IMG/VR virus record: IMGVR_UViG_3300045988_029408
Span: 1-64,000 of that record
DNA length: 64,000 nucleotides
Reading direction: 5' to 3' (one strand)
Origin: a virus
Each line of letters starts with the position of its first letter. The first letter of the stretch is position 1. The translations under genes were made by a program, and so were the position numbers. Below the pieces are notes generated by a model. That model saw only the letters and a program-made list of their open reading frames with translations. It ran no database searches and was not told where the DNA came from. Positions 1 to 64,000 of the stretch are shown one piece after another.

Positions 1-744
1 AAAGCTTCTAAACCTTCTTATGTAATTGGAGATTACGAAGCTCCAGTAGAAGAAAAAATTGAAATTGATTTAACTAGTGCTACCGTTGTTATCGGTCATA
101 GATACGTTTTGCGTATTGTTTATAAAGATATGTACGAAGCTCCGGGATAGTTCACTCATACTTACGAAGTAGTTGCTACTACTGAAACTGCTGATGATTT
201 GGGTAATGCACTGTTAAAGAAAATTAATAAACACACAAATCGTAGAGTAAGTGCTACATTTGCAAGTCATAAGTTAACACTTACAGCTCTTCCTAAGGAT
301 GATAATGAAGGTGTTTATTCATTGAATGAATATTCAGTAGTTTCTATGGAAGCTTCTTTATATGTTACCATTCCTGGTGCATTGCTGTCTAATGTTCCTG
401 AAGCAGTTCCTGGTGCAACTATTAAGAAAACTGCTGATAAACCGGGTAAAGGTTACTGGAAACAAGTTCGTGATATGGAAGTACGTATGTTAGGTTACAA
501 AGGTCATGTATTTACAGATGCATATCCTATTGTTGAACCGAAACGTAATATTACTGAAGGTGCGAAGTACGATTACATTACTATTGAAAATGATAACTTG
601 TATTTATCACCAGACAATCAGTATATTAAAACTACTCCGTTGACTACTGAATTGTATGTTGAAGAAACAGCTAATTTGAGTGCATCTCAGTTTGTTAAGA
701 ATCTTAAAGCATTTATCACTGGTGTTGATACTAGTGCTGCTTAA
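1..744 (+). CDS. Virion structural protein, C-terminal fragment (possibly major capsid protein; 5' end outside window)
   Basis: Frame 1 is open from base 1. One in-frame TAG at 148-150, with no TAA/TGA before TAA at 742-744. Followed by the strongest intrinsic terminator in the window. The product call is positional inference only. Confidence 0.55.
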
Positions 745-771
745 TAATACACGGTTTCTTTATTTAAAACC

Positions 772-809
772 AGGCGAGGTTGAGGTTTTATCCTCGGCTT
801 CGCCTTTTT
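772..809 (+). terminator. Rho-independent terminator
   Basis: 14-bp stem (AGGCGAGGTTGAGG / CCTCGGCTTCGCCT, 3 G-U pairs), 6-nt loop, then a T-run at 806-809. Confidence 0.8.
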
Positions 810-822
810 AATTTTTATAAAT

Positions 823-1368
823 ATGAAAATAATTAATGCAAAGATAGAAAATAACCTTCTAACTATTAAATTAGATTCGGTAGCTGGAGTTACTAAAGTA
901 TATTTAGATAGTGTACTGTCAAGAACTTATCATTCTAGTAATGATGCAGATCATGAAATAATTATCAGTAGTCCTCAAATAAGTGATAATAGTATAAATA
1001 TCAATATAGAAGAATACTACGCTACCTCGTTTATAGTAACAGTAGTAGGAAGTGAAACTGCTCACGCTATAGCATATGACGAAAAGAATCTATACTATCA
1101 AAAAGTGAACACATTGGTTAGTTTTTGTTATACTTGTTTAGATAAACATCAAAAAGAAAAAATATTAATGTTGTAGTTTAAGTCACAATTGTTAGACTAC
1201 GCTAGAGCTAATAATCTTACTGAAGACGCTATACAGTATTATGTAGATATATGTCGTTTATTAGATATACCTAACGAACACATATGTTGTAAGTATAATA
1301 GAATATTTAATTGCCACAGACTGTGTAAAACTTGCAGGTCTTGTTATAATGGTTGTTGTTAGTTATGA
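823..1368 (+). CDS. Hypothetical virion-module protein with Cys-rich C-terminus
   Basis: ATG 823. Track ORF 823-1176 continues in frame through TAG 1174 and TAG 1360 to TGA 1366-1368. ATGA overlap with the next gene. Confidence 0.75.
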
Positions 1369-1562
1369 TAGAAAACAATTATAGAATAGGTAAACATTTG
1401 AACAACATGACTAAGTATAATATAACATTTGATCGTACTTAGATATTAAACTTAGTGTGTTCAAATTACGTAGAAGATATACTAAAACAAGGAGATGCGT
1501 TTAGTATATCAGAAGAAGAGAAACACAAATTATTAGTACTAATAGATAAACTATTGAAATAA
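1365..1562 (+). CDS. Hypothetical small protein
   Basis: ATG 1365 overlaps the upstream TGA. One in-frame TAG (1440). TAA at 1560-1562 overlaps the next ATG (TAATG). Confidence 0.6.
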
Positions 1563-4500
1563 TGGCATAGTATGCAACAACAGATGACCTTAGGGAATTA
1601 ACTAGTTTAGTACGAAGCTTATAGGGTGATGTAACCACATTAAACAACAATGTTGGTGAACTTGATACATTAGTAGAAAGAATTAATCACTTATCTACTT
1701 TAAAAGATGTTACCATTACTTATATTACAGAAGGAGACTTAATATAGTATAGTAGTGATGGTACATGGCATAATGTATCTCCAGCTGTATTGGCAGATTA
1801 TATTAGTGGCGAAGGTGGTATTATCGACACTGCTGTAGTTAAAGCATTAATAGCATCAGAAGGCGGTAAGTTATTCTTAAGTAAACTATACGATGATACA
1901 GCATTGGGTGTTATTACATTTAAGAATAGTGTAATAGCTGATAGTATGATATATGCTAAAAAAGGAATTACTATTGGTAATTATATATCAGGACTACTTG
2001 GAGATGGAGCTATAATTGATGAACACGGCAATATAGAAGCCGGAAGCTTAACCCTTAGAGAATTCTTATCTGTACCAGAATTACGTTTTAACAGAGTAGA
2101 TGTGGTAAGTGGTGAATTGTGGAATTCTATCGCTTTTGGTACTATTGAATCAGTAGATACTAAAAACTAGATAGCTACTCTTAAACTAGAAGAAGGCGAA
2201 TATAGTGGGTTACATGTTAATGATATATGTAGAGGTATATGGCATAATATTAGTGGAGTAAATGAAACTACTCCAGGTACAGATGAATGTGGGTTTGAAA
2301 AAATGCAGGGATTTAGTACTGCTTACTTTACCCCTATTGAAATTCTAGATGAAAGGGGTAAACAATTTAGATATTCACTAAAGCCTAATACTACTCAACA
2401 TCCTACTGCTAATATGAAATTTGCAGTATATGGTAATTTCTTAGATGAAACTAGACAATCTAGTGCTTACTCTACTAGAGATTATAAAAGATTCTTAAAA
2501 GATGTTAGTACTTGGGCAATAGATTGGACTAATATAGCATCACAATTTGGTAAAATAGAAGGGTTGACTATTCCTGGAGCCCCAGATGATGGGGTACTAC
2601 ATGGGGATGGTGCTTACTTAACTAATGTCTACATGACAGGTGCTATGATTTAGTTTACTCCAGAACAAGAAGATAGTCTCAAAGGATAGGATGCTTACTC
2701 GGTAAATCTTACTAAAGACAACCTATCTGTTATTGTGGATAATGAATTAAACATATTAGATAAGTATAGCTAGCTAGATAATTTAACATTTGGAGTACAA
2801 GCTTTTAAAGGTACTACAGAATTATCATATTCAGATGTATATGCAGAAGGGTCTTACTTCTTAACTTGGGAAGCAACAGGTCTTAAGTGTACGATGGCTA
2901 ACGGTATATTCACAATTACAGATATTTTATCTGTTACCAATAGTCCTCATATAGACTTGTTAATTAACTGTGAAGGTAATGCTACATTTAAAAAGACAGT
3001 AGTATTATAGTTCCATTTACAACCTAATTCATTATGGACTACATATAACGATAACGATGCTATACCTGATAGACCTACTGGTGATGGTACTACCAACGGT
3101 TGGCATAGAAATTATACAGCATCTGCAATATGGATGTCTACTAAAAGCTCTATCGAAGTAGATGATCCTAATGTAGAATGGGGAGATCCTAATAGATTCC
3201 GTGGTGCTTCAGTAGCTGGTAAAGATGGTGAGTATACTAGATTCGCATATACTGAATCAAGCGTACCACCACCTACTCCTATAGGTGATACTGTTCCACC
3301 TAAAGACCCAAACAATAAATACACTTGGACTATGGACCCACCGCAAGGAGATGTGGAAAAAGGTATTTGGGTATGGCAATCAATACAAACTGTATATTCT
3401 GATAAATCTACATCTGGATGGTCAGAACCTTTCCGTTTAACAGGAGCTGATGGTAAAGATGGTAATGACGGTAATGATATAGAGTTTGTATATAAGATTA
3501 CACAAAATAATTCTGCACCTACTTTACCAGCTAATAGTAATAGAGATGATTATACAGAACCAAACAATGGTTGGTATGATAACCCAAAAGGTGTTAGTGA
3601 AACTTGGCAATACGAATGGGTAGCTCAACGTACCAAACCAGCAGCTAAAGCAGGTACTGGTAATTGGGGTAACTGGCAAGGTCCTACTTTATGGTCAAAA
3701 TGGGGTGAAAAAGGTATGGATGGCGATGGTTATGAATATATCTACTATCGTACACAAGCTGAAAACATTGCACCTGATACTCCTGTAGCTGCTAATAATA
3801 CAGATGATGAAGCGCGTCCTCAGGCATTTATTAATGGTGTAGCACAAACTACTACTTCTCCTGGAGGAATGTATTGGACTGATGATCCCCAAGGAGTTAG
3901 AGAAAACTTGATGTTTGAATGGGTAAGTGTACGTAAAAAAACAGATGGTGTATGGTCAGCGTTTCAAAAACCAGCTATATGGGCTAAATGGGGTGAGACT
4001 GGTTTAAGTGGCGGTAATTATCAATATAGATATAAAATATCAGCTACTACTCCAAGTATACCTACTGATCAAGCTGCGTCTGGATGGTCTGAAGATTCTG
4101 AAATGGTTCCACCAGAAGGTCAATATGTATGGCAAATTCATAGATTTAAAAACGCAGATGGTTCATTAACTGCTTGGACTGGGTTAATAAGACTTACCGG
4201 AGCCGATGGTAAAGATGGTGAAGATGGTAATAGTATTGAATTCTTATATGCTCGTAATAACGATAAGGATAATTATCCTCAAAAGCCTAATACTAATCAA
4301 ACTACAGACTGGACAGGTACTGGACCAGATGGTACATAGTGGTTTGATAATCCACAGGGAGTAGATGATTCACATAGATATGAATATGTAACTCAAAGAT
4401 ATAAAGATAAGAGTACTTAGAAATGGGGAGATTATTCACAACCAGGCTTATGGTCTGTATTTGCAGATAAAGGTAAAGATGGGGATGGATACGAATATAT

Positions 4501-6574
4501 ATTCGCTAGGTTCTCTAGTTATGATCAAGCAGCTCTATGTAGTAGAAATGAGCAATATTATCCAGCTTCTCCTACTTATGGATCACAATACTTAAATGGT
4601 GATTATCAACAAGATGATTATATACCTACTAAAACTTGTAAAGGTGCTACTTTTACTTATACAGATAATGGAGTAAGCGTAACAGAAAGCATACCATATC
4701 AAGTATGTTGGACACGTAAGAAAGAAAATGGTAAATGGGGAGATTGGAAGGACGGATTCATTTGGACTAAATGGGGTAAAGACGGTCAAGATGGACAAGA
4801 CGGAGATAAAGGAGATCAGGGTGATAAGGGAGAACCAGGAACACCAGGTACTGATGCTACTACTTATATAATTACTCCTGGAGCAGCAACTATACGTCTT
4901 ACCAGAACTTCTTCTTATGAACCTAGTAGCATGACATTTAGAGCATACAAGAAAACAGGAACAGGTAGTCTGTCTTCTGTATCTGGTTACTGGGAAATAT
5001 ATGGTAGTAATAGTCACGCTCCAACAACCTCTTCAGAAGGTACTGAAGTGGGTGGTGGTTGGTCTGGTGTTTCCAATATTACATTTAATATATCTAGTTC
5101 TACTAAGTATAACTATTATACTGTAGCATTTAATCCTACTCAGTATCCTATTTATAATGGAAATCCTGTAGCAGCATCAGCAACTATTACAGTTGTAGTT
5201 GATGGTTAGGATGGACAAGATGGATCAGCTGCTAATACTCAATATACAGATATTAGATTTAGAGGAGTTTGGAATTCATCTACTAGATATTACTACGCTA
5301 CAGCATCATCAATAGGTTTAACTAACTATGAAAATCCTAGTAATGCATATGTTAGAGATTAGGTAATTTACAAAGGTGGCGTATATCTAGTTAAGTATGT
5401 TAATTCTGGCGGAGTATACGGTCAAACTCCTAGTTCTAGTTCAGCATATTGGGAATTAGTGTCTAGTGTTAGTGCCATGGCAATTAATACATTGTTAGCA
5501 GATAATGCTGTATTAGGTGCATTTCATTTCTCTAATAATGTATTTTGGTCAGGTGATGGAGGTACTTCATCTAGTGCAGCTAAACTATATATGAACAGTA
5601 GTACTGGTGAATTTAGAGCATCTAATGGTACATTTACTGGTACTGTGAACGCTAAAGCTGGTACATTTAAAGATCTATATTTTGAGAACTGTTTCACTAA
5701 AAATAGGTTTCTAAATATTACGCATCTAAATAGATCTTCATCTGATATAGATGATCCTAAATATGGTGATACATATTGTTCAAATAGTAGGTTATATTCT
5801 TATCAATCAGATGGTTGGGAGGATGCATTAGAATTATACACTAGTTCTACTAATGCAATAAGCGTATATGCTAATCCTTCTTATTCTAAAATTATACATA
5901 TGACTGGAGCAAAAGGCGGTTATACAAACAAATTGATATTACCAAGTGTTAGTGAAAATAATTATGGTACTGAAATGACTATTGTTTGTAGACAATATCC
6001 GTCAACTAGATCTATTACTGGAACAGAAGGTAATTTGCACATAGTTACATATGATAATAGAGGAAATACCTATACAGATGAAAGAACTTTAGTTTTAGCT
6101 AAAGGTAATAACGGCGGTATATTAAACGTAGTTAGTACTCCATAGGGATGGCTCATTACAAATTGTTCACACGATGGTTGCTCAGATTCTGGTGTTATTC
6201 TAAAGTTTAAAGTTTAGTATAATGGTAGTTCATATGCAGTGGTATCGTCTAGTATACACAGTATATATAACTTTGGTAATAGTAAAATTAGTTGTACTAG
6301 AAGTGGTGCAGGAGCTGTAGGAATAACTATAACTAGTGGAACTAGTTACTTTTGGGCTCCGTGTGATGTACGAGTATACGGAAGTTATAGAACTGAAGGT
6401 ATATCTGGTAGTAACGCTCATCCAATATATGCAACTTTAATATCATATAGTACTGGAGTTACTGCTTTGAACATAAGTGTGCAATTAGCAGATGATGATA
6501 CTTTAAATGATGGTAATTTCTATGTAGATATTTACGGTGGTTTTGCACAATATATAGGAAACAATCCGACTTAA
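1562..6574 (+). CDS. Tail fiber-like protein (1,670 codons) with internal repeats and a collagen-like tract
   Basis: Six frame-2 track ORFs (1790, 2303, 3134, 4931, 5459, 6239) plus the gaps were read codon by codon. 14 in-frame TAGs, no TAA/TGA until TAA 6572-6574. Repeated modules include TGADGKDG(N/E)DGN(D/S)IEF at 3443 and 4199, and KG(M/K)DGDGYEYI. Confidence 0.85.
4775..4849 (+). repeat. Collagen-like G-X-Y triplet run inside the fiber gene
   Basis: Translates as GKDGQDGQDGDKGDQGDKGEPGTPG, eight consecutive G-X-Y triplets. Confidence 0.8.
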
Positions 6575-6619
6575 TTTTATGAATATACACAATCAAATTA
6601 AATAGTTAAGCGATAGAGA

Positions 6620-6655
6620 ACTACTAGAGGGCATCTATTAGATGCTCCTAGTAGT
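6620..6655 (+). terminator. Long stem-loop after the fiber gene (no T-tract)
   Basis: ACTACTAGAGGGCATC / GATGCTCCTAGTAGT forms 15 bp with one bulge and a 5-nt loop. Lies 46 nt after the TAA. There is no downstream U-run, so the terminator role is uncertain. Confidence 0.4.
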
Positions 6656-6750
6656 AATGTAGGAACAATTAATCAGTGATAGCAAATAGTTAGGTATAAA
6701 TGTTATAGCTGATTTATTAGTAGATAGTATGTATAGAAATAGAGAAAGAA

Positions 6751-7233
6751 ATGAAAACAATAACAATGCACCACATATTAGGCAATAAAGTATTAGAATA
6801 CGATGTTGATGATAGAGGAGTTATCGTAGATGAGAGAGAAATTGATAGAGACGATATGTCAAAGCCTGTAGATGTTTATGCGGTAAATTTTAATGACTGG
6901 AGACCGCATCCCTCTGTAAATGCTGATATAATTATAACAAGCACCTCATTTGTCATAACTAGATTTGCTACACTGAACGGTACAGTAAAATGCTACATTC
7001 CTGACCAAACAAAAAATTTCCCAGGAATGAAAGTGGAAGTGAAAGGTATAGTTGACGGTCAGGAATTATACTGGGGATATAGTGCTGATGTGAAATTAGT
7101 CAATATCACATCAGACGGAACCTATGATATTCCGCCATTGGAAACTGTAAAAGGTAATCTGTCATTCAGAAACGGTAATATTGTCGGTCCTTGTAATATA
7201 ATCATCACTTAGCTACCGTTACGACAACAATGA
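6751..7233 (+). CDS. Hypothetical protein
   Basis: ATG 6751. TAG 7210 is read through to TGA 7231-7233. Confidence 0.7.
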
Positions 7234-7260
7234 GTTAAATGAAATATTAAATAGCGAAGT

Positions 7261-7722
7261 ATGGACAGAAATGAATTAATAGATAAATTAAAACCTTATT
7301 TTGAAGTAAGTGAATTAGTATGCCCTCATTGCTACTCCAAGTTTGGTGAATCTTCATGGTAGTTTATAAGTACTGAATTACTTAGTACTTTGTATGTATT
7401 ACGTACTAAGATATTTAAAAAACCTATTACTATTAATACTTGGAAAACAGGTGGATAGTTCTCACAGAGAGGATTGCGTTGTAATATGTGTCAACTAGTA
7501 AAGAATAAAAGTAGCATTTACTTATCCGCACACTGTTTAGGTAAAGCAATAGATTTTAATGTAAAGGATTTAGATAGTAATGCAGTGAATAACATAGTAA
7601 GATAGAATGCTGAATTATTTGAATATCCTATTAGATTAGAAGCTAATACTGATGGATGGTCTCATTGTGATTGTTATGTTCCTTATAACTCTAAGGAAAA
7701 GATAGTAATTTTTACAGCATAA
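7261..7722 (+). CDS. Peptidase M15-type cell-wall hydrolase (endolysin candidate)
   Basis: No track ORF exists here because of 3 in-frame TAGs. Joined translation contains SAHCLGKAIDF and WSHCD, the zinc-ligand pattern of M15 D-Ala-D-Ala / L-Ala-D-Glu peptidases. TAA at 7720-7722. Confidence 0.7.
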
Positions 7723-7779
7723 AACTATAACCATATAGATACATTGACGTTACACATAAATGTGTAAAATAAATTATAT

Positions 7780-8403
7780 ATGGAAGAAATTTGGAAAGAC
7801 GTAAAAGGTTTTGAAAGTTTATATATGGTTAGTAATTTAGGGAGAGTTAAAAATGTTCCACATTATGTTACTAGAAAATATTATAGACCTTCTACTGGAG
7901 ATAATATTGAAGATAAATTGTATATAAAAGAAGTGTTGTTAAATCCTAAAAAGAAGTACCATCATAAAGATAGAGGGATATATAACTATTTCTATTATGG
8001 AGTAAGTCTTCGTAAAGATGGTAAGTATTACAACAAATCAATACATCGTTTAGTGGCAGAAGCTTTCTTACCTAATCCTGACAATCTACCTTGTGTAAAC
8101 CACAAAGATGAGAACAAATTAAATAATTGTGTAGATAATTTAGAATGGTGTACTTATCAACACAATAATGTTTGGAAAAATAGATTAGCTAAAAGTTTAG
8201 AAACGTTTAATGCAAATCCTAAAAATAGAAGGAAAGTATATCAATATACAAAAGATGGGGCATTCATTAAAGAATATGAATCTGTAAAAGAAGCTACTAA
8301 AGAAATGGGTTTAAAGCACAGTAGTGGAATATATCTTAGCTGTAATCATAATAATTGCTACGCAAGAGGCTTTAAATGGTCTTTTAACTCTCCTTCCTTA
8401 TAA
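7780..8403 (+). CDS. HNH homing endonuclease (free-standing)
   Basis: N-terminal WKDVKGFESLYMVSNLGRV (NUMOD4-like), VNHKDENKLNNCVDNLEW (HNH), and a C-terminal VYQYTKDG...FKW DNA-binding repeat. No TAG codons. Stops on TAA. Confidence 0.85.
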   Translation: MEEIWKDVKGFESLYMVSNLGRVKNVPHYVTRKYYRPSTGDNIEDKLYIKEVLLNPKKKYHHKDRGIYNYFYYGVSLRKDGKYYNKSIHRLVAEAFLPNPDNLPCVNHKDENKLNNCVDNLEWCTYQHNNVWKNRLAKSLETFNANPKNRRKVYQYTKDGAFIKEYESVKEATKEMGLKHSSGIYLSCNHNNCYARGFKWSFNSPSL

Positions 8404-8459
8404 ATGCATCATTTAATAAAGAAAATGGCTTAAAACGCCTTAAAATGCGTTATAATAAT

Positions 8460-8789
8460 ATGAATAAAGAAACAATATTTTATAGTATTATGTATTAGGA
8501 TAGTTCGGCTATCAGCATCATACCAGAACTAGCTAATGCGTATAATATGACTCCTCATCGTATAACTAAAGAGGGTGAGGTAATTAACATACCTATTAAC
8601 AGAACATTAGGTAGATTATCTTTTGTTGGTGGTCAAGATTGGATACATCCTATAGTAAATACAGATAATATTAGTGTAGTATTTGACACTAATAATACTG
8701 GTGCAGTGAGAGTAGCTAGACCAGTAATACAATATTGTGATCCTAACGGATGTAAAAATTTAGTGCAATTTGCATTACATTAGAATTAA
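8460..8789 (+). CDS. Hypothetical protein
   Basis: ATG 8460. In-frame TAGs at 8496 and 8781. TAA at 8787-8789. Contains track ORF 8547-8783. Confidence 0.6.
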
Positions 8790-8807
8790 TAATTAAAATA
8801 TACGTAT

Positions 8808-9362
8808 ATGACAAGAATAACAAGAAGCTATATAGCTCCAAATCCTAAAGAATTCGAGTATTGGGTTGATTTATCAGCAGATCCAAAAGGTAATGTAATT
8901 AAGTATTACGCCGGAGGTAGTAAATGGTTACCTTTAAACGATGATACAGATAACGATCAGAGTGCTAGAATTGCTGCACTTGAATCAGGTAAAGTAGATA
9001 AAGTAGAAGGAAAAGAACTATCTAGTAATGACTTTACTAATGCATATAAAACTAAACTAGATGGTATTGCTGCACAAGCAAATAAATATGTTTTACCAAC
9101 AGCTACAGCTGAAATTATTGGTGGAGTAAAGGTAGGAGCAAATATTTCTTATAGTAATGGTACAATTAGTCTTAGTAAAGCTAATGTGACTAGTGCATTA
9201 GGATATACACCTCCTACAGCAGATACTAAAGTAACTATAAATAATACTTTAACGAGTACTAGTACTACAGAAGCTTTAGCTGCTGCACAAGGTAAAGCTT
9301 TAAAAGATTTAATTGACGCATTAACTACAAGAGTTGCTGCATTAGAAACTCCAGCAGCTTAA
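8808..9362 (+). CDS. Short fiber-like protein (paralog of the N-terminus and one module of the next gene)
   Basis: Intact ORF without TAG. NPKEFEYWVDLS N-terminal motif and KVDKVEGK...ANKYVLP...GGVKVG...ANVTSALG module are shared with gene 9377-13342. Coiled-coil C-terminus ending in AA. Confidence 0.75.
   Translation: MTRITRSYIAPNPKEFEYWVDLSADPKGNVIKYYAGGSKWLPLNDDTDNDQSARIAALESGKVDKVEGKELSSNDFTNAYKTKLDGIAAQANKYVLPTATAEIIGGVKVGANISYSNGTISLSKANVTSALGYTPPTADTKVTINNTLTSTSTTEALAAAQGKALKDLIDALTTRVAALETPAA
8994..9203 (+). repeat. Fiber module, copy 1 (paralogous to 11087-11299)
   Basis: By-eye protein and nucleotide similarity: VDKVEGKxLSxND(F/Y)T ... ANKYVLPxATA ... GGVK(V/I)G ... (K)ANVTSALG. 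Confidence 0.6.
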
Positions 9363-9376
9363 TATAACAAATACAT

Positions 9377-12300
9377 ATGGTAACAAATAGGATAATATTT
9401 TTTGCAACATCTGTTCAACCTAATCCAGAAGAAATAGACTATTGGGTTGACTTATCTGATAATCCTTACGGTGGTAGCATTAAATATTTCAATGGAACCG
9501 AATGGGTAAGGCTGGCTGCCTCTGGTGGTACACCTGACCTTAACAACTACTATACTAAAACATAGATAAATAATCTACTTAATAATAAAGCAGATGTTGG
9601 AGATGTAGATAGTAAAGTAGATGATGAAGAAGTAAAAGATGTAATAAAGGATATACAATTTAATACTTCTAATCCTAATGGCATTACTATGGTAATGTTT
9701 AAGTATGATGGAAGTAATAAAACTGTTTCAATACCAGTAGCCTCTACAAGTTCTGCTGGTATCATTACATCTAAAGATTTCTTAGACTTTGTTAAGCAGC
9801 ATCAGTTATAGGAACTTCATACTGAGATGATTGATACCTTTGCTGATATACGTGCAAAGTATTAGAAAAAACTCATTGCAGGTTTAAACATTGAAATTGA
9901 TCAAGAAACTAATGTTATTAGTGCATCTGGTGATCTAGCTGTACAATGGGATAATATTACTAACAAACCAGATTTTAAACCAGTAGCTACATCTGGTGAT
10001 TATAATGACTTAATTAATAAGTTAAAACCAGGTAAAGACGTTAGTATTAGTGAAGATAATGTGATTAGTATTGCTATTGATTCAGATTCATTAGAATAGT
10101 CTTTAGCTACTTTACAAAGTAATATAGATAAAGAAGCTGCTACTGCTCGTGCTGCTGAAACTAAATTAGGCAATGATATAGCTACTGAGAAGAATAGAGC
10201 TCAATCTGCTGAATAGACTATTGGTACTAACTTACAGAATGAAATTAATAGATCTACTCAAGTAGATACTCAACATACTAATGCTATAAACAAAGAAGTA
10301 CAAGATAGAAAAGAAGCTATTGCTACAGAAGTTAGTGATAGAAATGCAGCTATCTTAGTAGAAACTAATAGGGCGAAAGCTAAAGAAGAAGAGCTCGACG
10401 GTAAGATTACTGATCATACTACTGCAACTAATGCAGCATTAGCATTAAAAGCAGACAAGTCTAATACTTATACTAAGGCACAAGTAGATGCTAAATTATC
10501 TGGTGCTTATAAAGTAAAAGGATCTAGTACGTTTGAAACTCTACCTAAAGACAACAATGTAGTCGGTGATGTATATAATATTACTAATGCGTTTAACTTA
10601 GGTGGTAAACACTATGATGCTGGTACTAATGTAGTATGGACTGAAGATGGTTGGGATGCTTTATCAGGTTCATTTGATACTACTGCTATTGAAGGTAGTA
10701 TTCAAGAAGTAGCTGATGATTTAGCTCAAGAGATACTTGATAGAACTCAAGCTGATACTACTATTAATAACAATGTATCTTCATTATCTAATAGAGTAAA
10801 AGTAAATGAAGATAAACTTACTATTATTAATGGTAATGAATCTACTACTGGTTCTATAGCTAATGCTATTAAACAGGCTAAGTCATATACAGATACAACT
10901 GTAACAGCTGAATAGACTAGAGCAGAGAAAGCAGAATAGAAACTAACTAGTGATTTAGCTAGTGAAGTAACTAGAGCTAAAGGTGCTGAGTCTGCTAATG
11001 CTACAGCTATAGCAAATGAAGTAGAAAGAGCTACTGGTGTAGAAGAGACATTGAATAGTAATATTACTCAACTGTAGACTCAAAAAGTAGATAAAGTTGA
11101 AGGTAAAGGTCTTAGTACTAATGATTATACTACTCCTGAAAAGAATAAATTAGCTGCTATTGAAGCTGAAGCTAATAAGTATGTATTACCTGCTGCTACA
11201 GCTAGTGCATTAGGTGGTGTTAAGATAGGTAGTAATATAACATTAGCAAATGGCGGTACTATTAGTATAACTAAGGCTAATGTAACTAGTGCATTAGGTG
11301 TAGATCCTACTACTACTTATGTAAAGAAAGCTGGTGATACTATGACAGGAAGTCTTTTCATTGAAACTACATCTGAAATTAATTTATATAATACTATTTC
11401 TGTACCATCTAGTAGATATGCGGTGTTGAGATTAAAAAGTGGTGATAACTATTGGGATGTTACTACAAAAGGTACTGATGGGTTGCTATTACAAAAACAA
11501 GGTGCTTCTGATGTGCAATTAAAATTAGATACATCAGGTAATGTTAGTATTCCCGGGTATTTCAAATCTACCGTAGCTACAGGTACTGCACCTATACGAG
11601 TATCTTCTACTACTCTATGTACCAACCTGAATGCAGATATGGTAGATGGTTATGGAGTTTCAAATTTTAATACTGATAGCGTATCTATTAAGCGCTCTAT
11701 AAATAGTGTAAATCAATCCAATGCCGAAAATTGGATTAAACTTTGCACTCTACCATTAACTAGTTAGATAACAACATAGGATAAAAGAGTAGTATTTGAA
11801 ATAGTTGGTGGAACTGATGTTGGTGAAAAATATGCTTATTATGCAACATTGACTGCTTCTACCAGAGTTACGGAAAATGTAGAATTGCGTATTTTGAATA
11901 GTGTGGATACTATTTCTATTGCTACGTTTATAGCTGGATATGTTATTACTTCTGATAAAGTAGAAATATGGATTAGAACTGGTAATTAGTGGGGGGCAAG
12001 CACTAATATAGTATGTAAATATGCTTCTACTAATGCTGATGACATATTAAGTAGCCCAGCTACTACATAGAGACCAAGTAATTTTGTATTAGGTAATATT
12101 AAAACACTAGATGCTCCAGATTGGTACGGTGTATCTTGGTCAGAGACATCATCTAATCCAGATTGTACCCGTATTGGTAATATGGATATGCATAGATCAT
12201 TACCTATATAGAGTATGATGAAAGGATATCTTTATTTTAAAGACGGAAATCCTTTATATAGAATGTTAAAGCTAAACGATAGTTGGACTAAATGTGAAAA

Positions 12301-13342
12301 TTATTCTGCTGGAGGATGGAGAGATGTAGATTTGCTAGAAGATAATAACATAAATGTAATGATTAAAATACCTGAATTTTGGTGGATAGATGATTATATA
12401 GAATCTACTGAAACACATAATTTAAAAATATGTCCACATGCCAAACCAGGATGGCATCACCATAAAGAAGCTTATGTGTCTGCATATGAAGGTTATATTG
12501 ATGGAAATTATTATAGATCTTCTAAAAATAAAATACCTAGTGTTAATTTCACAAGATCTACTGTAAGACCAAAAGCAAGAGCTAATGGTTTAGGAAATTC
12601 ATGGAATATATATACATATAATGAACATAGAGCCATATGTCATTTGTTCTTAGTAGAATATGCTACCAGAAATAGTCAAAAAGCAGTTAATACTGCATTA
12701 ACAGTTGAAGGATTTAGACAAGGTGGATTAGGTTCTGGTTGTACTACAGGTACAGTAACTATCAACGGAACTACAACTTACTCGTTTATTCCTACTGGAA
12801 GTTCTGATAGTTTAGGTAGTGGTTCTGGTGAAGTTACAGTAACTATACAATAGACAGATTCATCTGGCTCTAATACTACAACTACTACAAGAAAGTGTAA
12901 TAGATATAGAGGAATAGAGAATCCATTTGGGCATGTGTGGAAACACACTGACGATGTTATTAGTGTATATATTTCTGGTTACAGCGCTAGATTTTGGTAT
13001 AAGTGCGATTCTCCAGATCATTTCGGTGATTCTATCTCGAATAATAATCCGTACTATAAAAATATAGCAGCAAATGCTGTAGTTACTGGATACAAAACAA
13101 AAATAGTAACTACGTCTACGTGTGACTTTTTCGCTTTATCTTGCAACAATGGTTCAGAAACAACATACTGGTGTGACTATAATTGGGATAATACGGATGG
13201 TTCATTACATTGTTTGTTAATAGGTGGTAGCTCTGACGATGGCGGCAGAGCGGGTCTGTTCTATCTTAATTCCGGTAATGAGGTTGGTAATTCCTATGCT
13301 AATATCGGTTCTCGATTAACATATCTCCCGTGGGCGGAGTAA
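9377..13342 (+). CDS. Tail fiber / receptor-binding protein (1,321 codons) with a C-terminal DGR-diversified lectin/FGE-like domain
   Basis: Frame-2 track ORFs 9377, 11342, 12215 and 12935 plus all gaps were read codon by codon. 14 in-frame TAGs, first TAA at 13340-13342. C-terminal RYRGIENPFGHVWKHTDD ... GGSSDDGGRAGLFYLNSGNEVGNSYANIGSRL matches the usual DGR target-domain pattern. The VR lies in the last ~45 codons. Confidence 0.85.
11087..11299 (+). repeat. Fiber module, copy 2 (paralogous to 8994-9203)
   Basis: Same motif order as copy 1, inside the long fiber gene. Confidence 0.6.
13213..13313 (+). repeat. DGR variable repeat (VR)
   Basis: 101-nt alignment to 13427-13527 at a constant offset of 214. 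There are 21 mismatches, every one at a template adenine. All 60 non-A positions are identical. Confidence 0.92.
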
Positions 13343-13426
13343 TGACTTAATTATGCAATACGGTATAGTTAAGTAATACCCACAGGTTGCTTCTCTAGAA
13401 TTAGAACGAGTATGCATTATTAGTTT

Positions 13427-13527
13427 TAAGTAAAAAAGTAGTAACTCTGACAATAGCAGCAAAGCAGGTCTATTCAATCTTAATTCCAATAATGAGGTTA
13501 GTAATTCCAATGCTAATATCAGTTCAA
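13427..13527 (+). repeat. DGR template repeat (TR)
   Basis: Non-coding copy (contains TAA in the VR-equivalent frame). A-rich, with AAT/AAC/AGC codon equivalents. Lies between the target gene and the RT. Confidence 0.92.
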
Positions 13528-13666
13528 TGAAATTGCGTATCATAATATTTTCAGTTTATCATATAATAGCCAACTACTGAGAAGGACCTTACCACTTGGT
13601 AAAAAATATAAATAATTTATTAAGGGTTAGTAGTGAAATATCGAAAGCTCTTTGTAATTTCAGACT

Positions 13667-14695
13667 ATGAAGAAATTTAAGAATTTATATTAGAAGATAA
13701 CAGATTTAGATAATATAAAGCTAGCTCATCATAATGCTAGAAAGAATAAAACTCATAGAAACGATGTAAAGAAAGTAGATGCAGATATAGAAAGATTTTG
13801 TAAGTAGATACATGATATGTTAATCAATCATACTTATAAAACTTCTGAATATTTTACTTTTAAGTTATATGAACCTAAAGAAAGAATAATATTTAAACTA
13901 CCTTACTTTCCAGATCGTATAGTACATCACGCTATTATGAACATAATGGAACCTTTGTGGATCAATTAGATGATACCTTAGACTTATAGCTGTATTAAGA
14001 AAAGAGGAATTCACAAAGTTCTTAAGTAGATATAGCATGATCTGAAAGATAGAAAGAATACTAAATACTGTCTTAAAATAGATATTAGAAAGTTTTATCC
14101 TTCAGTAGATCACGATATATTAAAATAGATAATTAGAATAAAGGTATCAGATAGAGAACTGTTATAGTTGTTAGATGAAATAATAGATTCATCAGATGGA
14201 GTGCCTATTGGTAATTACTTATCTTAGTTCTTTGCTAATCTATATCTATCTTACTTTGATCACTGGGTTAAAGAAGATAAAAACATAAAGTATTATTATA
14301 GATATGCAGATGATATAGTAATACTTTATAAAGATAAAGAGTCTTTGTAGACATTACTTAGAGATATAAAGTAGTATCTAAAAGATAATTTAAAACTATA
14401 GTTAAAGAATAATTATCAGGTATTCCCAGTAGAAAGTAGAAGTATAGATTTTGTGGGATATAAAATATATCATAATTTTACTTTAGTTAGAAAAGCATTG
14501 AAGAAAAGATACTGTAAGAAGAATGCTAAACTGAATAAAAGAAGTACTAACTATAAATATTATAAAAGAAAAATGGCTAGCTATATAGGATGGTTTAAAC
14601 ATGCTAACTGTTATTCTTTACTTACTAAAACTATTAAACATAAAGAGCTATTAGATTACCTGGATATACGTAAAGGAAATAGAACATACGAATAA
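13667..14695 (+). CDS. DGR reverse transcriptase (342 codons, 12 in-frame TAG)
   Basis: ATG 13667 to TAA 14693-14695, frame 2. Only the last 80 codons appear in the ORF track. Joined translation has PDRIVHHAIMNI, KIDIRKFYPSVDH, VPIGNYLS(TAG)FFANLYL and YYRYADDIVIL (YADD at 14303-14314). Confidence 0.9.
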
Positions 14696-14736
14696 TGAGT
14701 ACGTTATAGTTATATAATTGCAGAGACTTTAACATA

Positions 14737-14768
14737 TGCTAGCAGTAATCATACCGACTAGCATTTTT
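14737..14768 (+). terminator. Weak rho-independent terminator after the RT
   Basis: TGCTAG / CTAGCA 6-bp stem, 15-nt loop, then TTTTT at 14764-14768. Confidence 0.45.
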
Positions 14769-14815
14769 ATTTCAGATAAAACTTAAGTAACGTGTTAAGC
14801 AGAAGTGAATAGATA

Positions 14816-15334
14816 ATGAACCTCGTAAAACGTATATTTGCTAACGGATACCAATCTATAATAGGTTGGTTAGGTGGACTTGCAACTATACTAGCCCCAT
14901 CAGTGCCTTTGATAGGAGTTACGTTCTTATTCATAATATTAGACTTAATCTATGGTTATAAAGTTTGCAAAAAGTTTACCGGATCTAAACATTTTGAATC
15001 TGGTAAGTTCTGGAATACTCTAGAGAAGTTAGGGTTTGCAGCTATAATGATAGCTGGTTTTACTTTTTTAGATAAGTTTATATTTATGACATATGCGGAT
15101 CTGGTGCTAGCTAAAGTTGCAGCAGGTGCTATATGTGTTGCAGAAATAATTTCATTATTAGAGTCTAGGAAAGCATTAAAACCTAATTCACTAATAACAA
15201 AACTGTTTACAAAGATAATAAAGTCTAAGGCAGAAAAATATTTAGATGTAGATATAACAGACATCTTAGAAGAACAAAATACTATTACAAATGATACCAA
15301 TACTGATAAGTCTAGCAAAAAGATTAATAAGTAA
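14816..15334 (+). CDS. Holin (Phage_holin_4_1-like multi-TM protein)
   Basis: Several hydrophobic helices. LDLIYGYKV...SGKFWNTLEKLG and CVAEIISLLES resemble the holin family 4 signature. No TAG. Stops on TAA. Confidence 0.65.
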   Translation: MNLVKRIFANGYQSIIGWLGGLATILAPSVPLIGVTFLFIILDLIYGYKVCKKFTGSKHFESGKFWNTLEKLGFAAIMIAGFTFLDKFIFMTYADLVLAKVAAGAICVAEIISLLESRKALKPNSLITKLFTKIIKSKAEKYLDVDITDILEEQNTITNDTNTDKSSKKINK

Positions 15335-15368
15335 CATTATCGGTTGGTTTAAAAGGAATTACAAAGCA

Positions 15369-15947
15369 ATGGCAGTGATTATCATTATGATTCTCGCTGC
15401 CATTTGTTTTTATTAGAATAACTAGCTAGATAAGAAGAATAGAGAAATAGATAGAGTAACTAATAACTATCTTTACTATGAATAGCTAGCAACATAGTAG
15501 AAGAATGATAATAGAGTTCTATAGCTTACTCTAGATGAATTTAAAGAAACCAAAGATAGCTTGATACAAGAAGTACATGCTACAGTAAAGAAATTAAAGA
15601 TCAAAGAGAAGGAGTTGAAATAGGTACAGATATAGGAGTAGAAAGTAGTACATGATACTACAGTAGTAGTTAGATCAACTGACTTTAAAGTGGAAATCAA
15701 ACCAAACAATTTGACATCAATCATAATAAATAAAAGAGATACGCTCCTAACACATAGTATCGACATTCGCAATACACAATCACTATTTATTCATACTAAA
15801 AAAGAATATAAGCGTAATTATAAGAATTGGTTCTAGCGACTCCTTCACTTTGATTTTAAAAAACGAACTATTTATAAGTACCAAATTGATAACAGTAACA
15901 AGTTAATCAATGTAGAAAATACTAGAATAATAGATTTATCAAAATGA
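15369..15947 (+). CDS. Spanin-like lysis accessory protein (N-terminal TM plus coiled coil)
   Basis: ATG 15369 to TGA 15945-15947, frame read codon by codon. 10 in-frame TAGs including a TAG-TAG pair. N-terminus is MAVIIIMILAAICFY. Invisible in the ORF track. Confidence 0.6.
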
Positions 15948-16579
15948 ACTTTATAAGTCGAATAATTAAATCAATTAATGCAATGAGAGAAAGACTGAAA
16001 ATAGAGCGTCATGAGGCTATGTATGGTCCACACTTCAATGAAGAATGTGCACTAAAAGCAGTCTCTAAGATGGAAAACGAAGATGGCTCTCGTGGAGAAC
16101 ATTGGAGTTTAGAAGAAACTACTTCAATCGCTAACCAGTACGGAATCAATCTGAAAGGTGAGAAATACAACAAGTATGATTGGTACGTTGCTCTCAATAT
16201 GATACGTTCCGACTATTATCGTGCAGTTGTTACTATGACAAGCAGTGATCACATTAAATACTTTGTAGAACTAGCAAAAGCCTGGTTGAATGACAAAGAT
16301 ATAGAAGAAGGAAAGATGTGGTATTACTATTGCTATATTATGTGTGATAAATTGCGCAAAGAAGCTAAGACGATGTTAATGCTTGAAGACGATGAAGATG
16401 AAGAACATGAGTATCGTTATGCTCGTGGTGGTAGAGGACGTGGAAGAGGTAGAGGAGGAAGAATGACTCGCTACGGTTATGACTATGACGAAGACGATGA
16501 ATATTTAGATCGTGAACGTGAAGAGGAAAGAATGCATAGATATGAACCTATGTATGAAAGAAGAATATCAAGATATTAA
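15944..16579 (+). CDS. Hypothetical protein with RGG box and acidic/Arg-rich tail
   Basis: Intact ORF without TAG. Contains RGGRGRGRGRGGR followed by DYDEDDEYLDREREEE. Confidence 0.8.
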   Translation: MNFISRIIKSINAMRERLKIERHEAMYGPHFNEECALKAVSKMENEDGSRGEHWSLEETTSIANQYGINLKGEKYNKYDWYVALNMIRSDYYRAVVTMTSSDHIKYFVELAKAWLNDKDIEEGKMWYYYCYIMCDKLRKEAKTMLMLEDDEDEEHEYRYARGGRGRGRGRGGRMTRYGYDYDEDDEYLDREREEERMHRYEPMYERRISRY

Positions 16580-16593
16580 TTTAATCAAAATTT

Positions 16594-17535
16594 ATGAGAA
16601 CTATGTACGAACCTGAAAAAATTTTAGTACAAAGCGCTGGTATAGATCCAGGTGTAGCTGCACTTTTGCAGAATGCAAACAAAGGTAATATGGACCCTGC
16701 TGCTCTTATGGCTATGATGAACAACGGCGGTTTCGGTGGAAACGGCGGTTGGTGGTGGATTTGGATCATCCTAATCTTCTTCTGCTGGGGTGGTTTTGGA
16801 GGTAACGGTTTTGGTAGAGGTAGTGATGATGCTAGTCGTCTTGCTTCTCAGTTGAATACCGATACTAACACAAGTCTGTTAATGCAGGCTATTCAAGGTA
16901 ACAAAGATGCTATCAGTTCTTTGTCTAATACTTTAAATTGTGATATTAATGCTGTACAGACAGCTTTGAATACTATTAATACTAGCGTAAGTCAGATTGC
17001 TTGTGATACTAAATTAGCTAGCTGTGAAGTAATTAATGCTATTACTTCTGGTAATGCTAACTTAGCTTCTCAATTGGCTAACTGCTGCTGCCAGACTCAA
17101 CGTTCAATTGACTCTGTTAATTTGAACTTGACTCAAATGAATGCAGACAATAGACTGTCTATCTGTCAGCAAACTAATACTTTGTAGAATGCAATTACTA
17201 GTGGATTCAATAACTTACTAACAGATAATGCTAACAAATTTAATGTAATTGGCGCTAAGATAGATGCACAGACTCAGATGATCAATGATAAATTCTGTCA
17301 GCTGGAAATGCGTGAAATGCAGAATAAGATTGACACATTGCGAGATGAAAAACAAGGATACCAATTATCTGCTCTTACTCAGCAATAGACTCAAAACTTA
17401 GTTAATCAGTTGCGTCCTTGTCCAGTACCTGCTTACTTAACTTGTAACCCATTCGGATGTAACGGTGGTTTGAATAGTTACGGATACGGTTATCCTTATG
17501 GATACGAAGGTGGATGCAACAGCTGTGGTTGCTGA
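16594..17535 (+). CDS. Hypothetical membrane protein (Gly/Trp-rich TM, Cys-rich C-terminus)
   Basis: ATG 16594. TAGs at 17185 and 17386 are read through to TGA 17533-17535. Contains GGWWWIWIILIFFCWGG and a ...CNPFGCNGG...GGCNSCGC tail. Confidence 0.75.
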
Positions 17536-17561
17536 TTGTTAAACTAATAATACATTGAATT

Positions 17562-17990
17562 ATGAATCCATATTTTTTACCCTATTCGCAATGGACTCCT
17601 AGAATGTTATCTAGTAGATTTCCAGTAACTAGATTAAATCGTAACGGAGTTCCTTCACTGCGTACTATATCTGTAACTACAGATACAACTGGTTCAGCAG
17701 TTATATATAATATTTGCCCTTGGCGTTGGAAACAACTTTGCAATGAAGGGTTAATGATCCTGCGAATCTCACAAGTTCCAGCTACTGGTTCAGAAACTTT
17801 TGTAGTTTCTATTAATCCTAATAGCACTCAAAATACTACTGTTACCACAACTGGTATTCCATTGATTGGCAGTACTGGAGTTTAGTTAACATCTGCTGAT
17901 GTAGTAAATGGTAATAGATTACTAGTATATTTTAATAAATGCGAAGGTATTTTCCAAGTGGTCAATCATATACCTACTACTACAGCATAA
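17562..17990 (+). CDS. Hypothetical protein
   Basis: ATG 17562. TAG 17883 is read through to TAA 17988-17990. Confidence 0.7.
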
Positions 17991-17999
17991 AATTAATAC

Positions 18000-18023
18000 A
18001 GGGCTACTGTAAAAGGTAGCCCT
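18000..18023 (+). terminator. Stem-loop (8-bp AGGGCTAC / GTAGCCCT), no T-tract
   Basis: Perfect 8-bp stem with an 8-nt loop, directly after the TAA. Confidence 0.35.
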
Positions 18024-18041
18024 ACTAAAACCAATTCAATT

Positions 18042-18620
18042 ATGTTATTTAGTCAATTAAAAATAGGAGATCACGTACACGTATTAGAAGTTCTAGGAAC
18101 GTTTAAAAAGACTACTGTTTATAGTCTTGGTTCTATTACTTAGGTTTCAAATCCTTATGATGAAGCTTTACCTCAGGGTTAGTTTCCAATACCAGGATAG
18201 AGCAGACGTAAACTAGTTGATGTGTTTATTAGCTGTAATGGAGAATCTAAGAAACTATCAGTGCCAGCTGAACGTTCAATAATTAATGATACTTCTATAG
18301 GACTTACTGTTGCTACCAATAAAGAAGAAATAGCTAATATGGTTAGATAGAACTATAATGAGTTCAAAGCTAAAAAAGAAGCAGCAAGTAAGTATGATGA
18401 AGAAATGGAGAAGTGTAAAGACATTTTAGATCAACTAGAAGCACAGGTAGAAGCTCCTATAATAACAAATACTATTGACAATAGTAAAGAAATAAATGAT
18501 TTAAAAAATGATGTTGCTGATATTAGGAAGATGATAGAAGATGCTAAGAAGATGTTTATGGGAGGGTTCCCAAAACCACCAATGCCACCTATGCCTAATG
18601 TACCAGCTCCAATGAAATAA
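18042..18620 (+). CDS. Hypothetical protein with Pro/Met-rich C-terminus
   Basis: ATG 18042. 4 in-frame TAGs. Joins track ORF 18405-18620. Stops on TAA. Confidence 0.7.
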
Positions 18621-18659
18621 TACTCGGCAACGCTCACAACGTTCGCTCACCTCTACGAG

Positions 18660-18689
18660 GCTCGCTCACTGTATAGTGGACGAGCTTTT
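18660..18689 (+). terminator. Rho-independent terminator
   Basis: GCTCGCTCACT / AGTGGACGAGC stem (one mismatch, one G-U), GTAT loop, then TTTTGTTATTT. Confidence 0.7.
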
Positions 18690-18714
18690 GTTATTTATAT
18701 GTGTTAATAATATT

Positions 18715-18749
18715 TCCTCGCTTCGCTCAGAGTTCCTTCGCTTCGCTCG
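18715..18749 (+). repeat. Direct repeat TCCT(T)CGCTTCGCTC x2 in a GC-rich intergenic patch
   Basis: CGCTTCGCTC occurs at 18719-18728 and 18739-18748. Three further CGCTCA copies lie at 18631-18668. Confidence 0.7.
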
Positions 18750-18883
18750 GAAAATTATTATAAAGCTTTTTAAGAAAGGCTATTAGTTTCTGTTAAGGAG
18801 TGTATCTAAGATACTATAAAAATTTACAGTAAGTCTTAAAATGCGTTTTATGACTATTATAATTATAATTTAAATATATAGAT

Positions 18884-19549
18884 ATGACATTAAATGAGCT
18901 CATTGATGATATTCTATTAGAAGCTAGAAACAACTAGATTACTGAGAGTGAAAAGCTCAGTAGATACTAGATAGAATTGTGGATTAAAACATATCGAGCT
19001 TACCTATTAAAACAGAAGTTAGATAAGGGAGAGCAATTAGACTAGATCTTCTATTAGACTATACGCATGCATTTGGATAAAATAGAAGAAGATCCAGGTC
19101 ATGCAGAATACCAAGGAGATAAAGAATTACCGACTTTACTTGGTACTAAACTTACTACTTCAGTAATAACAGTAAAAGATGCCTATGGTAATATTATTCA
19201 ATTAGGTTCTGAAACTAAGATGAAATTCTAGAAATATAGAAAGTATACCTGTAAAGATTATATTGCATATGTTAAAGGTAATAGAATATATGTAGAAGGT
19301 GATGCTAACCAACTAGAATATATTGATGTAGAAATAATTGCTGAAGATCCTACTGAAGACAAACTATGCTATGATCCAGATAAGGATGAATATCCTTTAC
19401 CAGCTTATATGTGGGGTACAGTTAAGTAGTTAATCTTTACTAAGGATTTCTTAACTATGAGATAGCAAGTATCTGATACTACTAATGATAGTAAAGATGA
19501 TACTTAGAATGTAATGAATTAGAATATTAATAGAAGTATAAGACGATGA
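18884..19549 (+). CDS. Hypothetical virion-module protein
   Basis: ATG 18884 to TGA 19547-19549, read codon by codon. 9 in-frame TAGs. Absent from the ORF track. Confidence 0.7.
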
Positions 19550-20013
19550 ATGAATTGAATAAATCAGCATTTAAAACCGCCTCCTATACTATTCCATCGT
19601 TTTATAATTCTTATTTAGAAAGTATTGAACCAGATACTGTTTACGATATTGATTATACTACATACAGAAAAATAATAACAGAATACTTTCAATATCTGAG
19701 AGATTAGATAATAGAAGAAAGTAAAAGAGTAAAATTACCATATAGAATGGGTAGTTTACAAATAATCAAAAAGCAACCAAAACACTTAGATAGTAGAAGT
19801 CTTAGAATTGATTATTAGGCTACTAAAGAATATGGAAAGTTAATTTACTTACTAAACGAACACTCTAATGGATATAAGTATAGGCTATATTGGGATAAAT
19901 AGGATTTACTAGTTAAAAATAAAAGTAAATACTAGATACAATTAAGTAGAGCTAATAAGAGAAATTTGGCTAGCATAATTAAAAATAAAGTTCACGATTA
20001 CGAAGAAATATGA
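19546..20013 (+). CDS. Hypothetical virion-module protein
   Basis: ATGA overlap at 19546. 4 in-frame TAGs. TGA at 20011-20013. Absent from the ORF track. Confidence 0.7.
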
Positions 20014-20945
20014 TTTACAAAATGACAAGTAGTAAAGCCGTGATTGCTAAAGTAATTGCGGACTTAGGTTTAAATGAAACTGAAATACCTATTACAGACA
20101 TCAAACAATGGATAGGCGAGAGTTTAATGAATATAGGTTCTGTTAATCAATTAGATCATAAAGTAGAAGTAATACCTATCAATGGTTATTAGGCTAAGTT
20201 ACCATGTGACTTAGAAAGATTAAATAGCGTAGCTTACTCTACATGTGATTGTGGTGGTTGGATACCTATGAAGAAGAGTACGGGTACATTCAGTGTATAT
20301 GATAAGAAAGATAACTGTGATTGTTGTAATATGATTATACACGATGATGTATTAATACCATTAGTAAAGAACCTTCACAATATTACTAAAGATAAAGACG
20401 CATTAGAAATACTTAATAAAGATACTAATACTAGATAGACGCTTAGCGCATTAATTAATAATTATACAGTTTGTAGCAAAAATGGTAGATTACAGCACAC
20501 TAGTTTTAATGGTACTAATTTCAGTTATACGCCACAATATGATGTCAAACCAGGATATCTCATCACAAATGTTCCAGAAGGATATGCAAAAATCTCATAT
20601 CACGCTATCTATACTGACGAGGATGGCATGCCTATGATACCTGATGTATAGTCTTACTTTGAAGCTTGTTTCTGGTACTGTGCATAGAAAATACTTTATA
20701 TTAAATATATAAGAGGAGATGTACATAGATAGTTATGGTTAGATGCCAAGAACTCTTATAATTTTTATAGAAAGCAAGCTTATGCAGAATCATTAATGCC
20801 GAACCAGGATCAACTAACTAATATCAAGTACACATGGAATACATTAGTTCCAGAAATAGATGAAGAACGTACTTTCTTTAGTACTACTGGTGATAGACAA
20901 GAAATTTATAATTAGAATTACAATTATAATAGATTATGGAGATAA
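20010..20945 (+). CDS. Hypothetical virion-module protein
   Basis: ATG 20010 overlaps the upstream stop. 6 in-frame TAGs. TAA at 20943-20945. Confidence 0.75.
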
Positions 20946-23900
20946 ATAGCCAAGTAAATACATTTCTTGAAGGAATGAATTTGGATAGCGATATTACTAT
21001 GTTATCTGATAAGTAGTATAGATGGGCATAGAATGTTAGATTGTTAACAGATAATGCTGGAACTACTGGAATTCTATAGAATATAGAAGACATTAGACAG
21101 TATTTAGGAGGTTTAGAAATCTCTGAAAATATACTTGGTACTGCTGTTAGTAGATGGTATAATGTAGATAAAGAAAGAGTAGAAGAGTGTGGGGTTGTAT
21201 TTACTAAGGAGTTATATGAACAAAATAGAATCAACAATCTCTGGATAGTAACTGATTTTGATAGCATTAGCCCAACTTGGACACTAATCGTATCGGCTTA
21301 GTTAAATATAACCGATAACGTATCTATTGTTACTAACTTTGAATCTAATAATGTTAGTAAAGTATACATATCTGATGGTAATACTTCTATTAAATGTATT
21401 AATATATAGAAAAAATATAATACTAGTAAGACTAGTCCTATAACAGATAGTACATACTTTGATCTGTTACCAAGTTCTACTATTGCCCCATTTAAGTTTA
21501 TTGAATGGACTTCTGGTAATTTGCCAGCAGGTATGGTACAGTATTGTTATTAGCTATTCAATGTGCATGGCGGTGAAACTACAACTTCATCACTAAGTTC
21601 TATGATACCTGTATCTTCTAGTAACACTAATTCATCTAAAAACTTTAATGGAAACAATAAAGACGAAAGTACAGACAAAGGGTGTCTATTGTCAGCTACA
21701 TTATTTAATGACGGTAGATTTGAAAGAATTAGAATAATTGGAATACAGTACACTAATAAAAATCAAGTACCAAAAATATACATTATAAATGAATTAGATT
21801 TGCCCAAATCTGACAATCCTACCATTACTTTTACATATAATGATATAGGTAAGAATTATATTAATGAGTTATCCATTGAAGAGTTTAACAATATAATTCC
21901 GTTTGAATTTAATGCTAAGAGTATAGCTAAAATGAATAATAGATTATTTGCTTCAAACTTACAAGAAATAACATGGGATGTAGCTTACGATGCTAGGGCA
22001 TATAGGTGCAATAAAAATGGAACAATATAGCTAAATTCTAGTATAACTGAAAATTCTTTAACTTTAACGTTTGATTAGTTATTGGGTCAAGGCAACGACT
22101 TTATTATACCAGAAGAACACGACTGTATTAACCCTATGAATAGTCAAATAGTATATCCAAATAATGAAACTGAAGAATATGCTTACGGATATGATGATAG
22201 TAGAACCGTTAGAGGTGGCAAAGGAGTAAATATAAGTTATAGATTTGTTACTACAGACTTAATAGAATCTGACAATACTCCATCTGTAGATGAAGAAGGT
22301 AATAAATTATTAGCTTATAATATGGAATTATCTGCATCTAAAAGAGTAGACGCTACTATTAAGTTAAAATGTCCAGAGAACGGTCAAACTGTATATATCT
22401 ATAATAATGATAATACATCTAGAATAAGAAATTATAGCGATCCATTTTACGTATCTAATTTTTTAGGGTATTAGAGAGACGAAGTATATAGATTTGGAAT
22501 AGTATTTTATAATTAGAAAAATATACCATCTCCTGTACATTGGATCGGAGATATTAGATTTCCATCTGGTGATATTGAAGGATATGAACCATTTACTTTT
22601 GCTGATACAGTTGATGGAACTGGTAATTATGAATTAATATCTCATCCGTTAGGTATAGTATTTTATGTATAGAATCTTCCTACAGATGTAGTAGCTTATG
22701 AAATAGTAAGATGCGATAGAACATTGGCAGATAGAACTGTAGTTACTTAGGGATTACTAAACAAAACTGTTAGATTCAATGGGTGGTAGAATAATACTGA
22801 AGATTATAGAGCTGAATATTCTATTGGTAGCATAGATAGAAGACCTACTATTATGCCAACATTTACAGACACTACCGTATCACCGTTTGCACAAGGAATA
22901 TATCATATATATGATAACAAAATGGTATAGCAAGATACTCAAGCTATAAACCCAATGGACGTTAACGGTATATTTGATTTAGTAACAGCTGATATATGTT
23001 TTAATAAAGAAAATTCAGATTCTATTGTTACTAGTAATATGAATATAGTTCCATTATATTGTGCTCATTCCGCTACATATTGTGATGATAATAGATATAA
23101 ACATCACAGACTAGGAATACCTTTCACAAAAGTGTTAGGTAGAAATGATAACAATTAGACTGAAAATTCATTTGGTGGTGTAGTAGAAGGATCGGATTAT
23201 GATGGAGATCGACCAGCTATTAAATTAGAATCTGGAGTATTTGACGGGTTTGAGTAGAATGACGGCAGACTTAGTGGAGGGGTATGTAAATATTATTAGA
23301 TGTTTGGTAAGAACTATGCTCATAAAGACAATTCTAATTTGCGTCAATCTTTTCCTATAAAAGATGTTACTAAACCAACTAATATTTCTCCTTATCAAGA
23401 AGCTTTTGATGCTAAATAGATAGTAAACTATATAGATAGATTTGGGTTTATCAATTATAGTATTGGTTCTAATGAAGCTCTTGGACCACATGGGGTATGT
23501 TTAGCTATTAGTGCTCCAGATGTATATTCTGGTGGTTTTACAGGTATACGTACAACACCAATGTTAAGAAAGTTTAGATATAATTCTGTGCTTTTTGTTA
23601 ATATAAAGAAGAGTGCTACTCAGTATGGTGGTAACACATTTATAAGTAGGAGTTATTCTACTTATTATAGTACTAACACTTATGTTAAAACATCTTGGGA
23701 AGGATATGATACAGCAATGTGTTTTGGTGGTGATACATATTTGGGTGTATTAGATTATGTGCACACTTTGTTATTTACTAGAAATGATCCAGATGATAGA
23801 AACGGTTTCAAGAGATTTGTTGCAGCTTATATACCTTTAGAATCTAGTATAAATCTACATTATAGAAACGATGAACATTTTTCTCAAGATACAACAGTAT

Positions 23901-25126
23901 CTACTGGCAATGCTCAAACTGGAGAGGCTAATATATATTTTTTAACAGAACCTGGTGCACTAAATACAAACTATACTCAAGGAAAACCTATGTATACATA
24001 TAATTCAGCATATTCTAGTACTAATACCGCTAAAGGTTATATTCAAAGTTCTATATACGCTGAAGATAACGTAAAGAGTATGAATCGTATTACGTGTTCT
24101 GAAGTAAAGTCTATTAACGAATAGACAGATAGTTGGACTAAATTTAAATTTGCTAATTATTTAGATACAGATAGTACATATGGACCTGTTACTAATTTAA
24201 AAGTGTTTAAAAACAGATTGTATTTCTTTTAGGATAGTTCTGTGGGTATAGCTTCTGTTAATGACCGATCATTAATTAATGATAATAATGCTGGAGAACT
24301 AGTATTAGGTACAGGTGGAATATTAACAAGATATGATTACTTAGTTACACAAAATGGTAGTAGTATTATAAATGATAAAAGTATTACTAATTCAGAAACA
24401 ACTTTATATTGGCACGATTTTGATAAAAATGTAATATGTTCGCTAGGTAACGGATTCAATGAATTATCTAAGGTAAAACAAGTATAGACATATTTAAATA
24501 GATTACCAGATTCAGCTAGAAGAAATCCAGTATCATTTTATGATAAGAAATATAATGAAGTGTGGTTTAGAATATATGACAGATGTTTAATATTTAATGA
24601 ACAATTAAATGTATTTACTTCTTTCTATACTCACAATCCAAACTGGTTCTTCCCATTCTCTACTAGATTAATTACTATCAAAGATAATAATTGTTATTAC
24701 TTGCATAATATGTATTATGTAGATGATAGTAAAGAGAAAGAAGAACGTATATCTTATATAAGATTTGTAGTGAATAAAGATATTGCATACACAAAGGTAT
24801 TTGATAATCAATGGTTTTCAGCTGAATTTGAAGATGTTGGAGATGAGGAAAAACCTACTTTAATAACTGATATACATTTTGAAACTAAGACACAAGTTAC
24901 TGAACCAATAGATTATAATCAGATAGAAGTTAGAGAGGATAATTACAGATTTGCAATAAGTAGAGAAAAACAAGATAAACCAGATTTACAACAATAGACT
25001 AATATGTCTTACGCTGGAAGAATGAGAGGAAAATATTTGATTTGCAATTATACTTTTGATTGCAACGATAATAAAGAATTTAAGCTTCCGTATATTAAAA
25101 CAACTTATAGATATTCAATGTTATAA
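20936..25126 (+). CDS. Large tail-associated structural protein (1,396 codons)
   Basis: ATG 20936 (10-nt overlap with the upstream gene). Frame-2 track ORFs 21563, 22082, 22955, 23561, 24242 and 24560 are joined across 22 TAGs. TAA at 25124-25126. Tail assignment rests on size and position only. Confidence 0.8.
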
Positions 25127-25127
25127 T

Positions 25128-27524
25128 ATGAAAAATAAGAAATTAAAAAGAGTTCCTCAATATGCTTTCGGCGCTGATGCTATTTCAAATTGGGGAAACA
25201 TGAGTGGAGTAGATAAAGCAAATGTAGTTACACAAGGAGTTGGAGCTATAGGTAGTATGATAGGTAACGCTACTAGTGGATAGAAACCTACAGCAGCTGG
25301 TGTAATAGGTGGAATAGGATCTGGAGCTGCAATGGGTGCTTCTATTGGTGGACCTTGGGGAGCAGTAATAGGTGGAGCTATTGGCGGTATTACTTCAAGT
25401 ATAGGTTCTGGTGGATCTGTTAATGAACAGACTGGTGAGTATGAATTGCCATCAGGAATAGCTGGTCTATTTGGTCATAGTAAAAGTTATATACGTAATA
25501 AGGCTGGTAGAATTAAAAATGGTATTCAAGCTAGACAAATGTCTGAACAAGTAGCAGCTGATTACTACCAAGAAAATGGATATAATGAATTAAGTTTATC
25601 TAAAGGTGGAGTAGTACCATCTACTATGGCTTACTTAGATGATGGTGAGATGTTACGAACACCCGATGGAACTATAGTATCTATACCAGAAGAAGGTAAG
25701 CCCACAGATTCTAATTTATTAAACGTACCTGTTGGAACTCAAGTGTTAAGTGATAAATTAAAAGTTCCAGGAACAAATAAAACTTTTGCCGAAATGGGTA
25801 AGAAATTAATGAAAAAGAGTAATAAGAAAGTTAATGGCATTTACGCAGAGAATAGTCAAATGCTTAATGAAAGAAACAATCAATTAGCTTATTAGAGTTT
25901 ACTAGAATAGCAGGAGTCTTTAAAGAATAAAAAGACAGGTAAGAAACAAGAGATACCTGCATATGAAGAAGGTACCCCTGGTGTATCTGGTAGAAAGAAA
26001 GTAAAACTAAAATATATATACGATCCTATGTTGGGAGGTTTTGGTTATATTGATCCTAATACTGGTGGCTTTGTTGAAATGAACAACGTTCGTAATGATC
26101 TTCTGCCTGATTCTATGTGGGTTCAAAATTACGATAATTCTGAACAAGCTGAACAAGCTGAACAACAATCTTCCGTAGAACAGAATACTGTTCCTAAGAA
26201 TACACTTAGAGCAAAGAAACGTGACTTTCTACGATTACCAGCTAAACAAGGTAAAGCGAATACTCCAACTATATTTAATGACCACGCTTTTGAATTAGCT
26301 GGAACTAAATATCAAATAGGTGATACTTTTGAATATAAAGGAAAGCAGTACAAAGTTATTGGGAACAATGAAGCTGTACCTGTTAACTAGAATACAATAA
26401 ATCCTAAAGATGCGAGAGATGGGGTTGATTGGAATTTGTTTAGAGACATATTTACTCAAGGTGATCCTAGAATTATAGGTCCGGCTGGAGCAGGAAGATA
26501 TCCTTCTAATACTTAGAGTAGAAGAGTAGGCAGATTATCTGATCCAAACAATCCTTACTTTATAGGAAATATGTACATGAATGGTAATTATGGTAATCTT
26601 ACTGCTGGTGAACTGTTTACTTCTTTCAATCCTGAATTTAATACACCTGCTGTAGGTATAATAGGCACTGATACTTCTAGTTCTTCAGTTCCTGTGGCAG
26701 TTCAAGATACTACAGTACCACAAACTATATCTCGTAGTACCACTGGTACTAAAAAAGGTGCGGTACAAACAAGTACGTAGCAACCTGTTCAAGAATAGGT
26801 CAACGCTGGACCGATACAACCTTTTAGCAATAGCCGTCCATCTTTAACTGAATTGGCTTCTAAACCGAATAAAATTTTACCAAAGGTTAATGTTGGCAGA
26901 CCATTTACATATAATCCTTCTACAGACAATGGATTAAGTAATGGGCTAGACATGTCTTCTTTATATTCTACAGTAGCTACTTTGGCTCCTCTATTTGATA
27001 GAGAACGTGCGGAAAAAGTTGATACTTATACATACAATCCTGTATACGGTCCTACTGAATATAACATAGATCCTTTGTTGGAACAAATCACTATGAGTGA
27101 CAGAATTTCTAGATATAATATGGCTAATATCAATCCTAATACTGGAGCTAATATGGCATTTGGTTTATAGTCAGCTGTTAATAGAAATAAAGCTATAGCT
27201 AACGCATATGCTACTAAAAACAATGCTGAAAATCAAATGGCATTCAATAATGCACAAATAGCTAATCAGTGGGGACAGCAATATTCTGATGCTAGACATA
27301 CTGCTGCCACTGAATACGCCCAGAATAAAGCAAATGCTAGAAATATAAATAGAAGGAATTTTGCTTCGGCTTTGAACAATTGGGGAGCTTCATTGAGAGA
27401 TAAAAAACAAACAAGTATGGATATGGCAGCTTTGGAGATGTTGCAACCTATGCTTAATTATGGTACAGAAGATAATGTACTTAACAGAGTTAATAAAATA
27501 TTAAATAGAGTAAAAAATGGTTAA
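25128..27524 (+). CDS. Virion internal/ejection-type protein with glycine-zipper segment (798 codons)
   Basis: ATG 25128. Frame-0 ORFs 25332, 26028, 26571, 26853 and 27237 are joined across 8 TAGs. TAA at 27522-27524. Contains GASIGGPWGAVIGGAIGGITSSIGSGG. Confidence 0.75.
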
Positions 27525-29556
27525 TAGATACGATGAACCTGCTTCTTATGGTTACATTAGTCAATATGTGCCAATACCGTTTGAAAAATTATACGCATTA
27601 GGTAAAGATTATGCAGACCAAAGAAAACAAGCAGAAAAAGAATTAGAAACAAATATTAGAAAATTTGGAGAATTTGTTTCACCTTCTAGTGTAGATACTT
27701 AGAATTATTATAACGCTTCCATAAAAGTTCTAGATCCATTAATACAAGAAGCATCCGCTAATCCAAGTGTTATGAAAAATGCAGATTTCCGTGCTAGATT
27801 GCAAAATACTATAAATAATTTAGATTATAGTTTATTGAGTCAATATCAACAATCTGCTGAAAATCTTAGACTTCGTGAATAGAATATAGCTAAATTACAA
27901 GCGGAAGGCAGATATAATAGAGACATGGATGATATTGATATAACTAATTGGAATACTAAGGATTAGGGAATAATGAATAATTTAAATCCTATTCGTTATC
28001 AATCAATTAGAGAGCAGGTAGAACCTTATGTAAACAACTTGCAAGATTCGTTCTTGTATAGTAGAGGCGGATATAATTGGATTGGCGTTGATGCAGATAC
28101 TGTAATAAGACAAGTAGATACCAATTGGTCATCCATACGCAATACCCCTATAGCAGAAGCTCATATAAAAGCTATGATGAAAAATGGTATGACCTTAGAG
28201 GAGGCTGAGAATGCTTTTAGAAATCAAGCTATGAATGATGCATTAGAATATGTTAGAAAGAAACCTGTAGTAGATCCATATGCTATGGCTGAATATTAGA
28301 ATAGAGCTGCTATAAGATTAGCACAAGCTAGAAAAGGTAGTTAGGGTAAGCCTTCTGGTGCTGTGTTAGGACTTAGTGATATGCTAACTGGATAGTACTT
28401 GAAGCATCGTCAAAACATATTCAATAGAACTTTATCTAACGATAGTAGAGACGAACTATCAGATCCTAGTTTCCTTCAGAAATATCAAAAACTTACAGAA
28501 GAATCCTAGATTAATATAGACAATCTTACTAATCAAATTATGAACAGCAATCCTAAATTTGCACAAGCTGTAGAACTAATTAAACAAACTCTTATTGCTA
28601 AAGGACACCAAGATTCTGAAGAATTAGATCAAGTCGCGTTTCAAGCTGCACTACAATCTCCTGTAGTTAGTAATAAAGATAGAAATAAAATAAATTCTGC
28701 CATATAGTAGTATGAAGAATAGCATCAAAATATGATAAAAGAAGCAGAGGGTAGAGCCATGCAAAAAGCTTTTAATAAAACATTACAATTAGATCCTAAT
28801 GCAAATCCTTTTAGTAACTTTAGAATGTACGTTGATGGTGGAGAGTATATGTACGACGAAAAGAAAGTACACGATATGTGGGAAGATGGGTTAAGAATAA
28901 TTACACAACCAGTTGGACCGAATTTAAATCAAAATATGTTAAATAGCTTATTTGGATCTAATAAAAAAGTAAATGAAGAAGTAGGTTATATTATAGATCC
29001 TAATAAATTAATATCTCCCAGAAGCATTGTATTAGATAATCCTTATGTTACAAGCCTTGTAGAACAAGCTGGACACAAAATTAATGATATTAAAAATATG
29101 CATCTTGATAGAGATACTTGGGGTCAAGATAATTTTGATATAGAAGAAAGAATAGCCAAAGGTGATTTTGGTAAAGTAGCTATCGACAAGGTAGAAGGCT
29201 ACATAGAACAAGGCAATACTAAAGGTTTACTTGTTAGTGTGAATGTACCTTATAAAGATATAGAAAACGCTTATACCTCTTGGTGGAGAATAGAAAATCC
29301 TAAAAATACTTTAAAAGACTATGGTTTTACTGTATCGGGAGCTCCAGAGGGAGCTGGAGAAGATTCCAGATGGTCACAAGGATACGTTACAGTAAGGATG
29401 GTTTTGGGTACTAGTGATAGTGATGTTGATAAAATTATGACAAATAGAAGCTATTAGAAAGAAACTGGTACGACAAATACAAAAGAAATGTAGATACAGC
29501 AAGATGATGCGTTAATGAATTAGATAAATAACTGGATTCCCGGAATGGGATTTTAA
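27517..29556 (+). CDS. Hypothetical virion protein (679 codons)
   Basis: ATG 27517 (ATGGTTAA overlap). Frame-1 pieces are joined across 13 TAGs. TAA at 29554-29556. Confidence 0.75.
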
Positions 29557-29568
29557 TTAATAACAAAT

Positions 29569-32500
29569 ATGTCATACATAGATTTATAGAACGCTACAAA
29601 AAATCCGTCATTATACAGAAATAACAGCATTGGATTTCTGGATAAGGCTTACTATGAAAATAAGAACACCTCAGATTGGGCAGCAGATTATGATTTCATA
29701 GATTGGGCTTAGGACGCAACTAGAGATTATTATAGAAGTTTACAAAAAGGTTAGATGTAGACTTCTCAGGATAAAATGACAGTTAATAAATAGAACATTA
29801 ATGATTCTTAGAAACTGTTAGAGTTGTATGATCAATTAGATCAAGTTGATTCTAAAGACCAAGTAGCTATTATTCAGAATGAAATAAGTAATATTACGGA
29901 TTCTATGCGTAAGAATGGTAGTTGGTCATATTAGGCAGACCCTAATAGAGACCAATTACAAGGTATCATAAATGATAACCAAAAACAATATGACGAAAAT
30001 TATAAACAGTATTTAGGTGATTTAGAAGAACTAAATTAGTCCTATAAGAACTATGATATAAGTCAGTACTATACAAGAAAGAGTAATGATGCTACCGCTG
30101 GATGGGGTAATTTTTTCTATAAAATGCCATCAACTATGGGCACTAGCAACACTAGCGCCCTGTATTAGACTACTAGTATGTTAGCAGGTTGGGGAGGATT
30201 CGTAGCAGGATCTAAATTAGGAGCAGCAATTGGAGCTGCTGCTGGACCTGTTGGAGCCGCAGCTGGTGCTGTATTAGGTGGTATAATTTCTATTGGCGCA
30301 GCTCAATTATTTGGCGGAATAACCTCGCGTGAGAATGAGTCCCACATGGAAGCATTTAATGGGTATTCTGAAAAAGTATAGCAACTAGCTGAAAAGAGAA
30401 ATGTAGATCTACAACCTGTGATAAATAATACTAAGCAGCAATTAGCTAAAAAAGGTGTAGACGTTACTTATTTAAACGATAATGAAATAATACAAGCGGC
30501 ATTAGCAGATGGCGATATCATATCAGGTTCTTCAGAATTTGATCAGATAGCTAAAGAAGCATATCTTGGAACTAGAAGAATATATGAGCAGAATAATGCA
30601 CTTGGGTTTGGAGAAGTACTATCCGATTTATCTTATTTTATACCGTTGGGTAAATATCTAACAGGTACTGCAAAAACTGTTGGTAAATTTGCATATAAAA
30701 CCATAGGTAGTCCATTTAAACAAGCAATGGCTAACAGAATGGCACAAGGATTACAGGTTGCAAATCTTGGCTCCAACCTAAGAAAAAAAGTAATAGCTGA
30801 CAAACTTTTTGATTTTGTAACAGGTTCTGTATGGCGTAGCGCAGTGGAAGCGTCAGAAGAAGGTGCACAAAATGTAATTAATAAGAAGTATATGAACGAT
30901 GAGTATGCAGACGATTATGCAAATTCATCATTTTATGATGCGTTGATAGATGGTCAATTGATTGAAGATACTGTAGACAATTTGTGGCTTAGAGCTAAAA
31001 CTTTAGGAGCTGCTTTTAACATTAACCACGAATATGAAAACGATGCACAGCTATTTGAGGAGATGATGGGTGGTGCACTATTGCCATTCTTTAGTCCACA
31101 AGGTATGGTCGGTTCTGCTTTAAATGCTAGAAAAACATTCAATGATATTACTCAAAGTAAAAGAGTTGGAGATTATGTTGCTACAGCGTTGATGCAACAA
31201 GACGAGATTAACCGGAATTCTGATTTTTATAAAAAGATAAGGGAAGGTGTGAATAATGGCACTTATCTTGATATGTTAGACAGAATTAGTAATATGTTAA
31301 AACAAAAAGGATCTGATGGAAAAACTACGCAATACAATTTGGACACTACTGTTTTAACAAAAGATGGCTCTATTCCTAAAGATACTGATATTGACGAGTT
31401 TATAAACGAGTAGAGAGAAGAGTATAATAATTTGATTTCTCACAAAAAACAATCAGCTAAACAATTGAATGAATTGAATTTGGACGTAGAGGATGAAGAT
31501 TTATTGCTAGCTCTTTCATGGAATGCCAAAACTGAACTTTCTAAAGCTATGGCTTTGAAAGCAAAAGAAGGTTTAGTTGCCGGAAACAATGCTATTACTT
31601 TGTTAGAAAATGAAGATTTTAAAAACAAAGCCAAACAGCTTTTGAAGAAAGATAATTTGACAGATGCACAGTTGTTACAAATAGCTACTCTTTTAATTGA
31701 TAAACAAGTTCAGCAATATTATGACCGTTTAACAGATTAGTCAATAGCGGAAACACAAATTAAAGCTGCATTAACACAAGGTAGAATAAGTAAATATACC
31801 GGGTTATTTGATGCTACAAATAGTTTGAATCAAACATTGTCAGAGAATAGAAAATCTAAGAAGCGTATAAAAGATAATATCAGTAGACTAGCTAAAGAAT
31901 TAGATGTAACAGAAGATGCACTTAACGAATTGGATGAACGATTGATCGGTGATACTAAACTGTTTAAGGGTATTCAAAATAATGCTAAAAATAGAGGTGT
32001 ATTAAATATAATATCTCCACTACTACAAGAGAAATCTGATAAACTACAAAGTACTGATAAAGAATATATATCTCAGCAGATAGCTAAATATAGAGAAACA
32101 CAACACATACAAAACAAATTAGCAGATGCCGTTAATGAAGCCTCTAGAGCACACAGTGAAGATGTTAAAGAAATTGATGAAACAAAGTCTCCTAAACAAT
32201 TAGAAGATGAAGTTACAGCATTGCAAGACGCTTAGGTTACAGAACAACGGCAGTTAATAGAGCAAGACATAAATAATACTATATCACAGTTTGAAACTTT
32301 ATTAAGTTCTATACCACAAGGAAGTGTATTACATAACATCGTTGATGAAGTAAATAAAGGTAGAGATCTTGTAGGTACAGATGCTTTATCTTATGCTAGA
32401 TATCTTAAAAACTTAATGAACAAGTTATCTAAGAGATATGCAGATAAAAAAGAAACCGAAGGTGTATCTGATCAAGATAAACAAAATTTAGATAAGCTAC

Positions 32501-35500
32501 AAAAAGCGGCTAAACACTTAGGTGATCAATTAACTAGGTTAACAGATTTGGTAGATGAGGATAATGCTAGAATATAGAGACACAATCCTAATTTTCCAAG
32601 TGATTCTACTGTGTGGTTTGATGAAAACGGAGATAGATATTCTTTTGATTTTGCAAATTCTGAATACTCTGAAAAAGAAGGATTATTGTTACATGGTAGA
32701 AAAATAGTACAAGATTCGGAAAAAGATAGAATTAATGAATAGATAAATCTATTAGAAAAAGAACTTAAATTATTAGATAGTTAGGAAGATGATATTAGTA
32801 AGCAATCTGCCGATTCGTTGAGAAAAACAATATCTCAATTAAAAGATGCATTATCATCTATGGACTTTTCTAATCAATTTACTGTAAAAGCAGATGATCC
32901 ATTATTACAAACCCTTACTACCAAAGATAATCTAGGTAACACTAAACAATTTAGTAACAAACTTAAGAGATTGGTAAATTCGGTAAATCAAAGTATAGAA
33001 GCTAATAAAAAATCTAGAAATAGAAAAAGAAGTATAGATTCTGTAGACGGTGATACTTTTGAATTTAATCTTGATAATGAAACTGGTAAAAAGCACGGTC
33101 CATTACACCAATAGGATCTAATAGAAAAAAGTAAAGACAGACCTTTAATGATTAAAGGGTATCCTTTGAATAATAGTATGGGAGCTAGAATATCTACTAT
33201 GCTAAGCAATCCTTACTATGCTAGTAAATTCTGGAGAGGGTTTATTACTATGCCTTATCAATCTTCTGATGAAGCTAAATAGGAAATAAGCAAAGATTTC
33301 GCAATACTAAAGAAATTCGGTCGTACTTTAAACAGATATAAAGCTATTGATGATTTTAATAAGATAGGAAAACAGATAGCATATCTTAGAGAGCAAGGTA
33401 AAGCTACGGACGATATAATAGAAAATATAAATAAATTAGCTAATGGTGAAATAGATAGTGTTACTGTAGGGTTAGCTAAACTAAGCAAAGATGACTACGA
33501 TAACATAGTATATGCTCTACCTGTAAGAATTTATTTCAATCAGAATAGAGTTGGTAACAAATGGTCTTATGTGGTAGGTGCAGACTTTGCAGGTTACGCT
33601 TACTCTACTGAACCTTCTAAAGCTGAGCTTGATTCACGTTCAGAATTAATACATAATTTGTGGTATAATTATAAAAAGGTAGAAAAGAAAGAAGATGTAG
33701 AAGGATTGGAAACCGAATCTTCTAAACCAGAATATACCAATAAAATAGGATTCCAACCTGGAGATATGATTGTAACAAATGGGGGATACAATTATCAAGT
33801 TACGACAATGGTAAATCCTAATCTTAATATTTATCAAAATGAAGCTGGTTAGACAATGACATCTAAAGAAATAGATGAAAAATATGAAGGTGAATTACCA
33901 GAAGCAATAACTAAAGTGTCTGCACATTTGGATGAACTTGTGCAATTAGCTAAAGAGATTGGCTACAGTAATGTGAATGTTAAATCTCTCAATGAACCTC
34001 TTAGTAATGAGCGACAGAGTACTACCAAATTGGCTCACTTACTCAAAGGTTTAGCTAAGTATGCAGATGGATTGGTAGACTTACATAGTACGTTTATACC
34101 GAAATATGTTATACCTACTTTAGGTCAAGCTGAAAAAAGAGGTACAAAAGTACAGAGTGCTAATACTGAAAGAGCTAAACAATTACTATCTTTTGCTCAA
34201 AAGTATTCACCAGAATTGTTCTTATCGTATAAGAACTATCAGGATGATAATAATCTTACGCCTATAGTAGAAGATACCGTACAGGAAGCTTTAAACAACA
34301 GATGGTTTAATGGTAAAAATTCATTAAGTATTGAATTGAACGGTGAAGTTGTAAGTACACTGGACACTTAGGATAATAGAGATTTGTTAGTTAGAATAGG
34401 TAATACTATTGAAAAATTAATTAGAGATAGCCACGATTCACAAGAATTTATGGATAAGCTAGAGATTCTGGGTTACAATTTTAAGAAAAATGGTAATTCT
34501 GAGGAGGGTAATCGTATAATATCTCAATATTTTGACAATAGAAGATTCTCAAGATTAAGTAGACCTACTAATGTAATGCAAGCTATTACTATGGGTACTG
34601 CTGAGCCTCTGAATAATATAGATTATAATAATTTTAATCGTGTAGCTAAACACGAACAATCTAAATTAAATCAAATTCAAGCATTGGGTTTAATCAAAAA
34701 TTCCGATGGTCAATATGTATTTTCTTTAGTAGATTGGTTAAAGCGTAACGCATAGGATGAAGAGTCAGCAGAAGGTAGATAGCTAGAATCAGAAGTAAGA
34801 AAGTAGGAACTTCAAACTGAGCAAGAAAGTTTACAAAAAACTGTAAGATCAATTAGGAAAAAAACAGAACTGATTAAATTTATTGGTGACAATGAAGAAT
34901 TACTTGGTAAAGAATTGTATGATCAACTTGTACGCGTTAATAGAAAAGGAGAATTTGTATTAAAATACGATAATGCTGGAGCTACCAAATCACACATTAT
35001 TGCTAAAATCAATGAAGTGTATGATTAGAAAATAAACCAAGTAAATGCTCAATTAGAAAAAGAACTTGAAGAAGAAATAAGTAAAAATGAATTTGAAGGT
35101 AAAAAAGTATCTCCTGTAATTTTTGGTTATGGTTCATATGATTCAGAAGTAGGTTCTAACATCGTGTATTTTAACAGTAAAGGTGAAAAAGTACTGGTAA
35201 AGGATGCTAACGGTACTCCTGGTGCTATTTACCTCATAACTCCCTCTTTCTTATCTTCTTCTAGAAGACACACTATTGTGCACTTAAATCCTAAAAGATT
35301 TGATAGAACAACTGCTAAATTCTTAGCTTCTATACTTAAAGGAATAAATGACGGAAAATATAATTTAAGTAGTTATGCTAGAGATATAAATGTAGAAGGA
35401 TTTATTATAGACACAGATATGTCTGTTAAGCAATTATTAGATACTTTTATATATACTGGAACAGAAGCTATAGCTAATAATCCATCGGACAACAATTATG

Positions 35501-38500
35501 CTAGATTGTTGTATGTGGATAAACAAGGGGTCCATTTTGGATAGCAGTTACTTAACGAAAATAATTTTGAAGAATTAATAAATTTTATAATTCAAAATAA
35601 AACATATCGCATAGACAGAGAAAAATTAGCAGGTTCTAGTGTGTTCGGTAATAATTTAAAAGTACAGGACTAGAATGGCAATATTCTTTTTGACCACAAA
35701 GCGGATGAAGTTTATTCTACAATACTTATTGATGACGGTATTGTATTAACAGATTTAAATAGAACATCAAGTGCTATTACAGTTAAACCCAGCGTATATG
35801 TAAATTATAAGAAAAAGGTAACATTTGTTAGTTCTGCTTAGAGGACTCAAGACAGTGGTACTTCTGCTGAAGCTAAACAAAGATTAGGAGAAGAAATAAA
35901 CTCTGATCAATTATACGACGAAATGACCAATCAAGAAAGTAAAGGTGGCATAAAAGAAGCACAAAAATATATTGAGAACTTCTTGAAAGGGTTTAAAGAT
36001 CGTATAAACAGTTTTGCTAAAGATGGCAAATTGCAACCTGGAAAATACAAAGTAGCTGTGTATGGAATGCGTAGCAAACGGATTACCGCTACGTACGATG
36101 CTGATTTATCAGCAGATACTGATACTGGTCAACTTAGTATAGCTATAAGTGAACAACCACAGTTTATAGCTAGATTAATAAAAGCTCTTATTAATAAAAA
36201 ACAAGTTCAATTAGTACTTGCAGACGAAGAAGGTAAGTTTGTACAAATAGACGGTAAAGCTATATTCTTTGGTAGAGGTTTTGAACATACCGATTTTGAC
36301 ATAGATACTAAACAAACATCATCCCAATCATCTGAGCAAGGAAATTTGTTACAGCAATTAGTTGAAGCTATGCAGTAGTTGGTATCTAATTCTAATACTG
36401 TTCCACAACAACCAGTTTAGTAGGTGGTTCATAATTAGCCTCAAACTAATTTACCAGTTGGATATAACGGTTTTAATACCCCTATTGAGAATCTTCCAGT
36501 ACAACCAAAGACGGCTAGTGAAACAACTGTAAAATTTGAAGATGAACCAGCTGAAGATACTAAAGTAAGTATACAAGAGGTTGGAGACGATTTAAAAATG
36601 TCTTTCAATGGAATTACTGTTCAAATACCAAAAGATAGTAGTAGCAGTGATTTGGAAATAGCTTTATCTTCACAAGAAGATATAACAGATGAAGATTATG
36701 ATTCTTTTATTTCTGCACTAGAAGAATATAAACAAAAACCTGAAACTAGTGTTGAAACTCAAACAGAATTGAAAGGTCTTAATTTGAGACCTACTCCAAT
36801 TTCACAGTTTGCTACTCCAATACAGGAAAAACCATAGTTACAATCTGTATAGGAACTGATAGATTTCTTAAAGACAGGGTCTTCTACTGATAAGAACAAC
36901 GCAAAACGATTAGAAAATCTTAGAAACTCTGAAAATATAAATACAGCTAAAGATATTATATCTGGAGCGTTAGCAATATGGGGTGTACAAAACAAACTAT
37001 ACAGTTCTAGATCGGAAGCGTTGTTTGATGATAATATAGGTAAATTAGCTGATTAGTTTGCTAGAGAACTGGTATATCAAGATGGAGTTAATACAGGCGC
37101 TATATTTGACTTCTTAGACCAACATGTGTAGAAAGAGGATTACGATTCCGCTTTAGATAGAGTAACAACTATATTGGGTAAAGATTTTGATTTCTCTTTC
37201 TTACCAGAAAGTAAAAGAGTGTGGGATAAAGTTAGAGGTGCTCAGATTTATGTATTTGGAGAATGTGCAGCATCTGGTATACGTTTGTACAGAGATGCTA
37301 AGCTTAATAAGATTGCTAGAGGCTCGTTCTATCATGAAGCTTTCCATAGAATTAGTCTATTTGTTCTTTCTAAAGAACAAAGAGGTAAGATGTATAATGA
37401 TGCACGCAATAAAAATACAGATCTCGCGTTTGCTTCAAATTAGCAGATAGAAGAATATTTAGCAGATAGATTTGCTGAATTTGTAATAGAAAGTTCTCAG
37501 GAGCATCCTGATAAATATTACGAAGGTAATATCTTCAGCAAAGTGTTTCAACATATTGCAGACGCTGTAAGAAATATAGTAAGGAAGCTTTCTGGTAAAA
37601 ATATAAATCCTAATTATAGTAATCTTGACAAATTGTTTAAAGATATGTATTCTGGTAGATTTGCATATGCCAAAGCTACTAAAAACAACATAGAAGAGTT
37701 TGAAAAGATGTACAGTAAAGCTCCTGTGTATTCTGGTTTCAAGGTAAACGGAGTTACTTTAGCTGAAGACGCAATCCAATATAATGAAATAATGCGTGAT
37801 ATGCTAGGTAAATTAATTTATAACTCTGGTATATATACAAATACAGATGGTAGACTATCTATAAATACCAACGCATTAAAAGCATCTTATCAACATGATA
37901 TAGCAACATATACTAAAGCCGTCATTGAGTTAGATAAACAATTGCGTAATAAAAAAATTGATAAAAACTTAAGCCGATTTAGTGATGACGATATTGCTAT
38001 AGCTTAGGCTAAGATGGTAAGACTTATTAATGTTTATAAAAATATCGTAAGAGACGATACTTGGGATCAATGGGCTGGAATAATTCGTAATTTTGTAGAA
38101 CGTCAATTTAACCTTGTCCAAGATACTTCTCACAATCCTAATAAAGTATTAAAAGCTGATATTGAAGAAGATGTTGAAATTACAGAAGATGGACAAGATG
38201 AATTACAAGAGTACGGTATAGATGTATTAGGATTTTCAGACTATCGAGATAGTTATATGAGAGATATGTATAACAGTATGGACGCTAGTATGAAAATGCT
38301 ACTATGGTCTATAACTGATTTAGATCCTACAGATGCAGCTACTGCTAAATATACGCCAGATGGTATACTCAAATTTGCAAATGTAAGAGATTTATATACT
38401 AGAATAGTACACGCTATAACTAATTCTAATAGTGTAGAAGATATGTTGAACAAACTGTATTCGGCAGCTAAGACACAAATGGAAGAAGAAAATAGTTCTA

Positions 38501-41500
38501 CTATGATGTAGGTATATCATATACTTAGTAATGAAAACACTAATAGTGCTTTATTGAACAGATTCTTTACTGACTTTGTTAAGTATATTCATAATTTTGA
38601 AACTCATTCTTACACTACTACTGCTAGAAACATAGGTTCAAATGGCGAATATAGATATGGAGCTACTACTAAGAACGGAAGTTTAGATGCAATCCAAAGT
38701 AAACTAGACAATAAATGGAAAGGATCTATGATTGTTGCGCTTGATATCATTTCTGATAAATTAAACAGTGTAGCTACTACTAGTGAAGCTGGCAAGTTAT
38801 TTAGAAATATGATAACTCCGCTAAAATAGGCTATGAACAAATTGAACATAGAAAACTTAGAGTCTATAAAAGACGTACTTAGAGAAGCAGATAAACTTTA
38901 TCAATTTGGAACTATTACTGGCGATTTATAGCAAGATGCTGTAGCTTGGCAGAAAGCTATGCGTAATGCATCTAAAAGTGGTAAGGTTGGTAAAAATTTG
39001 CTTTTACAACCTTTAAATAAGTTAAATACATCTAATGTTTCTGAATTTAGACTTCTAGAATCTTCCAATAAACGTTAGCAAGGAGTATATAAGAAGTTAG
39101 ATGAGATGTTTACTGAAAAAGGTATTCTTACTTAGTTATCTCAAATGTTTGGTTCTTATATTAAGTCTATACCATCCACACAATCTCAAAAAGGTCCCAG
39201 AAATACCAAAATATATTCAATAGGATAGTATAATTTCATAACTAGAACTTTTGCCATACTTGCTAACACTAAAGAATGGGTTGATAAGATGTTGAATAAT
39301 ATTTATAATTCTCATTCTGTGTGGTTAAGTACACTAAAAAATTTAGGTGGAGCTAAACAAGTACAAGTACACACAAAACTTAGTACAGTATTAGATGATG
39401 AATGGAATGACTCTGTAGCAGATAAAGAAGTAACAGAACTAGAAGATTTGACAAACAGGTTTATATCCATATGGTCAGGTAAACATGTTACACCAGCGTT
39501 GGCTAATAAAAGATTTGCTGCTGATATTGAAGGCATACCGATATTTGAAAACATAATCAATGATAATTTAGATATAAATCCTAAAGTAATAGATGTATTT
39601 GTTGGTTATTTGGCAGATGAAATTATGGCTATATCAGATGCTAGATACACTAGAGATTATTTCATTGAAAAGTTGAACTAGGCAACTAATAGCAATTACA
39701 CTATTGATTCGTTCTCAAAATTGTCCTCATTGTAGTAGGAACAAATATTTAAAAATAACCCAGAAGCTGCTAAGTTACTTAGACTATTAGTAAAAACGTA
39801 TCATTACGTAGAAGGAGAGCAGCAATGGTTATACGATGAAGTTAATGATAGATATTACAGAAGAGCGTTCCATATAGATTTACGTTCTGGTAAAAAAGGT
39901 CCTAGAGGATACGAATTTAGGCACTTTAAAGATATAGGTAAATCTATAAATCTTTCTTCTAACGTGGTGCAAAAAATATCTTCTAATATGTTCGATACAG
40001 ATTCTCGTCAAAGTTCTATAGATTATGTTTATAATATGATAAACCGAGAAAGTATCAGAAAACAAATAAGAAGCATGTTAAATGATAATATTGCATACGC
40101 TATCGTTAAACTACAACAATTAAAAGCTATTATAGTAGATGATGCTGGTAATATAACAAGTAATCGTTACTTGCCTTCAGATTTAATTAAAAAATATATT
40201 TATGGTAAACAATCTGTTAATGTAAACGAATTAAGCGGTAATGATTATTATAGAGCTATTGGTTCTGCTGTAATACAAGGTATGTCAGATATATCAGAAT
40301 TTGAGAAACTATGTCATGGAGATATTGCGTATCATAAAAATATTGACGGTGTAACTAAACGTTATTCAGGTATTGTTTCTACAACTTCTCTTACTTCAGA
40401 GAAAGGTACTATGAGAAACGTGTTTGACGAAGAAGATAGATTATTCGATAGTAACACATATAATTCTGTTACTTTGAACACCACAATGGTTGTAAATCAA
40501 GCTAAGTATAAAGGGGAAGCATACAGAGCTCTTGGGCTATCTGAGAACATGGTTAAAATATATTTGGAAGATAATAATATAAAAGTAAATATTGACACTT
40601 CTGACGTATTAGATGCTGATGGTAACATAAAAGATAATTATCGTAAAGCTAAATTGATAAATCGGTTACTGCAATTTAGAGAAGAACGACGTTTGAAAGT
40701 AATGATCAACGGAGAACCAATGTCTGATGCATAGTTATTAGATGTTGCAGTAAAAGATTTTGAAAACAGATACGAAGGTTATCTTAAAAACGACCCATCA
40801 GATGCTCAAAGTTGGGTTACCAGTCAAATGTTTAGAGCTTTACAATAGCGAAAAGGGGCGTGGAACGATGTATCTGAAGCTATATATAATCTACTTACTT
40901 ATTATGACAAATTCGGATCTGATAAGCTTACTCCTAGAACTATAAGGCTTATTTAGGATAATATATGTAAAGTGCTTAATATAAATTATGACGAATTAGT
41001 AAAAAAAGCTAAGGCATACGATGCTAATAAAACTAATTTAAACAGTAAAGAAGTGCGCGATTATAAAGGGTGGATTTTTGGTATTGCTGATAAATTCAAA
41101 TTTGAATCGCCATCTCTTAAGTATATTTACTACGGATACGATTAGGGTAGAATGGATGGACTTACTACTCCAATTTATGATAAATCTTCTTATAAAGTAT
41201 TATGGAAGATTGAAGTAGAAGGACATGAAATACAACAGTTATACGATTTTATGCAAGATAGTAATGTAGACGTGGTTAAACAAGAAACTGCCGTTAAATC
41301 AGGAGGTTTACCTAACTTTGAATTGTTCGATTTAAACGGTAAGGTGGATAGAGCTGCACTAAATGCTTCAGTAATTCAATCGCAATACTTTTCTTTGTTA
41401 GGAGACCAGCTTAATACAGCTTCACATCACACAAACGACGCTAATCTATTGACTCAATTTATGAAAGTGGCAATGATGAACACAAATAAAGACAGACGAT

Positions 41501-44500
41501 ATAGAGTTAATGGTGTTACAGTTGATGGTCAAATGCTTCAGACATTCTATAAAGCGATTCTAGATGAACTTACTAGAAGAGGGTCTGTTAAATTTAACAA
41601 AAAATGGGGTATAAACGATAACGGAGTTGTTGATAAAAAAGCTTTTATGAAGTCTTTATAGACCATGGCTCAAACTGAGAATCTTCCAGCTGAAACAGTA
41701 GCTGCTTTCCAAGTCGATGAAAACGGTGAATTTAAAATACACCCAGCAGCAATGCCAAATATTGCTTGGATAATGTCTCGTATTCTTGCTCAAATGGGTG
41801 ATACTATAATAGATACTGTTACTCCAGGTAAAGCTTTGTATCAGGTAACTAGTGTTGGTTATGATAATTTCATGAATTTGAAGCAACATGCTGACAAACA
41901 TCTATATATGCCTGGGGAAATTGATTCTAACGGCAATATTCATCAAAGAATGCAAGTTAGATTGTCTATAAATTTCTTTGACGATGTAATATAGGAAGCT
42001 AAACGTAATAAAATTAAAGGATACGATTTTGATAACTTTGAAGATCAGCGCAGGTTCATACTAGATAATAAGGAATTATTTGCATTATCATATCGTGTTC
42101 CTACACAGGGGTAGAATTCAACTATACCTGTTGAAATAGTAGATTTAGTACCTAGTCTTAATGGTAGCATGATCCAATTCCCTTCTGGTATTACTGCACT
42201 TACTGGTTCTGACTTTGATATTGATAAAATGTTCTTAGCTAGATACAATTATGAAGTTGTTAATGGTAAAATGCAAAAAGTTAAGTATGATATAAATGAA
42301 GTGATGAATAATATAAACAGCACCGATTCCAAAAAATTACAAAATTTCTTATTAGATATGTATCAAGGTGTGTTGACTTCTTTAGATCATGCGTTGGCTA
42401 CTAGTACTCCATTGGACGTTGCTACAGGACCTATTAGTACATTTGCCAAGAAAGAACTAGAAGAATATTCTGGAGGTAAAGCAGACGGATTACCTGATAA
42501 TTTAGACGGATTTTATCTTAACCCAGTATTCCAAACAAGGTAGAAAAAGCTTAATTCAGGGTCTGATGCCGGTATTGGTCCTATGGCGTTAAATAGTGTA
42601 TTCTAGTTCTTTGTTCAGATTGCTAAATTAGATATGCGTAAATTCCCAATTATTGAGCAATTGAGATTATAGAAATTAGGAGAAACTTTTGATAGATACG
42701 GTGAAGAAATATTGGATTCAACTTCAGGTCTTATTAACGCGTTTGTAGATGCTGCTAAAGATAACTATATCGGCAACGCTAATGTTAACGCTTATACTTT
42801 TGATGTAGTAGCTATGCTAATTGCATCTGGGTTTGGTAATGACACGTTTGCATTCTTAACACAACCTATCATAAAGGAAATTTCTGATAACTGGTTGACT
42901 TATAAACAAGGACTCATTGGTGTATCAGATTAGGAAAAAAGAGGTACATATTTTATGGACTCTGTAATAGAAGATTACAATGACAGATTAAAATCTTTAA
43001 GTGCTGAAGATACACCAGAAAAAGAGTATTCAGAACTGACCAAACACGATGTATTAATGGGCAATCTTAAACCTAAACATGACGCTAGATGGATTAAAGA
43101 TTAGCTTACATACGCAAGTATGTTTAGACAATTGTATGAATTAGCAAAAGAGTACCACAATGCTATTTCAAATGCTCAGATTGATACTAAGAAGTACGGT
43201 GTTAACATTAACCAATTACTTTCTTTTATTCAAGGTGTGAACCAATTCAACTCAGAATATAATATTGCATTTAGTAATCCTAGAGATATGTATGATAATA
43301 CGTTCTTAGGAGCTAAGTATACTAAGGGAGTTATGGGTATATTTGACACATTTAGTAAACTATTACCTGAATTTTCCAAAGTATATATTGATGCAGCTAA
43401 TGAACTTAGTAAAGAATGGGGTTTATATGGTAGACAAAGTAAAGAATTCCTAAGAGTGGTTGGACCTAAAATAAAAACTGTACTTTATTTGCCATTCTTT
43501 AATCAGTATATAATTGAGAGATTTGGCGGAAAAGCTTTAGCAAAGTTAACATATGGTGAAAATAGCGTTCCTGGAAGATATGAAGCTATTAAACGTAAAG
43601 CGTTACGTAGAGGTGAAGGAATAGACTTGTTCAACGCTGTTAAGTATAACAAACTTGGAGATGTCAAAGTTCCTCAATTCATGTTGGTTACACAACAGTT
43701 TAAAGAAGATTCTGACGTTAAAAATAATGTCCAGTTAGCTTTAAGTGAATTATTCAATAGCACTGATCCTGAAATAAAACAATGGGCTGAAGATTTTGCA
43801 GTTTATATGTTCTATGTATCTGGCGGTACTGATTCAAATGCTGGTGGTATTGTTAGAACTACAGTATACGATATTATTCCACCACAGTACTTAGCTAACT
43901 TAAGAGCTGGTGGAAAGACATTTAATTAGTATATTGCTGAAAATGTCATGGGTAGAACAACAGGTATGACTAATACTGAAAAAGACCAAATAATTAGCTT
44001 ATTGGCTGTATCTGATGACAATTATGTTCCTACTATATCTCCTAGAAATCACAAATATGTAATCAAAAGAGTTGTTGGTAATGATGTGATTACTATTACT
44101 AAAGGATCCAATTCGTTATTTAATAGAAGTACTAATACTTATAGTCCTTTTATTAAAATAACCACTTCTAATGGATATGACTTATATCGTCTTGGAGAAA
44201 AAGTGTCTTCTATTTCTAAAAAAACAGGTACAACATTTTCTAATCCCGTATATTATAAAGTTAATAAACTTGGATATAAGAGTAATAAGAGACAGTCGTT
44301 TGCTTTAAGAGCTGATGGTTACATTAGTGAAGACGGCACTATAAGGTCTTTACTGTGGTAGGATAATGATTTTAATAAATTGGGATTCAATAGTTTGAAT
44401 GAGAAAGAATAGTCTATTTATATGAATAATACTAATACTACTCTAGATAAGATAGATGATGCTTTAAGTGGAAGTATAGATTATTCTAAATATTTCAATT

Positions 44501-44901
44501 CTCAAAAAGCCAATGATGATTCTGAACAGCAAAGAGCTTTAGTAGATACTGTAGATGCTGTGTATTTTATAGCGGACAGTTCTTTCAGTTATCATTTGCC
44601 AGTTAGAGACTATGCTAGATTTAAAAATAAAGAATTTTATGTAATATCTATAGATTAGACTGAAATACCCACAGCAAATGGCTAGAAAATAGCAATCATT
44701 GGTGATTCTGCAAATACTGCTATAGAGATATACAAAAACAATTCTGATAAATAGATATATACGTTTGTAAATTATTTCGGCGAACGGTCTTCTGTATTTT
44801 AGGCGCTGTACAATTAGATAGGTGATGAGTTAAATAACAATAAAGAATCTGAGGATAGTGATTAGAAAGGTAGTGCTATTAAAGATAAATGTAAAAATTA
44901 A
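29569..44901 (+). CDS. Giant polyvalent virion protein (5,110 codons) with a two-barrel RNA polymerase DxDxD motif and an HExxH motif
   Basis: All 24 frame-1 track ORFs from 30178 to 44422 and every gap between them were read codon by codon. 67 in-frame TAGs and no TAA/TGA until TAA 44899-44901. Contains RVPTQG...GSDFDIDKM, HEAFH, and an N-terminal Gly/Ala zipper (30178-30330). Confidence 0.8.
37333..37347 (+). other. HExxH (HEAFH) zincin-like motif inside the giant ORF
   Basis: Context is GSFYHEAFHRISLF ... EEYLADRFAEF. Confidence 0.5.
42211..42225 (+). other. DFDID metal-binding motif (crAss-type virion RNAP signature)
   Basis: Reads gac ttt gat att gat. Preceded by YRVPTQG(TAG)NS...ITALTGS. 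Confidence 0.7.
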
Positions 44902-44906
44902 TTAAT

Positions 44907-47900
44907 ATGACTCCGTTTTGTCCAAATTTTAGTAATAAACAAGTAAAGAAAGAGTTTGAAACTCTTGAAGATATGGTTGGAGAAAACCAAGCATATTATT
45001 TGTGGGATAAATATGAAGGTGATTATGCAAAAGCTTCTTCGGAGGCTTTTGCGCAATTGCGCAAACAAGTATATTCTAGACCTGACGCTAAAACCCCGTA
45101 GCAGTTTAGTAGTTCTCAAAGAATGGCATATATCATGCAACAGCTGTATCCAGAAATAGAACTGAAATTTGTAGAAGCCATAGAGGGTGGATATGCTGGG
45201 TCTATTGATTTAGATGCTATGCAAGCGTTGATAGATATGACTAAATCTGGAAAAGATACCATTCCCCACGAATATGCTCATTACTATGTAGAAATGTTTT
45301 CCAATGCCCCAATAATTAAAGAAGGTATTGAAACATTTGGTGGTAAAGAACAGTTAGTACAAGCTGTAGGTATTAGGGTGGCTAATATGAATGGCGAAGC
45401 TAGAAGTTGGTGGTAGAAATTCAAAGATTTTGTTAAAAAACTGTTTGATAACAAATATGCTAAACAAGCTTTGCTTGCCGAAATTACAGATAGTTTTTTG
45501 ATTCGTAAACAGCTAGGAGATACGTAGAAAGTATCTGGAGTGTTTCATCAAGAAATACCATCTGTGGATTAGGTAAGAAAGATACTACAAAATTTAGCAA
45601 ATACTGTCACTTTTGATGAAGTAGAACATAGGTTTACAGATAAAAAAACTGGTAATATATTAACTTCTGTTACAGGTTTTAAAGAAAAAGCCAATTATGA
45701 CAATTATGATGCGTCACTAGAAGATCAAACGTAGGCTAAAATATCTTAGGAAGCTAGAAATAATGGTACTAATATACATGCTGTTTTAGAAGGAGTATTA
45801 AAGGGCAATTTAGATATACAACGATTTACAGATAGTATGTCTAGGGAAGCTATAAAAGGCTTAATTGATGTAGTTAACCACATTAAACAAAATTATGACT
45901 TTGTTGCATCTGAAGCAGTATTAGCTGACCCTAAACATGGTGTTGCTGGTATTGCTGACTTAATATTGAAAGATAAGAAAACAGGTGAGTATGTATTAAT
46001 GGATTTTAAAACTAAATTAATAAATTATAATAATAAGAAAAACGACAAAGGATATCTGGTCAATGAAAAAGGATCAAGATTGAGAGGCTTTTTGTTTTCT
46101 ACTAGTAAAAAATTTAGACTAAAATCTGAAAAAGACGGCTACGATTTTCAGCTATCTGCGTATAAGTATATACTATAGCAAAATGGTATACCTATTTCTA
46201 AAGTGGGAATTATACCGATTGTGTATTCCGTTGATAAAGGTAAGATAAGTAAAGCAGGATTAAGTACTGTGTTTGGTACTAATGAAGAAGCTAACAGTCA
46301 AATGAAGAAAGAAGGTTTCTATCAGATAACACAATCACAACAAACTAAATTTGATGTTGAATATAATATATTTGGTGATAAAACTATTTTTGGAAATGAT
46401 ACTGAAAAAGTGGATCAAATGCTCAAAGAACTTACTAATTTGATGAATACTATATAGAAAAAACTAAGTATTCAAGAACAGGTTCTTAAGCTACGCAGAA
46501 GTTATCGCACTCAAGCTAAAGATGCTGCAAACCTGTTAGAAAAGATATCAAACATGACAGAATTAGATGCCTTACTTTAGTACACTAATTATGCAGCTGA
46601 TCATTTAGGTAGACTCAATAAACAGATATAGGAAAGATATAAACAAGGGAAAGATGCTAAATGGGATTTAAATGTATTATAGAGCTATAGAGAAATAGCA
46701 TCGTCTTATGATATAGTAAATAGAATATCAGGATTGGCTAATAGGTATTCTGATATATTTGGAGACGATAATGTGAGAGCTATAGAAACTGCTTGTAATA
46801 AATTATAGTAGGCACAACGAAACATATTAGATGCTTGTGATACAATTGGTTCTAAACTATATTTAAATGAAATTCTACCATACGTAGGTATAGTTAGATA
46901 TAGAATTAAAAACGAAGAAAGAAAGAAGTATATAGAAAACAACCCAAAAGGTCCTAACGAATCAGATAAAGATTTTAATTTGAGAGTTCAACAACATATA
47001 GAACAGTATTTAAGAGATAACAGTAATGATATAGAGTATCAAACTAGAGAATGGTTAGATGCTCAAAGACATGTAGCTGAATCTGGGTTTGAATGCAATT
47101 CTATATTAGCTAACTTTGGTACAGTTTATGAATCTAAAGATCCTTTTGTACAAGCTATAGTACAAAGATTCGATTTTGCAATTAGTGATAAAGAACAGCG
47201 AATGATTAAATTAAGAGCTTAGATAAGTAAAGTACTAAAAGAATACAAAGCAAAGTATGGTACTACCAATTTTAGTGACCTGAGAAAGGTGTTTGATGAT
47301 TTTGTAGAAGTAACTGACAATGGCGTTATTTACTTGGTTAATCCAATTGGTGGAGAGTATTTGCAAGCATCTAAAAAAGAACGTAACAGAATATTCTCTG
47401 ATGGATCTTTAACTTTTTAGGAACAGCAAGCAGCTTGGGAAGAATGGCTTAGAACAAACAATCCTATATTTGACATTGAAGGTTACAATAGACAAATGGA
47501 TGAAGATTTAGCATCTATATTAGAGCCATTGGATGAAGAAAAAAGAAAAAAAGTTATACAAAATGCTAAACTTAGTGCAGATAAAAGAAAATCTTGGTTT
47601 TCTATGTATAAAGACGGTACTATTACTGCTGATATAAGATAGGAATTAGATGATTTGACACGAGATTTAGATGAAAAGTATCGTAAACCTAATCCTGCTA
47701 TATATAAAAATGCTAAGTATGTGGAGATGTTAAAATACAAAGACTCTAATGACCCTAAATGGTAGTTGTATAAATTATTTTTAGATCTTATAAAAACATA
47801 TGATTATTCAATGCCACGTTCATTACGTCTTAACTTTAGGTTACCTAGCGTTATTAAGAGAGGTGTTGAAAGAGTAAATAGCGATGGTGTAACGTCAACA

Positions 47901-49574
47901 ATAAAGAACTACTTATAGACAGAAATGCTACCTATGCAAGACGATGATATCCGTGGTACTTTTGTTGACGAAAATGGTAAACGCATACGGCAAATTCCTA
48001 TGTATTATTATGCAGAAGGGATTATAACAGAAGATGAACAATCTTTTGATTTACCTACTATCTTTTATAAATGGGCTGATGCTGCTGATACTTACTTAGT
48101 TAAACGTGATTTGGAGTCTTTAATACTGCAAACATAGGCATTGTTAGCTAGTAGAGAAACTCAGGATAATGTTATTTCTTTGTTAAAAGGTAATAAAAAT
48201 AAAGTATCCAGTCATAAAGTTAATACTTAGAATTAGTTTGATTCTTGGGTGGATTAGGTGTTCTATGGAAATAGAGTACAAGATATGGGTAAAATTAAAT
48301 TACCGTACTCTGATAAAGTAATAGATACTGCTAAATTAATAAAATGGATAGTTGGTATGTCTAATAAGAGAGTAATGTCTGGTAATATGGTAGCAGCACT
48401 CAATAATATATTGGTGGGTGAAGTAAATCAATTAGAAGAAGCTGTTGCAGGACAGCATACTACGAAAGAAGACTATGCTAGAGCTACTAAAGAATTTGCT
48501 AAGAACTTTTACGGTTTACTAGCAGATGTCAATAAAGCTGTACCACAGAATAAATTAAATTAGTTGGCTGAATGGTTTGGTATATTTGAATCAAATAAGA
48601 ATTTATCATTAGAAGGTTTTATGAGACATTCTGTTAGCGATATCTTATATACTCCGAATAAGATGGGTGAGCATGAGATGTAGATCAGATTCCTAACTGC
48701 TTGTTTGATGACTATGAAAGCTAAAGACGATAATGGTAAAGTAATAGGTAGTATGTATGATTATGTAACTTTTGATGAGAATAATTAGTTAGTAGTAGAT
48801 GATAAAGTTGCTAATTTTGATAAAATGTAGCAAAACTTATTTTCACTCAAGGTTAGGAAGGTACTAATTTCACTGCACGGTAATTATAGCGATAGAGCAT
48901 CTGTAGCTGCTGAATCTCAATGGTATGGTTGGATTGGTTTGTCTTTACGTAGATGGATTGAACCTACTGTAATGAGACGTTATCAAAAGAGATATTACGA
49001 TTCTGTGTTCGATACTGAAATAGGTGGTATGCATAGAGATTTTGCTTCTTGGCTGTTTAGAAATGAATATACAGCTGGTATGATAAATTTCTTTGCTACT
49101 AATATATTTAAAGCTAAACAACTTTAGATAGAGGTGATGAAGTGGAGTACTATGACCGATGACGAGAAGAGAAACGTAATTAAGTCAGCTATTGAATTTT
49201 CAGTTGCAGCTTTGAGCTATGCTATATTTGCTTTAATTAATCCTGGAGATGATGATGATCATGACTTTGGATAGGAAATATTGTGGGTAATAAAGTATTA
49301 GGCTTATAGATTATTTACAGATATGACTTTCTATGTCTTACCTACTTCTTTTACTAAGCTTTTCCAAGATCCTTTTCCAGTTATGGGTTATATAAACGAT
49401 ATACTTAAATTGTTTATGCAAATGTTTGATCCATTTGAAGAATATAGTACTGGTAAGCATTTGGTATCTAATAAATTATTAGATCAAGCTATTAGACTTA
49501 CTCCTGGAGCTAAATAGTTGGGTCGTATAGGTAATGCTTCTCAGGAAATAAACAGTTTCTTACATTAGCGATGA
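44907..49574 (+). CDS. Large virion protein (1,555 codons) with HExxH and PD-(D/E)xK-like motifs and C-terminal hydrophobic segments
   Basis: ATG 44907. Frame-0 track ORFs 45123 to 49323 are joined across 31 TAGs. TGA at 49572-49574. Contains HEYAH (45267-45281) and GIADLIL...YVLMDFKTK (45948-46016). Confidence 0.8.
45267..45281 (+). other. HExxH (HEYAH) motif
   Basis: Context is KDTIPHEYAHYYVEMF. Confidence 0.45.
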
Positions 49575-49617
49575 TTTATAATATTATTCGAGGTTAGGCT
49601 GGTACTAATCCTTGTGG

Positions 49618-50148
49618 TTATAAAAAAGATAAAGGCGGATTAATGTCCGCCTTTTTTATTGGTATATTGTTTAAGTTTAAAATAGCTTCACTTAGTTTTG
49701 GTTTAGTGGAGTATGAGAAATTGTATCCATTAAAGAAGTGAGTAATTATTTGTCTAGCTTTACTACTGATTGGTCCCCAATGGTCTAATATTTTATTTTG
49801 AGTTTGTACACTTACTTTGGTATATTCTCCATTTAATAAGTGTGTAAAGTCTTTTTTTAGTTTTGGAGGTATAGTAAATGCTATGACTTTGTAAGCATTT
49901 CCGTTTATGAATTCTGTATATTCAGCATATGAATTTTTATTGTTCTTAAATCTCACTTTAAGTTCATTAGGGAAAGCTCCTCTGTCATAGCATATAATAA
50001 TTTTATTTTCCCATTCGGGTTTATTGGCGTCAGCTATATAAATACCTAATGTAGTTTTATTTAGCCATTTTAAACTGTTTTCTTCTTCTATTAGTGGTAG
50101 TAAGAATAGTTTTGTTGCTATGTCTAACCACAACTTTTTGTTATTCAT
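49618..50148 (-). CDS. Hypothetical protein
   Basis: Intact 176-aa ORF. TAA stop. Last gene of the minus-strand operon. Confidence 0.7.
   Translation of the reverse strand: MNNKKLWLDIATKLFLLPLIEEENSLKWLNKTTLGIYIADANKPEWENKIIICYDRGAFPNELKVRFKNNKNSYAEYTEFINGNAYKVIAFTIPPKLKKDFTHLLNGEYTKVSVQTQNKILDHWGPISSKARQIITHFFNGYNFSYSTKPKLSEAILNLNNIPIKKADINPPLSFL
49631..49657. terminator. Bidirectional intrinsic terminator at the convergent late/early junction
   Basis: AAAGGCGGA / TCCGCCTTT stem with a 6-nt loop, flanked by an A-run and a T-run. Overlaps the last codons of minus-strand gene 49618-50148. Confidence 0.7.
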
Positions 50149-50153
50149 AACAT

Positions 50154-51155
50154 TTACAGTTCTTCTGTTCCATCACCTTCGTAATACTCAAGTGTATGGT
50201 CCCATTGATCTGTACTGATATGTTCTGAGATTCTTCGGAGAGCTTCTGATATTGAAGCGATCTTTTCATTGAGAGTAGTATCATTTTTCATATTGAATAC
50301 TCTAATCTCATTGTTAGCATCTTTACCTATTGCAATAATATATGCTTCAAAATCATATTCTTCAGAATTAAGATTTAATACTTCTTGCATATACCATTGG
50401 ATTGCTAATCCATAATAAGCAATTTGCCTATAATAATCGTATTCTTCTACTGAATGTTTAAAATTGTATACATTTACAGTAGTTTTTAAGTCAATAAGAA
50501 TTATCTTCTTATTGACATGATCAAAGCACACTCTATCTAATAGAGATTTACATTTGATATTGTGAAACTTTTCTACTTCCCAATTAATATGGAACTCATT
50601 ATGAGTTTCAAAAGTAGATGGTAAATTAAACAACAGCTCATTCGCTTTTTTATGATTCTGAATATTCTCTTTTATCTTTTTGAGCATTTGTAAATCGGCA
50701 AAGCTAATTATCTTTTTGTTTTCATCTACTTTACTTAGATATTCTAAGTAATCTTGATAAATCATAATAAGACCTTCAGCTTCTTCAATACATTTCTCAT
50801 CAGATTTCTTATTACTATAAGCTTTTTTATAAGCAGATAGTTTAAGCTTATCTTGAGATTCTAATGGATTTACTTGCATAAGTCTATGATACTCATCTAA
50901 TAAATCCTTTTGCTGTTTTACTTTAGGTGTTGCAAAATCAAGAATAATATAATCTTTCCAGAATTCTTCTGGTTGAAGTAAATATTCATGAATCATAGTT
51001 CCTTTTTCAAGGAAATTATAATCTAATTTTGCTACTTTTCCTTCTTTGTAATCTTTTAGACCTTTTGGTCCATTTTTAAGAAAATATCCAATATCACTAT
51101 TAGAGTAACGAGACATATCCTCATAGTAAGGAGTATCAATTACCATCTTGTTCAT
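50154..51155 (-). CDS. PD-(D/E)xK family exonuclease (RecE/ExoVIII-like)
   Basis: LDRVCFD ... IILIDLKTT ... YYRQIAYY motif order is typical of PDDEXK exonucleases. Confidence 0.6.
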   Translation of the reverse strand: MNKMVIDTPYYEDMSRYSNSDIGYFLKNGPKGLKDYKEGKVAKLDYNFLEKGTMIHEYLLQPEEFWKDYIILDFATPKVKQQKDLLDEYHRLMQVNPLESQDKLKLSAYKKAYSNKKSDEKCIEEAEGLIMIYQDYLEYLSKVDENKKIISFADLQMLKKIKENIQNHKKANELLFNLPSTFETHNEFHINWEVEKFHNIKCKSLLDRVCFDHVNKKIILIDLKTTVNVYNFKHSVEEYDYYRQIAYYGLAIQWYMQEVLNLNSEEYDFEAYIIAIGKDANNEIRVFNMKNDTTLNEKIASISEALRRISEHISTDQWDHTLEYYEGDGTEEL

Positions 51156-51157
51156 AC

Positions 51158-51973
51158 TTAATCCTCCATGTCGCTAATTACAGCTGACTCAGGAACTTCT
51201 GCTGAAGTATCCCAAACTAATTCATCTTCTTTATCTTGTTGTAGTTCAACTTCTTTAAATGTCTTAAGCCAATCCGCTACATTATTATTGTATGCTTGAC
51301 TAATAAGTTTATCTAAGAATGCTTGTTCTACTTGTTTCTTTTCTTTTTCTGTCATAATATCTAACACTACAAATTTATAATTCTTTTTAAAACTATAACA
51401 ACTATTCAATCTAGAACAATTGTATCTTCCAGAATTTATATCACTAGATCCATCATGCCAATGCCCATATAAATGATATTTACTCTTTCCAAAGGAGAAA
51501 ACATCTAGAGCTTCATTACAAAATGGATTATCATGTGTTAGTAGTATATCACATTGTGGTATATCTTCGTAAGTATCAAATCTACTAAATGCCCATCTGT
51601 CCTCTTGAAATTCAATTGGTTTAATCCAAGGAGATCCGTAGAATTTAACACCTTCATATATATACATTTCATCTATAAGAAATACTAATTTACCTTTAGA
51701 TAAAATTTGCATATGATCTTTAAAAGAACCCCATTCATTTAATTTATACTTATATTCTAAGTAAAAATCATGATTACCTGGTATAATAATTACCTTCTTA
51801 CAAGGTAATTTATCTACCCACTTTATGAATTTTGTTTCCCACCAATGTTTAGATGCTTCAATATTTCTTTGAGTATTTAATGTTACTACATCACCGCATA
51901 TACATAGTACATCACACTCAGGTATATTCTCAACGAGATTACCATGTATATCACTTATACCGCATATTTTCAT
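51158..51973 (-). CDS. Calcineurin-like metallophosphoesterase
   Basis: Motifs SDIHGN, CGDVV, PGNHD and GHWHDG occur in canonical order. Confidence 0.8.
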   Translation of the reverse strand: MKICGISDIHGNLVENIPECDVLCICGDVVTLNTQRNIEASKHWWETKFIKWVDKLPCKKVIIIPGNHDFYLEYKYKLNEWGSFKDHMQILSKGKLVFLIDEMYIYEGVKFYGSPWIKPIEFQEDRWAFSRFDTYEDIPQCDILLTHDNPFCNEALDVFSFGKSKYHLYGHWHDGSSDINSGRYNCSRLNSCYSFKKNYKFVVLDIMTEKEKKQVEQAFLDKLISQAYNNNVADWLKTFKEVELQQDKEDELVWDTSAEVPESAVISDMED

Positions 51974-52019
51974 GTTTATATAAGTTAAAAGGCTAGAATA
52001 TATCTAGCCTTATTTGTTT

Positions 52020-52895
52020 TCATGCTGCATCACAACATTCGTAATCATCATCACTATATTCATTATCTTCATTATCATACTCATCGTTATATTCTACAGT
52101 ATCACTAACTTTAGTTGGTATATTTTCAGTAGAGATATTCATAATGTTTATGATTTCCTGAAGACTAATATCTTCATCTTCTAGCATTTTGACTTCACTC
52201 ATGAAAGAAACAATGTTATCCATAGAAAGTAGTTTAATATTCTCTTTACAGAATTTTACTACTTCTTCTTTGTTCTTAATACCAAAATCATCAGCTAACA
52301 TCGGTAAGAATGCAGCATTTTCATCAGGAGAATATCGACGTAAATAACGAATACGTGAACAGCGATCTTGCATATACTGACTAACTTTGCTTAAATCATT
52401 GCAAGTCATGATTACTAGTTTCTGTGCAGTCTTTTCAACTCCATCTAAGAAATCTAGCATATACTCAGTTTTGAAGTTCTTTTCAACTTCATCAAACAAA
52501 ACACACACTGGAGTAGTAAAGGACTTAAAAAACTTAATAAGTTTGCCTTCTGGATAATCAGGATTAACTACAATAATAGGTAAACCTGATTCCTTAGCTA
52601 ATATTTTTGCCATTACAGTCTTACCTGTACCTTTAGTACCAGCTAGCATTACACTAGTAGTATTTGTATTTGCTTTATTAAAATAGGTTATAATACGCTT
52701 CTTAAATATATCATCTGTTTTAGTAGAATAGACTTTCTTTGGTAGATTTAATTCACCGTTCTCCTTAAATATAGGTGAATCTTCCCATCTATTCCAACTC
52801 AGATCATATACTTTACCAGGTATCAAATCATAATCGGCACCTTTAGGTTTTGCAATTATCTGTTCTCCTATTTTAATAAATTCGTTCTTTGCCAT
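52020..52895 (-). CDS. AAA+ ATPase
   Basis: Walker A GTKGTGKT and Walker B VLFDEVE. Acidic C-terminal tail ending in CCDAA. Confidence 0.7.
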   Translation of the reverse strand: MAKNEFIKIGEQIIAKPKGADYDLIPGKVYDLSWNRWEDSPIFKENGELNLPKKVYSTKTDDIFKKRIITYFNKANTNTTSVMLAGTKGTGKTVMAKILAKESGLPIIVVNPDYPEGKLIKFFKSFTTPVCVLFDEVEKNFKTEYMLDFLDGVEKTAQKLVIMTCNDLSKVSQYMQDRCSRIRYLRRYSPDENAAFLPMLADDFGIKNKEEVVKFCKENIKLLSMDNIVSFMSEVKMLEDEDISLQEIINIMNISTENIPTKVSDTVEYNDEYDNEDNEYSDDDYECCDAA

Positions 52896-52907
52896 AATCT
52901 GAAAATT

Positions 52908-53287
52908 TAAGATTTTAATTTGTTGATTAACTCATCAACTTGTTTTTTATTCTTTACTAAATAAAATTTAGTATCTGGTTCATTCAAGCTTAAATAATAC
53001 TTGAATAGTTTTTCTCTGTTTGCCCAAGAATCTGTAGCAAATCCTTTGCATTCTATAACAAAACCATCTCCTACAAAATCTGGTAAATAAGTAATAGCTC
53101 TAACTGTAGAGTTATTATATACAAACTTAGGAAGTAAAGTATATCTATGCTGTTCATATTCAGCTGATATATCTGCTTCCTTTAGTTTCTAATATGTATA
53201 AGCTTCTAATTTAGATCGAAATACTATTCCATCTATTTCTTGTTTAGTAGCATTACGCACTTTCTTGTTTAAGACTTGTTTTAGCAT
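52908..53287 (-). pseudogene. DUF1064-like nuclease gene with an in-frame TAG and a 1-nt frame disruption
   Basis: Frame A (ATG at 53287) gives MLKQVLNKKVRNATKQEIDGIVFRSKLEAYTY(TAG)KLKEADISAD. The fold continues in another frame from 53159 as YEQHRYTLLPKF...ITYLPDFVGDGFVIECKGFATDSWANREKLF to TAA 52908-52910. Exactly one base appears to be missing at 53159-53161. Confidence 0.6.
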
Positions 53288-53591
53288 AATTAATATAATG
53301 TTGCATACTATCACTAGTTATTTTAAACGTTTCAATTCTTTCAGAAAAATTACCATTTTCATCCGTAAATCCTACTGAATATAAGAAAGAATAATCTTTA
53401 TTATATTTGAAAGCTTTAAACATTTCTTTAATTGAATTTCCTATAAACTTACGTTTTTTATTCCATTCAATAAATTCTCCATGCAACAATACACTTACTA
53501 ATTTGATTGGAATCAATAATAACTTTCCAAGTATTAGAGCTAAATCAAAAGGTAATGCTATTACTTTACCTATAGTTTTTAATAGTTTCAT
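53253..53591 (-). CDS. Small membrane protein
   Basis: Intact 112-aa ORF with a hydrophobic N-terminal half. Confidence 0.65.
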   Translation of the reverse strand: MKLLKTIGKVIALPFDLALILGKLLLIPIKLVSVLLHGEFIEWNKKRKFIGNSIKEMFKAFKYNKDYSFLYSVGFTDENGNFSERIETFKITSDSMQHYINYAKTSLKQESA

Positions 53592-54546
53592 CTAACCAAT
53601 TTTTTATTTCTTCAAAGCTATTTGCTTTAACAGCATCAGATACGTCTTTAGCTTTGAATTTTTTGTTAATAAACATTGCTTCTAAGCCTGTTTCTCGGCT
53701 TAATTTGCGACTTCTTTTTACTCCAGAAGTATCTCTATCGAAAAGTATTACAATACGCTTAAAACGCGTCTTAAGTTGCTCTAATACATCTTTAGGTAGA
53801 AATGTACTCTCTGAAGATGGAGAAACTGCTGGATAACCCATTTCATGCAAACACATAACATCTTTCATGGACTTTGTGATAAATAATATATCACCTTTCT
53901 GAGGCAACTGCTCATAGCCTTGGATATCATAGTCTGTAAGATTGTTTCTCCACTTAGTATATTTATCTGCTAATGGTCTATATATTTTAAAGTTATTATA
54001 GACCTTATATGCATACATTGGATTTTCTCGTTTATAAGTACCCTTTACTATTCCGTTACATAAATAATATTTAATACTATTTACATTGAATTTCTTTAGA
54101 GTATTTATAGAAATATTAAACTGTTTCCAGTAATTGATATCTACATCAGTAAATTCTTGACGTACTACACCAATTACTGTTTCAGTTGGCTGTATATATT
54201 GCTTAGAGCTAACGAGTTTAGTGTTGTTAGTAATGTTTAATTTATCTACTATATCAGATAATATATCATTATATTCTGTTTTACCAGTAAATAATGATAC
54301 AAATTTAATTACATTACCACATTCACCTGTTCCATGATCTTTAAAAAGTAGTTGTTTAGTACGTTTACTATAGTAAATACCAAAGGATGGATTCTTATCC
54401 TTCCTAAATGGACTATTGTATATCATACCTACTTTAAATTGACCTATATATTTTGCATATATATCATATTCTGTTACTTTAGAAAGTATCCAATCTAGAG
54501 TAATATTATCTGGGAGTTTTGCTCGCTTTCTACTATACATATGCAA
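53566..54546 (-). CDS. DNA primase (TOPRIM domain)
   Basis: FITKSMKDVM ... SPSSESTF ... VILFDRDTSG supplies the TOPRIM Glu and DxD. The N-terminal NSPFRKDKNPSFG region is primase-like. Confidence 0.7.
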   Translation of the reverse strand: MHMYSRKRAKLPDNITLDWILSKVTEYDIYAKYIGQFKVGMIYNSPFRKDKNPSFGIYYSKRTKQLLFKDHGTGECGNVIKFVSLFTGKTEYNDILSDIVDKLNITNNTKLVSSKQYIQPTETVIGVVRQEFTDVDINYWKQFNISINTLKKFNVNSIKYYLCNGIVKGTYKRENPMYAYKVYNNFKIYRPLADKYTKWRNNLTDYDIQGYEQLPQKGDILFITKSMKDVMCLHEMGYPAVSPSSESTFLPKDVLEQLKTRFKRIVILFDRDTSGVKRSRKLSRETGLEAMFINKKFKAKDVSDAVKANSFEEIKNWLDETIKNYR

Positions 54547-54560
54547 TCTGTTTTAGTTTG

Positions 54561-54696
54561 CTACTAGTCGTGGAATCGAACCACGCCTATCCAGAGATAG
54601 ATTTTTATTTCTGCTGTGCAGGCTCACGCTTCCATAAATTATCTAATATCCTTAAATTGATAGTGCCATATAGGATTGTTACAGATCCTCCTAGTA
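54561..54696 (-). tRNA. Oversized tRNA-like element 1 (136 nt); no canonical cloverleaf found by eye
   Basis: Canonical T-arm CGTGG-TTCGATT-CCACG (54569-54585). Acceptor pairing is TACTAG(G) with (A)CTAGTA, or a perfect 7 bp CTACTAG/CTAGTAG one register over. U1:A72 and discriminator G. GGAT/ATCC D-like stem. The triplet CTA falls at nt 34-36 from the 5' end (54661-54663), but the flanking 5-mers do not pair. Confidence 0.5.
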
Positions 54697-54709
54697 GTTG
54701 AAACTATTC

Positions 54710-55501
54710 TTATTTATTAAATAGTTTCGATATTCTTTCTATAGTTGATTCTGCATCTTCATCAGTTAAAGCTTCGCCTGTCTGAATGTAGATGTCAGAA
54801 GTTGTTTCTTTCTTCATTGGTCTAACTGAATGTCCGTATCCCCAATTCATTTTAAATTTAGCATTCCAGAATTTAAACATCCAGTATCTAAAGAACCAAG
54901 GAGATATTGCTGTAAGTATTTGTCCTTTAATTAAAGGATCTTCAAACTTCTTAATTATAACTTCAACTCCAAGAAATCCTATAGGTTCTCCGTTAAAATA
55001 ACCAGGATCTTCATTATCTGCATATGCAGATATTTGAACACGATATCCTTGGGATTCTAGCATATCTATTATTCTCATAGCAGTATATGCACGAATCATA
55101 AGATTTTCAGCTGAACACCAGCAATTCTCACATATAGAAATATGAAGTTTAACGAACTTACCAGTACCTATACCATGTGTGGGTATTCTTTTCTTTAGGC
55201 AAGGTAGACCTTCTATGTACCGATCAAAGTTCATATCATCTCCATCAGAATCATCGTACTTATATTTATGTTTACGACCTCCTAGATTTATATCCTTTTC
55301 TATTTTCTTTAGATTATCTAAACCTTTGGTATAACTATATTTAGAATCATGTATTTCTGCTGTAGATAATCCTCTAAAACCAGGGTCATCGTGATTTTCA
55401 ATATTATCTATTTCAGCAGGATTACCTCCTTCAATATTGTCACATTCTCTGTAAAATTCATCTAATGAATTTATATTAATGTTTAAATTCAGTTTTTTCA
55501 T
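54710..55501 (-). CDS. Hypothetical protein (possible partner of the upstream MoxR-like ATPase)
   Basis: Intact 263-aa ORF with a 1-nt start/stop overlap with the ATPase gene. Confidence 0.65.
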   Translation of the reverse strand: MKKLNLNININSLDEFYRECDNIEGGNPAEIDNIENHDDPGFRGLSTAEIHDSKYSYTKGLDNLKKIEKDINLGGRKHKYKYDDSDGDDMNFDRYIEGLPCLKKRIPTHGIGTGKFVKLHISICENCWCSAENLMIRAYTAMRIIDMLESQGYRVQISAYADNEDPGYFNGEPIGFLGVEVIIKKFEDPLIKGQILTAISPWFFRYWMFKFWNAKFKMNWGYGHSVRPMKKETTSDIYIQTGEALTDEDAESTIERISKLFNK

Positions 55502-56880
55502 TACGCTGCCGTTTTAAATTTTGCTGTTACAGTAGAATTTGAAAAATCTTTACGTATAGCTTCAATTATTGAAGCAGTACTTTGTTTAGTTTTATTTTCT
55601 TCTACTTTTTGAATATATTGTTTTACTATATTCTTTTCAGTATCAGACCAGTTAATAATAAGCATATCTTTCCAGTCTAACATACCTACTTTCTTCATCT
55701 TTTCTGCTGCTTGAATCATACGAGTAGATGCAATACGGCGTAATGAATTTATTTTAATGCAGTCGCGTAGTAAATAAATATAATCTACTACTTCGTGATC
55801 AAATTGTGACTCATATTTAACAGAGTAATTTACTTCAATTATTGCTCCAGTAAAACGGTCAATTGTTGAAGCATCTAGTTGGTTATTAGCAACATACTGA
55901 CGGTCTGCTCCATTACCAAAAGTATTTGATGTAGCAATAATAATACATTCAGGATGTCGTAAGACAGTTCCTGTAGTAGTTTCTATTTCACCGTTTGCTA
56001 ATGCTGCATTAATAACCTGTGCTACAGATGGATCGAGCGCAGTCATCTCATCTATAAGGATTATTGACTTCTTAGCATAGAATTCAGCAAACTTAGTTGC
56101 TTCACGAGTAGGATATTTATATCCTGTAAATTCTGTTGCAGAAGTACCAATACCACAAGAAATACATAAGTAAGGAATATCTAGTTCTTTAGCTGTATTA
56201 CGAGCTATAGTTGATTTACCACAACCAGCTGGACCAACCATCCAGATGTTATTCATACCTGCTTTAATTAAACTTTTAAGCTTGTCTTCTGGTTCTAGTG
56301 AACTAAATGAGAATTGAATTTTCTTTAATTCTTCTTTTTCCTTTTCTTTTTCCTCTTTCTTTTTAAATTCTTCTTCTAATTTGTTAAGCAATTCTTTGAT
56401 TTCTGTTTTGCTTCCAAATTGTTCTAGTGCTTTTTTCTCTATTTGTTTCTTTTTTTTAAGATCTGTTATATTAGCTATTTTAATAGCTCCACTACACACT
56501 TTATACTCTTGTCCAGTACAATTTGTAATAGTATATTCTCTGGATTGTCCTTTCTTTCCTTTTACTTCTGAAGTTAATATTAAGAAAATACCTTGTTGTT
56601 CTTGTTGTTTTCCTTTAGGATTATTATATTTTATACTACCATAAAATCTATTTCCAGGCTTTAAATCATGAACATCTGTATTATGATTAACTAAGGTGCT
56701 ATCTTTAGATATATTGTCTTCTTGATTTTCAATTTGCTCATCGTGCTCTGTAGCTTCAGATGCATCAGTATTTTGAGTTTCTGTAGTTACATCTTTAGGA
56801 TCTTTTAATTTCTGTTCTTTCGCACTAGATTTTGCAGGTTGATCTTTTTCTATATCTTGAATATGTTCTATTTCTACCAT
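55501..56880 (-). CDS. MoxR/AAA_5-like ATPase
   Basis: Walker A GPAGCGKS, Walker B ILIDEM, and ...IIIATSNT...DRF typical of AAA_5. Confidence 0.7.
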   Translation of the reverse strand: MVEIEHIQDIEKDQPAKSSAKEQKLKDPKDVTTETQNTDASEATEHDEQIENQEDNISKDSTLVNHNTDVHDLKPGNRFYGSIKYNNPKGKQQEQQGIFLILTSEVKGKKGQSREYTITNCTGQEYKVCSGAIKIANITDLKKKKQIEKKALEQFGSKTEIKELLNKLEEEFKKKEEKEKEKEELKKIQFSFSSLEPEDKLKSLIKAGMNNIWMVGPAGCGKSTIARNTAKELDIPYLCISCGIGTSATEFTGYKYPTREATKFAEFYAKKSIILIDEMTALDPSVAQVINAALANGEIETTTGTVLRHPECIIIATSNTFGNGADRQYVANNQLDASTIDRFTGAIIEVNYSVKYESQFDHEVVDYIYLLRDCIKINSLRRIASTRMIQAAEKMKKVGMLDWKDMLIINWSDTEKNIVKQYIQKVEENKTKQSTASIIEAIRKDFSNSTVTAKFKTAA

Positions 56881-56900
56881 GATGATTTATTTTAATGATT

Positions 56901-56934
56901 AAAAAAGAATAAGGGTAGCTTTTACACTACCCTT
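56901..56934 (-). terminator. Intrinsic terminator after the SSB-like gene
   Basis: AAGGGTAG / CTACCCTT 8-bp stem, followed on the minus strand by ATTCTTTTTT. Confidence 0.6.
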
Positions 56935-56960
56935 ATTTATTAATAATGATCTACTTTATA

Positions 56961-57581
56961 TTAAAATGGCAGATCATCTGTTTTATCTGTAAAAGCTTGT
57001 GTATTAGTAGTAGATGAAGTTGCACTAAACGGGTTATCGTTTTTTACTTCTTTATCTGCTACAACAGGCTTTGTAAATTGGTCAATATTTAGCATAGCAA
57101 TAGAAGATGATTTACCTTCTGGCAATTCCATAGGTTCAATAAAAGTATACTTAGCATAATTAGGTAAAGTAGTATATCCTTTATCATTATATACTATTTT
57201 AGCTCTAAGTTTTTTACTCTTATCTACTTTGTTCAGCATATCAGTAATCCACTGAGCAAACTGTTCAAAGCTTTCTCCATTAAAGTCAAGCTCTTCATCT
57301 TTATAGTAACAGTTAAGTATCTGCAACATACGAGAATACTGCTTATCCATTTTTGTCTGGAGTTGTTCTTCTGTAGTTACAAACCCACCAAGTGTAGGTT
57401 TCCACTCTGTATGGGTTAATGTTGCTCCATCTTTCTCAAAAACAATTTCTAAGAATTGATTACCATTCGGAGAAACTTCTGTTTTTACACTTTTCAATAC
57501 TACATTTTCAATAATACCAGCGGGAATATACTTAATATCACTTTTGCTAATACTTGCTGCACGTTCTTTACTATATGTCAT
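56961..57581 (-). CDS. Single-stranded DNA-binding protein-like
   Basis: C-terminal ...TDKTDDLPF matches the acidic DDD(I/L)PF tail of bacterial and phage SSBs. Lies in a replication-module context. The N-terminal fold was not verified. Confidence 0.5.
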   Translation of the reverse strand: MTYSKERAASISKSDIKYIPAGIIENVVLKSVKTEVSPNGNQFLEIVFEKDGATLTHTEWKPTLGGFVTTEEQLQTKMDKQYSRMLQILNCYYKDEELDFNGESFEQFAQWITDMLNKVDKSKKLRAKIVYNDKGYTTLPNYAKYTFIEPMELPEGKSSSIAMLNIDQFTKPVVADKEVKNDNPFSATSSTTNTQAFTDKTDDLPF

Positions 57582-57607
57582 AATTTCAATATTTTTAAGT
57601 TTTTAAA

Positions 57608-58357
57608 TCAGGCTGCACACTCGTCTAAATAAATTTTATCCCAGTGAACTTTAATATCATTATTTTCATCGCTTTCTGCGATAACTATCTTCTTACCTCG
57701 TAAGTGAGGAGCTCTAGCTTCTCTTACTGAATTATCTCCACCTTCAAAAGATATAATAGTTTCGTTCTTTTTACGATAGACATAACCAACAGCATCTGCT
57801 TCGCCACATACTATATCACCTAGTCTTCCAACTAAATCTATAGCCATTTCTATAAGCTCTTCACCATCTTTATTAATCATCTTATCTTTAGTATGACCTA
57901 TAAGAATAAAATTATCACAAAGATTTTTAAACATGTTTATTACTTTTTTAACTGCTTCTCTTAAGTAGAGATATCCGCTACCATTTGGTAATGTACGAAC
58001 ATCATCTCCCTTATAAGATTTGCCCATTGGTGTCTGACAATACAGAACTTTAGCATATCCTAAACATATTTCTTCGAGTCTAGTAGCATTATCTATAGCA
58101 ATATATTTATAAGGTTTCTTTCCTGTTGTAGCGATTTCTTCACTGATTGCTCTAGATATATTACCTAAATCTTCAATAGTACGAGCTTGAATAGAGAGAG
58201 CTTCTAGAAATTCTGAACCTCCCTCTAAGTCAATTATAAGACAATTATCAAGCTTAGATAATAATGTAGTTTTACCTGATTTTGGTTTACCAAATAGGAT
58301 TAAAAATCTTGGATTATTAACCTTTGGTTTGTTTTTCTCTTTTGGTAGTATTAACAT
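57608..58357 (-). CDS. RecA-fold ATPase (Sak4 / AAA_24-like)
   Basis: Walker A FGKPKSGKTT, then IAIDNATRLEE and LIGHTKD. Confidence 0.6.
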   Translation of the reverse strand: MLILPKEKNKPKVNNPRFLILFGKPKSGKTTLLSKLDNCLIIDLEGGSEFLEALSIQARTIEDLGNISRAISEEIATTGKKPYKYIAIDNATRLEEICLGYAKVLYCQTPMGKSYKGDDVRTLPNGSGYLYLREAVKKVINMFKNLCDNFILIGHTKDKMINKDGEELIEMAIDLVGRLGDIVCGEADAVGYVYRKKNETIISFEGGDNSVREARAPHLRGKKIVIAESDENNDIKVHWDKIYLDECAA

Positions 58358-58440
58358 ATTAAAATAGGTTAATGCTTTACCTGTGAGATTCTGAAATTAT
58401 CTGACAAAAACTGAAATTTTACACAATGTAAAGTTATTCG

Positions 58441-59019
58441 TTATTCATTGTTGAGAATATTGTTAACAGTAGTACTGTTACTAATATTAATAATAACATT
58501 TACTATATTATTTTTATCTGCTTTACGATAGTTATTCAAAAACAGACTAGGATTATCAATAGGAATGATTGTATAACCAATTTGAATAAACTTCTGGTAA
58601 ATACGTACAGGTTGACCCATGTAAGTAAAATCGTAACCATGATCTTCTTCATAGTCTTCCATGATCTTAGCATATTCTGCTAATCGTTTTAATGCTAAAT
58701 CAAATTCTGAAATAGCATCATATTGACGCAACTTAAATGCTCGATTTGCGAACGGACATGTAAGTGAATTATCATATGAACATGTCGGTCGATAATATTT
58801 TTTATTGAATGCAGAGAAATGTGCATTTCGGTTGCATCCAAAACATAGCAAGTCTTCAGGACCTGCATATGATATACTGTATTCCGGATCTTCCGGAGTG
58901 TGAATTCCATACCATTTAGCAAACGGTAAGCGGTTTTTAACTTCGTTTAATATACGATTTTTCAAAGAACCCTGAGGGTCAATATTTTGTTTCGGAAGTT
59001 TAATTGTAAAACCTTTCAT
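58441..59019 (-). CDS. Hypothetical Cys-containing protein
   Basis: Intact 192-aa ORF. Confidence 0.65.
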   Translation of the reverse strand: MKGFTIKLPKQNIDPQGSLKNRILNEVKNRLPFAKWYGIHTPEDPEYSISYAGPEDLLCFGCNRNAHFSAFNKKYYRPTCSYDNSLTCPFANRAFKLRQYDAISEFDLALKRLAEYAKIMEDYEEDHGYDFTYMGQPVRIYQKFIQIGYTIIPIDNPSLFLNNYRKADKNNIVNVIINISNSTTVNNILNNE

Positions 59020-59021
59020 AA

Positions 59022-60005
59022 TCAGCCTTTTTTAATTTGTTTAAATACTACTTTTTGTTCTTCAGCACTTGCAGTATTTGTTTCAATTAGATTGCCATAT
59101 TGAAGTTCGTTTTCAAATTCTAATATACATGGTTCACCATCTCTTACTTTTAAGAAATGCATATAAACCTTATTTTTTACAGGTAGACGACGTACTCCAT
59201 ATATAGCTAGATTAAGTATCTCTGGTCTATGAACAGCAATAACAAAATCACTAGCTTGAAATATTGCATCAGATGCTGATAAATCACTTCTCATTGGGAA
59301 GTGAGTACTTGGATTATTAATTCTATCAGGACTTTCAATATTACGATTCATCTGTGAAAGCTGTATTATACTAGTATTAGAAAGTTTCTTCTTCTGTATA
59401 AACATTTTCTGTAAATCGACTATTGTACTTCTTTCTCCACCTTCTCCATTTACTAGAAGAACGTGGTCTAATACTACTATTAGCCAACGACCGTTAGCTA
59501 CAGTATTATGAAAGTAATCTATAGTATTACCTATTTCTTCTACATTACATACTTTATCAACAAAGTATATATTGTATTTCTTAATGGTTTCAGCTGCCGA
59601 TTCAGCTCTTAATAAGTCTTCATCACTAAGTGTTTCTACTGAACTATACAATTCAGATACAGTTTTCTTAGTTTTATTACTTATTACACGACCAACATTT
59701 CTGTAGTCTACCATTTCTAAACTAAAGTATAATACTACGATATCCTGATTAGGATTAAGATCAATTAAATCCATTACTAACATATTTGCAACTGAGCTCT
59801 TACCACTACCTGATATACCAGCTATAGTAAATATCATATTTGGTTCAATTCCGCCAGTAGCTTTATTGAATTTATCCCATCTAGTTTTTAATGATACTAT
59901 ACTATGATTTTTTCTAGCTTTAATGTAGTTTATAGATTTATTTGCTACCTGAGATATTGACTCAAAAGGTAGTATTTTAACGGCATTCTGTTCCGTATTC
60001 TCCAT
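59022..60005 (-). CDS. DnaB-like replicative helicase (RecA-type C-terminal domain)
   Basis: Walker A GISGSGKSS, then YFSLEM, VVLDHVLL and IIQLSQMNR motifs. Confidence 0.75.
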   Translation of the reverse strand: MENTEQNAVKILPFESISQVANKSINYIKARKNHSIVSLKTRWDKFNKATGGIEPNMIFTIAGISGSGKSSVANMLVMDLIDLNPNQDIVVLYFSLEMVDYRNVGRVISNKTKKTVSELYSSVETLSDEDLLRAESAAETIKKYNIYFVDKVCNVEEIGNTIDYFHNTVANGRWLIVVLDHVLLVNGEGGERSTIVDLQKMFIQKKKLSNTSIIQLSQMNRNIESPDRINNPSTHFPMRSDLSASDAIFQASDFVIAVHRPEILNLAIYGVRRLPVKNKVYMHFLKVRDGEPCILEFENELQYGNLIETNTASAEEQKVVFKQIKKG

Positions 60006-60549
60006 AATTTACAGGTGTTTCAGATTCATAACTCATTTGCTCTTCAATAACCTCCCACTCATGTTGAGTGAGCCATTTCCACATCGTCTTCATATAACCT
60101 ATTTTACCAGTTATCATTTTGTTTTCAATTTCATATTGAAGACATTGAAGAAGGTGTTCGTGCATTGCTCTAGATTTACCTACGATACGATTATATTCTT
60201 TACGACACTTATTTATATTAGATCGTAAAAAACCTTTAGTACCATCTGGTCTTAAAACATACACTGGAAATACTTCATAGAACTCATCAAACCATGTTTT
60301 ATCTTGTTTTACACTTGATAATAGTTTTTCTGTAGGACTATAAATTTTATTATCTCCTGAAGTAGTAAAGGAGATAAGGTTATTGTTGATTAACTCTTGT
60401 ATGTCGTTTTCACTTATTCGGCTGAGAAACTTGTGAACGTCTTGATTATTACTTTGATTATCATTCAACACAAGAGTTAAAAATACTAACTGATTAATTG
60501 ATATTTCTCCAAAAATATCTAATAATGTTGTATCTAATTCTAGTATCAT
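59977..60549 (-). CDS. Hypothetical replication-module protein
   Basis: Intact 190-aa ORF that overlaps the helicase start. Confidence 0.6.
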   Translation of the reverse strand: MILELDTTLLDIFGEISINQLVFLTLVLNDNQSNNQDVHKFLSRISENDIQELINNNLISFTTSGDNKIYSPTEKLLSSVKQDKTWFDEFYEVFPVYVLRPDGTKGFLRSNINKCRKEYNRIVGKSRAMHEHLLQCLQYEIENKMITGKIGYMKTMWKWLTQHEWEVIEEQMSYESETPVNYGEYGTECR

Positions 60550-60597
60550 AATATAGTACTTTATGAACTAACTTTTGATACAATCTGGAAATATTTG

Positions 60598-62619
60598 TTA
60601 AAACAACGTTAGTTGTCTTGGTTTTAATTCTTCAATGATCTTTAACGCTTCCTTTAAATAGTAGCGATAATTGATCTTTCTTTCTTCTATAGGTTTATTA
60701 TCAAATTTATTTAGTATAGTAACACCAGATGCAGTAAGTAGATTAGTATAATTACTTCTTCTACCTTCTTCATCTTTAGTACACTTATACAAATAAGGAC
60801 CATTAGTAGATGCATAGAATCTATTGATTCTTTGTATCAGTTCTCCATTATATTCTACAGAGAATTTCTTATCTACTTTCTGGTAAGTAAGGAACTTCTT
60901 AATATCTTTACAATTGTAGATAGTATCTTTTACAGGAATACCATCAACAAAATAATCTCTAATAGCTTCAGGGATAATCTTTGCAGACATTCCCTTACCA
61001 AGTAAAACTTTAGTAATAAACATACCTTTTTCTTTGATATAATCATCTTTAATCATATCTAAAGAAGTATAAGGTTTCTTCTTTTTATTTAGAGCTTTTT
61101 CTGGTTTAGTTTCAAACAACTTTTTCATTGCTTGATAACCTTCTTTTACAGCTATATAATCATTAATAGCATATTGATACATAGCTTCAAAACGATCTTC
61201 CTCTAGAGTTAGTTTCGTTTGTTGTTCCCATTCCTTACATATACTTTGTAATTTTTCATACAGATTCTTCTTAAGAAGAACAAATAAACCATCTGTATTT
61301 GCCTGTACTATTCTACAGCCAATATCAGATAATCTTTCTGCTAACATAAGTAATAGTAATTGTCCATTTATTCTAATCTGCATTACTGCGAAAGGACTAT
61401 AACAGAAATTATGTTCATTCTGTAGATTACCACTAAGACCGTTTAATGCTAATTTAAGCGTTTTATCTTTAGTCTTAATACCATTATGTTTTGCTTCTAT
61501 TCGTTCATCTTTAACTTGATTATAAACTTCTAGAAATTCAGGACCCAAATGCTTTGGGTAGAATTTATACTCTATTATCATACTAGGATACAGAGATGCA
61601 ACATCAATATCTATTAACATTTCATCTTCCTTAGGAATAATTATCTCAGGTTTGTTTTCAGAGTGAATACCACCAACTCCTACAGAATATTTTAATCCTC
61701 TAAATACAAATTTGTTTTCGTATCCTTTTCTACCTGGTGATACTATCTGCTTTTTCATATCAGATAGTACATTACGAAGTATAGGATCTTTATATTCTAT
61801 ATAAGGCAATATTACTTTGTTTAGGTCTATAACATCTGCTGGGCTTCTTAAATCTTTAATATCCCACCATGATAGACCAGTCTTTTCAAGATATTTCTGC
61901 GTTAGAATTTTCATTCCAATGTTTACTCCATCTTTACTTAGTACTCTTACTTTATATTCATCTTCGATAGCTATTCGTAATTCTATATCTTCAGAACACA
62001 GATTTAATAATTTTTCAGTAGAATTAACATCATTCACATTATACTCAATCATCTCTTCTATTCTATCTTCTTCTAGAAATTTATTAAAATCTCCATTGAA
62101 TTCTAGAACATTAGGATATTGCATAGTTACTTGCATTTCCTTCAATCCAACACGTAGTTTTTGTGAATATAACATAGTAAGTATATCAAATGAATCATAC
62201 CATACTTGATATTTCCATTTTTTCCATGCTTCTATGTTGTCATCTGCTTGAGATGTAGTTATAGTTCTACTTAAGTTAAAAATACTATCACATATCCTTA
62301 GATATGGTTTATTTTTAAGTATATTATAATAATCTATTATATAATTAATAATAGGATTATCATAATGTAAATTATTATATCCTGCAAAGATTTTATTTGA
62401 ATCAATTTGAGTTTCAGTAGTATAGAGATCTCCAAATTTTAATGGTATATTAACATTTGGTACACGAAAAAAATCAACTAATTCTGATAATTGATTTTTT
62501 CTGCTTGATATCTCAAACTTATGAAACTTTCCTGATTCAGTATTCTTTGCTGTGCAATGAAATACATTAGGGAAAACTTCAATATCATAGACATATACTG
62601 TTTTTCCTCTTATCTTCAT
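60598..62619 (-). CDS. Family B DNA polymerase
   Basis: Exo I YDIEVFPN, Exo II NNLHYDNPII, Exo III YNVNDV. Pol motif A DVASLYPS, motif B KLALNGLSGNL, motif C NTDG. Confidence 0.85.
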   Translation of the reverse strand: MKIRGKTVYVYDIEVFPNVFHCTAKNTESGKFHKFEISSRKNQLSELVDFFRVPNVNIPLKFGDLYTTETQIDSNKIFAGYNNLHYDNPIINYIIDYYNILKNKPYLRICDSIFNLSRTITTSQADDNIEAWKKWKYQVWYDSFDILTMLYSQKLRVGLKEMQVTMQYPNVLEFNGDFNKFLEEDRIEEMIEYNVNDVNSTEKLLNLCSEDIELRIAIEDEYKVRVLSKDGVNIGMKILTQKYLEKTGLSWWDIKDLRSPADVIDLNKVILPYIEYKDPILRNVLSDMKKQIVSPGRKGYENKFVFRGLKYSVGVGGIHSENKPEIIIPKEDEMLIDIDVASLYPSMIIEYKFYPKHLGPEFLEVYNQVKDERIEAKHNGIKTKDKTLKLALNGLSGNLQNEHNFCYSPFAVMQIRINGQLLLLMLAERLSDIGCRIVQANTDGLFVLLKKNLYEKLQSICKEWEQQTKLTLEEDRFEAMYQYAINDYIAVKEGYQAMKKLFETKPEKALNKKKKPYTSLDMIKDDYIKEKGMFITKVLLGKGMSAKIIPEAIRDYFVDGIPVKDTIYNCKDIKKFLTYQKVDKKFSVEYNGELIQRINRFYASTNGPYLYKCTKDEEGRRSNYTNLLTASGVTILNKFDNKPIEERKINYRYYLKEALKIIEELKPRQLTLF

Positions 62620-62634
62620 AGCGTATAAATTTAG

Positions 62635-62752
62635 TGGAGTATATGGGAATCGAACCCATGATGCCGATTGGTTGCAGCACTATAAATAGTGTATTAGAGT
62701 CTCTCTAATATTCCTCCCTGTACCCTGCGCTTGCCTACTAGCTGAATACCCC
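62635..62752 (-). tRNA. Oversized tRNA-like element 2 (118 nt) containing a CUCUAAU heptamer
   Basis: 7-bp acceptor GGGGTAT/ATACTCC with G3:U70 and discriminator A. U8. D-arm (A)GCT-AGTAGGCA-AGC(G) with GG in the loop. T-arm ATGGG-TTCGATT-CCCAT (62643-62659). About 45 extra nt include the 8-bp hairpin TATTAGAG/CTCTAATA (62692-62710). Confidence 0.55.
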
Positions 62753-62798
62753 ATGAGGCAGGATTCTTTATAGACTATCCTGCTAAAAGTCTGTCGCT

Positions 62799-63518
62799 CT
62801 ACGCTGCTTGCTTTATCTCTGGCAAATGTTTAGCAAAGCATTTCTTTTCTAAAGTTGCTCTATCTACTATTGTAATAGATTCATAATTACTATACTTATC
62901 AGATAACTTTGTATTTAGTTTAGTAACTACTTCGGTAAGTTGTTCAATGGGTAGATTAGAGTAGCTTGTTTTAAACTCTTTATCGTTTGTAGTAGCTACA
63001 ACTACTTTATACGGTCTTTGTTCTAAATATCGTAGCTTCTTAGACATCTTGAACTCTGCAAGTTGTTTAGCTACTTTCTTAATTTTCTCTTCGTGAGCTG
63101 CTTTATAAGCTTGTTGTTTAGCAATACGTTCTGCTTTATTGCTACCATATAGATTCTGTACCAATTCTTTATGGTAACCAGAATAAGGACGTTCTTCTAA
63201 TAACTGTTTTTTATCCTTTTTATCAGATACCTGTGTAGGTTTCTTAGGAATACTAGCTATTCCTTTTTTGGTTTCATGATACTCTTTTCGTGCATTAGTA
63301 GCTTCAGGAGTCCACTTATAAGTATATACTTCTCTACTTACTATTTTATCATGACGACGAGTAGTTACAAATTCCTTTGTCATAGGTTTAATATTTTCTG
63401 ACAAAGATATTCCTTTACTACACATAGATTTATAATCTGAGGATTTAGTTAATTCGTAACGTTTCTGTAAGTTTTGCTGGTATTTAGCATTTTTCTTATT
63501 TCTAGTATCTTGATTCAT
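62799..63518 (-). CDS. Hypothetical Lys-rich protein; stops on TAG
   Basis: Intact 239-aa ORF. The stop codon is TAG (complement of 62799-62801). Confidence 0.7.
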   Translation of the reverse strand: MNQDTRNKKNAKYQQNLQKRYELTKSSDYKSMCSKGISLSENIKPMTKEFVTTRRHDKIVSREVYTYKWTPEATNARKEYHETKKGIASIPKKPTQVSDKKDKKQLLEERPYSGYHKELVQNLYGSNKAERIAKQQAYKAAHEEKIKKVAKQLAEFKMSKKLRYLEQRPYKVVVATTNDKEFKTSYSNLPIEQLTEVVTKLNTKLSDKYSNYESITIVDRATLEKKCFAKHLPEIKQAA

Positions 63519-63546
63519 AACAATTGATTTTAATAGTTAAAAACTA

Positions 63547-63608
63547 AAGGAAGCTGAATAGGTTAATGTTTTAAGATTTCCCGTACGTACTCTCCCTATC
63601 GCTTCCTT
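63547..63608 (-). terminator. Long imperfect hairpin plus T-run between early genes
   Basis: AAGGAAGC/GCTTCCTT and ATAGG/CCTAT stems enclose a GTACGTAC palindrome. Followed on the minus strand by TTTAGTTTTT. Confidence 0.4.
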
Positions 63609-63616
63609 ATTATATT

Positions 63617-64000
63617 TTAAGCTGCTAAGCACATTGGAGCAGCAGAATCATCAAATTCTGTTTCTTCATTGAACTTAGTAAGTTTCTCTTTTAATTTCAG
63701 AATCTCTAAATCGAGTTCTTTTATTCGTGCTTTAACCCAGTTTGAAGTTAAAACTTCAGTCTTATTCAGAGCTTTTTTACCTTTCTTAGACTTAAGAACA
63801 GGATTCAAAGTTCGTATACGACTTAGATGTACTTTCATTTCTTGCAATTCACATAATTTAAATACATCTAATTGATTACAATCAGCTGGTAAATCACTAA
63901 ATTTCTTTATACCCATATTGATACATAGTATCTTTAATTTAACAATTACTCGATCATCTGTAAGACCTTTGATTGTATTATAAAGTTCTTTCAAATCGTA
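63617..64000 (-). CDS. Hypothetical protein (frame open to the window edge; possibly 5'-partial)
   Basis: The track starts it at a TTG (63994), but the frame stays open to base 64000. TAA stop. C-terminus is ...PMCLAA. Confidence 0.6.
   Translation of the reverse strand, partial: YDLKELYNTIKGLTDDRVIVKLKILCINMGIKKFSDLPADCNQLDVFKLCELQEMKVHLSRIRTLNPVLKSKKGKKALNKTEVLTSNWVKARIKELDLEILKLKEKLTKFNEETEFDDSAAPMCLAA

Follow-up and report, generated by a model that had tools for sequence, protein, structure and literature searches.

A non-decoding tRNA-like element upstream of the DNA polymerase gene in Suoliviridae phages

The locus upstream of polB

The DNA analyzed here (the window) is a stretch of 64,000 nucleotides, positions 1 to 64,000 of IMG/VR record IMGVR_UViG_3300045988_029408. 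A tRNA-like element of 118 nt lies on the minus strand at 62635-62752, and the RNA is read from 62752 to 62635. The gene 3' of the element is polB (minus strand, 60598-62619), which encodes a protein of 673 aa matching the DNA polymerase family phrog_1252 (E = 2e-144). polB is the first gene of the replication module, and small genes of unknown function lie upstream of it. We looked at GC skew for a replication origin at the element, and rejected it since the skew flips near 50 kb, away from the element.

The open reading frame 5' of the element, here called gene X (minus strand, 62799-63518, 239 aa), ends with ...KQAA-TAG and had no match in Pfam or PHROG. Its TAG (62801-62799) is a true stop; other lineages have TAA at this position, and no in-frame TAG occurs in the open reading frames of at least 150 aa in the minus-strand module. 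Gene calling with genetic code 15 runs past this stop into the RNA element, as seen in gp56 of the RefSeq genome cr6_1, and can also lengthen polB at its upstream end.

As stated in a preliminary description of this locus, the element starts 46 nt after the TAG and ends 15 nt before the polB ATG (62619). The 46-nt intergenic leader (62753-62798, minus strand) contains a hairpin, GCAGGAU(12 nt)AUCCUGC (62783-62758), and folds with -11.3 kcal/mol (z = -1.9). A pairing of AGACU with AGUCU (62792-62788 and 62776-62772) is interleaved with this hairpin and could form a pseudoknot. The hairpin covaries in one other lineage (AUAGGU/ACCUAU in L079), has no U-tract and was not called as a terminator. 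On the other side, the 15-nt spacer CUAAAUUUAUACGCU (62620-62634, minus strand) between the discriminator and the polB AUG does not encode CCA and showed zero diversity in 36 contigs. The tail of the element is ACUA rather than ACCA, and the same CUAA follows the genuine tRNA(CUA) of cr6_1. The first base of the spacer, directly after the discriminator, is C in 57/57 unique occupants of this position in related phages. No terminator was called on either side of the element with sigma-70 and intrinsic-terminator consensus models, whose coverage does not extend to Bacteroides and phage promoters. When the spacer was inspected by eye across lineages, no consistent Bacteroides -7/-33 motif was seen, and a sigma-70 scan gave background only. 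Thus, the element is most likely transcribed as part of a gene X-polB transcript.

Structure and origin of the tRNA-like element

The features of the RNA given in the preliminary description (GGGGUAU and AUACUCC-A ends, a 7-bp acceptor stem, U8, GG in the D-loop, and a perfect T-arm) were all found in the sequence. The 5' acceptor strand GGGGUAU (nt 1-7, 62746-62752), which includes G3, pairs with 62636-62642. The 3' strand AUACUCC, which includes U70, occupies 62635-62642 together with the discriminator A73, and the G3:U70 pair and A73 reported before are both present. The D-arm AGCU-AGUAGGCA-AGCG (nt 10-25, 62728-62743) has three Watson-Crick pairs and an A10.G25 mismatch, and its loop contains G18 and G19. 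The T-arm reads AUGGG-UUCGAUU-CCCAU (nt 94-110, 62643-62659). The tertiary-core partners are kept (U8/A14, G15/C93, G18G19/U55C56, and U54/A58), C93 being the equivalent of position 48. The element thus has the 7-bp acceptor stem, UUCRA T-loop, GG-bearing D-arm, and tertiary-core nucleotides of a canonical tRNA, but it is 118 nt long, versus about 73-95 nt in canonical tRNAs, and neither the minimum-energy nor the constrained folds contained a 5-bp stem with a 7-nt U33 anticodon loop. Its G+C content is 45%, versus about 30% in the surroundings. When the window was scanned on both strands for a T-arm with a 7/7 acceptor stem, the element and two AT-rich matches were recovered, where about two matches are expected by chance. 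The element is the sole convincing tRNA-like match in the window, and its resemblance to a tRNA exceeds chance.

A central domain of 68 nt (nt 26-93, 62660-62727) occupies the place where a tRNA has its anticodon arm and variable loop. In the constrained fold (-29.4 kcal/mol), a GCAG:CUGC stem (nt 25-28/76-79) closes a two-hairpin junction and is followed by a 14-nt tail. Hairpin 1, UAUUAGAG-AGA-CUCUAAUA (nt 43-61, 62692-62710), has eight perfect base pairs, and hairpin 2, CACUA-UUUA-UAGUG (nt 62-75, 62678-62691), directly follows it. A fold with 221 nt of context was uninformative (z = -0.5). A small peptide was considered and rejected, since the open reading frames that overlap the element are trivial (23-31 aa). 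A repeat or mobile element was also rejected: the window contains no significant second copy of hairpin 1, and the central domain is restricted to the lineage of the window.

The first 8 nt and the last 27 nt of the element are identical to a tRNA-Ala(GGC) from a Bacteroidales metagenome-assembled genome (JAOAFV010000013.1), and the acceptor/T-arm minihelix is also found in a phage tRNA-Ala(UGC). Compared with these canonical tRNAs, the element has the same acceptor stem, U8, T-arm, and discriminator, and a similar D-arm, whereas the anticodon arm and variable loop of the tRNA (21 nt) have given way to 68 nt that lack a 7-nt anticodon loop. By sequence comparison, the element clearly derives from a tRNA-Ala of the Bacteroidales type. 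It cannot read codons.

In Rfam, the element had no match at the gathering score, and the only match at E ≤ 10 was a partial one to the tmRNA model (RF00023; 62632-62752), with an E value of 1.9e-6 in a local search. The element and tmRNA share the GGGG start, the UCCA end, G3:U70, A73, the GGGUUCGAUUCCC T-arm, and the lack of an anticodon, and alanyl-tRNA synthetase (AlaRS) charges minihelices with G3:U70. A tmRNA-like tRNA domain had been proposed before, and the element might be a miniature tmRNA-like molecule or an alanylated tRNA mimic that acts on ribosomes. However, the match reached 21.1 bits where the gathering score is 47, the alignment covered the acceptor and T-arm alone, and only 83 nt separate the two matched halves. 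There is no mRNA-like domain, resume codon, tag frame, or pseudoknot in the 118 nt, ARAGORN -m found no tmRNA, and the D-arm is normal, unlike that of tmRNA. Moreover, the elements at this position in other lineages have unrelated acceptor identities, and natural A3:U70 variants exist. A function of this kind is very improbable, and what stands is a resemblance. No bacterial Y-RNA family was matched in Rfam at E ≤ 10 either; in the tRNA mimic YrlA, the tRNA-like module is internal to the Ro-binding stem, whereas the own ends of the element form its acceptor stem.

The element and amber suppression

The heptamer CUCUAAU is located at 62699-62693 within hairpin 1, as described before. Since it matches the anticodon-loop pattern Y-U-CUA-R-N, the element had been suggested to be an intron-bearing or structurally gated amber suppressor tRNA, in which CUCUAAU would be exposed as the anticodon loop. 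The late genes of the phage recode TAG, and expression of a suppressor ahead of the late genes would make biological sense. ARAGORN, however, found no tRNA gene in the element with or without intron search; its relaxed mode also returned nothing for the element of the window, and only in sister haplotypes did it call a 95-nt "Ile(aat)", which is implausible. The anticodon stem that could be drawn from AGGGU and ACACU requires a 22-nt loop-out and, in addition, about 28 nt of variable region. This conformer has a folding energy of -11.9 kcal/mol, compared with -14.2 kcal/mol for the core alone and -25.2 kcal/mol with the two hairpins; the stem therefore costs +2.3 kcal/mol relative to the core, and formation of both hairpins brings about -11 kcal/mol. 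Bacterial tRNAs have no splicing machinery that would remove a 46-nt intron, group I introns are longer than an insert of about 46 nt, and Rfam returned no intron match.

Furthermore, a canonical tRNA(CUA) of 74 nt is encoded beside the terminase gene in 7 IMG/VR contigs that also carry the element, and cr6_1 has a canonical tRNA(CUA) as well. The lack of in-frame TAG codons in the module that holds the element also speaks against a suppressor. At the homologous position, none of the examined lineages has a CUA anticodon; their elements carry UCU, CAC, UUC, CAU, and other anticodons or no anticodon arm at all, and in the window type this region is invariant, so that no covariation supports a CUA arm. 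That the element is the amber suppressor of the phage is largely refuted, and we give a gated or intron-bearing suppressor hardly any chance. The preliminary description had also noted a conflict between the AlaRS identity of the acceptor and evidence that TAG is read as Gln. This conflict disappears, since the element is not the suppressor.

The tRNA slot in Suoliviridae

A tRNA or tRNA-like element 5' of polB was found in three subfamilies of Suoliviridae, and we refer to this position as the slot. The occupants that could be parsed end 14-24 nt before the polB ATG. In a first set of PolB sequences, with N-termini 68-100% identical, a tRNA or tRNA-related sequence precedes polB in 77/77 loci with a readable upstream region, including one locus (L101) where only the 3' half of the occupant is left. 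In a second set, anchored on Boorivirinae, most loci have such a sequence. Existing annotations at this position are tRNA-Val in cr1_1 and tRNA-Ser in cr50_1. The slot was absent from the examples of Intestiviridae and Steigviridae, and the element is missing in some lineages of Suoliviridae (cr118_1, L141, L145/L170, L179, and L180). Since the element is missing in several lineages and reduced to one half in another, it is dispensable or replaceable by something else. We found no description of a tRNA slot in the polB leader in the literature searched, including the mentions of tRNAs in Yutin et al. 2021 (PMC7886860) and in a Crassvirales review.

The occupants are of very different types. 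Some are assigned to Arg(UCU), Val(CAC), Glu(UUC), Met(CAU), Thr, or Ile. Others have no anticodon arm (58-59 nt), have inserts of 45-70 nt, or consist of an acceptor and T-arm only. ARAGORN intron calls conflict between close relatives, and the anticodons are inconsistent in the types other than that of the window. Apart from ordinary D-arm words, no interior motif is common to the occupant types. Judging from these comparisons, decoding is not what the slot conserves. The occupants can also be exchanged as cassettes: in L041, whose PolB N-terminus is 98% identical to that of the window, a tRNA-Arg(UCU) lies between the same flanks.

Sequence conservation and covariation

The element of the window type was found in 48 IMG/VR contigs and 36 metagenome contigs. 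Its sequence variants mostly retain pairing. In the acceptor stem, a full compensatory change occurs at 6:67 (A:U to or from G:C), G3 is changed to A to give A3:U70, and one contig has an A6.C67 mismatch. In the D-arm, U16 is changed to C in the loop and A22 is changed to G with a U:G pair kept, while C107 to U and C108 to U in the T-arm leave G:U pairs. Other types have compensatory changes as well, at 1:72, 3:70, 7:66, and 49:65 in the L130 type, at 5:68 in the L103 type, and at 6:67 in L083/L084. Across the acceptor/T-arm minihelices of 48 slot occupants, changes were seen on both sides in 11/12 pairs and 96.4% of cells were paired, a percentage that is partly built in for the acceptor because the alignment placed its 5' strand by complementarity. 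The covariation score was 1.14 versus 0.22 in shuffles, and 0/500 shuffles reached 1.14.

The central domain is invariant across the 36 metagenome contigs, which were retrieved without anchoring on it. Its nucleotide diversity was 0.0016 in these contigs, about 20-fold lower than at the third codon positions of polB (0.031); the values were 0.0105 for the first and second positions of polB and 0.0745 for the third positions of gene X. Similarly, the interior of the L130 type had a diversity of 0.015, compared with 0.13 at the third positions of polB. A metagenome scan for divergent copies of the window type gave only the known haplotypes, which offer no covariation within the central domain. 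These values point to strong constraint on the central domain by purifying selection, although the low diversity could partly reflect a recent spread of the cassette. This constraint makes it very probable that the central domain itself acts in a sequence-specific way, for example in protein binding or RNA pairing.

These data bear on whether the element is a decayed tRNA, as had also been considered. Its descent from tRNA-Ala stands, and a dead tRNA-Ala gene with an insertion that merely fills a gap would be rejected by ARAGORN, as the element is, and could be lost, as in the lineages where the slot is empty or retains only a 3' half; the A3:U70 variant and the A6.C67 contig also fit this view. 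Decay, however, does not agree with stem substitutions that preserve pairing, including one full compensatory pair (one A6.C67 contig notwithstanding), with similar compensation in the other non-canonical occupants, or with a central-domain diversity of 0.0016 against 0.03-0.07 at third codon positions. In addition, the element has no residual similarity to the tRNA-Arg replaced in sister genomes, and hence it arrived as an intact unit. A neutral relic is therefore unlikely.

Alternatively, the constraint could act on DNA. At this level, the two hairpins are perfect palindromes of 19 bp and 14 bp with an invariant sequence, which might be an operator or promoter for the replication (middle) module inside a tRNA relic. 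Another occupant type has a 20-bp palindrome and yet another has three direct AUAUUCGUA repeats, and the slot is at the boundary between the upstream small genes and the replication genes starting with polB. Nevertheless, no motif is common to the occupant types, the first palindrome is not repeated elsewhere in the window above chance, and canonical tRNAs without such palindromes occupy the same slot. Since the compensatory changes in the acceptor and T-stem point to a fold at the RNA level, we consider a DNA site quite unlikely, somewhat more so than a relic.

Discussion

The explanation that we favor, with about even confidence, is that the element is an RNase P/Z processing signal in the polB leader, similar to the t-elements of plant mitochondria, that carries a constrained cargo. 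Host RNase P would cut at G1 and leave an upstream mRNA ending in a protective hairpin, and a 3' endonuclease such as RNase Z would cut at or near the discriminator. The products would be a stable RNA of about 118 nt in the shape of a tRNA and a polB mRNA whose leader is short and AU-rich. Two features are not explained by this model, namely the strong conservation of the central domain and the rate of change of the acceptor stem, which is at least as fast as that of synonymous sites. The sequence CCA is an anti-determinant of RNase Z, and thus position 74, an invariant C, could be an obstacle to RNase Z instead of an aid. If so, the tRNA-like fold might remain on the polB mRNA as a 5' stabilizer.

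RNase P is known to have substrates beyond tRNA, including phage RNAs and mRNAs (PMC11143913). In plant mitochondria, t-elements, which are tRNA-like but non-canonical, are cut by RNase P and RNase Z, and the ends of the t-elements coincide with the mRNA ends that these enzymes make (Forner et al. 2007, PMC1920247). Like the element, t-elements have a non-canonical cloverleaf, an acceptor-like stem, and a T-arm of the form GGTTCRANYCC, which is fitted by the T-arm motif GGGTTCGATTCCC of the element, and the minihelix covaries across the 48 occupants. They also adjoin protein-coding genes, with genuine tRNAs and degenerate elements at equivalent positions. On the other hand, t-elements are found in an organelle and not in a bacteriophage, and cleavage of the phage element is a proposal. 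The phage slot is tied to polB alone, its occupants are exchanged as cassettes, and the element of the window has a large sequence-constrained insert.

Other known systems are similar in part. In mitochondrial tRNA punctuation and in the thrU-tufB operon of E. coli, a tRNA lies in a polycistronic transcript and its excision sets the ends of the neighboring mRNAs. The proposed likeness is the position of the tRNA within such a transcript; those tRNAs are decoding ones, whereas the occupant of the phage slot is often non-decoding, as in the window. The mascRNA of MALAT1 and the tRNA-like/pre-miRNA units of murine gammaherpesvirus 68 are tRNA-shaped modules that recruit RNase P and/or RNase Z. 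They give a non-decoding tRNA-like product, as proposed here, and the latter are also viral. These are eukaryotic or eukaryotic-virus systems, however, while the product downstream of the phage element would be an mRNA and not a small-RNA cargo.

Instead of serving polB in cis, the excised RNA may act in trans, a possible but doubtful reading in which the tRNA-like frame would serve only for precise excision and stability. Tentatively, its lineage-specific cargo would bind a host or phage factor, for example as a decoy or inhibitor of a tRNA-targeting defence or as a regulator of the replication module. In non-canonical occupants, the interior is much better conserved than the neighboring codon positions, the cargos are unrelated between lineages and exchanged as cassettes, the acceptor stems change fast yet stay paired, and the tertiary-core nucleotides are intact. 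But no target or partner was found: sequences complementary to the purine-rich loop occurred only at chance level, and an antisense target of this loop was rejected. The slot does not depend on a particular cargo, since canonical tRNAs and armless forms fill it in close relatives, and the fixed position beside polB suggests a role in cis. With a modest probability in our estimate, the tRNA frame before polB might serve Suoliviridae as a scaffold whose lineage-specific, structured small RNAs can be exchanged; host tRNA-processing enzymes would excise these RNAs, which would act in trans, for instance against host tRNA-directed defences or on the timing of replication. If this were true, the fast, compensated turnover of the acceptor and the swapping of cassettes would indicate an arms race.

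For annotation, these results do away with the attractive but mistaken idea that a recoded phage hides a suppressor tRNA here. In an abundant phage family of the human gut, the DNA polymerase gene is directly preceded by an RNA of tRNA shape, and at this slot decoding capacity has repeatedly been lost or swapped while the fold was kept. If the processing model is true, the slot would be the equivalent, in a bacteriophage, of the tRNA punctuation and t-elements of organelles, and it would give a concrete handle on the expression of the replication module in uncultured crAss-like phages. If the cargo acts in trans, it would represent a new class of phage small RNA.

Structure and ancestry of the element

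Positions 62635-62752 of the window encode, on the minus strand, a 118-nt RNA (GGGGUAUUCAGCUAGUAGGCAAGCGCAGGGUACAGGGAGGAAUAUUAGAGAGACUCUAAUACACUAUUUAUAGUGCUGCAACCAAUCGGCAUCAUGGGUUCGAUUCCCAUAUACUCCA) directly before polB (phrog_1252, E 2e-144). Direct reading bore out the architecture and length given in the preliminary description: a 7-bp acceptor stem with G3:U70 and A73, U8, a D-arm (three pairs plus A.G, loop with G18 and G19) and a perfect T-arm, with the polB ATG 15 nt away and the TAG of the upstream ORF (gene X) 46 nt away. The heptamer CUCUAAU is also where it had been placed, at 62699-62693 within an 8-bp hairpin. From the sequence, the tertiary-core partners of a tRNA are present (U8/A14, G15/C93, G18G19/U55C56, and U54/A58). 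With this core enforced, the best fold (-29.4 kcal/mol) has a GCAG:CUGC stem at the place of the anticodon stem, topped by a junction that carries hairpins 1 and 2 of the central domain. A palindrome with outer arms as in hairpin 1, with 3 mismatches (TATTAGG-CAGAC-CCTAATA, 29929-29947, plus strand), sits within a giant late ORF; about 0.15 such matches are expected by chance, and the likeness is probably a coincidence.

In our own scan of the window for a T-arm plus acceptor, the element was the only convincing match. ARAGORN called no tRNA or tmRNA in the whole window, and the sole Rfam match at gathering score was an RT-17 RNA unrelated to the element. This RNA (13585-13667, plus strand; 44.5 bits, gathering score 40.4) is directly upstream of an ORF (13667-14695; 342 codons, 12 in-frame TAGs) of the same length as the reverse transcriptase annotated in phage cr6_1 (gp25).

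The 3' 23-mer of the element was scanned against one genome per bacterial species. A tRNA-Ala(GGC) from a Bacteroidales MAG is identical to the element over nt 1-8 and the final 27 nt and has a similar D-arm, and a tRNA-Ala(UGC) whose acceptor/T-arm minihelix is the same is encoded by an unrelated phage that has 16-24 tRNAs in an array. Judged by these shared ends and minihelix, the element is a host-type tRNA-Ala in which the 21-nt anticodon arm plus variable loop has given way to a 68-nt domain, and it owes its alanine identity set to this ancestry. A Dehalococcoidia MAG (JAUWQY010000011.1, fetched as locus L270, 277-299) also contains the 23-mer (T-arm plus acceptor 3' strand), but there ARAGORN called no tRNA or tmRNA.

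TAG recoding and the suppressor question

The window region matches MT835473.1 and the crAss-like phage cr6_1 (Afonbuvirus faecalis, of Suoliviridae, Bearivirinae; NC_055894.1) at 98-99.5% identity. TAG recoding is confined to the plus-strand late genes (1-49.6 kb), where one ORF of 5110 codons (29569-44901) contains 67 in-frame TAGs; in the replication module on the minus strand (49.6-62.6 kb), the ORFs of 150 aa or more have none. The partition is strict (1-49600 plus versus 49600-62620 minus), and the GC skew flips at ~50 kb.

The preliminary description had considered, among other readings, that CUCUAAU could be the anticodon loop of an intron-bearing or structurally gated amber suppressor, closed by an AGGGU/ACACU stem. 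However, cr6_1 encodes a canonical 74-nt tRNA(CUA) adjoining the terminase gene, in a region outside the window, and a 25-mer of this tRNA occurred in 13 IMG/VR contigs, 7 of which also carry the window-type element. The proposed stem is destabilising (-11.9 kcal/mol, compared with -14.2 for the tRNA core alone and -25.2 for the core with both hairpins), and ARAGORN with intron search found nothing in the element. The element is therefore not the amber suppressor of the phage, and a suppressor gated by its structure is very improbable, since the defining tests failed. In a permissive local search, the match of the Rfam tmRNA model was confined to the acceptor and T-arm (E 1.9e-6; 21.1 bits, below the gathering score of 47); the tmRNA-like reading failed its defining tests too and has hardly any probability left.

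Gene X ends in ...KQAA-TAG. Its homologues in other lineages have TAA at the same place, and in some sister contigs a 1-nt indel directly follows the TAG, so the TAG of gene X is a genuine stop codon. In RefSeq, the CDS gp56 of cr6_1 (NC_055894.1 49990-50814; L001, a fetched locus, 5283-6107; window about 62694-63518) runs through it to the TAA within CUCUAAU, and a code-15 ORF call lengthens polB upstream as far as 62754. Annotation artefacts are the probable explanation of both, the gp56 read-through arising from gene calling with code 15.

Occupants of the slot before polB

Loci (L-numbers) were gathered by PolB N-terminus and their upstream sequence was then read; a second set was anchored on Boorivirinae. 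A tRNA or tRNA-related sequence was directly before polB in all 77 readable loci of the first set (PolB 68-100% identical) and in most loci of the second, and the parsed element ends were 14-24 nt from the polB ATG. The canonical occupants are tRNA-Arg(UCU), Val(CAC), Glu(UUC), Met(CAU; C1xA72 mismatch), Thr, and Ile. Besides the window type, the 118-nt tRNA-Ala-derived element, further non-canonical classes exist: one of ~118 nt with an expanded anticodon loop and a 45-52-nt insert containing three AUAUUCGUA repeats (L080, L087, L089-L095, L112; also cr56_1 of Loutivirinae), one of 58-59 nt without anticodon arm (L081, L083-L086), and one whose oversized loops end in a conserved GUGUGAUU (L096, L103, L173). 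A 90-nt type keeps only the acceptor and T-arm, around the 20-nt palindrome CUAUAUAAGCGCUUAUAUAG (L130-L137, L149-L169, Boorivirinae-like contigs), and several other types were found. In L101 (IMGVR_UViG_3300029611_000003), one of the 77 loci, there is a 3' half only, a T-arm plus CCCCGCA-A followed by CUAAC, without a matching 5' acceptor strand and resembling the tRNA-Val/Met occupants at their 3' end. Among Boorivirinae, the GenBank entries for cr1_1 and cr50_1 list the slot as tRNA-Val and tRNA-Ser, respectively. It is empty in cr118_1 (Uncouvirinae) and a few contigs, and absent from the Intestiviridae and Steigviridae examples examined.

Slot content is polymorphic within the window's own cluster, at about species level. 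Genomes with PolB N-termini 90-98% identical to that of the window (L041, L057-L061, L182, L184, L188) have a canonical tRNA-Arg(UCU) between the same flanks. Since the content of L041 (98%) has no similarity to the window element, the change is a precise cassette swap rather than gradual decay. All 57 unique occupants have a C after the discriminator (alignment A1 column 33) and none of the 57 encodes CCA. In cr6_1, the true tRNA(CUA) is followed by CUAA (L002 25900-25904), as is the window element. This pattern may be a 3'-processing signature.

Maintenance of the non-decoding occupants

Among 48 unique occupants, the minihelix was 96.4% paired with both-sided changes at 11 of 12 pairs, and its covariation score was 1.14 compared with 0.22 when shuffled (0/500 reached 1.14) and 0.15-0.27 with the partner slid, in an alignment whose 5' strand was found through its complementarity and whose members are in part independent tRNAs. 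Comparisons within a type are sequence-based and free of this circularity. In the window type, A6:U67 and G6:C67 alternate at intermediate frequency with one A.C intermediate, and G3->A, A22->G, C107->U, and C108->U all keep pairing. For the 90-nt type, compensation is seen at pairs 1:72, 3:70, 7:66, and 49:65.

Across 36 window-type contigs, nucleotide diversity was 0.0745 at gene X third positions, 0.031 at polB third positions, and 0.0105 at polB first and second positions. It was 0.075 in the acceptor stem, 0.0285 in the D-arm, 0.0065 in the T-arm, 0 in the spacer to polB, and 0.0016 in the central domain (2 of 68 sites segregating). When metagenomes were scanned with the middle left unspecified, 36 contigs came back, and the central domain was invariant among them. 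For the 90-nt type, diversity in the interior, which includes the CUAUAUAAGCGCUUAUAUAG palindrome, was 0.015 compared with 0.13 at polB third positions, while the acceptor stem (0.25) evolved faster than those positions, yet stayed paired. Given these pair-preserving changes and low interior diversities, occupants that do not decode are being maintained, with sequence constraint on their interiors. A neutral relic is contradicted by the same observations and is unlikely. A DNA-level operator or promoter, conceivable for the palindromes, leaves the compensated stems unexplained and is slightly less likely still.

Probable transcript and proposed processing

Given the 15-nt spacer and the lack of any terminator-like call around the element in a sigma-70/intrinsic-terminator consensus scan, it most likely belongs to a joint transcript of gene X and polB. 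Conservation falls on the minihelix and, for the window element, also on the elbow, features by which RNase P and RNase Z recognise their substrates. A covarying hairpin 5 nt upstream of G1 would, once RNase P had cut, shield the 3' end of the upstream mRNA. Just upstream of the slot (window 62758-62792, minus strand; loci L079, L126-L190), complementary segments are interleaved, as AGACU..GCAGGAU..AGUCU..AUCCUGC in the window and ACAG..GUGCGU..CUGU..ACGCAC in Boorivirinae, and the covarying hairpin might thereby fold into an H-type pseudoknot; in Loutivirinae a small YAAUA-looped hairpin takes its place. Alternatively, the element might be a scaffolded small RNA acting in trans; a partner was looked for and none was found, and we consider this reading attractive but rather unlikely.

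RNase P also cleaves non-tRNA substrates, phage RNAs and mRNAs among them (PMC11143913). For the proposed processing role, the closest precedent would be the plant-mitochondrial t-elements, tRNAs or degenerate tRNA-like structures upstream of genes that steer RNase P and RNase Z cuts and so set mRNA ends (PMC1920247). The polB-leader slot was not described in the parts of the literature searched, including crAss-phage papers checked for tRNA mentions. It appears to be kin of known tRNA-like processing or scaffold elements.
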